Below are positions 1 through 64,000 of a stretch of DNA of 64,000 nucleotides, piece by piece. The notes beneath the pieces are model-generated. The model had not been told where the DNA came from, searched no databases, and was given only the letters and a program-made list of their open reading frames with translations. Where the stretch lies: positions 3,472,480-3,536,479 of the forward strand of contig OZ316898.1 of the NCBI GenBank assembly GCA_973895155.1. Direction: 5' to 3'. How positions within the stretch are numbered: the first letter of the stretch is position 1; each line of letters starts with the position of its first letter. Both the position numbers and the translations under genes were made by a program. This DNA comes from Marsupella aquatica (taxonomy: Eukaryota; Plantae; Marchantiophyta).

Positions 1-121
1 TAGTGATCAATATGACAAACCAATATCTGATTTGGGTTCTTTTCGTGGGTTTTCTAATCAAATGATATTTTCGGGTGTTAAGGATCGTTCATATTGATGG
101 TGGCCTTTTACCCTGTATCAG

Positions 122-2617
<2,496 letters not shown>

Positions 2618-5142
2618 GATCCAGGGCAGCAGATTAGAGGGACGGATATCTAATTCGATTTGGCAGGTTTACAGCACCTTCCTGATGCGAAGAGAGGAGA
2701 GAGGGACTTGACAGTTGAGCAGGGCTTTCCGGGTGCAAATAAGTCTAGGGTGCTTGTGTAAGGTGGTGTTCTTTCTGGAAGCAGTGCACCAAACAGACGG
2801 ATCCTGTAATCCTGTAGAGAATTTTGATCAGCTCTCGATCTCAACTGTTTCAATTTCTTGGATGTTTATTATTTATTAACTACTGTTCTCAATCCAGGTG
2901 TCTTGTGGGTGGTCAGGAACTTGAAGCTACTGTGCACATGCTTACAGATTAAGAGAATCAGATCAGCACTCTGGTTCCACTGTTTCAAGGTTATAAATTA
3001 CTAATATGAATACTGAATTGAATCCAGGTCTGTTCGTGGGAGGTCATGAATTTGATGTACATTTTCGAAACTTACTTTCCTAACCAACTGAATTTGTAAA
3101 GGTGCATAATTGTTTTTTCCGTACTCGCTGTACCAGCTCTAACTTTCAGCTATAACGTTCAGCTTCACTCGTTGGTTCCCCTTCGGTTGTATGAGTGAGT
3201 AGTAATAAATCCAGCTTTAACGTGCAGCTTCACTCCTTGGTCCCTCTTTAGTAATATTTATAAAAAGAAACTCGAAAGAGATTGTTGCGACCTGCAGCGG
3301 AAAAGACCTGGGCAGGATGGCCGTGTGTATAAGAACAGATCACAGAGGTCACTTGAAATCACATGGTCCTTTTGTAGGGTCAGCTTGACGGCCACCCGTT
3401 ATCAGAATGGGATTGGGAACACCGAATGAATGAACTGGAAAATTGCCGTGACCTACATCGGGATTTGGATACAATGTAATAGGCTTTGCACATATAACTT
3501 CACAAGGCTGGGGGTATCTCAAAAGCATCTCAAATGCCCTAGCTTAGTAGCAACGAAGCTATGGCTAAAGCCGCCTAGAGAGCATCTTCTACAAAACATG
3601 AACAAAGGGTATCAAGACCTACTAATTTGAGTAGCGAAGGAGCTAAGGCAAAAGCTCCATGCAGAATATCCAGTATAAAAGAGGAGCAAGGGCTATGAAT
3701 ACCCACTGGTGAACCTAGACGCAACGGAAGACTTCCTGTTGGAAGTAAGAGCTTGAGTGGAATATCTGAACTCAGGATAACGTTGAAGGACTCCATGGCT
3801 CAGGAGAACCTTGAAGGACTCTTTGCATGAATGGTTTCACAGGCTGACAAAAGCTTGATATACTGCTAAGATAATCCAACTTCGTGCAGTCTGCCAAATT
3901 TCAGTCTCCCCAAGACAATTATCGCTTTCTAATCTCACTATTTATGATGACCTCTTCCCTGGGGTGCGCTCTGAACTACAAATTTCAGAATGAGTCTCCT
4001 CCCCCCACCCTCACACCTACTAGAGGTTGCCAACTATAATCCAAAACCGAATCCAAACAATCATTGCCTGAGCATCCACTACAATCCTCATGGCGGCACC
4101 ACCAAACTAAACCCATACTAAACCCTAACAAATGTGGCACACATGCAAACACCTTATACTGTCTACTGTGCATAAGTGGAGGAGACCCTATGTTGCCCTT
4201 AGTATACATGATTTGCCTTGAGTTATAAGTGAAACCACTTGATGTTGCACATACATAAAAAAGTGTGCTATAACGTTAGCTCTGACAACTCAATCTATGA
4301 AACAAACTCACAACAGCATAACTAGAAAGCTACTGTAAACAGGGAAGAAGCCAGGTTGAGATGAAGCTTCCTAAAGCGCACAGCTAACTTCTAGGAGAAG
4401 TGAGACAACTAACTTGAGAGGGCGTTTCAAACCGCAACACTTGATTTTTGAGTATTAGTGTTATCTGATTAGTGCACCATGTGGGGCCATTTATGCATGG
4501 CTGAAAAAGTAGCTCTCAATGACTATACTCTTAGGGTATGAAGGTCCTATGATGGGAAGTGAGTGTGAGAGCTTACCGGATAGGTTCACTATTCACTTAG
4601 ACAAATGAACAATGGCCTGTCATTGGGCTTCATATTTAGTGGCAATTGTGGTTTAAAGACAATAAAACTGAATTTACTTAATGTAGTTTCATAAGATCTT
4701 TTAAGACAAAAGAAATCTGGTTTACTAATATAATGTCATTAAACTTTTCAAAACGAAGTAAAACTGGATTCAATTAATGTAATTTTGTGAAATAGTCCTA
4801 AAAAACTTTGTTACTAGATTGCCAAACCAAAATGTGCAGCTGAGCCCTTGGGGTAGTTTTTGCTCTTTGGTCTTTCTGGTGTTCCATGGTTTAGGGTTTG
4901 CTCCCCCTCTTATGGGTCTCCTGCCTCCCAGTTTGATGCTTTTTGTTCTTTGACATTGCTATATGCTTACTAGCCCAATACCTGAGGTGCATAATGTTGT
5001 TGGTAGACCTGAGTTGAGAGGAAGAGTTGTAGAGCATTAGTGAGATGACCAGACAATCAGACACCCAGTATAATCAACCTGACAACTGGATTTCAAGGAG
5101 TGTGGGAACTGGAGGGAGAATAATGTAGAATGATGTACAGCT

Positions 5143-5395
5143 CTGGCATGGAAGAGGCACACATGAATAAGGTGCAGAGTGGAACTCTTAAGTCCATCTC
5201 ATGGTTAGAAAGGAATATCATCATAATCAAAATGGCCAAGAAGGCTTCCCACTAGAAATACATTTTTATCTTGGCATGGAAGAGGCAGATATGAAGAAGG
5301 TGCACAGTGGAACTTTTAGGTCCACCTCATGGTTTTAAGATACGTAATCTTAATCAAGCGGCCAGGAAGGCTTCCTTCTAGAAAGACATTTTTGT
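5143..5395. repeat. Diverged tandem duplication, two ~130-bp units
   Basis: 'tggcatggaagaggca...gaaggcttcc...tagaaa' occurs at ~5144 and ~5272. Confidence 0.75.
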
Positions 5396-6166
5396 AAACA
5401 GACTGTAAAAAAGAAAGAGGAGATCCCATACGAAGAGAGGGGAATGTGCTATTAAGAAAGAAAGAGTGGGATATCATCATGTTTACATTTAATATTTACT
5501 ACTCTTAACTACTTTGCCACTAAACTTATATGGATGACAACTTTTACCAATGTAACCAAGTAAAATAGTGATATAATTGTAAACAATCAGTAACAAAATT
5601 GTAAACAAGCCTGAATGCACATTCTTTGCATGTTAATAGGGATTTTGACAAATCATGCACATAATCATTTTACTAATTTATTTTATCATACATAATATCC
5701 CATCATTCTTTCCATCACATAAAATGTGGTGGGGCTTTAGAGGTTTCATTCTAGGAGCCTAGACCCCAACTCTAGCTAGGTTTTCATTCTATTTTTTTTA
5801 TACTATATATCACACTGCAAAAGAACAAGAGGTGCCCAAAAGGGGAGACAGGTCCAACAGGCAAAAGGCCCAATTAAGGAGAGGCCATTTATTAGTAAGA
5901 TTGAGACATCTTTAGTGACAATGTACTTAAAAGCTAATATTAAATAGTTAATAAGCTCCACATCGAACCAAAGAAAGTAGAGTAGTTGAGTAGTGTAGTT
6001 AACCTTTGAACGAGGTCGAAAGAACAGAACAGAGCTCTCGACAAGACACGAAGAAACTCTACAGTAGCGGAGTTCGAGAGTGTGAGAGTCGACACAGAGC
6101 CAGAATTTTCTTACTTGTGCTGAACAACAATGTGAGCGCGGCTTGGGACGACGCTGTGAGGATGCT

Positions 6167-9100
6167 ATGGCGAACCGGACCGACCCTACTGCTCGCAGCG
6201 TCCATGGCACCAATCCGCAGAACCTCGTGGAGAAGATTCTGCGTTCCAAAATCTATCAGAACACGTACTGGAAGGAGCAATGCTTCGGTCTCACCGGTAC
6301 GGTAACCCAAATCGATTCTTTTTCGAGTTTGTTTGATTTAATTGCTCGGGTGATTTCTTGCCGGGTCAGCTCAGAGGTTATGGTAGTTCGATCAGTTCGA
6401 CGGTTTGTTTGGTCAATGAAATTTGTTGGGGAGGGGCCGTGGCAGTGCCGAGCCGAGCTACTTAGGGTTTAACATCCTTTGATAGTGGATCAGTTTCCGT
6501 GTAAATAGAAGGAGAAATGCTTCGGTCTTAGCGGTACAGTACCTTGAATCGGTTTCGAGTTTGTTTGATTCAATCTTGGTGATTGTTCACAGTGCCAGCT
6601 AGGGTTTTGGTAATTGGGTTAGTTCGACGCTTTGGTGTTTTTCTCTATGGGAAGGGCCGTGACAATGCCAAGCCCTTGCCAAGTAGGGTTTTAGATCCCT
6701 TTGTACTTGACGAGTTCCACGTGAGAGTGGTGCAGTTTACTCGCATTGGCTTTTAAATGGACTGGAGCATGAATTTGGAAGACCCAATTGAAGCTTTATG
6801 TTCTCAAATGAATTAGTAGCACGGGAATTGAGTAGTTGTTGTGCATGAAATAAACGAACGGATTTGCATTGCAGCCGAAACACTCGTTGACAAGGCAATG
6901 GAGCTGGACCACTTTGGTGGCACGTTCGGAGGCAATAGAAAGGCCACACCGTTTATGTGCCTCATATTGAAAATGCTTCAAATACAACCCGAGAAGGAGA
7001 TCGTTGTCGAGTTCATAAAGAACGAGGACTACAAGTAAGTTCTTATTTCTTGCTTGATAAAATTTTCTAGATGGCTGACATAGAATAGAGGAGCTTTTCG
7101 CTGTGTAGATGAGTGGCTCTGTTTTAGGTTTAGAAATTTCAAGAAAGTATCAGACATTGCGAATATTCTGAAATGATGAGAAATTCAGCTTCAACCCTAA
7201 ACTTCATCCTGTGCTTGTTGAGCTTTCTTTAGACAATAGATTGCAATGCCGATTGTTCATGGTAAGGCTCGCTGGTGAATCAGGTACGTTCGAATATTGG
7301 GTGCCTTCTATCTGCGTTTGGTTGGCAAACCCACTGATGTTTATCACTACTTGGAGCCTTTATACAACGACTACCGCAAGCTGCGTCGAAAACTAGCCGA
7401 TGGAAGTAAGTGAAATTCTTGGGTCCTTCAGAGTTGTATGCCTTGATGGCTTATCTAAGTGGCGTTTGAATAGGAGTTGATGATGAACTGGACGTATTCT
7501 TACATGATGACATGGGTAGAGGAATCCTCAAAGGCCCCTTCATCCATGTAACTTCAGACTGCAGTCCCTTAGATTTCTCAGCATCCGGTGATCATGCTAT
7601 GTTGAAATTCAACTCCCTAGGACCTAAGAGAAATTATGTGAATTAAATGAAACATTTATCCAAAGGTTCCACACGGGCTGAGGAGTGTAGATAGTGGGCT
7701 CATGTTGAGTCACAAGGAGTGAAGACCAAACCTTGCTGGACAGACACTGATTAGGGTTGTGCTTGCTTTAAATTCTCTTATCTGTACTGAGCTCCTTCGT
7801 ACTAGCATTACCTCACTCGTGGATAATGAATTGTTTTTGCCTTTGCATGTTCAGTGACCGAGAGGAGCGCATCTCAATCTTAATACTCAAGTTCGGAGGT
7901 TATGTTGTGTTGTGTGCAGGCTATACTTTGGGGCATGTAGATGAATTCATTGATGAACTACTAACGACCGAATATAGCTGTGACATTGCACTCCCCCGTG
8001 TTCCTAAAAGGTAGTGATTCAGTCTTATCTTCGGCGCAATCGTTAGTTCTTTTTGTGTGAATGCTTTCATAAGTAAATACTGAAATTTTCAAAGGTTTTT
8101 CATTTTGGTGTGTGTGCTATCTGTCGTCATCAGGTGGACGCTGGAAGGCAGTGGCGTCTTAGAACCCAGAAGGAGTGCTCTGGAGGATGACTTTGAAGAA
8201 GAAGAGGAAAAAGAAGAGGAAGAGGCTGCCGCTGGGACTGTGGAGCCAGTCGTTCACGAGAGGGTAAGTTGTTCAAGAACCCGGCAAATGGAGCAGAGTA
8301 GTTCGTTTCTAAAAAATTCAGGCTCCCTGCAATGGAGTGAATGATGGTCCGTCGTGTCCATCAGGGAGAATTCTGAGTCACGACTGTATTTGGTCATGTC
8401 CTTCCTGTGGTGCAGGAGCGTAGAAGCAGAAGCCCAGTAAAGGAAAGGGAGAGGGAGAAAGACAGGGATCGTGATCGCTATCGTGACTACAGGTATGTCC
8501 TTCACAACATCACTTTTCACGGGTAATTTCATAAAGACTGTCTCGTTCAAGGAAGTCTCCAGAGAGTCTTTCTTCACATAGAGTAGGCATTCTCCTGTTT
8601 CCCAAACTGGGTGCCTCCCATTTGAAAACTAAAAGGACTTGGATTTGATACTCGTCCTGGTGCGGTATGTTATTTTAGGGATCGAGATAGAGATCGTGAT
8701 CGCGACCGTGACCGTGCTAGAGATTACGATAGGGACAGAGACAGAGACAGGGGCCGAGATCGGGATCATGATAGGTACAGAGAACGGGAGAGGGAGAAAG
8801 AAAGAGATCTCTACCACAGAGACAGGGATAGGGACAAAGAGAGAGATTACAGGCGTGACAGAGAACGGTATAGAGACAGGGACAGAAGGAGGACCTCCCG
8901 TAGCAGAAGTAGGGAGAGAAGGGACCGGGATCATGATATGCGGTCAGTGTCCCCTGTTGAGAGGAAAAAGCGATATCGCAGTCCCAGCCCTGCCCAACCT
9001 CGCAGGCGGCGAGCTGACAACGATGAAGATGGTGAGCATAGGGGTAACAAGGAGGACGAGGAGAAGAAGAAGAAGGTCAAGGATAAGGACAAGAAAGAAA

Positions 9101-9201
9101 AGAAGGAGCCTGCTGCAGACGGCACAGATCATGCAGACCCTGAAATTGCAGAGGCAAATAGAATCCGTGCCTCATTGGGGCTGAAACCGCTCCGGGTATG
9201 A
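6167..9201 (+). CDS. PRP38: Pre-mRNA-splicing factor 38 (PRP38A-like) with an RD/RS-rich C-terminus. Exons 6167-6296, 6875-7034, 7284-7405, 7920-8010, 8134-8263, 8416-8492, 8679-9201
   Basis: [54 protein letters not shown]...[41 protein letters not shown]; C-terminal [19 protein letters not shown]; GT-AG introns keep the frame. Confidence 0.96.
6273..6720. repeat. Tandem duplication (~238-bp period) of the PRP38 exon 1/intron 1 junction
   Basis: ggagcaatgcttcggtctcaccg|gtacggta (6273) versus ggagaaatgcttcggtcttagcg|gtacagta (6511), followed by matching intron sequence. Confidence 0.85.
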
Positions 9202-9956
9202 AGGGCCATTTCTTACAGAAATAGAGATATATCTCCAAATGAAAGGGAGCTCTTATTGACGTCTACAGCGAAGCTTGGCATGTGTGTAAATCTTCTTCTC
9301 ATGCCGTATACACCACAGAGTGAATCGTATTGGCAATGAGCAGATACTTGATTCCTCAGTTTGCAGCTCTAAATCTTCTCACCTTGGCAATTCTCCCAGT
9401 TGGGAGTACTGATTGGCAGCTCTGTCCGTTTAGTTCTTTGGCCTTGATGATGTAACTACAGTAGATGAATGCGCACGTTATTGCTGTAATTTTGTCCTTT
9501 TCATCATATGGCGAGTTTGGCCTTCCTACCCTCCAGTCTGTGTTGTGAATGAATTACCAAGTATTTGTGTTTGCACAGTTGCATCTGAAACATCAGAACA
9601 CGCCCACATCAGAAATTGAACATCTTTTGCGGCTTAATATCAGACTACTTGTCCAAGCGTAGCCTGCAATTTGAAAGGATTGATACACCGTTGTGATGGC
9701 GAGATCTATCCCCTGGTGGAGAAACAGCTGACCTGATAAACGTGGAGACATTTCAGTCGGATTAAAAACATGTCATTCCTCTTCCTGAAAGCAAAACCAC
9801 GAGGCTGTTACCAAATGCACACGAGGTTGTGACCAGAAGTCTATTCACAACTCCATGGATGTAGGAAAAACAACTAATGATAGTGGTGTCTGGTAATGTG
9901 GGCATTCTCGACTCTCAACTGGAAATCGTGGTTGTTCGAAGTGCCCCCTTCTGATC

Positions 9957-10411
9957 TGACCTGGATCCACCAGGGAGCATCCTTTATAGAAGACTTGTAC
10001 TACCGGTAGCATTGTGAAGGAGACATTAATAGAAGATTTCTACTAAAATTGTGGAGGAGACGGTTAGAGAAGATTTGTACTAAAATTGAGGAGACAATTA
10101 AAGAAGATTTGTACTAAAATTGTGGAAGAGACTGGCATAATAGAGGACACATTGGAATGTGGAGAAAAACTCCAACTTGGCACACTTCCTCCATAGAGTG
10201 GTGGCTTGAAGGGACTGTATCTTTAAACCACCACTCTCCATATAAAAGGAGAAGTGTCCAAGACTCATCACTTTTTCACATTGCTCTCCTCTAGCATGAG
10301 ACTTTGCTCCACAATTTTAGGAAAAGTATACTAAAAATGGTGAAACCTGGTGTAACCAGGTTTTGTCATAGACAGTGGCGCTTTAAAGCAAAACCTGGTG
10401 GATCCAGGTCA
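9957..10411. mobile_element. MITE-like element with perfect 18-bp terminal inverted repeats
   Basis: TGACCTGGATCCACCAGG at 9957-9974 and CCTGGTGGATCCAGGTCA at 10394-10411; internal ~35-bp tandem repeats. The right end is locally re-duplicated (10502, 10603). No clear TSD. Confidence 0.6.
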
Positions 10412-10869
10412 CTATAATTGGTCAATAGTGTTTCTAGCAAAGTAAAAAAGGGGAGAAAAAATGGGAAATGATGCTCATATCAATGTCCCCAAACAATATC
10501 TCAGGTCACTATAGTTGGTCAATAGTGTTTCTAGCAAAGTAAAAAAGGGGAGAAAAAGTGGGAAATGATGCTCCCATGGATCACTGTCCCCAAACAAAAG
10601 ATGGTGGATCCAGGTTACTATAGAATGTTCTTAACAAGTAACAAGTATTGGGAAATGAGGCTCTAATGGCCCAAGCCCCTGAACCATGCAACCCCCCATT
10701 AAGTGCAGATCAGCTCTTCCTGGGCTCACTAATGTGGTTTGAGATGATCTTTCTAACACTAGTGTTTTTTTCATTATCACGAATAATTGAGAGAGTTACA
10801 AATCTTACTAATAATTTGCCAACAGAAGCTACATTTAAGGCCCCTGGTCTAGAGCAAATCGCAGTCTAG

Positions 10870-11830
10870 ACAGTGACTCTACTCTAAATCATCAAATACA
10901 GGGAATGATGAATCAAAACAGCCAGAAAATCTTTTTTCTGCAAGGTACTTTTTTGTCATCATCTCTCTCTTTTCAGTGACTCTACTCTAAATCATCAAAC
11001 ACAGGGATTGATGAATCAAACAGCCAGATTTTTTATTTTTTCTGCAAGGTACTTTCTTGTCATCATCACTCTCTTTTCATTCAAGGGAAGGGCAGTCAAG
11101 GCTAATTTCTAAGTATTACAGTCCACATTTTGCACTTAAGAAAGTTTTTGAGCAGCTAACTTTGACATTCACTATCTCCCCCCATGGAATCACATTTTCC
11201 CCTGATCTTCCAATGAACCTAATGTAGCCCAATTTCTTTGAGAATTGAGCAGACCTGCAAATTTCCAAATATGACCTTTCTTTTCCTTTGTCACATTTCA
11301 CTTGTGCAATGTAGACTATACAAGCAGAAAAGATAGTTCTGCTCCAATCCATCTGAGTTGCAAAAGTCTATCAGGAAAATTAGGCAGGCCTGGAGGTCCA
11401 TTCAAGCTTCAATTTCACATAAGGTGACTAACACAGCTTTGGGAACAGCTACAAATTTCCAAACATGACTTTTTGGTTTTCTTGTCACATGTCATTTGTG
11501 TATCGTATACTATATGAGCAGAAAAGAGAGTTTTGCTAGCGTCCATCCGCGTCGCGAAAGTCTATCCTACTAATTTAAGCAGGCATGGAGGTCCATCCAG
11601 GCTTCAGTTTCACTAAAGGTGACCATTACAGCTTTAGTGAACAGCTACACATTTCCAAAGATGACCTCTTGGCTTTCTTGTGACATTTCATCTGCCAAAT
11701 ATATATCATATGAGCAGAGAGAGGGTTTCACTGCGGTCCATCCTGGGTACAAAAGTCTATCCGCGAATTTAGGAAGACGTGTAGGTACATCCGAGTTTCT
11801 CGTGACTACCACAGCTTTGGGGATAGTGGG
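10870..11830. repeat. Tandem duplications upstream of SNAPC3: 2 x ~105 bp (10870-11080) and 3 x ~190 bp (11255-11830)
   Basis: 'cagtgactctactctaaatcatcaaa' occurs twice; the 'atttccaaa.atgac...aaaagtctat' block occurs three times. Confidence 0.75.
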
Positions 11831-12066
11831 GGTTTAAGAAATCACCCACTGATGCATACTGAAGTTGTAGATCACTAGAGTCGCAGTTTTTTGGACTCTC
11901 AGCTGAATTGTGTGTCGATGATATAGTTCCTTACAATCTTCTCTGAATGGCCTCGAGACAACTTTCTTGACCCACGCTGTTTCCCACGCACATGTGTTGA
12001 TTTTGTGGAGCCCCAGATTTTCGAAATTGGAAGTTTGGTGGGAAATTCAGTGAACAAGAATTGGCG

Positions 12067-15000
12067 ATGGAGGAAGAGGATGATGAGGCAGCAGAGGAGG
12101 AGATGCTGTTCTGTGATGACATCGACAGCTCTGCACTCTCTGGCCCAGCTGGAGAAGAGGGCTCGGCTCCGGCGCAGGATTTATTAGAGGATTCGAGAGT
12201 TGATCTGATTGGTGGCACCAATGGAGGAGGACGAGGAGTGGGCGGACGCTGTGGCGCCCCTGGAGGTCCGCTGGCCGTTCCCGGGTTTGTGTCAGGGCGC
12301 ATCAATGTCCAGGATTTCCAAGAGTCCTGCAGCTCTCTTCTATCGGTGGGTTCAACTTTTATTTTTCCTCCCGCTCTGTCGAATTGAGGATGATTCGCTG
12401 TGGATGATAAGCTTGGGAGTTCTTCAGTTGGCCTACATTTTTGTTGAAATTCTAAGGCTGCAATTCCAGCCCCAAAACCCTAAACCCCAAATCCTGCAGC
12501 TCTCTCTTTTATCGGTGAGTTAATTCTCAATATTTTTTTTCCTCCGGACCATGTCGAATTGGGGATGATTGTGCGTGTGAATTCTTCAAGTGGCCTACAG
12601 TTTTGTTAAAGTTCTAATGCTACAATTCCTAACCTAGACGCGAAACCCCACGTCCTCCAGCTCTCTTTGTCGCTGAGTGAATATTTTTCTCCACCTCCTC
12701 ATTATGTCGAATTGAGGTGATTCACTACGGACGATAAGCTCGGGATCGATTTCTATTGAAATTCGAAGGCTTCAATTCCTAGCCTAAAACCCTAAACCCT
12801 AAGACCTGCAGCTCTCTTGGATCAGTGAGTGAATTGTTTAATTTTATTTTCTCCTGAATATGTCGCATGGAGGATGATGCATTGTGCATGATGAGCTGGG
12901 CGCTCTTCAATTGGCCTACATTTTCGGTGAAATTCTAAGGCTGCAATTGCTACCACGGTATAGGAGCAATGGACTGTTGTTCTTTTGTTTTTTGGATCTG
13001 ACTCTCTCAGTGTGTTGGGAACATCTGTATGCTGATGGCGATGACTTTGTTCACGTGGCAGGCAGTGAAAGCAGAGCTAAATGATATTTCAATTGAAGAT
13101 GACAACGTTGATGTTTCGTGAGTTCCCTCCCGTTGATTCCTCTGCTGTCAGGAAATTTTTAGGGGGCTTGGTGTCCGTCCATGTTTCCAATCACAACTGG
13201 ATGATCTATACAAGTAAAGGGAACAAAGATTCTGATCTTGCAGCTTTCCCTTTTGGCTATACTTCCGTCACAGTATGCTTCTTGAAGAGTCGTTTCTTAT
13301 ATATCATTCTCTTGTGACTTACTTCCAAGATATGAAATTAATCAGTTTTTTCTGTGTTCCTGACATGATCAGATTTGCTTGTGTTGCTGATTTCTAGTTA
13401 CGGAATGGATATTAAGGTTTTGTGCTTATCTCGTGGCAGGATTGATGATCTTAAGATTATGACAGATTCTGTTCTAGTTGAGAAAGCATTGGCTGAAATA
13501 CTTGAGGTACACCATGACTTGTTTAACCGTTGTACTCTCAGTTTCTACGGTTTTTTACGTTCTTGTACTGAAGGTCCCTCGCCCATCCTTAAGAATCAAT
13601 GGACTGTCAACTCGAATTAATCCAATTCTTAGAGTCATTTTTCATGTGAATGCTCAGAAATTCCAGTTAGTAAAGTTTGACTGTTCTCTTGTCCAGGGAC
13701 AGGATTCCCTTTCAAGATTAGCTATTGTGCCTACCGGGAACCCGGGACAAGGAGAGCAAAGCATTGGTAAGCATATATTGTAATATCCTGAGCTATGCCT
13801 CTGAACTTCTGTTGTGGTATCTAGACGCATCACTCATATTGAGGATGTAATTGTCTTAATCTCCTAATCGATCCTCCATTTTCCATGTAAGATTCCGAAG
13901 GATGGCCTGTATGTTTTATATGGACTATTTCATGATGAAGGTCTGTTTGGATTTGGGTTTAGTGCAAGGTTGATATAGTGGGTTGCCAAAGCAGAAGATG
14001 CCCAAGCGGACCACCTACAGATGAACTCGACATATGATGTGCGGTCTGAGGAACTGAGAGAAAGTGAGGAGCAAGAGTCACACGCCATAGGCAGTGGAAG
14101 CAGGAAACAGGAGTTCAACTTCTCAGTACCACCAAAGACTGGAAAGAAGCGAGGGAGGCCTTTTGACCGAGACCGACGAGCTGCGCAGCTGATGGTATTG
14201 ATTAAATGGTGTATTAAAAATTTAGCAACCGATCTAATTTCATTACAGAGGGAATGCTAAGGCCGTGCAGAGACTTCTAGCTGCTTCACTAGAATATAGA
14301 TCAAATAGAGAGGGTACTGTCTGCTCCTTTTCACGCCTTTTTGTTGTCGCCAAGCAGGACATCACAGATGCCAGACGCAAGGAAGCTTTGACAAGAATGA
14401 AGAAAGAGAGGGACGATGCTCGAGAGAAGGCTCCTCTGCATAGTTTAAGGTAGTTCATGTCTAATCTTGATTTACAAGCTGACAAATGTCCTCCTTCTAG
14501 TCCTTGTTAAGCTTTCAACCTGTAGACTAGTGGGGGTTGAGGCTGCAACCTTTACGTCTCTGAGGGTGCAAAAAAGAGGGCAACGGTGAGAACTGTGGCG
14601 TTGACATTTCCTGCGTCCAATCTGTATCGTAGGGCGAAGAAGGAGCGTGAGGGACTCTATGCCAGGGATCACAGACCTCTACGAACTCTCAAGTTTCTCA
14701 ACTCTATCTTGAAGGTCAGCACGAATTCTCAGAGAAGTTTTTGTAGATATTTCTGAGAAGATCCCTTTGCGGAGTTTGGTGTTAACGTAGGGAGGTGAAA
14801 TGAAAACAATCTCATTTGAACAATAATCTGATCCTTTCATCTGTTTTGATCGCTTCCCAACTGCAAGAAATGCTGACTGACAGCTGAAAATGCTCTATGG
14901 TATGCCTATGGTAGACACCTAAGTTTGCATCCAAGGAGGACTTTAAGCCCATGAATGAGGGAGAAGTACTTCTCACGGTGGAGATATACGACAACATGAA

Positions 15001-16958
15001 ACGAACCTTAAAGGTACTGTGGGTTAAATTTTCACCCCAAACTTGTCGCCCATTTAATATGGTGGTTCGTGCCGTCTTCTTCTCGTCGATACGTAGCCTT
15101 CGGTTCTCCTTGATCTCCATGTCACGGGTATGGGACAGTGTCTCTATGTCAGCAATTGCAATCTGTTTTTGACAAACTAACAATGCTACACTGACGCCAC
15201 TCAATGTGGTTCCTAAGATACCACCTCACGCACAAAACCTGAAAGAATGACAGGAGCGTTGGCCAAAAGTAACAGAGCAGGAATTCCTTACAGTATCGTC
15301 TATGGATGTCTATTCTAGGAACGCGCCTGAACTGCTTTCCTTCTAGCAACCCTCATATTTCTTACCAGAGTGGCTTGTCATGATGTTGATCTTGTTCATC
15401 AGACTCAGGAGTTCATTGTTTGCGGGAGCCAACCCTTGACAGCTCTTAGAGATCGAATCTACTGTCTTATGGACACTGTAGCGGAGAAGGCAAACGTGAA
15501 ACTGCCCTCCAGCTATTTCCTGATTGAGGTATGTTGTGATCAGCTTGCGTCCAATGCCTCTACTCTGGAATTGGTAGTCCTCAGCTGATCTCCAAGGTTC
15601 CACTCTAACAAGTATTCTGAGTTGCACGCGAAAAGGACAGGCTACCTTTAATGTATTCAAGGTGCAACTTTCTTGGAAGGCTTACAATTTATTCACCTCT
15701 TCAGACTCCGTAGACATGGAAATACTTAGATGACCATAGTCACTTAGGAAACCGTCGATCTCCCTCACATAAAAGTGGGTGTGATATCATATGAGTGCCT
15801 CGAAACGAAACGTAATTATTCATAGCTGCCTTGAATCCCGCTCCTGGTTGTACATCTATTAGCAGATACATGCCTTTATTTGCAGAGGGCTAAGAATTAC
15901 AGCTTAAATAAAGTATAAGGCGACGGGATTCTTTTCTTTAATCTTGCATCGAACTGTCGTCCATTTTTTGCACAGGAGTCGTTTTACAATGACATGAGAC
16001 ATCCTACGGCTGTCGACTACAGCCTGCCAATCAGGAAGTGGGTGAGGGAGAACCCTGAAGCAAGTGAAAAATGGAAGGCATTAGGCGGTGCTGGTGATAC
16101 TGGAAAACAACGGTTGTTAGAGTCATCTTCAACCCAAGAGTCCAGTGCGCCCCCACGTTTTTTACCTGCAAATATGGCGAATATTTCTTTCAAGGATCTA
16201 GAATGTCGCCTTGGAGCACAATTTCTCTACTGTCACTTGGTGAGAACTGGATTTTCTTGGATTGTTGCGTATGTCATATGTGTAAGAACAGTAGTTAAAT
16301 GCATCATTTTTGTCCATTTCCATGAATTAGGTCGTACAATTGGATCCTCGTTCTCGTTGTTAGAAAGTTACGTCCTTCTAGCACTTCTTGTCTCAGTTCA
16401 AGCTTCAAACAGATGCTTCCTTCCAAATACAGAATACCAAGCCCTGAGAATCTAGGCTCGTGGCGACGGTTACAGTGTTTGAGCCCTTTGTATGTGAAAA
16501 TGACGAAGAGATGGACTCGATTTGAAGAGGGTTTGAAAGGAAACAGAATTGGTTGAGGAGAACTTCATCTGGGGGAAAGGAACCGAACACTGTTGCAACC
16601 AGATCAGCAAGGGATCGAGCCGCCGTTACAAAATGGAAGAACTCACTTCACTTATTCTATGTTCTGATTGCAGGGAGATTGTAAGCACTTCATTGTCATC
16701 CGGGACATGAGACTTCTGCATCCAGAGGATGTCCAAAATGCATCTGCTTACCCAGTGCTTCGGTATGTGCATAAACTAAGACACCGAAAGTGCACCATTT
16801 GCTGCATCTATCAGGCTAGCAAAGTTACCTTTGGAGATAAACTGGCCCCCGAGAGCCCTTGCTTTTTCTGTGAAAACTGCTATTTCTTGCTTCACTACGC
16901 CAAAGATGGAACGATTCTGTACAGTGACTTCCAAGTGCATGATTATTATCATGAGTAA
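12067..16958 (+). CDS. SNAPC3: snRNA-activating protein complex subunit 3 (SNAP50/SNAPC3, Arabidopsis SRD2-like), about 10 exons; internal boundaries approximate
   Basis: GGPLAVPGFV N-terminal motif; [58 protein letters not shown]; C-terminal zinc finger CTIC...PCFFCENCYFLLHY; TAA at 16956-16958. Confidence 0.92.
12325..12955. repeat. About four tandem ~160-bp copies of the SNAPC3 exon 1/intron 1 junction
   Basis: 'cct(g/c)cagctctct...(g/c)tg(g/a)gt' recurs at ~12326, 12493, 12655 and 12804, followed by repeated 'tgtcgaattgagg' and 'tggcctaca' blocks. Confidence 0.8.
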
Positions 16959-18190
16959 AGCAATTGAGGAGCAGTGAGCAAGATTTTGTAGATATTGCTT
17001 CAGTAGACAAGCTACAAGAGTTGAGCTGGTGGATGAGCTCCTGTGAAATAAATGTGGTGCAATTGTGAATGTTATGAATGGATCGCATTGGAGTTGTTCA
17101 GAAGCTCTGCACAAGCTCTGAAGAGGTTTGCAGAAGTAAAAGAATTGATAACCCTTGCAAAATTTGTGACTGCACTTCAACTTCGATAAAGTAGAACCAA
17201 ATTTGGAAATTGTTGTGAGGCCTCTCCACTTATTTACGAGTGGAGTATTAACTTGTCCTCCTCTATAGAAGACCTCCACAACTATTGTAACCCGAACCTA
17301 TCCAAGTAGCCTCTCTTGTGCAAAGAACTTGACATGTTTCTTAACAAAGAGCATTGAGTTGCAATTATCTGTATCTTTTTGTTGAGCAAAGATGACATTC
17401 ACAATAGCAAGTTCATGATCATCCAACGCAAAAATAGTTGACATAAAAATATATATGGTTCACCTCAATTGAGATTACATTCATAAAAACATATGAAAAC
17501 TTTATTACACTCTTGGTTCGCCGATCATTCATAGAAACATATGAGAACTTTATTACACTCTAGGTTTGCCGAGCATGTCGAGTTTTTGTAATATAATTTA
17601 TTTATTTATTTTCAACTAATTCATTAACAATGAGCCTGAGTTCTCCTATCTAAGCAAACATTATTTGGTGATATAATGAGCAGCATGACTAGTCTAATCT
17701 AAACTGTCACTATGGTACAATTGTAACTCTAGACCACAGATATAACATTTAAAACTTTGTTTGCCAAAAATGGATCATGAATATATTGGTGGAAAGTATT
17801 GTCAAAATTGTACTATGAAACCTATAAATGGAGTTTATCGTGACCACATAGCTTTGGTCACAGGCCAGATTTAAGTTCAGCAAACCAGAGGTGGAGTAAT
17901 ATGCTTTAAAATCAAATGTCTGACCTCAAAAGTGGAACTGTTTCATATCCTCTTTTCCAGTTTGATGTGTTCTTAACATTTCTGCCTCCTCCTTCTAATA
18001 ATCTTGGGTAAGTTTAAAGTGAGTGCATTGCACGCTTTTGTTATAAGAATCTATATAACTAGTTCAATACCCATGAGTTGCATAAATTCGTAGAGGTGAG
18101 GTAAGGAAGACATTAAGTCAAGGAACTGTTGTGGCAGCAAGGAAGTGCTTTTGAGGGTGTTGTCAAATTTGGGGTTTGCCCTAATCCCCC

Positions 18191-18221
<31 letters not shown>

Positions 18222-19099
18222 CTCCTGCAAATCTTTCTCCCATTCCACCCTCATCTTGTTTTTCCATGTGGAGTATGGAGAACTAGAAGGGAGTAAGTTC
18301 CCCTTGCCTCTGTGTGATATTATGTAGATCACCTACACATAAGGGCATATTACCTCCTTTAGAGTTCTCTCATATGATTGGTTTGCTGAGGCTCATAAAA
18401 AACCTGGGACTTTCCTGTTTCCCAAAGGCTTTGCAGTGAATATGTCCCCAAGCTAGGCACCAGATATTTACACCTAATCAGATTAAAGACAACAAAGTTA
18501 CAGCCAAAACAAAGGGTACCTTTAAACCCAAACTAGAGAACCTTTGTGCACAAATTGAAAATATTATGTATCTAAATAGCACATACATAGCATAATAGAA
18601 ACCCCAATAGAAAAACCCCACCTTTTTAAAATTACTGCTGACTTACAGTGCAAACCAGCACTAGTTATTTATAAAATCTTATCTCATTTGTCAAAATGGA
18701 AGATCCAATGGCTACTGCTTCCCCTCATGGCTGCTGTCAACTGTCCTGCTTATAAAGCACTTTGTTGCTGAATTTTTTTAAAACATAATCTCATTTGTCA
18801 AAATGGAAGACCCAATGATTATAAGCAGGACAGGGGGCGAAGGCCATTGGGTCATTGCTCCATTAATAAATGCATAATGTACATTGCCAATCATACATTT
18901 TAAGTTTAATCTTATTCATTGAAATGTTAACCATCACTCAACTGCATTAATAAATTTCTTGGATTTAAAGAATTTAGGTTTCTTGTGCATTTTCAAGGGT
19001 TTCCAAATCTCATTTTACTTCCTTTCTAATGGTCTAGACAAAAGATACCATTCATCCAACAACCATCTGGAGCGTGAATTCCCACCTGTGTGACATATT

Positions 19100-20800
19100 G
19101 TAGTGTTTAGATTTCTTGGGAATCGTGCCATGTATATTATGAAAGACAAGCACATAATAATCCAGGTGTATGTCATATATATCATAGTGGCTAGATTTCT
19201 TGGGTAGTTTAATGTGTACATTACGCAACGCTAGTGTAAAATCACATGGAGTAGATTTTATAATCATGAAGGTCAAGATTAATGTATGCAGCACAACATT
19301 TGTAAATGTTAAAAGAAATGTATCCTTTCTCATCTGTGGTAAAAATGTATTACACCAGGTTTTCTTTGCTTCTAGTCTCTTTGTCAACAGTATGGCCACA
19401 GGCAGTAATTTTTTCTCATCTGTGCTAGAAATGATTTTATGTATGTTCTCTGAATTTTTAAGTTTTGTTAGAAAATGTAATGGGTATACTACCAAACACT
19501 AGTATACAATCATCTAGGTGTACGGCATATGATACTGTTGAAACAGTGTTGAGTGGCATAATGTGTACATTACCAAACACTTGTAGAAAACCATCTAAAA
19601 CCATCTAGAGTAGGTCTCATAATCATGCAAGTCATGGTTTATGTGTGCAGCAGAACATTGTAATTGTTACAAGAATTTATGAGAGATATATTACACGAGA
19701 TTTATTTGCTTTCCATGTCAATATTAAGATACGCAACAAATGATTCTTTCTCATCAGTGCTAGAAACGATCCTACGTATGTTCTTTGTTTTTTTTTTTAC
19801 TAATGATTACACCGAATAAATTTTGTTTTGAAAGCATGACATATTTGGGATCTAACCTTTTCGTCGTGAAAACACACACCAATGAAATAATGCCAAACCC
19901 ACAATGGGGATGTACATTCCACTAATTAAAATATTGCAATCCAAGAGACGAGCCAAATTCACAAAGGTGTGCCAACTAAGAGGGCACTAGACCAAGACAA
20001 CTGTAATATAGACACGTGTACACTCCACTAATCAAAATAATCCAAGAGACGAGCCAAATTCACAAAGGTGTGCCGACCGAGAGGGCACTAGACCAAGACA
20101 ACTGCAATATAGACACGGGCTAATCCACCACGAGGGGGACCACTGGTCAAGACACACCATGGTTTTCATAATATCTGATAAATGTGGCAGGCATTATTCA
20201 TAGAGCTAGTAGGCATCTTGGCATAGCTGGGTTGCAATAATTAGTTTCTACAGCTCAGATTCTATATTTCAAAATTCATATGTAGATAACAACTTTCACT
20301 GCTGGAAAAAAGAGCAGCTATCATCCAGATGCCAACTGAGAGGGGGCACTAGACCCGGACACTTCCAGTACAAGATGCGAGCTAGACTACCAACAATGGG
20401 GGCACCAGTAAACACACACCATGGGCTACAGCATCTAATAAAAGTGACAGGCAGAGAACCAAAGCCACTAACTAAGAGCAATGGTTTAACATCTTCCACC
20501 GCTGAGAAAGTGCAGAGAAGCAGCTTCATCTAGACGCACATCTATTCTCCTCTACAAATGCTACAAACTAACCCACAAAAGGGTTGCCAACCGAGAGGGC
20601 ACTAGGCCAAGACATTGCAGTACAGGACGTGGACTATACCACCAAAGAGGGGGGCATCAGTCGATATATCATAGGCCAAAGCATCTGGTAAAAGTGGCAG
20701 GCAGAGAACCACAGCCTCCGACTAAGAGCAATGGTATAAAATCTTCCACAGCTGAGAAATAGTGCAGAGAAGCAGTTTCATGCAGACGCACTTCAACTCC
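19100..20800. repeat. Cluster of diverged tandem duplications between the SNAPC3 and NAC 3' ends
   Basis: ~350-bp unit (19207/19557); near-identical ~103-bp unit (19939/20039: aatccaagagacgagccaaattcacaaaggtgtgcc); ~250-bp unit (20330/20580). Confidence 0.75.
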
Positions 20801-21121
20801 TTGTATGATCATCCTAAGTATCATCGTGTACCAACAGCAAATCATCCTAAGTATCAAAGTACAGAGACCGACTCTTTTGAGTAGAGTCGACTCGGCTCTG
20901 TGTAAGAAGTTTTCGAGATTATTAGAAGTTCTTGTGACGTTATCCCCGACTGATTTTTAATCATAAGTACAATATCTAAAACACAATAGTGGAAGTAAAT
21001 TTCCTGGTATTTTTGGCCGCATCCTTCAAGTTGACCAAATGCCGTAAGGTCTGAGAGCAATATGTCCGACTACTACCTACATCACTGTTTACCTAGTTGC
21101 AAAAGTGATAAATCCTATCAT

Positions 21122-23959
21122 TTACAAGTCACTGGCTGCAGTGACGGTCTGTACACCATTGCGAACAAGCTGGCACGAGTCTCTCCAAAATTCGTGAGAA
21201 ACAAAAAACCCAACGCATGCCGACACGGCTCCCATGAGAAAGACGCATGCAAAACTTTTCCTGAAGCCACTCCTCTTCTCCCTGCTTTGTCGATCCTCGA
21301 GACCTATTTCATCTATTCTTCCCCGAGGTTCTTCCAAAACTCGATTGTTGGCTTCCTTCGAATTGTCGTAGCAATCACAAACGGTTGATTGCACGTGAGG
21401 CTTACTACTGACATTATCACAGGAGCAGGAGATGGTCACAGCATTTACATGAATTGAGCCGATGCCTGGAGGAAGCTCCTTGTAGCCCTTGATATGGAAC
21501 ACAGCAGTCACAGATTTCTGGTTATCAACATCTGAAACAGAAGATTTCATCGATGGTTGGTCTAAGTCGGCCACTTGCTTCTTGACTTCCTTGTCGTTCA
21601 CATCATTGTCAGAAGTGTCAGGCAAACCAGGCTCGCATAACGTTGCAGGCGGTGCTAATTGAGAACATGATTGCAAATCCGATGAATTTGACACCACTGG
21701 AATGGTTTCAGATGGTTCTTGAGTTCCCACATTTTCCACTTCACTTTCGAGCACTACTGCAGCACTAGAAGCCTGTGGCAAAACAGCCGAGAGAGCAAAG
21801 ATAGGTCAGGTTACAGCAACCTCCACACATGACCAAAAATTCATCAACACATTTATCTTTCAAATTATCACCAAGAGCCGAATGCTGAGTAAAACACGAA
21901 ATCGCCCTGTACAAGTCATGGTTTTGTAAGCAGCCAAAGAAATCTTACATCAGCTAGACGTACACCGTCAGCACTCACTGGTGTCTTGTCAGGCACAACC
22001 TCCGTTGACCCTGCCACCATATTCTGAGTATGTTCTGAGCTTTCATGCTCCTCATCCTCTTCAACGGGGGGTTGAGGCCGATTGCTCTTCTTCATCAGAA
22101 CTCTACGCCTAGCTGTGAAAGTCGGAGCAACCCGTCCAGCTTGGGACTTGAAAGACGACGGAATTCTAGGCCGGATCTGTATCGTTGCAAGTTGGCGAGA
22201 ATCAATGCTGCCGCATGACTCTTCGAAGCTGGAAGACGGTAGCATGGTAGGACTGGGTGACCGGTCTTCCAAAGGAGGAGGTAAGTCCAAGTCTTCAAAA
22301 CCTTCACCTCCCATCACAGGCTGCACGGACATCTGCGTGCCAACAGGATCTTCGTACTTGACACTCCATGGAGCGTCTGACGGAAAGTTGCCAGCAAATG
22401 TTGGCTCCTGCAGCCAGCCACCTTTCGAGAACTCACTACGCCCATCCGGTGTCGAGTCCTGAAGGGGAATGGGAATGAAGTCTGGCGGCTCGTTAATAAA
22501 CAGACCATCCATCCAATCATAATTACTACTTTCCATCTGCACACAGAAACAACCACCATACATGGTCAGCGACGCCAGCTAGAAATCAGAGCTCCATGGA
22601 AATGTCCACACAGGTGTATCAAGCACTGTAAAGAACCGCAAAAGCGTTACTGTGAAGTGCACAACATTTAGGTAACGATACGAGCGCGAGGCACAAAAAA
22701 CGTGACAGAATAAAGAGATGCACAGATACACACCCCCTCCAGCGTACTGTACCGTCAGGCTCCGTCATACGGATCGTCCGTAAAGCATGCGTTCACGTCA
22801 CCCACCCAACACAAATCGTATACAACACTTCTCCACCTCGTCTTTTCTGGCTGGCACATTGTGCCGCTAAACTGTTTTTTGTTTTTTTTTGTTTTTCCAT
22901 AGTACATCGCTTTCCTCTCAGCGTATCGAATCAGGTCACCTGCAACAACTTCGAGTCCTGACTCAAGAATCAAAAAAATCGTGTTACCTTCGGGAAATTT
23001 GACATGCCGTCGACGTCGAAGATGCTAAGCGGCGGTTCACCACTCGAGGGCTGCATCGCAGGGAAAGAAGGCAGAGGCAAAGCCTCCAGCACCTGGTCAC
23101 CAAGCGAGACGGCACTCTGGGGAGCCTGTTGAGTACCAGAGGAAGGCATCGGCAACGGAGGCAATTCTGTGCTTGGCTTCACGTTGTATTCGTAGAACAC
23201 CGAATTCTTGTCATCCGACGGTGAGTCCGCGTTGTCCACCTCCTCGCCCGAACCAACCCCGGCAAGAGGCGGCAGATCCAACCCATTCTTCTTGAACACC
23301 CTGCATAGCACATATGCTTCCTGGAAGAAGGAGACCACCCAAAACGAACCCAAGAGCCGAGTCAACTTTTGCACAAACGATGACAAGCCTACCTAACAGT
23401 CTGTCCATAGACACGTCCACACACCCCACATGCAGAAAGTAATGAAATTCACTCGACTAGACGGTAAGAGAGTATGCAGCAGAGATGAGAAGGAATTGTT
23501 CAATCTAGACAGACAGATGGTTACCTGTGAAACGGTGGTGGCTTCCCACTCATCCCCATCGAGGCGATACTCGTGCATGAGCCAGTGCGTGCGCTCCCCA
23601 TGAGGAGCACGGCCTAGGTAGAACACAAGCGTTTTCTTCATGCCGATGGTCTTGGAGCCCGTCTTCACGAATCGATCACGCCCGGTTGCCTTCCAGTACC
23701 CAGCCTCTGTAGCCCGATTGGTACGCGCCCCATTGGGATACTTCCTGTCCCTGGGGCTGAAGAAAAACCACTCAAAATCATGGGTAGGAAGCCGAGACTT
23801 CGAAGGCAAATCCCATGGCTCACACTTGTAAAGATCTACGTCCGCTACCACGTCAAATTCAATCGGGGCTCCTTTCACTCTCTTCCTCAAATAGTACGCC
23901 ACCAGCTCCTCGTCGGTGGGATGGAACCTGAATCCTGGAGGTAACATCACTCCGGGCAT
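21122..23959 (-). CDS. NAC-domain transcription factor with a C-terminal transmembrane anchor (NTL type). Exons approx 23959-23525, 23320-22988, 22536-21949, 21774-21122
   Basis: [91 protein letters not shown]. Hydrophobic tail [20 protein letters not shown] preceded by basic residues. The start codon and a possible extra small exon are uncertain. Confidence 0.92.
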
Positions 23960-24979
23960 AACTATGCACGCATCCTCTGTTTCAGCCTGCAATCCACCTC
24001 TTTCCTCGCCCCCTTTCCTCTGCCGTATTTCCGTTCACCAGATCGGCAATTGCCCAATTCGATGAACAAGTCCCGCACCAATTGTTCCACGCTCGTCCTC
24101 GAACCCTAAACTCGTTCAGGCCACAAACTCCAACTTACAGAACAACACCTCAAGCAACGACTGATCTGAGGCACCCAATTTCGTGAAACGATCCCAGCCA
24201 AATTGCTCCAAAAAGAGAACTAGTGGGAACCCTAAACTTCGTCCGTCTCCAATCGATACACGGCCCAAAACAACTTACGGAGAACTATGGTCCTCAAAGC
24301 GGCTGCTGCTATGAACAAGTGGTCTCCGCTTCGGTTGGGCAACAATAAATCGATCAACCAGTCAAATCAATCCCCCACCGATACTCCCGGAGAAGATAGT
24401 CTCACAGCGCGGTCGTAGAATCGGTCGGCACGAAGCGCTTCTACTTGCAAACCCGAGATAAAACATGGACTGATTGAAGCTAGATTCACGCTGAAGTCAC
24501 CCTTATACGCGGACTCGCATTCTTCGACACGGTAGAGAAGGTGCGAAGGGACGACGCTACTTCTGCGATCTGAGCTGGTCCGCTCTCGTCAGTCTCATCT
24601 CCTCTCCTCTCTGTTTCTGTTCGGATCTACTGTAGACTCTGAAAAAGTGCTGAAGATCTAGAATGAGTGACCTCGGTGAAACTGATGATGGGGCAGAAGA
24701 GCATGGGACCCCGCGACTTTTCTTTCGCTGAGTGAAATCAGATTCGAGTGCTCCGCGGATGGCTATGGAGGTCGAGGGGGATCCTTCGCGACAAGTGTAC
24801 TCTGCCTTCATCGCGACTCCAGTAGCAAATCTTGCTTCAACACGACTCTACTCTCGTGCCGAATCCATTGGTCGTAACGCGTCACCGGGTCTTTTTTTAA
24901 TTTATTGAGGTGGCGGGTGAGAAGCCGCTCTGGCGCGCTCTCATTGGCCCGGGTACGATGGTGACGACTTTCATGGAAA

Positions 24980-25288
24980 TAACTTCTGTACCAAACAAAG
25001 GTTACTACAGTAGGTTACTGGTCGGTAACCATTTCTAGTCCATTTCTAGTCCATTTCTAGTCCATGGGGTGTGCTCATAGTTTGGTGCCCTTAAAATTTT
25101 TGCAGTTGGATGACCTTTTGGGGGACAAAATTCAAACACGGAAACCAATGTCTAGGCTACCGTAGGTTGGAGTTCTGGATTATAAGACCTTGAGCCCGGA
25201 GTGTTCTTTGCAGGTTTGCCTGTCCTCACATTCCGGACCCAGGGTTAGAGTCTAGTAACTCCACCCTACACCTAGATTCTCCTTGACG
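24980..25288. repeat. Unit 1 of a ~260-300 bp repeat family starting with a lox/att-like palindromic site (TAACTTCTG-TACCAAA-CAAAGGTTA, 24980-25004)
   Basis: Homologous to the units at 29060, 29340 and 29598. Shared blocks include gttggatgacc.ttt.ggggacaaaa, aaccaatgtctagg and cacctagatt. Confidence 0.8.
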
Positions 25289-25369
25289 TAAACAGGGTTT
25301 AGTCTTTAGTTTATCTGTGTATCCACTTTTCCGTGGTATATGTTATTTCCCGTAATCTTTGCCCCAAAT

Positions 25370-25565
25370 TGACGGTCACATTGTAATCTGTTTGTGGGAC
25401 CAACGGTAAGCTGTAATTTGGGGATGGGATCAACGGTAAGCTGTAATCTGGGGATGAGATCAACGGTAAGCCATAATTTAGGGACGGTAGATTGTAATCA
25501 CTTGACGGTAACTTGTAATCTAGCTACGGTGACATATAATCCAGCAACGGTAAACTATGTGATCT
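25370..25565. repeat. About eight tandem copies of an ACGGTAA-nnn-GTAAT-like motif (21-30 bp period)
   Basis: caacggtaagctgtaat at 25401 and 25431, a variant at 25461, and shorter variants at 25371, 25483, 25504, 25526, 25547. Confidence 0.8.
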
Positions 25566-25922
25566 ACCGACAACATTCATCTCCAGCAGCCAATTGATGC
25601 AATTCTCTGTTTTTAATTTTCTTGTTTGCATAGTTCAACACAACTGGCTGACAATAGCATAGCGACTGCATGAGAGAGATCCATGCCCGACATCCATGAC
25701 TCCATTCAAAATTCACAAAAGAGAGAAGCTTCATTATGTAAAATGCCAATTTCTTGAAATGAACTGGGCATGTGAACCCATGAAAATGTTACACCCGAAA
25801 AAATAGTACATCCGACATATTGTTCAGCTGAAGGTTCGATTCAGCTAGTGAAATGCACATGACTTTAGTCTAATCTCTACTATCCTAAAAAATTGCCTAC
25901 GTGGTCTGCTACTATTCTACTT

Positions 25923-28281
25923 CTAAGCATCGTCATCCTTTTTCACTATGAAATTGATCGTGCAATTGTTATAGTTTCCACATAAACTGTTCCCCACCGA
26001 TACACTCTTTGCCTTAGACTTGGCTGCAAAATAACCAGCTAGAGTCGGATTCTTGCTCAATTCCCCAACATAGTCGACTTCATCAAACGTCTTATTCCAC
26101 TCAATAACACGTTTATTCTGCTCGTCTGTCAAGATAGTCCCATCATTTGATACGCTCTTAGATTTCTGTAAGAAAAAACAACTTACATATGTTAAATTTA
26201 GATCATCTGAAAACAAGATTGCACGTAAAAAGCGACAGTGAAAAACCAGAGAAGACATGTACATAGTACTAACTTGAACTTCGATCTTGATCTCCACATC
26301 CTCATCTGCTTTTGAAGATTGGCCCGTATCCTATAATCAGAGTGTGCACATAAAACAAATCAACAAACAAATCACAAATCAACAAACATAAATGACTGAA
26401 ACATTATGCACAAGTACATACCTTAGTCAATTCTGGACTGATCGCTACTTGAAGGTTACGCTGTACACTGACTCTATCAATGAGAGGGTTCAATGCTACA
26501 CCACTCCCTGCCACCTTCTCACTGTAGAACTGCTTAGAAACCTCCGTTAGAGCTTTCTCGTAACTCAAGTTAGAGTTACATCCCACTAAGGTTGCAGCGT
26601 CCTGCTTAAGATCTTGGGTCCTATCATATCTCAAGTATCCACTAGTCGTGTGGTGCCCGGTCACAAGCATGCCAACTTCGTCAGGAACGCCTTTTGCTGC
26701 CATACGCGTTATTAGAGTCGCCCGACCACTCTTATTAGTAAACAAATCTTTAGGAAGCCCTACCAGCTGTAACATGTTATTGAGCATATGCCCTGTGCGA
26801 TCCTGTGCTACTTTGTGGCATTTGTTATACCAAACATTCCCTGCAGGGTTAGTAATAGGTTGCATGACAAGATCCTGCTTCTTGCATTCCTGGGCTGGAG
26901 CCATATGACGTAGATACTGTTTCACGCAAAGAATGAAATCAGCCTCGAAGCTGTGGAAAGCGTTACGAAATTGGTGTTCTGAATATCGGTCCAATGTCAT
27001 GCTGTTATTCTTCGATTCTCTTTCTTCGAATCTGTAAATCAAAAAAACTCTCAAAAGATTAGCAATTACTGACTATTGTTGAAAGATTACGCAAGTCCCG
27101 TGTCTACAGCTGCGACAAGGGTTGAGGACATTATTTCAGCCATATGACGGAAACATGGGTGGAACAAATACAGAAATTTACAGGGGCCATTACCGCACGT
27201 ATTCTTTCCCCTCTTTCGTACTCTCCACGCGTATGTCATTCCTCTGCAAGAGCCAGAGCTCTTTACCACCCCGGATCCCTAGACGACACAAGAAGTAAAA
27301 TGCCAGACGTTTCTGGCAGCCATGTGCACTACTAATCTGGTGATCAATGTTGGCTAGTATTGCTTGCTCCATCTCCTCCGTAATGGTCTCTACCTGCATT
27401 ACATAAACAAACAATGAATAACGTCAATCTTGAACACTAATAAATTCAAACACAAAGAAACACAAAAGCAACAGAAATAACATTGTACACACCTTCTTCC
27501 GTTTCTTATTTTTGCCTTCTCGAGAAGCTTTCTTGATAGCAGCCCGCAAGACCATACGTGTCTTTGAAAAGGCAACATGTGTTTTAATGTTAAATGTTGT
27601 TGTGTCGATTAGATTCCCTTCCCCTCTAAGAGATCTAAGTTCACTTGACCGTTTGATTAACCGGTTGAATCCATTGCACATGTTCATCAAGGTAGCACTG
27701 GGGTAATCTTGGCCATTCACTTTCACTGCCCTACTAAACAAATCGCTGAATAGCTCATCCAGGAGTTGCAATGATAGGTCGCCGAGGGATACAGACATAT
27801 CCCACCCCTTAGCTGCCCGAAGAGAGTTTGCTCATTTCAGAGCCCACTGATCGTTACGTTCTGAAGCTTGCCTCTCCTCACCTTTACCAGCATCATGAAG
27901 CGTCTTATCTGGAACCGCCCTTAAGCCTGGTATGGTAACTTCCAAAGATGACACTTCCCCCTGAGGTCCGACATTATCTATGGCCACATGAACAGGATGA
28001 CTACCAGGAACTTCACAAGCAACAGGAGCATCATCCTCGCTCTCAGCATGAGGAAAATTACTAAGAGTATTGCACACAAACGAATCATCAACAAGACTTT
28101 CTAGACTAGGCAGCTGAAGGTCCTCAATTTCATCAAAAAATAAAAAGTCATTCTCGTCTTCCTCTCCATCTTCGGGACTCACTCCAATTACAGCCCCCTG
28201 GCATTCTGTCATCTCGACTTGCAAAGACGCAGTGATTATTGAAAATGAGGTCAGCGGATATAAACTATCAAGGTCCGTCAT
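25923..28281 (-). pseudogene. Spliced Crypton/DUF3504-type tyrosine recombinase with one premature TGA. Exons approx 28281(or 28212)-27493, 27393-27194, 27031-26422, 26330-26274, 26165-25923
   Basis: N-terminal core-binding-like LDELFSDLFSRAVKVNGQDYPSATLMNMCNGFNRLI. Catalytic motifs LGIRGGKE (R), ESKNN (K), FTNKSGRAT (K/H-x-x-R), LVTGH (H), GYLRYD (Y). C-terminal NNCTINF motif. Four GT-AG introns with compatible phases; in-frame TGA at 27832-27834. Confidence 0.85.
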
Positions 28282-29059
28282 AGCAAAGACCTCTAAACCG
28301 AAATGCAAGGAACATTCCGCATGTATAAAGGACCTGTCCATCTTGAACGCAACGTAAGTTGTCCCTGCTGATTTCCCCGCTCGTCCGTTTGAAATCCTGT
28401 CACACACAGAGGATCAATGAGCAGCGCCTGTCCACTTGCGTGCAAACTAATCCCTGGATAAGAAATTTCAAAATAAAGAAAACACAACCGCGCCATTGAA
28501 TCGGTTTGAATGACAACATCCCACAACAAAGAATCACAGCTCAACATTAACACCATCAACAAAAATCAGAGCAGAAATCAGTAGCTCCCGCGCCCTCCCA
28601 AGAAAGCAAAAGTTGAATCCGTCGAATAAGCGTCTTCGTCAGAAATCCAATTGATTTGAATGGCAGCATCCCATAGCAACGAAATGGCAATTGATTTGAA
28701 TGGCAGCATCCCATAGCATCCCATCGCCATCAACAACACGCGATCAGAGCAAAGCTCAGTAGCTCTAGCGCCCTCCCCCGCAAGTGCAATCCGTCGAATG
28801 AGCACTTTCATCAACTTTGCATTGTATTTACGTTTGATGCGCCGCTCCCATTGGCTGCACTGGTGATTGCCGGTAAACTGCAGACTAAAACCTGATTACG
28901 CACGTTAATCAGGATTTAGCACCCCTGTTACCGGGATTAACCGGGGCTCACAAGTTACTCCCGACACGCTCCCGGCTTCCGCCGGTCGCGGGTCGGTCGT
29001 AACTTGGTCGCCCCGTTACTCCCTGGTAACAGGCGACTAAAGCCTGATTATCCTATACA

Positions 29060-29840
29060 TAACTTTTGTACCAAACAAAGGTTACTAGTAAGTAACAATT
29101 TATATTACATGCGGCTATTCTCCGTAACTTTGTGCCCCTAAATTTCGAGTTGGATGACCATTTTGGGGACAAAAAGTGAGCACAAAAACCAATGTCTAGG
29201 TTTGGGTTCTGGTCATAACCTTGGAACCAGATATTTGAAAATGCTTGCCGATTGCCACCCATCAGTCTGCCCCCTCATTCCAAACTCAGGTCACAGCCTA
29301 CTGTGGTAACCCTTGCCCACACGTCGATTACTCTAGATGTAACTTTTGTGCAGAACAAGGTTACCAGTGGGAAACCGATTCTAGTCCATACTCATATTCT
29401 CAAAATCTTGTACTTAAAATTTATAGTCTGGTACTTTTAAGGGAAAACTTTGCACACCAAAGTTGATGTTTGAGGGGTTCTGGTCTAGAACCTTGTAACC
29501 AGAATATTTGAAAAGGCCTGCTAGTTGCTGGTTCTCACATTTGGGACACATTGTACAACCTTGTGAATCCTGCCCATACTTCTGTTATTCTAATAGGGAA
29601 CTTTTGTATGGAACAAAGGTTATGAGTGGGTCACCATTTCTGTTCCTTGTTGCTAGTCTCATGGGCTCGTGCTATAAAGTTTTTAGTTGGTAATGTACTT
29701 CCAGACCACAACCCACATGAACCTCTGTTCCGAAAGGGATATGTTTAGCCTAGAACCCTGTGTCTTGAATGTGAGAACAAGACCGACCAATGGTTTATGA
29801 ACAGCTGGCCCACACCTAGATTATCCTATGCATCCACCAA
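29060..29840. repeat. Units 2-4 of the palindromic-site repeat array (sites at 29060-29084, 29340-29363, 29598-29622)
   Basis: TAACTTTTG-TACCAAA-CAAAGGTTA; TAACTTTTG-TGCAGAA-CAAGGTTA; GAACTTTTG-TATGGAA-CAAAGGTTA. Each is followed by homologous unit sequence. Confidence 0.8.
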
Positions 29841-30636
29841 GAAGGGTAGCAATCCCACACCCTCCCAAGTCCATCTTGTGTGGATTTACTGACGGTGGTC
29901 AACTCAACCGCCACTATCCATTTCTAAAACTATAGGACATTATAGTATAGTATAACTAGCCCAATGTCTGTGCGTTGCACTAAAGACGTTGAGATGAGAA
30001 AAGATATGGAGATGAGCAAGAAGAGAAACCATGGCCAGGTGAGAAAAATATGTAACAATCAAAAACAGGCAAGGAGAGAAAGAGAGTGAAGGAAAGAAGT
30101 TGTGATGAGATAAATATGTCAAGGTGAGAAAAGGGTGGCAAGCTGAGAAAAAGATGATAAGAAATCAATGTGAGAAAATGTCGAGGTGAGATAAAGATGT
30201 TAATGTGAAAAAAAATGTCAAGATGAGAAAACAATGTCAAGGTAAAGTTGTTGAGGAGAGATAAATATGTAAAGATTAGCCCAATGCTTGTGCGTTGCAC
30301 AAAAGATGTTGAGGTGAAAAAATATGTCAAGGTGAAGAAAAGATATCAATGTCAAAAAGTTCACGATGAGAGAAAAAGATGTCAATATGAAGAAAACATG
30401 TTGGTGTGAAAAAAGTTGTTGATGTCGTGACATATAGTATCGTAGTCATAGTGTATCGAAAACATACAAAGCACTGGCAATGCACATGTGCAAGCTGCTA
30501 GCAACCAACATGCATAGAAAAAGTCTCATCACATTTACAAGTGCCAAGAAAAAGCAAATGAGGTGGTATGTACGTAGTGGAGGTGTAAACCTTTGTATCC
30601 CCCCAGACCACAGCCAAAAGGAGGGCTGAAGAAAAT

Positions 30637-30800
30637 TCAGGTAGCATGCGAAGCACAGGAAGGGCAAAACCATAACCCTTCTGGCACCTGGGTAAGTTCA
30701 GGCCGAAGGCAGAAAAGATGGTACCCTCCATTGCAATTGTCACACAGCAGCATCTGGTCAGCATCGTCAATTCGCAAACATACTTTGCAAGGGTAGTCCA
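30637..30800 (-). pseudogene. PHD finger at the integrase C-terminus
   Basis: CKVC...LLCDNCNGGYHLFC...VPEGLWFCPSC is a C4HC3 pattern with the conserved W. Confidence 0.92.
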
Positions 30801-32120
30801 TAGGTGGAATCCAGGTAGAAGTCACAATGGTGGGATCCAGGTTAGGTAGATGACAAGGGGCGCAATTCTTGGCATTATCAGCAATTATGCGCCCATCTGC
30901 CCCTTGTAACTCTAGCACTCCAGACGGTCGAATAGCTTTAACCCTGAGAATAGTACGACTAGTAGAGGTGTCCAGGGTGTCGTTAGCTTGCCGTTGCAAG
31001 TACACAAAATCTCCCACATCAAACTTCCTGACCTTGGGCTGAAAAGTGCCCCCTCGTGTGTGTGCATAACGCAGTGTGTCTCTGTGCTGTGCAATGGCCA
31101 AATTCTCCATGGCCATGGGCATAACCCTCCTGAATAGGGCAGCCCTCTCGGAGATCACATCAGACCAAGTCACAGCTAAATCCAAGTCCACCACCTAAAG
31201 CATGTGAGCAGCAATAGCAGAAGGTGGAATTGGGTGACGACCAAACAGCAAGAAGTAGGGAGAAAAGTTAGACAGTGATGCATGTCTAGACATCCTATAC
31301 CCCATGGCAATGTAGGGAAGGCCAGGTCCCAATCCTCCTTGTTTTTGGTGAGGCAGATGTTCCAAAGGCCCTTCTTGCATGTCTGAACCATGCGCTCTGC
31401 CAAGCCATCTGCCTGTGGGTGATCTCGTGATGTCCGGCGATGATCAATGAGGGCCTGATCAAGCAGCTCCTGGAACTCTCCTCTAAACTTTGAGCCCTGG
31501 TCAGTGAGACATTGTGCACAAGCTCCAAAGTGACTGAGAACTTGTTGCAGGAATGCATGGCTGGTGCTACGGGAGGTCTTATCCGGCAATGCCACAAGTT
31601 CTGTCCACTTGGAGAAATGCTCTATCATGATCATGATGTAGAGATTACCCCGAGATGTGAGGGGCAATTCTCCAGCCAAATCACATGACCAATGATAAAA
31701 CATGCCCTGAATAGGGAGTGGATGAAGTGTGGGTTGCCGAGATGTGAAAGAAGTCCTTACCCTATCACACTGCTCACACCGGGCAATAACATCTCGAACC
31801 TGGCCATGCATGCCTCTCCAATGATAATGGGGGACCAAGAGGCTATAAGTCCTCTTAACACCAAAATGACCAAGCTCATAATGTACCTTACGGATAAGGC
31901 CAACCCTCTCATGAATGGGTGGAACCACCACTTCCCTGTCTGGCAAGCAGCGCACAAGATGATCTCCCTTCCACAAGTAGCGCTTGGACCTTTGCTGAAT
32001 TCGGTCTCTCTGGGCAGCGGTAACATGGGTGGGGTACTCCCCATGCTGCAGAAATCTCAGAGTGTCGTTGTCCCCCCATATGTCTACCACAGGTTGGTCA
32101 ACAACGTAGCATGGCAGCAA
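30800..32120 (-). pseudogene. Retroviral-type DDE integrase (frameshifted)
   Basis: HYELGHFG...CEQC zinc-binding HHCC; WSCDL, LTDQG, DGLAERMV; C-terminal FDVGDFVYL. Confidence 0.93.
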
Positions 32121-32199
32121 AGCAAGATAAGTAGATGTATGAAATGTAGGCAGGATGGAAACCTGGTCAAAATCCTGCCGTGCATCTGAGGAATCATCA

Positions 32200-33620
32200 G
32201 AGGCAATCTAAGGGCTACGGGACATAGTGTCAGCATTTTGATGTGTCACACCAGGCCTATGAATTACCTCAAAATCATACTCCTAGAGTATGAGCGCCCA
32301 ATGAGCAAGCTTGCCAGTAAGCTTGTCGTTGGTCATCAACCACTTCAAGGGCTGGTGGTCGGTGTAGAGAACAAACCTGGTCCCATAGAGGTAGGGCCTG
32401 TAATGTATGACAGCCCACACAACAGCAAGGCATTCACCCTCATAAGAAGAATGATGAATCTCTGCCTGATTGTTGCTCCTGGATGCATAGGCAATGACGT
32501 ACTCTTTACCTTCCTCATCATGCTGGCCCAGAATGGCACCAATCCCAAGGGCACTCCAATCTGTGTGTAACACAAAGACCTTGCTGAAATCAGGTCTTCT
32601 TAGCACCGGGTATTCTGAGAGCTTCTCCTTCAAAGCGGCAAATGCTGCCTCAGCATCTGTACTCCATGTCCAAGTCACATTCTTTTTTAACAAAGCATAC
32701 AATGGGTGTGCAATGGAGCTGAAATCTTTGATGTAGATCCGGTAATAATTGCACAACCCAATAAAACTCCTCAAAGTGTGAACATCGGTAGGAGTCTGCG
32801 GGCATTTCCAAGATGGATACCACCTTGGCCCAGTGAGCCATGGTTCCATTTGGAAGAATGCGGTGCCCAAGGTATACTATTGATCTGACAACAAATTCAC
32901 ACTTCTTGGGGTGTATCTTTAGGTTCACCTTCTTAAGCCTCATGAATAGCTCCTCAAGGTCAAGTAGATGTTGGTCAAATCCTTTGTTGTGGACCAACAC
33001 TCATCAATGTAGCATTTCAGAAACTCAACACCTTGAAGAACCTGGTCCATGACTCTTTGAAAGAATATGGGCGCATTCTTCAAGCCAAATGGCATCACCA
33101 ACCACTCCCATAGTTGGTTACTACCATGGAAAGTTGTTTTCTTGCGGTCCTTTGTAAGCAACAAAATCTGGTTAAAGCCTTGCCTTAGATCCACAAGAGT
33201 GAAGATGTCTGAGTCTCCAATGCTGTCAAATAGCTCTTCTGGCCGCGGCATGGTACCTGTCCTGGGGTGTGACCAGGTTCAATGGCCTGTAGTCTCCACA
33301 CATGCGCTTCTCTGTCCACAATCCACTGGAATCCTTCTTTGCTGGCATCACTGTAGCTGCTGCAAAATCTGATGTAGATGGCTGAATAAGACCAGCTTCA
33401 TAGAGCTCTTGGCACCGTCCTCTCATCCACCAGTTGCCACTCATGCTTACTCAAACGGTGTCTTTGGCTAAAGATAGGTGTTTCATCAGCCAACTCAATG
33501 GAGAACTGCATGGTCTTGCACTTACCCAAGTCTTTCATAGAGAAAGCAAACACGTTCTCATGCTTGAGGAGCAAATTCAACAACTGGTCCTTCTGTCTTT
33601 TACTCAGGTGGTTGCCCATG
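32200..33620 (-). pseudogene. Reverse transcriptase and RNase H (several frameshifts and stops)
   Basis: KRMCGDYRPLN, DLRQGFNQI, VMPFGLKNAP, CYID, KKCEF, YLGH, RSFIGLCNYYR, LHTDWSALGIGAILGQ, YASR, EGECLAVVWAV, LYTDHQPL. Confidence 0.95.
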
Positions 33621-33703
33621 ATGAATGTATAGTTGGCAACACTAGGAATAGGACCTGATGTACTCGTGCTTGAAGAGCCAGAAGTGCCAGCCTCTCCATT
33701 GTC

Positions 33704-33990
33704 CTCGAGGGGTTAATTAAGTGTATATTTTGGGGTACCACGTGCGATCCTAGCATAATATAAATAGACCTATTTTATAAAGAAAATATTCCAAAAATAT
33801 TCTTCATTTTCAATATTAATAACCTATTTTACTTTATAAAAGGTATATATTAGAGAATATTCTATAAACATAAGTTTCTAATACCTTCTTTTGCCTCCCA
33901 CGTTTTTAAAAAATTTAGTTAATTTCTAGCAAAAATACATATTTTGGATCGCACGTGGTTCCTAAGATTTTTGATAGTCAACCCCCCGAG
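33704..33990. mobile_element. 287-bp MITE with 8-bp TSD (hAT-like TSD length), copy 1
   Basis: TIRs CTCGAGGGGTTAA / TCAACCCCCCGAG; TSD CCATTGTC at 33696-33703 and 33991-33998; AT-rich interior; second copy at 52195. Confidence 0.92.
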
Positions 33991-34269
33991 CCATTGTCCA
34001 AGCTGCTAGCATGCTGTTGATAAGGTGATGCGGCCTCTCCAAGGCCTATTGTATCTATTACTCTGGTCTGATCCACACCATGAAACTCAGAAATAATATC
34101 AGCCACATTACAAGGGACCTCCTCCCCCTAACACTTGGACTGAAGCAGTGAGTGTTGAATAGAGGTAAGTGCACTTGGTCTGGATGCCATGTAGCAGCAC
34201 CATGGAGTGGTAGGGCTGGAACTCCTGATGCTGGATGAATGGACATCTGAAAAAGCTAGGATGCAAGTG

Positions 34270-35205
34270 ACCAGAAGCCAAGTGAGAGCATTAAGATCCA
34301 TTACCCTGCCAAGTAAAGCATTCCTGGCTAGCCTCGTGATTTTGGTGTGGCCTGTAGTATCGGGTTGGAAGCCCATAGCCCGTTCTCTCTCCTCAGGACT
34401 AGGTTCATCCCATGTACCAATAGAATGTCAATAAACCAGGCCAGGACCATCACCCTTAAAAGCATGTGCACCTGGAAAGGACACAAATGTAGGCCAAGCA
34501 ACACGGGGCTGTCCAATGGTATTGGCTGGATACCAAGGTGCTGGCTCTTGCCGTGTAACTGATTGGCAAGAATTGTAAGGATCCAAAATCTGGTCCACTA
34601 TGAGGTTAGTGTCCCTGGATGTGTGGTGAAGAGCTAACTCCAGCAAGGAAGGTGGTGCAAGGTTAGTCCAAAAGTTACGAAGACGATGTGCATAAGAACC
34701 ACAATGCACTGCATCAATGAGAAGGGGTGGTCCCAAGTAGTGCTGGACCACACTGAAAATCCTCTTTGACCTATGGACGCTGGTCAAACTGAGATGGGGT
34801 ATTCTCAATGATATAACCAACAGCGAGGTAAAGGGATTGAGCCCAGGTGAGAACCTGAACCAATGCTGTGAAAAGGCCAGAATGAGAATCATGCAATCCA
34901 ACACCGTGACCAGCAGCTGAAAACCCTTGGCATTCCCAACTAGCTATGATAAAATCAAGGGAGCTAAGTGCCGGTGTTGGACAAGCTGGATATCTGGAGG
35001 GAAGAAAGAAAATGTAGACTTCCATGAACTATGTGGAAACTACTGGGGAAATTGCTCTGAAAATTCCAACAGACGGGATTCAGCCACTTGCCTTGCACCT
35101 GGATCAATGTCCACGTAGATGTATTGCTTCACCACCATGCCAGACAGTAGGAGAGCTTCCAGGCCTGTAGAAATGCCACCAAAAAGCTCAAGCAATGTAA
35201 GGCCA
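34270..35205 (-). pseudogene. C5 cytosine DNA methyltransferase domain inside the retroelement polyprotein, between protease and RT
   Basis: Motif I LELFGGISTGLEAL; II YVDID; IV LDFIIASWECQGFSAAG (catalytic Cys kept); V DSHSGLF; VI YIIENT; VIII DAVHCGSYAHRLRNFWTN; IX EPSPEERERAMGF; X LLGRVMD. All are in canonical order across three frames. Confidence 0.9.
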
Positions 35206-35539
35206 TCCGGAGGAGGAGTCCATGTAACTGGTGCGCTCAAGATTGGGGCTATTGGTTGTCCATTGTGCTGCCCAAGGTCCTCAAATTTGTGTAATGCAGC
35301 CACCAAAGGTCCATGGGCTGCTTGGAGCCGTTGTACCACCTCTGGTTGATGATCCACGTTGATGGAAAGTGCTGCTATATGTGTAGCAGCATGTGTAGCA
35401 ACCACCTCATCATCATCCTCCTCAATCCAATCCTGCAATGGGTGGTTGATGGAGGTAGCTGTGTGCACTGCTTTCAACACACAGTGGTGAGCCATAGGTG
35501 TATGAGCACCATGCAAATCAAGTGGAATATAGCCCAAGT

Positions 35540-35900
35540 GTGAGCCATCCGTATGCCAATCAACTCTATAGTATGCATGCTCATGCCAGTTGTCAATGGT
35601 AAAACCTGGTGGGAACAAAGCCTCCTGGCCAATGAGCATATCATACGTAGTGGCATTGGTAACTAAACATCTGACTGGGAAATGCAATTCCTGATCTGTA
35701 CCTCCATTAAAAGTGAGAGTGAGTAAAGTAGAACTCTCACCCAGCACATCCTCCACAGTGCCACTAGCAGTCCGAATGTGTCACCTGGATTGTTGTAAAT
35801 GATCAGTCAGCAGTCTCATCTTCTTGGCAAACTGAATGCCCAATATCACTGGTTGAGCGCCTGTGTCTAGCATGACCACCTGAGGAGTGTGACCCTCCAA
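35540..35900 (-). pseudogene. Retropepsin-like aspartic protease
   Basis: VVMLDTGAQPVILG and YDMLIGQEAL. Confidence 0.85.
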
Positions 35901-38318
35901 CTTGACCGCCGAATTCCTGTTGTCAACAATGGCAATGGTGGTGGAAACTAAAGTCTTGTCGCTAGGCACCACTTTTGGCAAATGATGAGGTACCTTGTGA
36001 AGGGAGTTAGTGTCCACAATCTTTCCACTCAACAGCATAGCCAAGAAAGATGGAGCAGCATGACCAGAATCAAGTGTAGCTCTAGTCACACAATCTGCAG
36101 CAATACTATCATCTCTACCACTAGAAATTGGTACTGGTATAGCCAAACCAGTGGAAGCATGTAATGGAGAAGAAGAAAGTCCAGTATGTATAGGAGATTG
36201 GACCTCCAAAACCGGTGGCATAGGGGCTGATGAAGAATGCAGTGAGCCCTCTAGCGCTCTCATGACAACTCTAGCATCCAGCTGTAAGTCATGGCAACTG
36301 AAAAGTGGAATTGTAAGAATCCTTTGTGCCATATCGGAGGTGAAATGCTCAAGCAGCTCAGGAGAAACAACTCCATGTGAAATATCAGCAGCACCTGGTG
36401 GAATGGATGTAGTTGCAGCTCCCTCCCCCCTCGCCAACAAGGTGCGCTCTTCAGCAAGCGTGAGTGGCTGAAAAGATTGGGGCATGACAGCCCAAGCTCC
36501 CCTAGCTCTAGTCATAGGATCGGCAGCAAGACCATCAGCCTGTACAATGCGGCGTGTGGGAACAGTACGGGAGGCAGCACTAGCCTGCTGGTAAGCAAGA
36601 TAGGATGGGCAGAATGAATCTGAAAATTCTGCTGTAAGGCCAGGCTGTGTAGCAGAGGACAACACACATTCACCCATATGAGCATCAAATGGCAAGCCAT
36701 AGAAAGAGCGAGGTAGAGGTTCTGAACTATCAGTGGTGCCTGGGCCAGGGATGGGTTGCACGTGACCAGCTGGTTGAGAAGGACCAGCAGAGGCAGTTGA
36801 CTTGCCTTTGATGTGGGCAAGTTGGGCACGTAGGGACTCAACCTCATGAGTCAGAGATTGGAGTTGAGTTGCCTGTGCGTTGTGAGCCTCCTTCTGAGCT
36901 GGTTGCTTCTGTTGCTGCTTGGGCGATTTGTTGGCACCGGGTGCTTTGCCACTTGAAGGAGGAGCAACTGAGGCAATAGAAGTCCTCCTAGCTGGTGGGG
37001 GAGTGAAAGTAGGAAGAGGATGAGGGGCCTGCTGTCTTAGCTGCTTCCTCTCTGGGAATTTGGCAAAACAAACTGCCTCCAAGTGACCCACTTTCCCGCA
37101 AAAATCACAAGATAGGTCCTCAGCAACAATATCACATTCATTAGCCTTGTGATTGGGTTACCACAGTAGTTGCAAGATGGTAGCATAAAAGCAGCATGGG
37201 CTGGCTTGGTCTTGGAACCATACTGTGGCACATGGGAAGGGGTGGCCAGTGTAGGGGCAGCAGCCTGGTACCTGGATCGCGATGGACGCGCAATACTGGC
37301 CTCATAATGTGCATGGGCCAACTCAAGTTTCTCAGCAGTGTCATAGACATTAAGCAGGGTGTAGCTATCTCCAAACTCTGAGAATACTTGCTGCAACACT
37401 TGCCAATGGAGAGTTGGTGTGCCCTCCAATGCGCGAAGATAGCGATGAGCAGCTTCCAGGTCAGTGATGCTCTGGGTGTCCTCCTACAGCTTGAGAAGCC
37501 GGCGATACATCATCTTTAATGTTTCATCGCGCTGCCTCACAAAGGTGGCCAACTGCATGATTTTGTCAGCACTCTTGATTGGGAATTCCAATTCAAGAAC
37601 CTGGAAAAACTCAGCCACTGGATCAGCAAAGGCAGGGGAATCAATGGTGGGAGAAATGCCTGATGTAGCTTGTGCCAAGACAGTGGGAGTAACTGGTGTA
37701 GTGGTGGGAATTGGAGTAGGAGGGGATATATGTGGCAGGAGCAGCAACATGGGCTGCAATGGCATTCTGTAATGCCAGTTGTAAGGCAGCCGCAATTGCA
37801 GTGGCATAGGCAGGGTTAGGCAATTGTGTGACAGCAAGCAGCCATTGAGAATGCTGCTCATACACATCCAAAGCCTCGTGGTGCACATACCTGGCTAGCT
37901 ACTTAAATGCAAAAGCATTTGTGAAATTGCTGCCATACTTCAACTCCAATTCATAAATGACAATGTAGAAAGTGGATTTGAACTCACGCAAAGAAATAGT
38001 GCCTGGCCGCCTGCTGAAGCGTTTAATGCGTCTAGATGAGTGGCTAACGTCCATGCTGTATGTTGGTGAAGTAGGAACAACCACGGATGCAGAAGGGGTA
38101 AATGGCAATGAAGTTATAACAGGCTTTGGAGTAGTGGTGAAGCGACCGGCAAATTGAGCAGAAGGATTGCGTGGTGTGGGTGCTATTGCTGTTTGCGGAC
38201 GTCGTTGAAATTGCCGAGATTCCAATGAAATTGGCACCAATGGTCGTGGATCACTCCGTAAATGGTACCTGGGTGTCGGTGGCGATGTGCTGCTACCTCC
38301 CGGCTTGTCTGCTGACAT
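35900..38318 (-). pseudogene. Gag-like region with two CCHC zinc knuckles (~37066-37174)
   Basis: CNYCGNPxHKANEC (frameshifted) and CDFCGKVGHLEAVC; RQRDETLKMMYRRL MHR-like segment; probable ATG at 38318. Confidence 0.8.
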
Positions 38319-38571
38319 ACTGTGTTGCAATCCCAAATGTACCGACAAGGTGCAAATGTGTAAACACATAGAAAAACTGTCACCGTAAAAAAACTGTCGG
38401 AGAAAATTTACTTTTAAAAATGCAAATTTAGCCCCTTGTGCGTGTGCTGATGTATATGCCAAATTGACCGTCTGATGAATATGCCAGGCCCTCAACTTTA
38501 TGCAGATGACACGTGGCGGCAGCAAAGAAATCCGGAAAAATGGGCCCTTAAAAACGTAAACCTAGGGCCCC

Positions 38572-40360
38572 CTTAAGTGTATACATGGGGCCCTTTCAAA
38601 TGTATAAACATGGGGCCCGGTTAAGTGTATACATCGGGCCCCGATGTGGACCCAGGAACTAGCAAGCACGACGGAAAAGAGACCGGGCGCGCGTCGGCAG
38701 CGAAATTGGCCACAAAGGAATCGGCCGAGTGTGTAAACACACTCTGGGCACGGCGCCCTATGCACAGGCAGCCTGCGGAGGCCCTATGCAAGTCGTTGCG
38801 AGGCGGAAGGAAAGACGACTGCCGAAAAGAAAAGAGAGACCCAAAAATAAAAGGCGTATTACGAGGCGAAAAGGAGGCAAGGCAAAAGAAACCGGGCCAA
38901 ACCAGGCCCCCTTAATGGCATGAGCCCTCCCATAGGGCTTCGTGCCCCACCTTAAGAGCTTCCAAAGGGAAGCTACGAGCTCCCCCTCCCCTCCTTAATG
39001 AAATTGGGCCTCGTGCCCTGGTGACAGTATTCCCCAGAGAAGGGAGCCCAGTTTGAAGTGATGGGCAACTTGCCGAGTTGCCCGGCACGTAAACTCGGCA
39101 TTTGCCAGACCAAAATGCCTCTATTTGACGCATATTCAATCTTATTCCCCGGCCCGGCCCAAACTCTTCCCGGCCTTGTCCCGGACGCTACCACCCTTCC
39201 CGGCAACCAGCCCGGCCCGGCCCGGCCCGGCCGGCCCCTCCACGGACCCGGCAACCAGCAGCTGGGGGCGGGAAGGGGCAGGCCGGATCCGGGTCCGGGT
39301 GGGAGGAGGGGAGGGGAGAGCAGGGTCCGGGTGGGGGGAGGGGAGGGGAGGAGGGGAGGGCCGGGTCCAGGTGGGGGGAGGGGAGGGGGGGGGAGGGTGA
39401 GGAGGCCTGGGTCCGGGGAGGGGAGGGGAGGGGAGGGGAGGGCCGGGCCGGGTCCAGGTGAGGGGAGGGTGAGGAGGGCCGGGTGAGGAGGGGAGGCCGG
39501 GACCGGGAGCCGGGGGATGTCCAAGCCGGGACCGCAGGCCGGGAGATGTGGGAGCAGGGACCGCCGGGGGCCGGGGGATGTGCTCGGGCCAGGACCGGGG
39601 ACCGGGGCCGGGACGGAGGAAACAAAAGGGAAACAAGACCGGGTGATGGGGCCGGGAGGTCATGGCCGGGCCAGGCCGGGACCGGGGGAGCGAGACCGGG
39701 AGAGGCCGGGTGTCGACTTGCCGGTTGACGGCCTCGGAAGGGTCTATTTGCCGGGCAAGTCCAAACCGGGGAAGGGAGTCGATGTACTCTCCCCCCTTTC
39801 TTTAATGCTGACAGTGGGCTCCGTGCCCTGCAGGGGGACTCCCGAAGAAGGGAGTCGTATGTGAACTCCTCCTCCCCCTCCTTTTAATGCAACATAGGGC
39901 CTCGTGCCCACTCCTTGCGCTCCTGCCTTGGCCTGGGGCAATAATCTACTCCCGAGTGAGGGAGTTCGAATTGTACTCCCCTTCCCTGCTTTAATTGTTG
40001 CTTAGGGCCTCGTGCCCTCTCCTGCACTCCTGCCTTGGTTCCCCCTCCTCCCTGCTTTAATTACTCCATAGGGCTTCGTGCCCTCCATCCCCTCTTGCTT
40101 GCAGGACAAAAAGTAAGGGAGTCGCTCCCCCTCCCTTGGCTGCTTTAATTGCTGGCACAAATCAAGTTGCAGCTGAAGCGAGGCAGGAGCAATAGAAGTG
40201 AGGCGAGAAAAACAGGCTCGTGGCCCTATGCAGTCGGGAAGTAGTCGCGCGCGGTGGCCGAGGCAGTCCGGTGAGGGTCATGCGGCAGCCGTGGCCGGAA
40301 ATGGCCATAAAAATTAACAAAAAAGGGGCCCGACGGGAGTGTTATGTGTATACACTTAAG
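38572..40360. other. GC/CpG-rich segment in the retroelement 5' leader, bounded by a 14-bp inverted repeat containing TTAA, with a G-run (G-quadruplex-prone) core at ~39260-39500
   Basis: CTTAAGTGTATACA at 38572-38585 and TGTATACACTTAAG at 40347-40360; dense CCGG/GGCC motifs and GGGGAGGGGAGG runs. Confidence 0.55.
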
Positions 40361-43300
40361 TATACACATAACACCACACTAAACCCATAGTTTTGAAGCC
40401 TTGTTCCAATGTCTATCGAGGAAATTGCAACGGCTTAACCAAAAATCATCAAAATTGCCACGAGCAATCTTCTTCCCTGCACCGCTAACTCGACAGTTCT
40501 TGAATAAAAGGCATAAGAGAAACAAGCATACTGAAATCAAATCGAAACCGGCAAGATGCCAAGATCGGCCGGGAGCATCTAACGAATCACTGTGTGAATC
40601 CTGTGTACGGAACCGACGAGCACTGTCTGAGCTCTGTCAACAGCGATTCAAGAAGAACTAAAAACTAACAAAGAAAGACATGCCCTAAGTAAACAAAGTC
40701 CTGGCGTCTCACTAACAAGCGTGTTTGCTTCAAGAACGCCTGGAATTTTCTATAAGAACATGTCGCTAACTCAAGTAGTACACTAGCCCTAACTACATAC
40801 CTAGCGGGCATGCGAGGGACATGCCGATGTGCACAAGAGACACTGTCCCTCGGCATGACATTGATGAGAGAAAAAGATGTTGAGGCGAATTGAAGAAAAA
40901 GTTGTCAATGAGAGAAAAAGATGTTGAGGTGAGGAAAATAAGACAAAGTGAAAAAAAAATGTTGAGGAGAGAAAGGATGGCAAGATGAGAACTTGGGGAT
41001 ATTACTTCCACAAAATGGCACATCACATGCAATGAAAGATAAGGTCATTTTATTGGTTCTAAGGGAAAATTTAATAATTTTTGCATGAAAGCAATAGGGT
41101 CTTTTAAATTAAATTTTGAGACTTATAAGAACATTAGGGTCATTTTAATCAATTTTTTTGAATATTCTAACTTTTTAGGAGCTAAAAATAATTTTCTTTC
41201 TTACATTTTAGGGGGTCTAAGGCCTAAAAATGTCATAGGTGATGGGGAGGTCTCCATATAGTGAGACCCCCAAGGGTGAGGAAAACAAGTCGAGGAGAGA
41301 AAAGATGTCATGGTGAGGTAAAGAACACAAAAAATGCACATGCATTGCATAGAGGATGTTGAGATGAAGAAAAGATGTTGAAAGGAGAAAAAAATGTGAA
41401 GGTGAGGCAAAGTTGTTGAGCAAACACAAAAATGCAGACAAACTCATTCCCTATGCGCCGCAAAAAAGATGTTGCATAAAAATGTCATTGTTTGATGGTG
41501 TTTGTTATTGTCACAAAAATGCTGGCGTCTTGGTCATTATTATGAACATGTTATTGTTGAGGAGGATGAAGGTGAAAACATGGAGATGCAAAGGTGGGTG
41601 ACAGTGGCCATTACATCATGGAGTTGTAGCATGATCACCCAAAAAAATGATACAATTTTTATTAAAATGAAAATTATTAATATGTTAAATACATGAATAT
41701 ATACACACTTATTTTTTTTTAAATGTGGGGCAGGAAAATACAAAATTATCTCACTTTATCCCCTCCATGTTTTTCCCTACCCTTTTCATTCTCCTCTTCC
41801 TCAGTTTTTGTTCATTTTTTCCTTTATTTGGTCCTCCCCCTTTTATCCTCCATGCCAATTTCTAGCTACCTTCTCCCTCATCTTTGGATAGTGTTTTGTC
41901 TATATCTTTATGAGAGTATAATGATTACCCTTGTAGAGTTGTAATTCCCATGGGAGAGTAAGGAGGACTTTACAAGACGTTGGGGGCACTTGGGAGTTTT
42001 TTTTCACCAAAGCAAACTGGAGGGCCATTGCACACTTGGGAGTTTTTTTCACCAAAGCAAACTGGAGGGCCATTGCACACCCTAACTATAGTGTCAAGGG
42101 GCTAAAAGTATTTTTTGAATCCTTTTATTGCCCCCAAGGTCTTCTAAAGCCAAGTGAAGCCAATGGTGCCAGATTAATTGACTAAAAGACAGATTGAGGA
42201 CCCACTCCACCTGAATGTCACGTAATCTTTGGTTAAAGTCTTTGTAAATGTGAGAAAAGAAGATCTTATGAGGGACTTGTGGGTCCCTTTTTAATGCAAA
42301 TGACTTAAAATAGAATGGACCAGGAGGCCAAAAGAAGAGACCACCAAGAGAGGTAGTCTAAAATCTAGGACAAAAGAGTGCTCCACATAAGCAAAAATTG
42401 GGCCCCACTACATTCCATGTAGGGTTGGTAACAGGTTCGGTTGAAAGTGCCCCAAACGTTTTGTAAAGAAAACAGCAGCAGCTTCTCCCATATGGATGGC
42501 TCTGATCAGATCTTGGAGAAAAAAAATGGGGAAACTGCCCCCAACGTCCCTAAGAACATTCTAGACTTCTAGTGCAATTGTTCTTGTTCTCATGTAGTCT
42601 ATTGCAATGTCATTATGTGTTTATGTGTACCTTGGCCAAGGAACCATAGAGAGTGGAACTATTTCATACATCCCTTCCTATTATTAATTAATAATCAACG
42701 GTTTCACAAAATCCCCCAAATGATCTATCGGCTTTCGTCATTCAATCCTGCCCAAAATACATTTTGTAACTGAAAGAAGGACAAAAATGAGTGGGATTCA
42801 ATATTATAGATATAGATTAGAAACATATGTGAATGCGACAACATATGTGAAGGCAAGGCAACAATATGTAAATTTTGTGATGTGGTTGGTGAGATATGTT
42901 ATGTGTGATCCCGGCCATACAATTGTTGTGATCATGTTCAGTAATTTGTGCGTTGCACATAGAAATTGGAGATACGAGATAGCGGCCATTGCATCATAGA
43001 GTCCAAGCTAGCACAATCAAGTGACTCGGAAAACATGCTATTTTAAGTTTTACATTTTTAAAGAAATAAGTATTTTCTACATTCTATTTATATTCAAAAG
43101 TCTCTCAAATTAATTATTCAAGCTTTGTAAATATAAATATAAATATAAATATAAATAAATTAAATTAAATTTAAAAAAATTAATCTCGGGCAGGTGTGGG
43201 CAGGCTAAAGGGAAACTTGAGCAGGCATCTGTTTATGTGGGGTGTATGGATAGATCTGTCAGTGTAAAAAAAACAATGTTCTGATGAAGGTTCAATATTG

Positions 43301-44988
43301 GTTCCCACTTTTTATCAGTTTACAAACGCGCAATCCCCACTTGTTTGGGGGGATAGGATATTATTTATTAGTGGCAGTGACAAAAAGCCTTTGTTGTGGA
43401 CTAGGTAAATAAATATTTTGAGTTGAACCAAATGAATGATTCTTTTGTGTTTTGTTGCCAATTGCAATGGTGCTACCACTGTCAACAACATTGTCTGGAA
43501 AATTAGATGGAATGGTCATGAAGGGCAAGGATGCTATCACACAACAAGGGAGAATTGGGTAGCAAGGGACAAAATTGGGCAGCTAGCAAAAAGGGATAAG
43601 GGAAAGAGACTAGGCAAAATGGGGGCAACACAAAAATTTGGACATCAAGTAAATTTGACATTAAAAAGACAACGAACATATGTCAGAAATGACATCTCTA
43701 AGGCACCTCATTACCAGGTGTGAAAATAACCTGGGTTGGGAGAGAAACAAACCAAAGCTTTTCAGTTAATTGCCATTTTTAGTAACTTTTGAAACAAAGT
43801 CAAAAAGTCAATTTTATTATGGGTCATTCGGAAAAGTAGACTTTGCACTAATACATCACTGCACCATCTGTGCTAGTTAATATTTTATATTGCACACTAG
43901 GACTAGTAATCAACTTGTTAATACCTAATGGGCACTTTGGGTGCATGTTACATTTGACATACATTTTCACTGCTCGGTCTCACAAATTAAATAAGAAAAT
44001 TCTTAGAAGCACTCTCAATACACTCATAATTTTGTAAATTAGGGCTTTATCCCTGGTTGAGGCTTGTAGAAAATTGAGGCTTCACACCAAGTGACTAATT
44101 GATCCTATCATGTCATCCTCGTGGTCAATAGCTACAGGCCCGTGAACAAAGCACACCTTTCACCTACCATCATTTGTAGGATAGTTGAATTGACGTCCCT
44201 TCCTTGTGATCAAGAAGTCAAAACAACAATCTAGAATATTCCTAGCCACAAATTTCACTCAGGCCATCATATCATCCAGAAAACATAATTTGTTCAAAGG
44301 GTTCATACGAAGCTCAAATCTTTGTCTTATTTTGAATCTCAGAAAATTGGTCATTAAAGAGACTCTCTGATTAAGACATGATAGGTTCCATTAATGTGAC
44401 CAGGGGCCTCATATTGGTGAGTTTACCTACAAAATGAATCATCAAAACTATGACCTATGTTCATTCTTAAACAATTGTGGCAAATTGCCTTCCATTTAAA
44501 CATGATAAACAAGCGACCTTTGTCGAATCTTCAATTGAGCTAACGAGTTGTGTCTCTTCAACCAACCAATGATAAAATGAATAAAACTCATTTGTGTGAC
44601 CAACATCCATTTTTTGGAATAGTCAACCCTTGCTGCTCTTGGGAATAGTATGTGGTAGATTGTGCTAGGCACCGGGCTAGGCATTTACTCTTGGGTCTAA
44701 AGATACTATAGTATTGTAGTCTAACCATACTCAAGTACTTAATTAAGGTTAGAGACTAGGTTAGAGATACTACTACTATATTCACTAGCATGACTTAGCT
44801 TGTGTGTGAACTTAAAGCCTCATTGCTATGGAGCCATCAAGAGATAGGGAGAGCTTAGTCTATTGACAATTGGTATGAATGATGAGCCTACTAGAGCAAA
44901 ACTTTCTTGTGTGTTCCTGTGGTTGCACACTATAGATTACATTGGACACATTTTATTTTATTAGAATTCAAAGCTCAGGACCTTCCTT

Positions 44989-45738
44989 TGTGGTGTGTTT
45001 TCCAACCCTCTAACCACCAAAACTACCGTCAACGTGCCGTCTAATACTGATTTTTGGCTTGCTAATAGCCGCTAACCTTTTGCTTTTCCTCAGCAAGCCA
45101 AAAATCAGTATTTCTATATATTGTTGGCTTGCTGAGGAAAACTTATGTGTTAAGTCTCTTTAGCCACCCATGTTGGAGCAATTCTTTCATTGGACTTGTG
45201 AGCAACTGTTGTGCCAACACTTTACTTTCCTCTTTGACTTAATCAAGTATTCCGCCCCGGGAATATACCCATTGGCTTAACTTCTCAAGCCCGCTAAGGG
45301 TATTCCTCATACTACACAACTCACCCTTCACCAAAAAGCACTCTCAATATCTCACGTTTGGTGGGGCAAATTAGACTCAAGGCGATGTGACGAGTCATAC
45401 TTTGCTCACTAGTTCTACTCATACTAGTGCAGGAAATAACTCACATTAATTCTTGGTCCAGGAAATACTTGCAAGGACTTGCCAATTAACTAAACCAACA
45501 CAGGCAGCTAACTCAACTCAAGTGATTACTCATAAATTCAAGACACTGCTGTTTACTAATACCAAACATTCAAGATTTAGCCAAGAGTTTTCCTAACTCA
45601 AGTGATTCAGATCATTGATGCACAAAAGGCTCAACTAATAAAAAGACCCAACATCCACACTACAAAGGTTTTTATCCTTGCATCAATTCAGCTGGGGGTT
45701 CAGTCCCAATGATCCGAGAACATCCAAACTACCTAACA
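44989..45738. repeat. LTR-like dispersed repeat, copy 1
   Basis: Starts TGTGGTGTGTTTT and is co-linear with 48771-49482 (ctctaaccac..aaactacc, actttgctcactagttc, ttagccaagag, atgatccg). No TSD found. Confidence 0.6.
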
Positions 45739-46151
45739 TGCATCAAAAGGCTCAACTTGGAACAATGAGGCCTCATTCTCCAAGATATGTTACCCCTTCC
45801 TTGGCACAACAAGTTTAGTGTCTAGCTAGTTGAATGATTGATTAAGTTGAAAATTAAAAGAATTGTGGTGGGACTATGAATCGTGAAGAAACTTATATCA
45901 AGATCGGTAAAGTAAATGCAAAAGAGTAGGTTAGGGACAACTATCTCCCCAGCCTGGATTCATGAGAACTCACCTGTTCTTTTGCTATTCAAGCTAAATG
46001 ATGCATTACTTTACATTTTGAAAGAAATCTTCATCCTAAAGGTCGTATCTATAATTATATGACATTATCGGACGGAAGCTTCTTATGATGCTAATGATTT
46101 GATTACCATTTTTGCATGTTTACAATATTTATATATATATATATATACTAT

Positions 46152-46356
46152 TGTTGTTACCCAAAGGTTAGGTGAACATCCAACCTATTGAGGGGATTGA
46201 GGCGAGGATTGAGGTAGTTGTACTATAACTACCACTACATGTATACCTAGAGAGGTATTAGTAAACCCTCTATGAATGGATGAACTTTAGTTGTTGGTGG
46301 ACATAACAATTTTCTCTCCTAAGAATTCTCTCCACCTCTCAACACGTTATCAGCAC
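46152..46356 (+). mobile_element. Copia-type LTR (46152-46344, TGTTG...CAACA) followed by a half-tRNA-Ile PBS; truncated relic
   Basis: CGTTATCAGCAC immediately after CAACA is complementary to the tRNA-Ile(IAU) anticodon arm; next to a (TA)n tract. Confidence 0.6.
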
Positions 46357-47207
46357 ATACCTCTCCCACGAGCAACTTTCTTTGAGAAAAAGGCCACATT
46401 CACATTAAATGTTCATAGATTTGACACATTTATTTCTCAATGGGGTAGGAGGAGAATACGTTGAGAGATAGATTTCTCGTTCTTTTTATTGTTGTGTTGC
46501 CCATTCTACCGCCCATTGCCCATTCTATTGCCCATTCTGCCCACCATTGTTGTGTTGCCCATTGTTGCAAGGCTATGGACAATTGGGAGATTTTCTTCTA
46601 GGAAATGCAAACGAGGGCCAGCCGAAGAATGCGAGGAAGAATGAATTTTGGAACTTGAATTTGGCTCAATGAGGAGTTAGGAAATAAGGAATAATTGATT
46701 AGATGTGCCTAAAGAGACAATATGAGGAGAAAGAACGTTGATGATTGACAATTCTTCCCCCCAACCAAATCCTTTGATACCCTTCGCTTGACTGTGATGG
46801 ATGCACAGAGCAATGCTATGCAAACTTGGAACTATCAGCCAAATCTTCAAGGTGAGATTGGTATTGACAATATGTGGACCACACAATTCAAATTGATCCC
46901 TCGGGAGACCCTAAACAGACCCGCACAACGCCAAGTATAAAATGGATAACAGTTATAACAGATTCAGTGGTTCACATATACGCTCTCCAAGCTACTTTCA
47001 CAATTTGAAACTCGCTCTCAAACATCAGGGCAATTGAAGCACTTACAACCTGAGATTGAAGCATATGGGCGTGAGTGCGATAGTAACAGCAAAGGTATTG
47101 GGGGAACAAAATTAGGGAGGAGTTCTTTTATTGTAAGTTGATTGAGAAGGGCTGCAGCACATGTGACTCGCTACTACCTCTCAAAAGCAGAATATACTTT
47201 GGTTAGT

Positions 47208-48400
47208 TGTCGTGCGCATACACATTGCTACACAACATACATCGTTTGTCACACATATCCAAACATATCCACAATGCAACATCACAAACACAAGAGCTAG
47301 AATGAAATACAAGTGGAACTCATGTCCACACATGTCCAAAACCCACAATAATCTTCACAACAATTGGCACAACAATCCCGGTCAACAATACCCCATCGAT
47401 CTTGCACCGATCCGATCACACACGTATGTCAAGCCAACGCACCTTGCACTACTCAAGGAATCCACGTTGCACAAGCGGAGCTCACAGCCACCATAGCCAC
47501 ACTTGAGCTCCTCTCTCTCCAAGGCTCAACATCGAAAGATGACCTTTCGATGCCTCACAAGGGAGAACTACTCTCCCACACAAACCTAATGGAACCCTAT
47601 TGGCTCCAATAGCACACATACAAAACATACATACTCAACTAGCACTATATACTACAACAACATCTAGAATGGTGTGACAGCTATCGTGCGCATACACATC
47701 GCTACACAACATACATCGCTTGTCACACATATCCAAACATATCCACAATGCAACATCACAAACAAAAGAGAATGGAATACAAGTGGAACTCATGTCCACA
47801 CATGTCCAAAACCCACAATTGCTCCCCTAGTTGGGAGTAAGGTCCCCTAACTTTAGCTAGCCATGAGTTCTACAAGGCTGGTATACACCTTTTTAATAAG
47901 TGTGAAGATCAGGAGGCCGGGTGCAAGTGAGCCCCATCGATCACCTTCTTGCAATCCATATATGCCAAAAGAACACAAATGATAACTAGTCGGCTTCATC
48001 GACACTAAGGACACAACCATGATCCACTAGGAATCACCTGCAATGCCCGCCGCAATGGTGGTGTCAAACATGACATGTGTCATCCTCTAGAACATTTATC
48101 ACAAATCAACATACTAGTAGTTGCTCCCTGAGCAGATCCACACAACATACATTTCAAGCCAGCACGAACATGTGCCAAGCTTGGATCTACTATACCATCA
48201 ATGTTGGGAAGGTGACATGGTGCACAGTTGCGCACATGATCCTTCCAAACCATACCATCGCGTCCCTCCAACATTAGGACACCAGAAGGCAACACTTCAC
48301 GCACACTTAAGATTGTCCAGCTTGCGGTCACATTAAGTGTCGTGGGTGCTGTCTGCTGCAAATAAACATAATCACCAGGATGAAATTCAAATGCTTGCAC
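47208..48400 (-). mobile_element. 3' relic of a related PHD-bearing Gypsy element with a B-A-B terminal repeat structure
   Basis: ORF 48080-48478 aligns with the integrase tail and PHD of the 30.6-kb element (GDYVYLQ..LPSGVLMLEGRDG..NCAPCHLPN..CMLC..ICDKC). Direct repeats at 47208-47349 and 47682-47819; purine-rich tract at ~47820-47830. Confidence 0.8.
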
Positions 48401-48770
48401 GGAAGCTTTTAATTTGAAGATGCCAAACTCAAGTAGTGGACATTCATGCAACACTAATTGCATAAACATATTGCCCATCTAATATTTTGACCTAATACCA
48501 AGACACAAACTGGTATTAGTAAATAGTATCCTACATCTATGAGTGAGGATACACAATGATAACTTACTAGTAAGCAATGCTTCCAATGAGACGAGTTGAG
48601 AAGAATATCTAAAAAAACTAAAAACAACTAAGAAACAAAATTATAAATTGAAACAATTAGGCGTTTTCAAAACCAATGTATAAGTAGGCAATGAAAATAA
48701 TACAAAAGTGTATGAAAGGAGATGCATTGGTGTGGGCTCTAGTCTACATTACTGTTCTAGTTGGTGAACT

Positions 48771-49482
48771 TGTGGTGTGTTTTCAAAGCCTCTAACCACT
48801 GAAACTACCATCAACCCACCATCTACCACTGGTTATGGCTTAATGATAGCACTTTAGCTGTGATTCGGTCTGAAAATGCTGCTAATCCTCCCTAGGTCTC
48901 CATACTTGCTGGACGATTCTTCCATTGGACTTGTGACCATGTTATATAAAGCCCTACTTATTCTCCTTGATTTAATTGAGCATGTTTGTATTCCGCCCCT
49001 GGAATGTGTCCATGCAGCTTAATTGCTTAAGCCAGCCGAGGGTCTTTCTCAGACTTACACAACCCACACTTCACCAACAAAACTCTCTCAATGCCTCACA
49101 TAATTCTCTCTGCGTCTGGTGCGTCAATCTCCAATCAAGCCGATGCGATTCACACTTTGCTCACTAGTTCCCCTCCTACTGACTTGAAATTGATCAAGCA
49201 AAAAGCATCAACAACTTAGTGTTTCTTGGTCCATTGGCAAAGACTTGCAATCTAGGCCAAGAAACGCCAACTCAATTCAAGAGATTACACAAAGATACAA
49301 GATATATAACTAGTTGTTTATTGATACCCAGCGTTCCAGACTTAGCCAAGAGCTTCTCTAATCACAAGGTAATTGATACACTAAAGGTTTGACTAAAAAA
49401 AAGCCCCAACACCCGCGCCGACAAGGTTTGATCCTGCAGCGTTGATTCCTCATGATCCGCGGAAATCCTAACAACCCAATCA
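48771..49482. repeat. LTR-like dispersed repeat, copy 2
   Basis: Co-linear with 44989-45738; diverged. Confidence 0.6.
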
Positions 49483-51162
49483 CAAAGTAACTCATATCGT
49501 GGATCTATCATTTACTCCGGCTACACCTAAGTTGCATAATCGGCCCTAGAGTTTCCTTTGTTACTATGGTGACTATTATTATATACATAAACTTATTTCC
49601 AAAACAAATTTTCTTTTAATCCAAACTAAATGAGTCCCGGCAAGAGAACTAATTCAATTTATGAAGTAGACCTAATCCCATTAGCATCCACCACATCCTA
49701 GTGTGGTGTGCCTATGGGGTCAAGATACTAGTTTTTAGGTGGCCAACTTCTTTGCTAGTACATAACTAGCCTAAGTCATCAAGGTTCTATAACCACAAAA
49801 ACTAGGAGCACCAATGGATGAGCTCAGCTTACCTATTTAAGTAACTATTTCATACTAGCTTCATTTGATGTAGTATATAATTTTGTATAACTACGTACAT
49901 AGTAAATAAGAATATACACTCAAATATTTTAAAATTTTCAAAAATGATAAATTAAATCATTAGCACCACAAGAAACATCCCTCCAACAACAGCTAATATT
50001 ATAAATATTACAAACTCAAAAAATGTATATTTTGGAGTATTGGTAAGTTCTAAAGCCATGCAATTGCATAATTTGGATGATAATGCTATCAAAGTTTGAA
50101 AGATATTATTGAAACTAGTTGTAAGTTTAAGAAGAACCAAAAAAAATCATGGAGATATTATTATTGCTAGACCCTTTAATAATTTATTCTTCTCTAATAA
50201 ATTCATAATTGGAAATGAGTGACAATCTCTTCTCTAATAAATTCAAAATAGTATTCAATTTTTTTCCAACTCTTTGTCCCCCCTTGGATGTATCCCAATG
50301 TGGTGTTTAAGAAATCGTATAGAGGCAACCATTCAAAATGTTGTGCTTTTAAGCATGGAGGTTAAAATCTTCTTTGAAACAAATTACAATTTAGATTACC
50401 ATCAAAATGTTGTGTTTTAAGTTTGGAGGTTCAAATACTCTTTGAGACAAATAATAAATTTAGATTACCAATTTGGATGCATCATGCAGTTACTATATTA
50501 ATGGCCAGTGAGCTTTCAATTTTTAGTGTTTATCAATTTTAAAATTCATATAATAAAAAACAACTATTAATAAAATGAGAATAATCATATTATTGTAAGC
50601 ACATATTCACCTCTGTTTCTCTTAAATGCGTGTTTTGATAGCTATTGAAGAGTAAAACATATTTATTATTTAGGAGACTGACATAAGAAAATACATTCAA
50701 ACCCAAAGTTTTGATATTGGTACAATGAATTTCATCCCTTAGTATTTTATGATATTAAAAACCTCATGAGTTAAACCTCATGATAGTCTAATTTAGATAG
50801 TCTAATTTAGATAAACCTGACAAAGTTTCATTATATTTTGAAACCATGTGGTCCATCACCAATGAGTGCAAAGATGGTGAAATATTATAGATGCCAATCG
50901 GCATTTCACTTTAATTGTGAAGAACGCCTTTAGTACTTGGGCATGAGCACCAACTTACTATTTTGGGAAATGATGCTTCACTTTTATGATGGACGCCCTG
51001 AGTAGTTTGCATGAGCCACAATTTACAGGTCACATATGAGTCAAAATGTAAAGAGTGCTATCCGAGAAGATTTTGATGTTTTGAGTCAGTCCATCCCAGC
51101 TTTGGAAATCAGTGGAGATCTCACAGCAAATCCCTCGTCCATCCACGCTTCACTTTTAGTTA

Positions 51163-53738
51163 TTATAAGTAACTGAAATTCTGGAAAAGGTGGTCCATGG
51201 GGATTTCAAAGACCAACATACTTTGTGGTCCATGAGGACTTCAAACATTTAAGAATCCTTGCAAAAGCTTGAAAACGAAGTGGTTATCCAGGTTTCATGA
51301 AAATTCTAAGCATCTTGATGTAAACCTTGACTTTCCAGGGTTGTGATTATTAAAGTCAAAAATTGACAGAGGTTTACACTATTCGTTGCACAGGCAGGTT
51401 TTGGCAAGGGGATATAACTCTAAAGGGAGCGACTATTTGAAGGGCATGGGGGTACTTTACAAGAAGTAACTTGGAGTCTCTTTTTGTTCTATGTCTGAGA
51501 TGTAATTGTAGCCGGTGAAATGTGGCCTTAATATGGCAAATTAACCCATTATCAACCCCAAACACTTGCTGGTAGGCCTCTTTATCTGCTGATTTGACCA
51601 TGATTGATTTTTAATAAAAAGTTAGACCACCTCTTGAATACACTAACATTTCTAATAAGTCCAACCAGATTGAATGGTTCTTGTCTACGTTCCGTGGAAG
51701 CATCCTTTTCTACATATTCCATAGTTTGACTCTCTCAAAAATATGCCTGGCCATACAAGTTTTCTTAAAATAACACAACATATTAACTTTTTTGGAAGTC
51801 ATTTTGAGAAACTGAACTCTCATATTAGGATATTTGTGGCACAAGAACGGGCACAAACCTTGCTGTGAACACTAGCAAAAACACTACATGTTCAGAGAGA
51901 CAATTGAGAAGGAGGGGCAGGGTTTAGGGACCTCCGGTTTGTTATTCCTAGGCCCTCAACACTAAAAATTTAATAAATCACCACAAATACAATTGTTTAC
52001 AGAAAAAACGAAGTGAATTGCTCAGTTGCTCTTGCTCGCATACCTCAAATAATGTTAGCTACCTACTATTTAATGCACTGGTAATAGTGTCACTCCAAAA
52101 TTAACCTTGATAAGTCTCTAATGTGCAATGTCCAAATTTTTGTGGGTCACCCAAATAGAAATAGTAAGACTAAATATGGTGAAGGCATCAGGGTCTCGGG
52201 GGGTTAACTAAGTGTATATTTTAGGGTACCACGTGCGATCCTAGCCTAATATAAATAGACCTATTTTATAAAGAGAATATTCTAAGAATATTCTCTATTT
52301 TCAATATTAACGACTTATTTTACTTTATAAAAGGTATATATTAAAGAATATTCTATAAACATGAATTTATAATACCTTCTTTTGCCTTCTACGCTTTTTA
52401 AAAATTTAGTTAAAATCAGTAAAAAATACCTATTTTGGATTGCACGTGGTTCCTAAAATTTTTGATAGTCAACCCCCTGAGATCAGGGTTTGTTTCACAT
52501 GTTGACTTAGGTTTTGGCAGTACAGGAAGCCTTATGGTTTTCTTGCAGAGTGTTTCACATCGTTCCATTTCAAGTCTGCACAAGAATATGAGTCATATCG
52601 GATTATTTCCTTGTAGCAGTCTCACATTCATTGTATCTACACCCTTGTATTATACACCATCCTTGAAAGCATGAGTCACACTGGAGTTCTTCCACCACCA
52701 CTGGTCATATATAAGGGAAAGTGTCCAAGACTTAGCCTCATTTGCAGGTTACACTCACTCCCTTCCTCTACCTTGCCAGTTTACTCCATGATATTTAAGG
52801 CAAAAATACTATCAATGTTGAAATGTGGTGCATTCAAGTTTGATGATGGACAATGGCAGTTTAAGATGTCTCACCTTGTATTTCAACCCCTTCTATTTCA
52901 CCCCCCACCAAAACACGAGTGTCTGAGCGGGTGTCTGAGCCGGGAGTGTCTCACCTTGTATTTCAAATCCTGGATTTTTCCCCATGACCCAACTCACCCT
53001 ACTTCATGCCATTCACAGAAAAACGTACTGATTGCATTGAATTTATGATAAGAGGATCACTGAGGTTCTGCATGCCCTCACATGAGTCTTCCAATTTCCC
53101 TCACAACCCGACTTCCTGTACTTTGCACATAAATAGACGTTATGCCCCCTGAATATTAGGAGGCTTTAATACAAGAAGTTGAGGGCGCAAATGATCACTA
53201 CTCACCCATTGCAGAAGTGAGGTCAGTTTCATACACCAAAGTTGAAGTGCCTGAGAACCTCAAGAGGTGGTCCAACTTTTTGATACAAAACCAATCATGG
53301 TCAAATCAGCAGGAGAAAGAGGCCTAGTAGCAGGTGTCTAGGATTGGTAATGGTTTTGCCATATTCTGCCGAAGCTAAAGCCACATTTGGATGGCTACGA
53401 TTATGTTTGAGATATAGAAACAAAAAGAGACTCAGGCTCCCTTCCTGGAACGTCCCCCCATGCCCTTCAAATAGTAGCTCTCCTGAAAGTTATACCCCTT
53501 GACAAACCCTCCCTTCACAATGAATAGTGTGAACTTCAATTTTTGACTTAAAAATAATCACAAGCGGACAAGACAATTGTTATATCAAGATGTTTTAGAA
53601 TTTTCATAGTCTGGATGACAATTGTGTTTCCGAGTACACAAGGATTCTTAAATGTTTGTCTAATTTGAAGTCCCCATGGATCACAAGGTTAGGCTTTGAA
53701 GCTCCCAGGGACCACATTTAATTGCAGTAACTTGATAT
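51163..53738. mobile_element. Non-autonomous element with ~470-bp diverged terminal inverted repeats (Mutator/foldback-like)
   Basis: 51163-51637 is the reverse complement of 53260-53738, e.g. ctatttgaagggcatgggg/ccccatgcccttcaaatag and gctgatttgaccatgattg/caatcatggtcaaatcagc. Confidence 0.75.
52195..52481. mobile_element. 287-bp MITE with 8-bp TSD, copy 2
   Basis: TIRs CTCGGGGGGTTAA / TCAACCCCCTGAG; TSD ATCAGGGT at 52187-52194 and 52482-52489; highly similar to 33704-33990. Confidence 0.92.
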
Positions 53739-56700
53739 TCATTAATTCAAATATTCTTTAGTATTGTGGATATGATCTATAGAGGGGTTGGTAAGATATA
53801 TTTCCATCAAATCAAAGTTACGGTGAATATTGTCATTTTGGTTAACTTTTCATCATAACATAAGGATGGGTAGACTCCACTAAGTTAATTCACCCTGTGT
53901 TAATAATGTTGAGCAAAGACAACATTCACAACAACAAACCCATAAACATCCAACATATAAGTAGTTGACACAGAGAGATATATATGATTCATCTCAGCTG
54001 AGGTTGCGTCCATGGGAATACATAAGTTTGCTGCACTCTAGGCCTTGCTCTCGGCCCGTCGGCCATACCGAGTCTCTGCAATACAAGATCATTTTCTCTA
54101 TTTCTTAACTGGCTCTCTAACAATGAGTCTAAATTCTTTCTCTCCAAGCAAATATCGCTTGGGATATAGTGTTCAACCTAGTTAACCTAACCTAGTCCAT
54201 AACTAAGGTCAGCCATTATTACGGTTATAATTGTAACCCCGGACCTAATAGTAAATATTTAACAAATTCAAAGTATATAGGCTTGTGTGTTTTAGGTGTT
54301 AATATGAAATATTTAGATGGTGTTTTTTGGTGTCTCCTCCTTCTCTGGTTACCCTGCGGTGCAAACCTAAAAATTATTTTAAATTACATCAATCTATGGG
54401 TTTCAAATTCCTTTGGGTGACAGAAGTGTGGTCCAGCAGTATGTCCAACAGGGTGGCCTATACTGGCTTTAGTTTCTGTTGTGGCCGTAAATCTATGGCC
54501 TTTGGGTCACCAAAATGTGGTCCACATGAGCCTTCTGTCCAAATATGGTGCGTCAGTTTCTGTTTTGTCAGTCAAATTATTAATGAGCTTTTCTTATAAT
54601 TAAGGACTTTTCAACGAGGGACTGCCTGAATTCGTGCGGAAGAGCATCGCGAAGTTTCCCCTGACTCCCTTTTTCTGCCCCCGGGCAAGTACTATAGGTG
54701 GGTGGCCGTTGCCACAAGCTTCCTTCACCAGAATCACCACAATTGGGTTCGGTCAATCTGCAGATGCGAAGACCGCCAGCTAGACACTCTTCTCTTCAAC
54801 AGAAAGCAAAGCGCAGACCCGAAGGACAAGCAAGACCTGGTTTTATGGATGCGGGACAAACGATCTTGTCCTCTCTCATCCCCACCAAGCAATCCGCAGT
54901 TCCGCACTCATCAGCTTGCAGCTGCAGGCGCTCAGGCCTCAGGGACATTGGCCCTCTAAGAGCTTTTACTGCTCCCGCATCCGAATCCGGATCCTCAGCG
55001 CCCTCGTGCCTCAGCAAAATCGCAGCTACGTCTACGCCGAGCTAGGCGGTCAGACGTCGTCACGTCGACTTTCCACACCACTGTTTGCAGAAACTGCACC
55101 GCGCCCACGTCAAATGGTGATCGGGCAACGGCAAGGCAGCGCCGCAAACTCGCGTCTCTAGCGGTATCCTGATCCCAACTGTGGAGGCTCAGACGAGACA
55201 TCTGGTCACCGGATCTTCGCAAAGAATAGTTCTCGGTCCCTTTGGCGGGGCCAAATCCTGATAAACAGCTAGCCTGCCATGATTTCCAGGAAATCCTCCC
55301 GAAGCGCGACGTGCCGGCGATTGAACCTTCTTCGCGAGGACGATCATCCGGAATCGAACGAGGATAATCTACTGTAGATGCTACAACTTATTACTTCCGT
55401 CTGCGTCCACAACAAACCTGGAATTTGAACACCCGTTATCAATATGGGTGATGAGCTCTATGTGGGTAATGAAACTGGAACCAGAATGGGTAATGAACCT
55501 GAAATCAATTGTAGAAGCTCTACTCTAACATGTCCGCAGCCGTTTCAGGCAAAACCGACGGAAGGAATCGGAAGTTTAATCCGATGTCCTCCTGTAAATC
55601 GTTTGATTTCGCTCAATTGAAATGTCAGCGTCGATACGTGGCTAAGCTAGTCGAAAGCCTTACAGCTCCTGCTACTACCTTCAGCAGGACCTTATTCTTG
55701 AAATGCTCGTCAAAATGATCAAATTGTTTTCACAACCAACATTTTGTTTGAATACCGTCTCATTCAAGACTTCAGACCTTGTAATTCGAGTTCTACACGC
55801 ACTGCACGAGGCACTGCACAGCCTAGCATGTTTTCTATCGCTGAGCCCGTTTCTAAGCTCGAAGGATCCGCAGACTTGGACCTAAATTCGTACCAGACTA
55901 CCTTTATAAGTTGCGTTTCTGACAATATCTACAAGTTGCCAACCAAATGCCACGCAGTAAGCCCTTGTGGCAGAGGGCATTTCGATGGAACAATCACCTG
56001 AGTAGATCCTTCAATTCAGCCTGGAGAGTACCTACACCTGGACAGATTGGTAAACGCATGGGTATGAAGGTGCGGGCTCCCCGGCGGGCTCCTTCTTTTA
56101 AATTTGAATTTTCCTTACGGAATTCCTTACTGTTGTTACAAACATAGTAAACGAGGTCAAGAGAGGTGCAAGTGATGAATTATACGAGGCTTCAATTGTA
56201 AAAATTAACAACTGAACTCTAGTCGGCATGCGAAGAGATAATCACATAGCAATGGCCCCCAACGTGAGCTGTACTCGGCATGAAAATTAAGACACAATAT
56301 GTGAGTGGCCCTCAAGGTGAGCGCCCTCTAGATCAGCAATTTCTTAACTGAATTGAATACTTCAAGAATACAATCCTGATCCTTAAATGGAAAAGAAAAC
56401 ACACAGGCTTCCTTGATCCTCACAAGTAGCCCCGGGTTCATCGACTAGTAACAGACTGTCTTTGCTAGTTTAGAGATAGGAATAACTCCGATCAAACGAG
56501 TGACCTCATCAACCTCAAGACTTCTATACTTATCAGGAATGGTTACAACAGCTGGCTCAATGCTTCAGCAGCAATGAAGACTGAAAATTCTAACTGTACA
56601 AGTTAAGGGCCCAAATGTTAGTCAGACCCCACTCTCTACAAAACAAAAATTGAGGTGACAGAACAAGTATTGACTAGTGCCGTGCATTTGGCAATTGACA

Positions 56701-57822
56701 ATTATCAACTACTTGCTTGTTATATGCCTTAGTATTAGAGGGGAACCATTTTACATCTGCTGCGTCTACCGAAGTATCAGGCTCCGCCCGTTTCCAGTAT
56801 TTCATGTTGTTATGGTCACTTTCCACTACAGCAGAATAGGACCCAAAGTACAGAGGGCTACTCTTCGCTTCCACGTTTTGTTCGAGGTTTGGTTCAAGTT
56901 GCGAGTCGAACCTCAATTGTTGAGGTCTGCTCGTGCCCGACGATGTAGAAGTGTTACTCTTTCCCGGCCCTTTGGTTGCGGTCAGTGTCTCGCCGGAAAA
57001 AATTCCCCGCGCCACTCCGCATATCCTGTCCTCAGGACGAAACTGAGGCTTTTTTTTCTTGAGAACAGGCCCCACCTGCAGCTTCTTCGCCACAATATCG
57101 ATCTCTCGAGTTGCATCCATGATCGCTGTGGCCGGTATGGACTATTTGTGATCACTTTCCCTCAAGTTTCTTAACAAATCTGGACTCCACTGGAACAATA
57201 TATCCGACCTGTAATCAGTCCGTCGCTTGACGCACCTGCCTCCTCAGGAACGCACTATTGAAGTTCCGAGCCAGATGTGCACTACAATCGAGCGCTGTTG
57301 ATCACTTCAATTGGAGTGGTCTCCTCAAAATTTGTAAAACCGATTACTATGGACAGCCACTATGACCTTGAAAATGTCTACCTCCTCAAGAACCACCTCT
57401 CAGTTCCTTTTCAGGTTCTCAGAAATTGAAACCGACTCACCAAAGGATAGAAATCTCTCGTTGAAAAATACGACTACGGAAACGGACATAGAGTATCACC
57501 AGAGGGACTACTCTTCTGAGTTCGACTCGCAACTTGACTGCATCTTGTGCCCCTTCTAATTGCTGGCTCTACTTAAACCATGCCACGACGAATACACGTC
57601 GCGACATCCCAAGGGCAGCTTACGTCAATCGGGTCAGCAATCAGTTCATACATGACTCTTCCATGCAATGGCTATCTCTTGATTCGCAAGCACCGTATTG
57701 TATTATATTCTCTCTAGCCTTCTGCACCTCCCGATATCTACAACCGACCAACACCCTCAAAAACCGCGTCAATAATTCAGTCCCTGTGAGCAATAATTAA
57801 CCAAAGTGGGCTGTAGTGCTCA

Positions 57823-59078
57823 GAGCATCTCCAGCAGTTTAGGGGCCAATATTATCTAAACCAAATTTAGCAGCCGGAAATGCAGGCCAGGGAATTTGCT
57901 ACTCCGCTATTTACGAGGCTTAACCAGCGATTGCGTCAAATTAGCGGCCTCCATCTCTATAGAACATCCCCACAGGTTGCGCCAGTAGGGGGCTCATATT
58001 GGGGATATTTTCAGGCCCGGGCTGTCGTCCATCAATTGCCCTGATCTTTCTCCCTCCCGACCGGATGGAAAACACACGGACTAGAGAGCACTGGACTACT
58101 GTATACAGAGAAGTAGAGAAAGCACAGACATCAAAACACATGAACTGGAAGAATGTGATGAGCCAAGAGTGTCGATCTGCCTCAGCAAGAAATACCGATC
58201 GCCGATTTTGAATAGCGAGATGAGCAGGCCGGGATGGTGACCCCTTGTTGAGGCCAGAATTGGTGGTCTGGCCTCCAATTTTGGTCGGCCCAAAGGAAAC
58301 AGGTGCACATAGTGGGGTGCTGATAGTGGGAGACGGTTGGGTATCAAATTTTAATTTCTAGGGATGTAACTCCATATGCCTGAGGGTAATTGCAAGCACA
58401 TGAATAAGCACCATCATACTGTGAACTGTGTTAGGTGGCAAGCTTCCACAGGTTGAATGGATTTTCCATACCACGAAAAATCAAATTGTTCGTGTATATC
58501 ACTGAGTGTTATTCCTTCTCAGGCTGCGGCTTTTCTATATCACTGAGTGTTATGCTCTGAGCACTGAGCTTTTCTATATCACTGAGTTGCTGCTTTTTGA
58601 TTCACCATGACCCACTCGATATTGGTAACGGGCCTGTTGCTTTTCAGGAGGGGTGGATGTCACTTTTAGGACGGGTGGGAATGCTCTAACCAATGGAGCA
58701 GATCGATGACATTCAAATTGCATAGTGTCTCAATCAGATTGCACGAGGAAAGTCGCCATTCACTATAGCGCGAATTTGATACGAACGGCGCTAACTTTCA
58801 ACTCTTCCCAGATTCTAATCTCGCATGGGAGAACAGGAGCTAGTGAAAAATGTGTATATGGACTCAGTGGATGGCGGTACTAGTTAGCGACTGTCATTCC
58901 TGGAAAATGCTAGGGAAAATGTGGCGGCCAGGCTCTTGAGATAGGAGAGCCGACCGCCAAGTCTATTCCCAAGCAATATTGGGGGGAACAGGGAACCCTT
59001 GCCACCACGTTTGGTTGCTAAATGGAGAATTTGGCAGTTACAAGCCTGTTTGAATTGGCTGTACCTTTGGAGATGCTC
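57823..59078. mobile_element. Possible PIF/Harbinger (Tourist-like) non-autonomous element
   Basis: GAGCATCTCCA ... TGGAGATGCTC 11-bp TIR and subterminal atttagcagcc/ggttgctaaat; TSD not matched. Confidence 0.4.
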
Positions 59079-62000
59079 GACTCCTGCCACAATTGGCGCT
59101 CTCTTTCTCTCCCTCTTCTATCTATAATTCATTCTTCCCAGCTTCTAGCAACTGCAGCAACAGTTCATCGTAGGGACCCACATTTCTTCGTCTTCATTAT
59201 AGCGTTCACAATGTCTTCTCGTCAGCAGTGCGGCCATGACTTCATGAAAGCATCTCGTCTGCTCATCTTGCTCCGCTAATTAAACTCTCTCACAAGTTGC
59301 TTTTCACGATCACTCGATCCTTTTCATGAGCGTTTTACAATTTGTTGGTTTCTGCATCTCGAAGAAGGGTGGGCCAAGAAAAGAAGCTGACCACACCAGA
59401 ATTCACCAAAGCAACGATCCTGGCTACCTGGAGGAGATCTACAGAGACCTAGACTGGACCCACCGATCAAGTGACATCTGAATCAAATCTACTTGTTTCT
59501 TCTTCTATTAGCAGACTAGAATGTGGCTGTCCAGAATTGGTGAAGGGTTCATCTACTTATATACCAAATATAAAAAAATCTCTTTCTCTCGCCCTCCCCG
59601 CTTTTCACAACATGCGTTGGTCATAGCTGAGTGGCCAGTGGCCAAACAAGTCTGCGGTTCAGTTCCCTATGGAGTGTTCTTTTCACACTAGTACATACTA
59701 GCATTGCTATTATTAAGAGTCATAGAACCTATCTATCTAGCACTTCGAGCATGCCAAGCTCGAACATGCCAAGCTCTGATCTTGCATGTGCACGTTTGCA
59801 GGTCGGGTCCCCTTCTACAGTAGATTCCTTTGACACTTCATTGTTAAGTAAAGGCAAATTGGGTGCCTTGCTTTCTGGTCCCTTTCTGGACTCAATTGTA
59901 TCATTTCCATGCAAACGCTTCTCTTCACTTTGTCCATCCGTATCATTTTTTAACAACTTACTGCTCGGAGTAAGTCAGTGTCTGCGCATCTTCCTACAGG
60001 GCCATGTTCTTATATTAAATATTCCTTTCTTTGCCCTGCATGATTGGTTTTTTTTTTCCCACCCTCCCACACCTTGTCCTTCTGGACCTCGTGCAGAAAG
60101 CAAAGTTTTTTCCAGCTGTTAAAAGGAGTTGCCTATAGAAGCAGTGTACATCTACATCTACTCAGTGGGACAAACTAAACCTTTGAACTAAACCTTTTGT
60201 CCTTACACTTTAAGTGCATCTCCAACCCAACTGGGTTTTGTTATTGCAATGAGTTGCTGACCCAACCGAGTAAAAATATGTCAGGTCTAACCCACTCACT
60301 ACAATGCCATTGGGTGTTCAGGAACTGTAACTGGATCAGTTTATGGTAGAGATTATACAATAGCTGATTATGTACAGTCGTGAGTTGTTGTTAGGTTTTC
60401 AAAATTTCAATGTACACAGACTTGTCATACACTTAATATACCTCTTGTTTAGGGAAGTTACCCTGTTAGAGTTACCCTGCTTTTCAGGAGACCATGATAG
60501 CTACCTAGAGTGAACTAAAAATAGATGTTCAGGCCTGCATTTAATGTACCCAGTAAGCAAATTCCCATTGGATTAGAGATGCGCCAACCGCTTAACAAGG
60601 GTGTATTCTGCACATTGTCCCAGTCATTGCAGTAAAGGCAGGGTTGGAGGTAACAATACAATTGAAGCCCCTAATACCTGTACTCAGGCTCCACCATGGA
60701 GCCCACCGTTGGCCATGGGGATTGGGAGAATTATAATGGCCGCCTAGAAGATGCCAGAAACCAAAGCACTTCCATATATATGACTTTGGCAATGAACAAG
60801 AATAGCCTAACCGGGAGATAGGATAGCAAAGACAAGAAGATCCATTAAAGGAGAGAAACCAGGGAAAAATCTAAGAGGACCTGAAAGCAAAATAGCCCAA
60901 GAGTCTGCCAAAACAGCAAACAAAACTATGGCCAAAATGTCAACACTTCAATCTTTTCTACTTTGCTCAGCACCAAATAGTGGGGCTCATGTTGCAATGA
61001 ACTAGGCAATGTGAGTAAAGCCAATGAAGGTCAATTCTATCTAACCAAGTAACCATACTCCATAAGGTTGCTCCAACTTGAACCAACCAGGGGAACAACC
61101 TTTCCCAAATGATAGTAGAAAGCTTAGATTAGGATTATTATATACACTCAGATAATCATCATATGACACAATTTTCTTAAGTGTGGCTTTTATTAGGAGA
61201 CCTTGGTGGCAGTTTCCACTTCTTTTCTTGGTATCCAAGATGTGATGGGGCCCGGGATGGGCCCATCCATTGTGGAGAAATTAAAGTGCTATTGTTCATT
61301 TTACAACATGTTGGGGGCACTTTCAACCTAACATGTTGCCTATCCTACATGGAATGGAGTGGGACCCAATTCTTGCTTATGTGGAGCACATTTGTGATAG
61401 ACCACCTTTGTTGGAGGTCTTTAGTTTAGGCTTTGTTGGAGGTCTTCTGGCCCCCTTGGTGCATTCCTATTCTGAGTCATTTGCATTAAAAGTGGACCTA
61501 CAATTCCTTCATAAGATGTTCAATATGTTGTCAGAGCTAGAACGACTAGACAAAGAAAAACCCCTGACATTGCGGGTCCCCAACCTGTCTTTTAGCAAAT
61601 GACTCCAGCACCACTTGCTGCACTTAGCTTTACAAGAACTTAGTGGCCATAAAAGGATTCCAAAAAAGCTTTTAGCCAGGTACACTATATTTAGTGTGTG
61701 AAGTGACTCTGCAGTTTGCTTAGGTCAAAAACGCTTTCAAGTGCCCCCAAAGTAAAGCCACCCTTAGTGATAACTAAAGGAGTGAGGATCCCCCCAAAGA
61801 AAGGAAAGTAGCTCGTCTTGTAATTATGTTTCTCCTAAAGTAAGAATAAATTCGTTTTAGGTGACTTGGTGCTTATGCCCCCTCCGGCCCTCCCTGGTAG
61901 CTCATGTACTTACAAAGAGTGGGCCCCACTTTTAAGGCCGTGTCCACATATGTCAATTTTCTAATAGACAACTTTCTAGCTTCTACTCCCATTCAAAAAA

Positions 62001-62889
62001 GTAGTGGGCCTTTCATGTACTTCTCACATAGTGACTTTATATACTGACACCCAAGATCATGAACTTAGGAAACAAAAGTGGGAAAGTTAAAAGTAAAGCC
62101 ACCCTTAGCTTTCCCTTTCCCGTGGATCAAGTGGAGTTCATTTCGCGGTCTGTCTTGATCGAGTGACAACTCACTGAACGCATACTAGTGTCAGCCTGCC
62201 AAGTCATTGTGGAGGTGGAAACAATCCAACCAACCAACCTACTTACATTACTTTGATTTTGTTGCAGAAAGACAAGGAGGCCACCATGCATTAAAAGGAA
62301 TTTCTAATGCAACAAAGAGAAATGACCAACTCCATGCAAAATTGAAATAATTATCAATTTTGAAATCTATGATTAAAAAATATGTGGTCTGCTATACTCA
62401 AATTTATGCCCGAATGGACCCCCATATTTGTCAAAATGCTCATAGAGACTTTTCTGATCCAATGGACTGCAGTGCAACATTGTCTTCTGTATATATTACA
62501 CCAATATATGAGTGAAATGTGACAAGAAATGTGACAGTCAATTTTGGAAATTAGTCGGTCTCTCAATTCTCAATGAAATTGACAGTATTAAGCTCATTGG
62601 AAAGATCGATCTTTCCAAGCCCTTCCAACAGCCCTTCATAACAAACCCCCTTAAATCAGATTTCATTATTTAGATATAGGGGGATATTGAATGCCATTGT
62701 TAGTGGTTAGAATGCTTTAGGAAGTACAAAGTGTGCATACTACGTGATGGAGTGATGCTAATAAATTCACGACTCTCTCATCATGAAAACTAAAGATATT
62801 AGACCAGTTGGTTGGAAAAATCTTTTTAAGCGGTCTCTAAAGAACCCAAGAATATCCACTTCATTCATTATCAAGGGTTTTATTGGCCA

Positions 62890-63950
62890 CTAGCCCGATG
62901 CCTGTGCGTTGCACAAAAGATGTTGAGGTGCAAAAAGATGTTGAGGTGAAGAAAGGATGTCGGTGTGAAAAAAGTTGTCGATGAGAGAAAAAGATGTCAA
63001 GGTGAAAAAAAAATGTTAGTGTGAAAAAAGTTGTCGATGAGAGAAAAAGATGTTGAGGTGAAGAAAAAATGTTAGTGTGAAAGAAGTTGTCGATGAGAGA
63101 AAAAGATGTTGAGGTGAAGAAAAAATGTTAGTGTGAAAAAAAATGTTGATGAGAGAAAAAGATGTCAAGGTGAGGAAAAGAAGTCAAAGCGAAAAAAGAT
63201 GTTGAGGAAAGAAAATATGGCAAGGTGAGGAAAAGAGGCGAAGATGAGGAGAACTTGTCAAGGAGAGAAAAGATGTCGACGGTGATGGAAAGATGCTGTG
63301 GTGAGATAAAGAACACAAAAAATGCCCATGTATTGCACAGAGATGTTGAGGTGAAGAAAATATGTTGAAAGGAGAAAAAGATGTTGAGGTGTGGCAAAGT
63401 TGTAGAGGAAACACAAAAAAAATGCAGACCAAACTCATTCTCTATGCGCCCCAAAAAGGTGTTGCATAAAAAATGTCATTATTAAAAAAATATAGTCATT
63501 TTGATCATTATTGTGAATATGTTATTGATGAGGAGGATGAAGGTGAGAACATGGAGATGCAAGGGTGATAGTGGCCATTACATCACAAAGTAGTAAGATG
63601 ATCACCCAAAAAATGATACAAGTTTTATTAAAATTAAAATTATTAATATTTAAGTAAATAAATATATACATACTTATTATTTTTAAAAGGGGGGGGGGGG
63701 GGGGGGGGGGGGCAGGAAAAATACAAAATTATCTCAGTTAACCCCTTCTATGTTTTTCCCTACCTTTTTCATTCTCATGTTCCTCAAATTTTGTCCCTTT
63801 TTTCCTTTATATGGCCCTCCCCTTTTTTTTTACTCCATGCCAATTTCTCACTACTTTCTCCATGATCTTTGGATAGTGCTTTATCTTTATATTTTTATGA
63901 GAGTATAATAGTTGCACCCTTGTAGAGTTGTAGTTCCCATGGGTGAGTAA
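62890..63950 (-). mobile_element. Second non-autonomous Helitron copy (3' portion)
   Basis: a|CTAGCCCGATGCCTGTGCGTTGCAC end motif; body co-linear with 30280-30420 plus 40861-41960; poly-G at ~63688-63712. Confidence 0.72.
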
Positions 63951-64000
63951 AAGGTTCAATCTTACAATTCATAATTGTACTCTCAAGTACAATTGTTCTT

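Follow-up and report, generated by a model that had tools for sequence, protein, structure and literature searches.

A probable Crypton-kind transposon, now decayed, at a tandem-repeat junction in the liverwort Marsupella aquatica

In a 64,000-nt window of Marsupella aquatica DNA (GCA_973895155.1, contig OZ316898.1, 3,472,480-3,536,479 of the forward strand; positions refer to this window unless a related locus is named), the interval 25286-29062 quite probably holds a decayed DNA transposon of the Crypton kind, with a tyrosine recombinase (YR) as its only gene, that landed at the junction of the first two units (U1 and U2) of a pre-existing repeat. The element most likely moves by site-specific recombination. 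Such recombination had been proposed in a first-pass annotation of this DNA, and that part of the proposal stands, with the addition that the YR appears to be of the Crypton/DUF3504 kind; the palindromes that the annotation took for the sites, however, are very probably not those of this enzyme. The integron-like reading of the locus as a lox array was attractive but wrong, and it is corrected here.

The YR gene lies between units 1 and 2, as annotated, on the minus strand, and is interrupted by a single in-frame TGA at 27829-27831:

about 25923-28281, minus strand: multi-exon tyrosine recombinase gene, between units 1 and 2

The catalytic set of tyrosine recombinases is R...K...H-x-x-R...H/W...Y. 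All catalytic residues were found to be present, in the motifs GIRGGKEL (Arg I), ERESKNN (Lys), NKSGR, TGHH (His), and YLRY (Tyr), with NKSGR giving K-x-x-R in place of H-x-x-R, i.e., Lys for the first His, throughout the family. The introns sit at the same place across species. The gene model was searched exon by exon, with the exons unjoined and the TGA not read through. The five exon ORFs of the window had no YR match in Pfam, and a phmmer search of the PDB with the catalytic exon gave nothing useful, so the YR identity was taken from the homologues. A profile of these recovered the Crypton-derived DUF3504 domain of QRICH1 at E = 4e-15, followed by integrases and Xer. The homologues P0013 and P0015 scored 24 and 18.5 bits against DUF3504 (PF12012), below the curated cut-off of 29.7, and the homologues had weak Phage_integrase matches too. 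The top fold matches of the predicted structure of the Calypogeia homologue were all XerH, Cre, XerA, and lambda Int, and the Atlas neighbours of the recombinase were DUF3504 clusters. Judged by these comparisons, the gene encodes a YR that appears to be DUF3504/CryptonA-like and of the Crypton kind. The ORF lists and Pfam gave no RT or second transposase within 25286-29062, leaving the YR gene alone.

Four direct units, each of about 260-310 bp, are headed by palindromes of 9-7-9 geometry (inverted arms around a 7-bp spacer), and all four palindromes were confirmed where the annotation had placed them:

24966-25285, no strand: repeat unit U1 on the target side, past the element's 3' end in gene orientation, with site 1 at its start
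29046-29845, no strand: repeat units U2-U4, with sites 2, 3, and 4 at 29060, 29340, and 29598
24980-25004: site 1, TAACTTCTG TACCAAA CAAAGGTTA
29060-29084: site 2, TAACTTTTG TACCAAA CAAAGGTTA
29340-29363: site 3, TAACTTTTG TGCAGAA CAAGGTTA
29598-29622: site 4, GAACTTTTG TATGGAA CAAAGGTTA
29819-29832, plus strand: 14-mer GATTATCCTATRCA in an unoccupied copy, outer end of U4

The palindrome pattern had 8 matches in the 64-kb window, both strands counted, against 0.26 expected, and none of 100 shuffles had as many; site 3 was missed by a 3-mismatch scan because its right arm is shorter by one A. Sites 1 and 2 share the spacer TACCAAA and, as re-measured, are exactly 4080 bp apart (29060-24980), and sites 3 and 4 have the other spacers, TGCAGAA and TATGGAA. 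Over the four sites, the arms differ in 3 of 72 cells and the spacers in 6 of 28. The mean column identity of the four-unit alignment was only about 64%, and the 25-column window with the site was by far the most conserved part of the unit: it had 9 differences, whereas the median window had 29. This strong conservation of the arms is unexplained if the units are a passive target, and it counts against our explanation.

The mobile unit is 3771 bp (25286-29062) and is bounded by a 6-bp direct repeat, of which, in gene orientation, the 5' copy reads TTATGT and the 3' copy TTACGT. The features at and near its ends were as follows:

25286-25291, minus strand: 3' crossover core, ACGTAA on the plus strand (TTACGT in gene orientation), in direct repeat with 29057-29062
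29057-29062, minus strand: 5' crossover core, ACATAA on the plus strand (TTATGT in gene orientation)
25289-25304, plus strand: terminal half-site a, TAAACAGGGTTTAGTC
29035-29050, minus strand: terminal half-site d, TAATCAGGCTTTAGTC
28883-28921, no strand: internal full site, made of half-site b, the 7-nt spacer CGCACGT, and half-site c
28883-28898, minus strand: half-site b, part of the internal full site
28906-28921, plus strand: half-site c, part of the internal full site
28906-29050, no strand: 5' terminal palindrome, an inverted repeat of d arm, loop, and c arm
25380-25570, minus strand: array in the 3' subterminal region, with some eight ACGGTAAnnTGTAAT-like repeats at 30-bp and 21-bp periods (tandem repeat finder and sequence)

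The half-sites are as a class of the TAATCAGG type, and TAATCAGGNTTTAGTC at up to 2 mismatches has exactly four matches in the 64 kb, namely half-sites a, b, c, and d. At the DNA level, the Calypogeia element becomes homologous to the window at 29062, where site 2 has its inner edge. At the other end, a diverged contig of run X5 loses homology at 25287, some 280 bp into unit 1, and a single-copy contig of run X1 meets a high-depth contig at 25315-25344. All read evidence came from contigs, and we put weight on where contigs and homology end, not on depth. Diverged contigs and a raised summed depth over 25288-29050, which as a sum of contig depths is a hint, only suggest several copies of the element in the M. 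aquatica genome. Neither an empty allele nor a circle junction was seen among the contigs, with no joint reported in 24500-29900, and this too counts against our explanation.

These ends bear on the annotation's proposal that the palindromes, TAACTTYTG-N7-CAAAGGTTA, are lox-like sites of the enzyme itself, that sites 1 and 2 would yield a 4080-bp YR circle, and that the array records repeated cassette integrations. The 9-7-9 geometry does suit the core site of a YR, sites 1 and 2 have their spacer in common, the arms are the best-kept part of the unit, and site 2 shares its first 3 nt with the 5' crossover core. However, the motif had no exact match in any of the 14 related loci, and in the loci scanned at 4 mismatches its matches were at chance level only. 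Homology, whether across species or to contigs, stops within the 4080-bp interval (25287 and 29062); a different set of conserved sites, the TTAYGT repeats and the half-sites, marks the ends in four families; and the ORF lists gave no conserved ORF, gene, or cassette in the units. The proposal is thus largely refuted and we consider it very unlikely. The predicted 4080-bp circle is likewise unsupported; its length is that of the 3771-bp element together with a single repeat unit of 309 bp. An integron consists of an intI-type integrase, an attI site, and gene cassettes that each end in attC. The locus resembles it in having a YR beside an array of imperfect palindromic sites, and the palindrome, folded as a single strand, could conceivably serve as a substrate; however, it has non-coding units without gene cassettes, no attI/attC-type sites, and a recombinase unrelated to IntI beyond the shared fold.

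We compared 14 related loci, including L003 and L004 from Calypogeia, L014 from the moss Ceratodon, and L005-L013, a metagenome family. The fern relatives were four loci, three of them from Adiantum capillus-veneris and A. nelumboides, and ends were read in the non-fern elements only. Naturally intact recombinases are found in L014 and in the near-identical metagenome elements. A family-alignment scan of metagenome contigs found no relative. The layout of ends and internal site was common to the Calypogeia, Ceratodon, metagenome, and window elements, with TTACG(T) at the element 3' end in L003, L014, and L005-L011. As terminal direct repeats, L003 has TTACGT twice and L014 has GGTTACG twice, L010 shares ACG only, and L008 has TTATGT (5') and TTACGT (3'), the same pair as the window element. 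The metagenome elements (L005-L013) are 99.6-100% identical but have differing flanks, at least three in number, and homology among them is lost where the palindrome begins (-686 to -690 relative to the gene start) and at TTACGT. These nearly identical copies, differing in their flanks, place the element ends independently. L004, the second Calypogeia copy, has the palindrome without a 3' complementary arm within 10 kb and is probably truncated; its lack of a 3' partner counts against our explanation. Read from sequence, four families from liverworts and mosses show recognizable ends, a crossover core, and an internal complementary site that is conserved, and one of the four looks recently active.

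In four lineages, the palindrome is found upstream of the coding region at a distance of about 450-600 bp, which would also suit a promoter element of a domesticated host gene, and DUF3504 domains have been repeatedly domesticated in animals (PMC3212892). Yet the window copy carries a nonsense codon, diverged extra copies occur in the same runs, near-identical copies have different flanks, and a complementary arm is found at the 3' end; the retained catalytic residues argue against it as well. Domestication is, on these grounds, barely credible.

About 140 bp in from the 5' end, the internal full site repeats the joined termini in inverted orientation. It is the reverse complement of the joined ends in the window, L003, and L014, with alignment scores of 58-84 against shuffle maxima of 28-32 (58 against 28 in the window), scores reached by none of 1000 shuffles, and in L008 it likewise matches the joined ends by eye. 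The joined ends were 2 nt longer than the internal site in every layout found. Together with the 5' terminus, the internal site makes up a palindrome of roughly 170 bp. The 5' terminal palindrome (28906-29050) has 69% identity to L003 9473-9664 and as a single strand is predicted to form a strong hairpin (DNA fold of -55.7 kcal/mol, z = -9.7). A flip-flop isomer in L011 is a hint that single-stranded or hairpin forms may occur. Our best guess, by analogy, is that the internal site serves as a second recombinase-binding site for synapsis or end-joining, like DIRS-1's internal complementary region (ICR), in which two adjacent segments are complementary to the two extremities of the element (the Cappello model; Malicki et al. 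2020, PMC7192593). DIRS-1 shares with the present element an ICR, short inverted termini, and a YR (PMC7192593). However, the present element has no gag, RT, RNase H, or methyltransferase and keeps its introns, its internal site adjoins the 5' end, where that of DIRS-1 is near the 3' end, and its joined ends exceed the internal site by 2 nt, whereas the complementarity in DIRS-1 is exact.

The retroelement alternative would make this a YR element of the Ngaro/PAT/DIRS kind, with the units as split direct repeats and an RT supplied by an adjacent Gypsy-like pol. Ngaro and PAT elements have the arrangement A1...B1-A2-B2, with A1=A2 and B1=B2, around an RT-encoding element, which the one-plus-three layout of the units resembles. 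A Gypsy pol is indeed colinear, upstream, and on the same strand in the window and L003, and a DIRS-1-like ICR is present (PMC7192593). However, the identity between units is 69-80% for all pairs, with no pair privileged or notably young; the introns are kept at conserved positions; the moss and metagenome elements have neither an RT nor a Gypsy neighbour (L014 4455-10004 holds a YR gene only, by ORF lists and Pfam); and the Gypsy has its own rve integrase, a PHD finger, and TG...CA ends. We regard this alternative as extremely unlikely. Split repeats of the Ngaro type were rejected, with no A1=A2/B1=B2 pair among the four units and no RT, and membership of the YR in the neighbouring Gypsy was ruled out, the latter being a separate element with its own integrase and its own ends, flanked by TCAA and inside a 19-bp satellite. 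The presence of one and the same Gypsy family upstream of the element in the window and in L003 is unexplained, and it counts against our explanation.

The proposed course of movement of the Crypton-kind element is as follows. A circle would integrate through an attachment site, made up of its joined ends, whose core is TTACGT-ATAGGATAATC; the crossover would fall within TTAYGT, leaving the target-type TTATGT at the 5' end and the element-type TTACGT at the 3' end. The target would have been the junction of units 1 and 2 in a pre-existing four-unit repeat with units of about 260-310 bp and junctions that resemble the element's own attachment core. The annotated palindromes, which are the best conserved part of the repeat, would then lie immediately outside the crossover and not be element ends. 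The first 17 nt of U2 (29046-29062) overlap the element 5' end and core because this sequence is common to element and target. The 14-mer GATTATCCTATRCA equals the element 5' terminus at 29046-29059 and matches exactly only there and at 29819-29832 in the window; we read the latter copy as an attB-like core. The flanking similarity over 18 nt is imperfect (12 of 18) and counts against our explanation. From their sequence, the four units look like the target of the element, with junctions that mimic its attachment core.

This course resembles the attP x attB recombination of phage lambda in the core of about 14-17 nt common to element and target and in the hybrid sites at both ends after crossover. 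The repeated subterminal motifs, similar ones being found at L003 13640-13790, could putatively act as arm-type sites; those of the 3' array are possibly accessory binding sites, as predicted from sequence. In contrast to lambda, the element is eukaryotic with no known partners of the Xis or IHF type, and its targets differ between copies, with only 3-6 nt shared in L010 and L003.

The units may also be more than a target. They could be a concatemer of a miniature, non-autonomous relative, i.e., a circle of about 270 bp with its own attachment site, built up by repeated self-integration or rolling-circle copying before the autonomous element recombined into one of the sites. All unit junctions are similar to the joined-end core; the element terminus and the 14-mer at 29819-29832 agree at 13 of 14 positions; the palindrome consists of the junction-proximal arm CAAAAGTTA as an inverted pair around a 7-nt spacer, echoing the internal site; and the arms are conserved far above the unit body. 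DIRS-1, moreover, is reported to prefer inserting into its own copies (PMC7192593). However, the units had no similarity to the element interior above that of shuffles, and no free unit copy was found elsewhere in the window. By contig depth, the units look low-copy in four sequencing runs, an exact 565-nt contig of run X1 covering 24780-25344, with U1, at flank-like depth and the U2-U4 contigs being at flank-like depth too. We consider this origin of the units rather unlikely; it would extend our preferred explanation and does not exclude it.

Of the known elements compared, the CryptonA/DUF3504 lineage of Cryptons is alike in that the recombinase is closest to DUF3504/QRICH1-type domains and the element is YR-only, has introns, and carries a 6-bp direct repeat reflecting target microhomology, within the range of the short (4-6 bp) terminal direct repeats of Cryptons. 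According to published descriptions (Kojima and Jurka 2011, PMC3212892; Glomhopper, PMC13465315), Cryptons have no terminal inverted repeats; terminal repeats of CryptonA were not found or only poorly conserved, and the ends of DUF3504/CryptonA elements are undefined in animals and fungi (PMC3212892, PMC13465315). The present element differs in its sharp ends, inverted half-sites, terminal palindrome of about 130-170 bp, and internal inverted copy of the joined ends, and in its hosts, which are bryophytes and ferns. Tentatively, and short of an even chance, bryophyte and fern Cryptons may form a lineage with a conserved attachment core of the TTACG-TAT-GG-TAAC type and, in the style of DIRS-1, an internal inverted copy of the joined ends that is in every case shorter than the junction by 2 nt.

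We found no report of land-plant Cryptons in the literature, in agreement with the annotation, which knew of no such architecture in land plants, and the end design is apparently not described for plant or Crypton elements. Of the classes of eukaryotic DNA transposons, Cryptons are to our knowledge the least understood, and with intact natural copies it becomes testable how they choose and join their ends, whether the ICR principle of DIRS-1 predates the capture of reverse transcriptase, and whether a plant-native recombinase and site pair can serve as a tool. If the internal site is needed for movement, the ICR logic would exist in a purely DNA-borne YR element, and the site could be a splint for single-stranded or hairpin intermediates or a partner in a four-half-site synapse. 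As a missing link, the element would then connect Cryptons with DIRS retroelements, and it would provide a system for site-specific recombination that is native to plants and whose sites are known.

The minus-strand open reading frame (ORF) pieces between U1 and U2, the first two of four tandem repeat units, read together as one multi-exon gene; the first-pass annotation had placed a tyrosine recombinase (YR) gene there. We found no Pfam match for the individual ORF pieces. The catalytic exon has relatives at 52 to 63% identity, and a profile search retrieved 588 relatives, with the liverwort Calypogeia fissa, the ferns Adiantum capillus-veneris and A. nelumboides, and the moss Ceratodon purpureus as named hosts; intron positions are common to related elements. 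Full-length relatives showed weak DUF3504 and Phage_integrase matches, the family profile matched human QRICH1 in its Crypton-derived domain (E = 4e-15) and, after it, integrases and Xer proteins, and the Atlas neighbours of the recombinase were DUF3504 clusters. The AlphaFold model of the Calypogeia protein was confident at residues ~240 to 455, and its best PDB matches were all tyrosine recombinases (XerH, Cre/Tre, XerA, Tn1549 Int, and lambda Int). On the basis of these domain matches, the QRICH1 profile, the model fold, and the Atlas neighbours, the window protein is a Crypton-type tyrosine recombinase. The window copy retains the catalytic motifs, with the first His of H-x-x-R replaced by Lys as in the whole family, and has a single in-frame TGA (27829-27831). 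No reverse transcriptase or second transposase was found inside this element or the related elements checked.

Four independent lines place the ends of the element at 25286-25291 and 29057-29062. DNA homology to the Calypogeia locus L003 starts at 29062, the inner edge of site 2 (the palindrome heading U2), and covers a palindrome of ~190 bp. Among contigs of four public sequencing runs, an exact contig at single-copy depth spans 24780-25344 and joins a high-depth contig at 25315, and a diverged contig from run X5 loses homology at 25287; exact and diverged versions of the element interior occur together. Because this evidence consists of contigs only, depth is taken as a hint. A 6-bp direct repeat flanks the element, reading TTATGT (5′) and TTACGT (3′) in gene orientation, with the copies 3771 bp apart. 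The motif TAATCAGGNTTTAGTC, with up to 2 mismatches, occurs exactly four times in the 64 kb:

25289, plus strand, half-site at the 3′ end
29035, minus strand, half-site at the 5′ end
28883-28921, inverted pair with a 7-nt spacer, the internal site

A related element on metagenome contigs carrying P0154 (L005 to L013), representing a fourth family, serves as an independent check. It is ~3.65 kb long, belongs to the same superfamily, and encodes an intact 843-aa protein. Counted from the gene start, these contigs share 99.6 to 100% identity between a 5′ limit of -686 to -690 and position +2957; outside this interval, at least three different 5′ or 3′ flanks are seen. The breaks fall at the start of the terminal palindrome (5′) and at TTACGT (3′). 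The window's pair, TTATGT at the 5′ end and TTACGT at the 3′ end, recurs in L008; in L010 the two ends have only ACG in common. The element looks recently active. A plant LTP gene lies near it. At ~391-530 of L011, the terminal palindrome has its central 40 nt inverted relative to L006, L008, and L010, matching the reverse complement at 39/40 between perfect 22-nt inverted arms; L011 is a flip-flop isomer of the kind that arises through hairpin or cruciform processes or when the arms recombine.

The four palindromic sites noted earlier, each heading one unit, do occur at 24980, 29060, 29340, and 29598 (0.26 matches expected; the observed count was reached in 0 of 100 shuffles), with the right arm of site 3 shorter by one A; sites 1 and 2, exactly 4080 bp apart, have the same spacer (TACCAAA). 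Their proposed role as the recombinase's own sites is not upheld: they are absent from all 14 related loci and lie just outside the crossover, the first 3 nt overlapping the 5′ core. Nor is the mobile unit 4080 bp long. Since the ends lie at TTATGT and TTACGT, that distance comprises the 3771-bp element and one 309-bp repeat unit.

The array instead looks like the target, split by the element precisely where U1 meets U2. The 14-mer of the 5′ terminus (29046-29059) has one further exact copy in the window, which lies at 29819-29832 on the outer edge of U4; the remaining unit junctions resemble it in degenerate form. In the Calypogeia element, whose flanks are unrelated, the terminus holds the 12-mer GTATAGGATAAC, and the window counterpart reads GTATAGGATAAT; element and target therefore share a core, as do attP and attB. 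The directly repeated units align over ~260 to 310 bp with ~64% column identity in the four-unit alignment (bodies, 69 to 80% pairwise), and are apparently low-copy in the run contigs. Their best conserved part is the 25-column window with the site (9 differences versus a median of 29). A purely passive target does not account for this conservation. The units may be a concatemer of a miniature relative of the element, one carrying a junction site of its own, in which case the palindrome would represent the junction-proximal arm paired in inverted orientation, its 7-nt spacer resembling the element's internal site. No similarity was found between the units and the element interior.

In the window, L003, and the Ceratodon locus L014, the sequence that the two ends would form on joining is the internal site in reverse complement (alignment scores 58, 84, and 84 versus shuffle maxima of 28 to 32; 0 of 1000 shuffles as high). 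Arm sequences differ among species with the arrangement constant, and the junction of the joined ends exceeds the internal site by 2 nt in every case. The cores in the two relatives are as follows:

L003, 9473-9478 and 13852-13857
L014, 4455-4461 and 9998-10004

L004, a second Calypogeia locus, has the palindrome alone. The layout is conserved in all four families, where the core of the joined ends has the form TTACG-(TAT or AAT)-GG-TAAC. The 5′ palindrome has a strong single-strand fold (z = -9.7).

Several other repeats were seen. The 3′ subterminal region of the element holds approximately eight ACGGTAAnnTGTAAT-like repeats (25380-25570), with similar motifs at L003 13640-13790, and each of the four families has recurrent GGTAAC/GTTACC motifs in its termini. 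Internal direct duplications with periods of ~40 and ~175 bp occupy 28498-28813, a part of the 5′ untranslated region with the internal site on one side and the first coding exon on the other. In L014, the 18-nt direct repeat GATCATGTGACAGKTTAC occurs at the 5′ junction (4443-4460) and 30 nt past the 3′ junction (10035-10052); the target of the moss element also seems locally duplicated.

The element and array lie between a NAC gene on the left, a host transcription factor gene adjoining the array, and on the right a 19-bp satellite into which a Gypsy element is inserted (termini TG...CA, flanks TCAA):

23393-23992, minus strand, NAM/NAC-domain ORF (E = 6e-49)
29955-30424, 40894-41474, and 62889-63382, AAAGATGTCAAGGTGAGAAA-like 19-bp satellite, head TAGCCCAATG...GTGCGTTGCAC
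30419-40864, minus strand, Gypsy with rve integrase and PHD finger
L003 170-6175, same strand as the YR element, Gypsy upstream of the Calypogeia element
L003 8540-8650 and 15060-15780, satellite-like arrays flanking the Calypogeia element in inverted orientation

In each of the four runs, the summed depth of the satellite was very high. Both Gypsy elements lie upstream of the YR element on its strand and are colinear, with ~45 to 60% protein identity. We did not adopt a Gypsy-YR linkage, since no Gypsy was found upstream of the YR element at the moss or metagenome loci; the two may co-occur by chance or through a shared target preference.

The element would be excised and integrated via a circle, with crossover within TTAYGT. 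In both the window and L008, the 5′ core copy has the target-type base and the 3′ copy the element-type base, a pattern that a single reciprocal exchange 3′ of the variable base would fit. The internal site presumably plays some role: it might supply another complete binding site for synapsis, or act as a splint or hairpin partner. It matches what is defined in DIRS-1 as the internal complementary region, an essential part of that element (PMC7192593); because the present element lacks a reverse transcriptase, a DNA-level role is more likely. Our literature search, of incomplete coverage, returned no description of land-plant, bryophyte, or liverwort Crypton or DUF3504 elements. Cryptons have been described without terminal inverted repeats and with 4- to 6-bp direct repeats only, and no terminal structure was found for CryptonA (PMC3212892; PMC13465315), whereas the element here has inverted half-sites, defined ends, and an internal inverted copy of its joined ends.

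Follow-up and report, generated by a model that had tools for sequence, protein, structure and literature searches.

Layout, ends and decay of the inserted element

The window (i.e. the whole 64,000-nt stretch of DNA that was analysed) contains at 30423-40860 an inserted element of 10,438 nt (~8.35 kb minus two nested insertions), which was delimited by means of an empty-site paralog and which reads, on the minus strand (as do all coding, terminal and target-site features described below), in the order gag-protease-DNMT-RT-RNaseH-integrase-PHD, where DNMT denotes a DNMT3-like C5 cytosine methyltransferase and RT a reverse transcriptase. The gag region (35901-38318), drawn from the ORF list, is spread over several frames, starts near 38318 and has a CCHC-like knuckle near 37050-37091; it is supported by tblastn with the gag of locus L001 and by a nucleotide match to locus L007 (7471-8421). 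The aspartic protease (35560-35900; DTG at 35859-35867, in-frame stop at 35781-35783) gives a weak Pfam Asp_protease_2 match and aligns to the relatives P0158 and P0004, both of whose proteases pass Pfam. The reverse transcriptase and RNase H (32286-33676; Pfam RVT_1 1.7e-13, RT_RNaseH 1.2e-34), split over several frames, are collinear with L004 and L007, and the integrase (31179-32120) comprises an H2C2 zinc domain (31752-31919; PF17921 1.1e-13) and an rve core (31416-31700; PF00665 2e-12). Within a single ORF (30637-31194), a C-terminal tail (30790-31194; 71% identical to L004 and ~80% to Calypogeia fissa P0172) joins this catalytic core to a C4HC3 PHD finger (30655-30789; PF00628 1.6e-12), which is found at the integrase end of every scanned polyprotein that reaches that far. 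Both the Gypsy assignment and the PHD finger after the integrase, put forward by a first-pass annotation of this DNA, were recovered by Pfam, with RVT_1, RT_RNaseH, RT_RNaseH_2, Integrase_H2C2 and rve following each other in the Ty3/Gypsy-type pol order and the DNMT sitting between protease and RT.

On the coding strand the element begins with TGTCATGCC... and terminates in ...GTCACGACA (i.e. TG...CA ends), and it is bounded by a 4-bp target-site duplication (3' side 30419-30422, TCAA on the coding strand; 5' side 40861-40864), the flanks rejoining with a 4-nt overlap on an uninterrupted paralogous array at 63020-63060 (aligned paralog: 62889-63293). The insertion target is a tandem array of a 19-mer, and an independent full copy with the same ends (L007 6017-14476) also resides in a tandem array (anecdotal at n=2). 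No direct repeat was found between the ends of either copy, both being devoid of the flanking long terminal repeats (LTRs) of Ty3/Gypsy elements. A repeat search and blastn (26000-30700 against 38000-46000) returned the target-site 19-mer array as the sole match, and the reading of this array as diverged LTRs was ruled out by the alignment of the uninterrupted paralog. Furthermore, a DIRS-like layout (A, B repeats) is absent from both copies, in which neither split repeats nor a copy of the end junction in the interior were found, and no primer-binding site for initiator tRNA-Met (≤2 mismatches) was detected in the whole element. The 3' untranslated end (30423-30636) carries a G-run (30594-30609, ~170 nt before the terminus) that is conserved, together with the terminal ...CACGACA, in L004 and L007, and that possibly represents a polypurine tract. 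At the 5' terminus a hairpin is predicted (40811-40857; element nt 4-50; fold -23.6 kcal/mol, z -2.3), its basis being two sequences only, of which that of L007 folds alike with another stem sequence (z -2.9). A sibling PHD fragment elsewhere in the window (48002-48397) shows no nucleotide similarity to the element ends.

The copy is dead, as the first-pass annotation had stated: it is a fossil without function, incapable of the activities proposed below. Besides the stop in the protease, in-frame stops are present at 35040-35042, 34428-34430, 32283-32285 and 32208-32210, and at least 11 frame changes occur near 34964, 34756, 34254, 34123, 33415, 33251, 33000, 32796, 32473, 31300 and 31115 (with further ones in gag). 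A nested MITE of 287 bp (33704-33990), which ends in terminal inverted repeats, is flanked by an 8-bp duplication (33696-33703 / 33991-33998); a second copy of the MITE, 89.5% identical, lies at 52195-52481, and sister-copy contigs in public runs skip exactly 295 nt at the MITE site. The 5' untranslated region houses an additional, GC-rich insertion of ~1.8 kb (38572-40360), which is delimited by a perfect 14-nt inverted repeat (TIR) and differs in composition from the element (GC 0.62 and CpG o/e 0.63, versus an element CpG o/e of 0.28-0.30). The changes private to the window copy are mostly C>T, 13 of 27 private C>T being in CHG context, and this excess, together with the CpG depletion, suggests that the copy was methylated and then decayed.

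The methyltransferase domain and its reading frame

A C5 methyltransferase had initially been proposed between protease and RT, in the frame of the former, and its motifs I to X were all located (34263-35255), in unpermuted order: motif I at 35163-35189, motif IV (Trp-Glu-Cys-Gln) around the catalytic Cys codon (34930-34932), motif VI (ENT) at 34804-34806, motif VIII at 34659-34688, motif IX at 34368-34394 and motif X at 34296-34316, with two stops and two frame changes inside the domain and one more frame change on its C-terminal border. A tblastn match of the relative P0004 spans 35747-34305 (2e-71), and phmmer with a 115-aa piece (34431-34775, minus strand) retrieved 466 clusters at E≤1e-3 (233 at ≤1e-10, best 2e-35). 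Since this single piece matched no solved structure, a family profile was needed, which scored best on DNMT3A (9e-23), followed by DNMT3B (1.5e-20), DRM (1.5e-13) and M.HhaI (7e-10), in agreement with the DNMT3-type resemblance noted earlier; an ESM Atlas search gave generic DNA-methylase clusters only. Stop-broken proteins were searched as separate pieces (joined by X for trees only), and of the two accessory domains that the first-pass annotation wished to see checked by Pfam, the PHD finger was recognised and DNA_methylase fell narrowly short, the motif IV-VI piece of the window copy reaching 21.7 bits where the cut-off is 22. Pfam scans of the window copy and the scanned relatives revealed neither a PWWP nor an ADD domain. 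Judged by its sequence, the domain is genuine and DNMT3-like.

Pro stands at motif IV in nearly all C5 methyltransferases, and Pro-Cys is what the DNMT3 family would lead one to expect; the Glu-Cys of the window copy, already flagged as unusual by the first-pass annotation, is a family trait (46 of 76 members have Glu ahead of the catalytic Cys, and only 22 have Pro), and it could modify DNA methylation or do away with it. The catalytic Cys itself is kept in all 76 members, the Glu of the ENV motif in 78/78 and the two Arg of RxR in 77/78 and 76/78, and the motif I glycines are nearly invariant. In comparison with L004, the DNMT core has a pN of 0.20-0.24 and a pS of 0.66-0.76 (similar to RT and integrase), values which, as silent sites are saturated and a proper dN/dS is not computable, set only an upper bound of ~0.2-0.35 on the ratio. 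Neither neutral evolution nor loss of the catalytic Cys, both named beforehand as grounds for rejection, was seen, and these conservation data show the DNMT to be a family component kept under constraint.

The DNMT shares the protease frame from 35756 to 35043 and continues into RT once the MITE and the frame changes are allowed for; with the MITE and one duplication removed, the DNMT-side and RT-side frames are in phase. Among relatives, protease and DNMT are joined in single ORFs (P0158, P0163 and P0296), and stop-free ORFs run from DNMT into RT in L004 (7010-8230) and in P0311-P0316 (74-84% identity). A leaky stop between DNMT and RT (TAG at 34128-34130, frame 2) was considered and ruled out, as comparison with L004 shows that the true reading frame changes at this point; given the continuous DNMT-RT ORFs in L004 and P0311-P0316, the subfamily of the window copy is without one. 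Neither sister copies lacking the DNMT nor a consistent separation of protease-DNMT and DNMT-RT into different frames was encountered.

Relatives, arrangements and alternative readings

The protease-DNMT-RT order recurs at four other loci from different samples (L001, L004, L006 and L007), which speaks against the one-off capture that the first-pass annotation had named as a possible refutation. The intact paralogs sought were not seen among the fetched loci (L001, L004 and L007 are all broken), and four public runs contain thousands of contig pieces, many ≥99% identical, that are free of the MITE and of the stops and indels of the window copy, the DNMT part being present at a copy number as high as that of RT. 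Among named proteins the nearest are those of the liverwort Calypogeia fissa, with ~80% identity over integrase-PHD and 66% over RT; it is on these that the link of the lineage to land plants rests. The matches of the DNMT include the charophyte Closterium, no Klebsormidium sequence was identified among them, and all 150 of the 150 listed matches of the DNMT piece that were checked are transposon-type, with none from a host DNMT3.

In most database relatives, some of them chlorophyte proteins, the DNMT is found between RNase H and integrase. Such polyproteins (e.g. the pol of Scenedesmus sp. PABB004, KAF8056149.1 = P0085) possess a DNMT of the same family, at 40-47% identity and with motif variants in common, together with a like integrase-PHD tail and an RT of a sister lineage, but have the enzyme after RNase H instead of before RT; their named members are chlorophyte (Scenedesmus, and Chromochloris by DNMT-tree placement), and at least one element of this kind (L009-L011) is LTR-like by virtue of a 731-nt direct repeat. 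A single branch parts the two arrangement groups in the RT tree (SH-aLRT 94 and 92), and in the DNMT tree, which is unrooted for lack of a host DNMT3 outgroup, the protease-DNMT-RT rows constitute one group (SH-aLRT 98) set among other rows. Common to both arrangements, and absent from DNMT3A in the profile alignment, are Gly-Trp-Glu-Cys-Gln-Asp at motif IV and a PTLV...S-AFR block; Pro-Cys and Glu-Cys members are present in both groups. The window lineage and its sister group thus differ in where along the polyprotein the enzyme sits.

A one-off origin of the domain, be it a piece of a host DNMT3 or some other element lodged in a Gypsy copy, or an assembly chimera, is exceedingly improbable: although Pfam DNA_methylase stays below threshold on the window copy, which does contain two genuine nested insertions, the sister copies with the same order at four loci refute it, the DNMT is bounded by no duplication or repeat, its frame continues those of protease and RT, relatives have uninterrupted ORFs across both junctions, and the public runs hold it at RT-like numbers. 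We also attach little weight to an independent uptake of DNMT3 by the two arrangement groups (as opposed to a single capture and subsequent move), for which the branch separating them in the RT tree, the unrooted state of the DNMT tree and the documented recurrence of DNMT capture (PMC5890265; bioRxiv 10.64898/2026.05.21.726589) can be adduced; the motif variants and the integrase-PHD tail common to both groups, the position of the protease-DNMT-RT rows as one group amid the others, and the absence of host DNMT3 from the checked matches argue against it.

With regard to function, the domain might be no DNA cytosine methyltransferase and might methylate RNA or act as a DNA- or SAM-binding module only. 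The predominance of Glu before the catalytic Cys would fit this, as would the precedent of SymbioLINE-Dnmt, a retrotransposon DNMT that, according to PMC5890265, left DNA unmethylated in yeast and for which an RNA substrate was suggested; we nonetheless hold it to be quite improbable, in view of the near-invariant Cys, ENV Glu, RxR Arg and motif I glycines, of the mixing of Pro-Cys and Glu-Cys members in both arrangements of one family, and of the closest solved enzymes being true de novo DNA methyltransferases. Slightly less doubtful, and still unlikely, is an action in trans on host chromatin or sister copies instead of the element's own cDNA (e.g. damping transposition and sparing the host), an option listed in the Discussion of PMC5890265. 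The strong CpG depletion of the family (o/e 0.28-0.30) and the mostly C>T private changes imply that the copies are methylated by something, yet host machinery alone accounts for methylated transposons, and the enrichment of private C>T in CHG points to the usual plant chromomethylase context and not to DNMT3.

Proposed roles and known systems

We consider it very probable that 30423-40860 is a decayed member of a Ty3/Gypsy-type family with an in-family DNMT3-like enzyme and a PHD finger. The PHD finger resembles, in sequence, readers of unmethylated H3K4: the nearest solved PHDs (CHD4, WSTF, ATXR5, KDM5 PHD1, BAZ2A/B, BHC80 and AIRE) read H3K4me0 or the unmodified H3 tail (1e-15 to 1e-8), the H3K4me3 reader TAF3 appearing only at 5.5e-6. 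In active members, the integrase-PHD tail would, by analogy with the chromodomains of chromoviruses and with what we judge to be an even chance, tether integration to H3K4-unmethylated nucleosomes, i.e. to silent or repeat chromatin. More tentatively, the DNMT, which immediately precedes RT without a change of frame, may methylate the freshly made cDNA or the newly inserted element, the copy entering the genome already with the methylation pattern of the host; as the element is without LTRs, this step draws on analogy with ordinary LTR elements, and with a polyprotein that is probably cleaved, the enzyme and the reader may also work apart. For the earlier suggestion that the element methylates its own cDNA or insertion site while choosing chromatin via the PHD, which we likewise infer, the one supporting observation is the likeness of the PHD to unmethylated-H3K4 readers. 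A farther-reaching view, to which we assign a low probability, is that the protease-DNMT-RT lineage represents distinct LTR-less, integrase-using land-plant retroelements, which would replicate without terminal repeats (perhaps via the 5' hairpin), with the DNMT, in one piece with RT, methylating nascent cDNA and the integrase-PHD placing it in H3K4-unmethylated chromatin.

Chromodomains at the integrase C-terminus direct integration to heterochromatin. Chromoviruses, Gypsy elements whose integrase bears a chromodomain, share with the window element a histone reader in this position, the reader of the latter being a PHD finger apparently of the unmethylated-H3K4 type, and the RT of the window element is far from that of a chromovirus-like element nested in L004. 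Host DNMT3A/3B, the closest solved catalytic domain to that of the element, combine a de novo methyltransferase with an ADD domain, a zinc finger that reads unmethylated H3K4; in the mobile-element gene, by contrast, the reader is on the integrase at the far polyprotein end, motif IV is Glu-Cys and Pfam scans show no PWWP or ADD. KnitGypsy-Dnmt3 of the charophyte Klebsormidium nitens (de Mendoza et al. 2018, PMC5890265) is a Gypsy-type element described as having an intronless DNMT3-type enzyme within its pol polyprotein, with key catalytic residues kept, with the DNMT under purifying selection and with copies methylated in the host, which are points of likeness. The window element agrees with it in the in-frame DNMT3-type enzyme, the kept catalytic residues and the purifying selection, and differs in being without any repeats, where KnitGypsy-Dnmt3 was drawn with a DIRS-like A-coding-B-A-B layout, and (compared by description) in its PHD finger, which the text of that paper does not mention. 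It also differs in its link to land plants, the paper's text describing a survey of Physcomitrella, Selaginella and angiosperms without such an expansion (PMC5890265). Gypsy-7a_cRei of Chlamydomonas (PMC9940879), an active Gypsy, has a pol annotated with a PHD finger, as in the window element, but ordinary LTRs and no reported DNMT. EpiLTRs (bioRxiv 10.64898/2026.05.21.726589) equally pair DNA methyltransferase and chromatin-reader modules; these retrotransposons of Cymbomonas and Euglena combine a DNMT4-related enzyme, an adenine methylase and a chromodomain, i.e. a different enzyme family and reader.

The sole published Gypsy example is from a charophyte alga, and the kind is now extended to a lineage linked to land plants and present in very many copies, in which the DNMT lies ahead of RT and which is LTR-less yet integrates with target duplication. 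DNA methylation is the main defence of plants against transposons, so a transposon with a de novo methyltransferase of its own inverts the usual picture. Should there be active members in liverworts, they would offer a tractable system, in a plant whose DNMT3 pathway works, in which to ask how methylating DNA benefits a transposon; and if the reading as an LTR-less lineage is true, the element would write its own epigenetic state and pick its own neighbourhood.

Coding layout and identity of the methyltransferase

ORF listing and three-frame translation delineated one retroelement on the minus strand (hereafter the window copy), with coding sequence between about 38318, where gag starts, and the stop at 30637 that follows the PHD finger. 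On this strand, Pfam returned a weak match to an aspartic protease (around DTG 35859-35867), RVT_1 in two pieces, RT_RNaseH (1.2e-34), Integrase_H2C2 (1.1e-13), rve (2e-12) and a PHD finger (1.6e-12). The proposal of the first-pass annotation, namely that a single Gypsy element encodes both a cytosine DNA methyltransferase (DNMT) and a PHD finger, was confirmed as an observation and supported as a reading (Pfam, ORFs, family searches); of the two domains expected in Pfam, the PHD finger was recovered and DNA_methylase, on the piece with motifs IV-VI, scored slightly below threshold (21.7 bits, cut-off 22). The methyltransferase motifs in its list can be recognized, with positions assigned to I, IV, VI, VIII, IX and X, and the start of the domain shares the frame of the protease end, as had been described.

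The longest unbroken piece of the DNMT (34431-34775, minus strand, 115 aa), scored against 1.84 billion representative proteins, matched 466 clusters at E<=1e-3 and 233 at <=1e-10 (top match 2e-35), and the alignment of a database relative (P0004) to the window copy spans 35747-34305 (2e-71). A DNMT profile built from 18 relatives and searched against all solved structures ranked DNMT3A first (8.9e-23), followed by DNMT3B and 3C, plant DRM (1.5e-13) and M.HhaI (7e-10). The domain is thus real, DNMT3-like and unpermuted. A TAG at 34128-34130, within the frame bearing motif X, was rejected as a genuine DNMT/RT stop by comparison with L004 (a JGI metagenome contig with DNMT and RT in a single ORF), which places two shifts of the true frame near 34254 and 34123; the subfamily of the window copy thus has no such stop between the two domains.

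Motif IV usually has the form Pro-Cys. The Trp-Glu-Cys reported in its place is present and is a trait of the family, the residue preceding the catalytic Cys being Glu in 46 of the 76 family members (Pro in 22, Ser in 4, Asp in 3), on which ground decay of the window copy was rejected as its source. Neither loss of the catalytic Cys nor neutral evolution, both raised as possible outcomes in the first-pass annotation, was seen: the Cys is invariant (76/76), the Glu of ENV is retained in 78/78 members and the two Arg of RxR in 77/78 and 76/78, and the DNMT core (window copy versus L004) gave a pN of 0.20-0.24 and a pS of 0.66-0.76 (silent sites saturated), with a similar pattern in RT and integrase. 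Since pN is low where silent sites are saturated, the DNMT domain was maintained by selection during lineage divergence.

Two arrangements and the liverwort relatives

The order protease-DNMT-RT-RNaseH-integrase(-PHD) also occurs in L001 (ENA assembly), L004, L006 and L007/L008 (JGI), sister loci which all carry the DNMT and mark it as a family trait as opposed to a one-off capture. Moreover, ORFs join the protease to the DNMT in three relatives (P0158, P0163 and P0296), and L004, together with many proteins that share 74-84% identity with it, has stop-free ORFs leading from the DNMT into the RT. Among the classified matches of the DNMT piece, the arrangement RT-RNaseH-DNMT-integrase(-PHD) was present in 83 (one named member is a pol protein from Scenedesmus sp. 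PABB004, a chlorophyte), and protease-DNMT or DNMT-RT in only 9; Chromochloris and Closterium also gave DNMT matches.

In the DNMT tree, built without a host DNMT3 outgroup, all protease-DNMT-RT rows fell into a single group (SH-aLRT 98) nested among the other arrangement, and in the RT-RNaseH tree (outgroup: a chromovirus-like element) a single branch splits the two (94 and 92). Both arrangements have the integrase-PHD tail as well as the atypical motif IV, and the simplest reading would be a single capture in a common ancestor with a later move of the DNMT domain. On this unrooted DNMT tree, two separate DNMT captures, one for each arrangement, are an unlikely alternative.

ENA metagenome scaffolds of about 14 kb (L009-L011) contain an element of the other arrangement that looks intact, with ORFs of 1155, 564 and 1774 aa. 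This element is circularly permuted in the assemblies of three samples and has a perfect, LTR-like tandem duplication of 731 nt downstream of pol, a pattern that either a two-LTR junction or head-to-tail copies would be expected to give.

The nearest named proteins to the window copy come from a leafy liverwort and are labelled 'unnamed protein product [Calypogeia fissa]': an integrase-PHD protein of this species (P0172) is 80% identical to the window copy, the locus of that protein (L003) shows 75% DNA identity, and the C. fissa RT (P0385) is the closest row in the RT tree. As the nearest named relatives come from a liverwort, these similarities lend support to a land-plant family. Locus L003 (CBCUJL010000007.1) retains an open integrase-PHD ORF of 501 aa, and the upstream part of the element has been replaced by LINE copies; since these are near-identical and one has an intact 1059-aa ORF, the LINE family looks young.

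Termini, target site and decay

The flanks (29955-30424 and 40863-41474) are the two halves of one 19-mer array, and because an uninterrupted array paralog (63020-63060) rejoins both with a 4-nt overlap, the inserted unit is exactly 30423-40860, with the target site duplication TCAA and TG...CA ends. The target is itself a repeat, in which about 700 nt of unique sequence follow the 19-mer tandem array (29955-30424, 40863-41961), and a second, uninterrupted copy lies near the window end (62889-63950; 41281-41961 versus 63267-63950, 80% identical).

LTRs, split repeats and an internal copy of the end junction were looked for in the window copy and none was found; no LTR was found in the independent full copy L007 (8,460 nt) either. 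L007, which sits inside a tandem array, has its first nine and last nine bases in common with the window copy, conserves the G-run that lies some 170 nt upstream of the 3' end, and is about as long as the window copy less its two nested insertions. Given that L007 has the same ends, a similar length and no LTR, the absence of LTRs seems to be characteristic of the lineage, in contrast to the LTR-like 731-nt repeat of the L009-L011 element. The 5' hairpin of L007 resembles that of the window copy with a different stem sequence: the first 50 nt are predicted to fold in both (window 40811-40857, L007 6020-6066), with a shared stem base and a differing mid-stem, which hints at a conserved terminal structure at the 5' end of the element.

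Contigs from four public runs, aligned on 32600-36600, revealed a highly repeated family (thousands of contig pieces, hundreds of them at least 99% alike). The MITE with its duplication, exactly 295 nt, is absent from some sister contigs, and two stops and eight frame-breaking indels of the window copy differ in them, so that these lesions are private to it or to a few relatives. The earlier verdict of a dead copy (stops, frameshifts, MITE) is borne out, the lesions having been located, and the window copy is a fossil.

The MITE itself (287 bp) occurs twice in the window (33704-33990 and 52195-52481, 89.5% identical) and in many contigs of the public runs; because of its terminal inverted repeats and the 8-bp target duplication at 33704-33990, a hAT-like origin would fit. 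The 5' untranslated region of the element contains a GC-rich insert (38572-40360; about 1.8 kb, GC 0.62), which is bordered by a perfect 14-nt inverted repeat, is rich in G/C-rich short tandem repeats and has no evident coding capacity. Over 32600-36600, the differences of the window copy from nearly all sister contigs are mostly C>T or G>A (of 27 listed sites, 13 in CHG and 4 in CG context), and CpG o/e is 0.28-0.30 inside the element versus 0.47-0.63 in its surroundings; the two together have the appearance of a transposon that was methylated and has undergone deamination.

The PHD finger and comparison with known elements

The closest solved PHD fingers are those of CHD4, WSTF, ATXR5, KDM5 PHD1, BAZ2A/B, BHC80 and AIRE (1e-15 to 1e-8), most of which read the H3 tail with unmethylated K4, and TAF3, an H3K4me3 reader, was matched only at 5.5e-6. 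The PHD occupies the position on the integrase at which chromoviruses bear a chromodomain, and we infer that it may tether the integrase to chromatin with unmethylated H3K4. The location of the two full copies (window copy and L007) within tandem arrays agrees with such tethering, in two cases only. A role for the DNMT in the element is likewise one that we infer. Another integrase-PHD element is present in the window as a fragment (47210-48397). Its PHD tail (48002-48397, minus strand) is 40% identical to protein P0075 and is followed by a pair of direct repeats of 140 nt (47210-47349 and 47684-47819) that are 94% identical and lie 474 nt apart, a layout compatible with the B-A-B portion of a DIRS-like structure.

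DNMT-carrying retrotransposons have been reported from dinoflagellates and Klebsormidium, with no such expansion in the surveyed land plants (Physcomitrella, Selaginella, angiosperms), and the Klebsormidium element was drawn with DIRS-like repeats (de Mendoza et al. 2018, PMC5890265), whereas the window copy has neither split repeats nor LTRs. A 2026 preprint names 'streptophytes (Gypsy-DNMT3)' and describes methylase-plus-chromodomain elements, which are unrelated (bioRxiv 10.64898/2026.05.21.726589), and a Gypsy pol with an annotated PHD is known in Chlamydomonas (PMC9940879). Searches of open-access full texts found no description of elements of this type from liverworts or any other land plant. 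Within the known Gypsy-DNMT3 kind, the family is characterized by the link to land plants, the position of the DNMT before the RT, the PHD finger on the integrase and the absence of LTRs.
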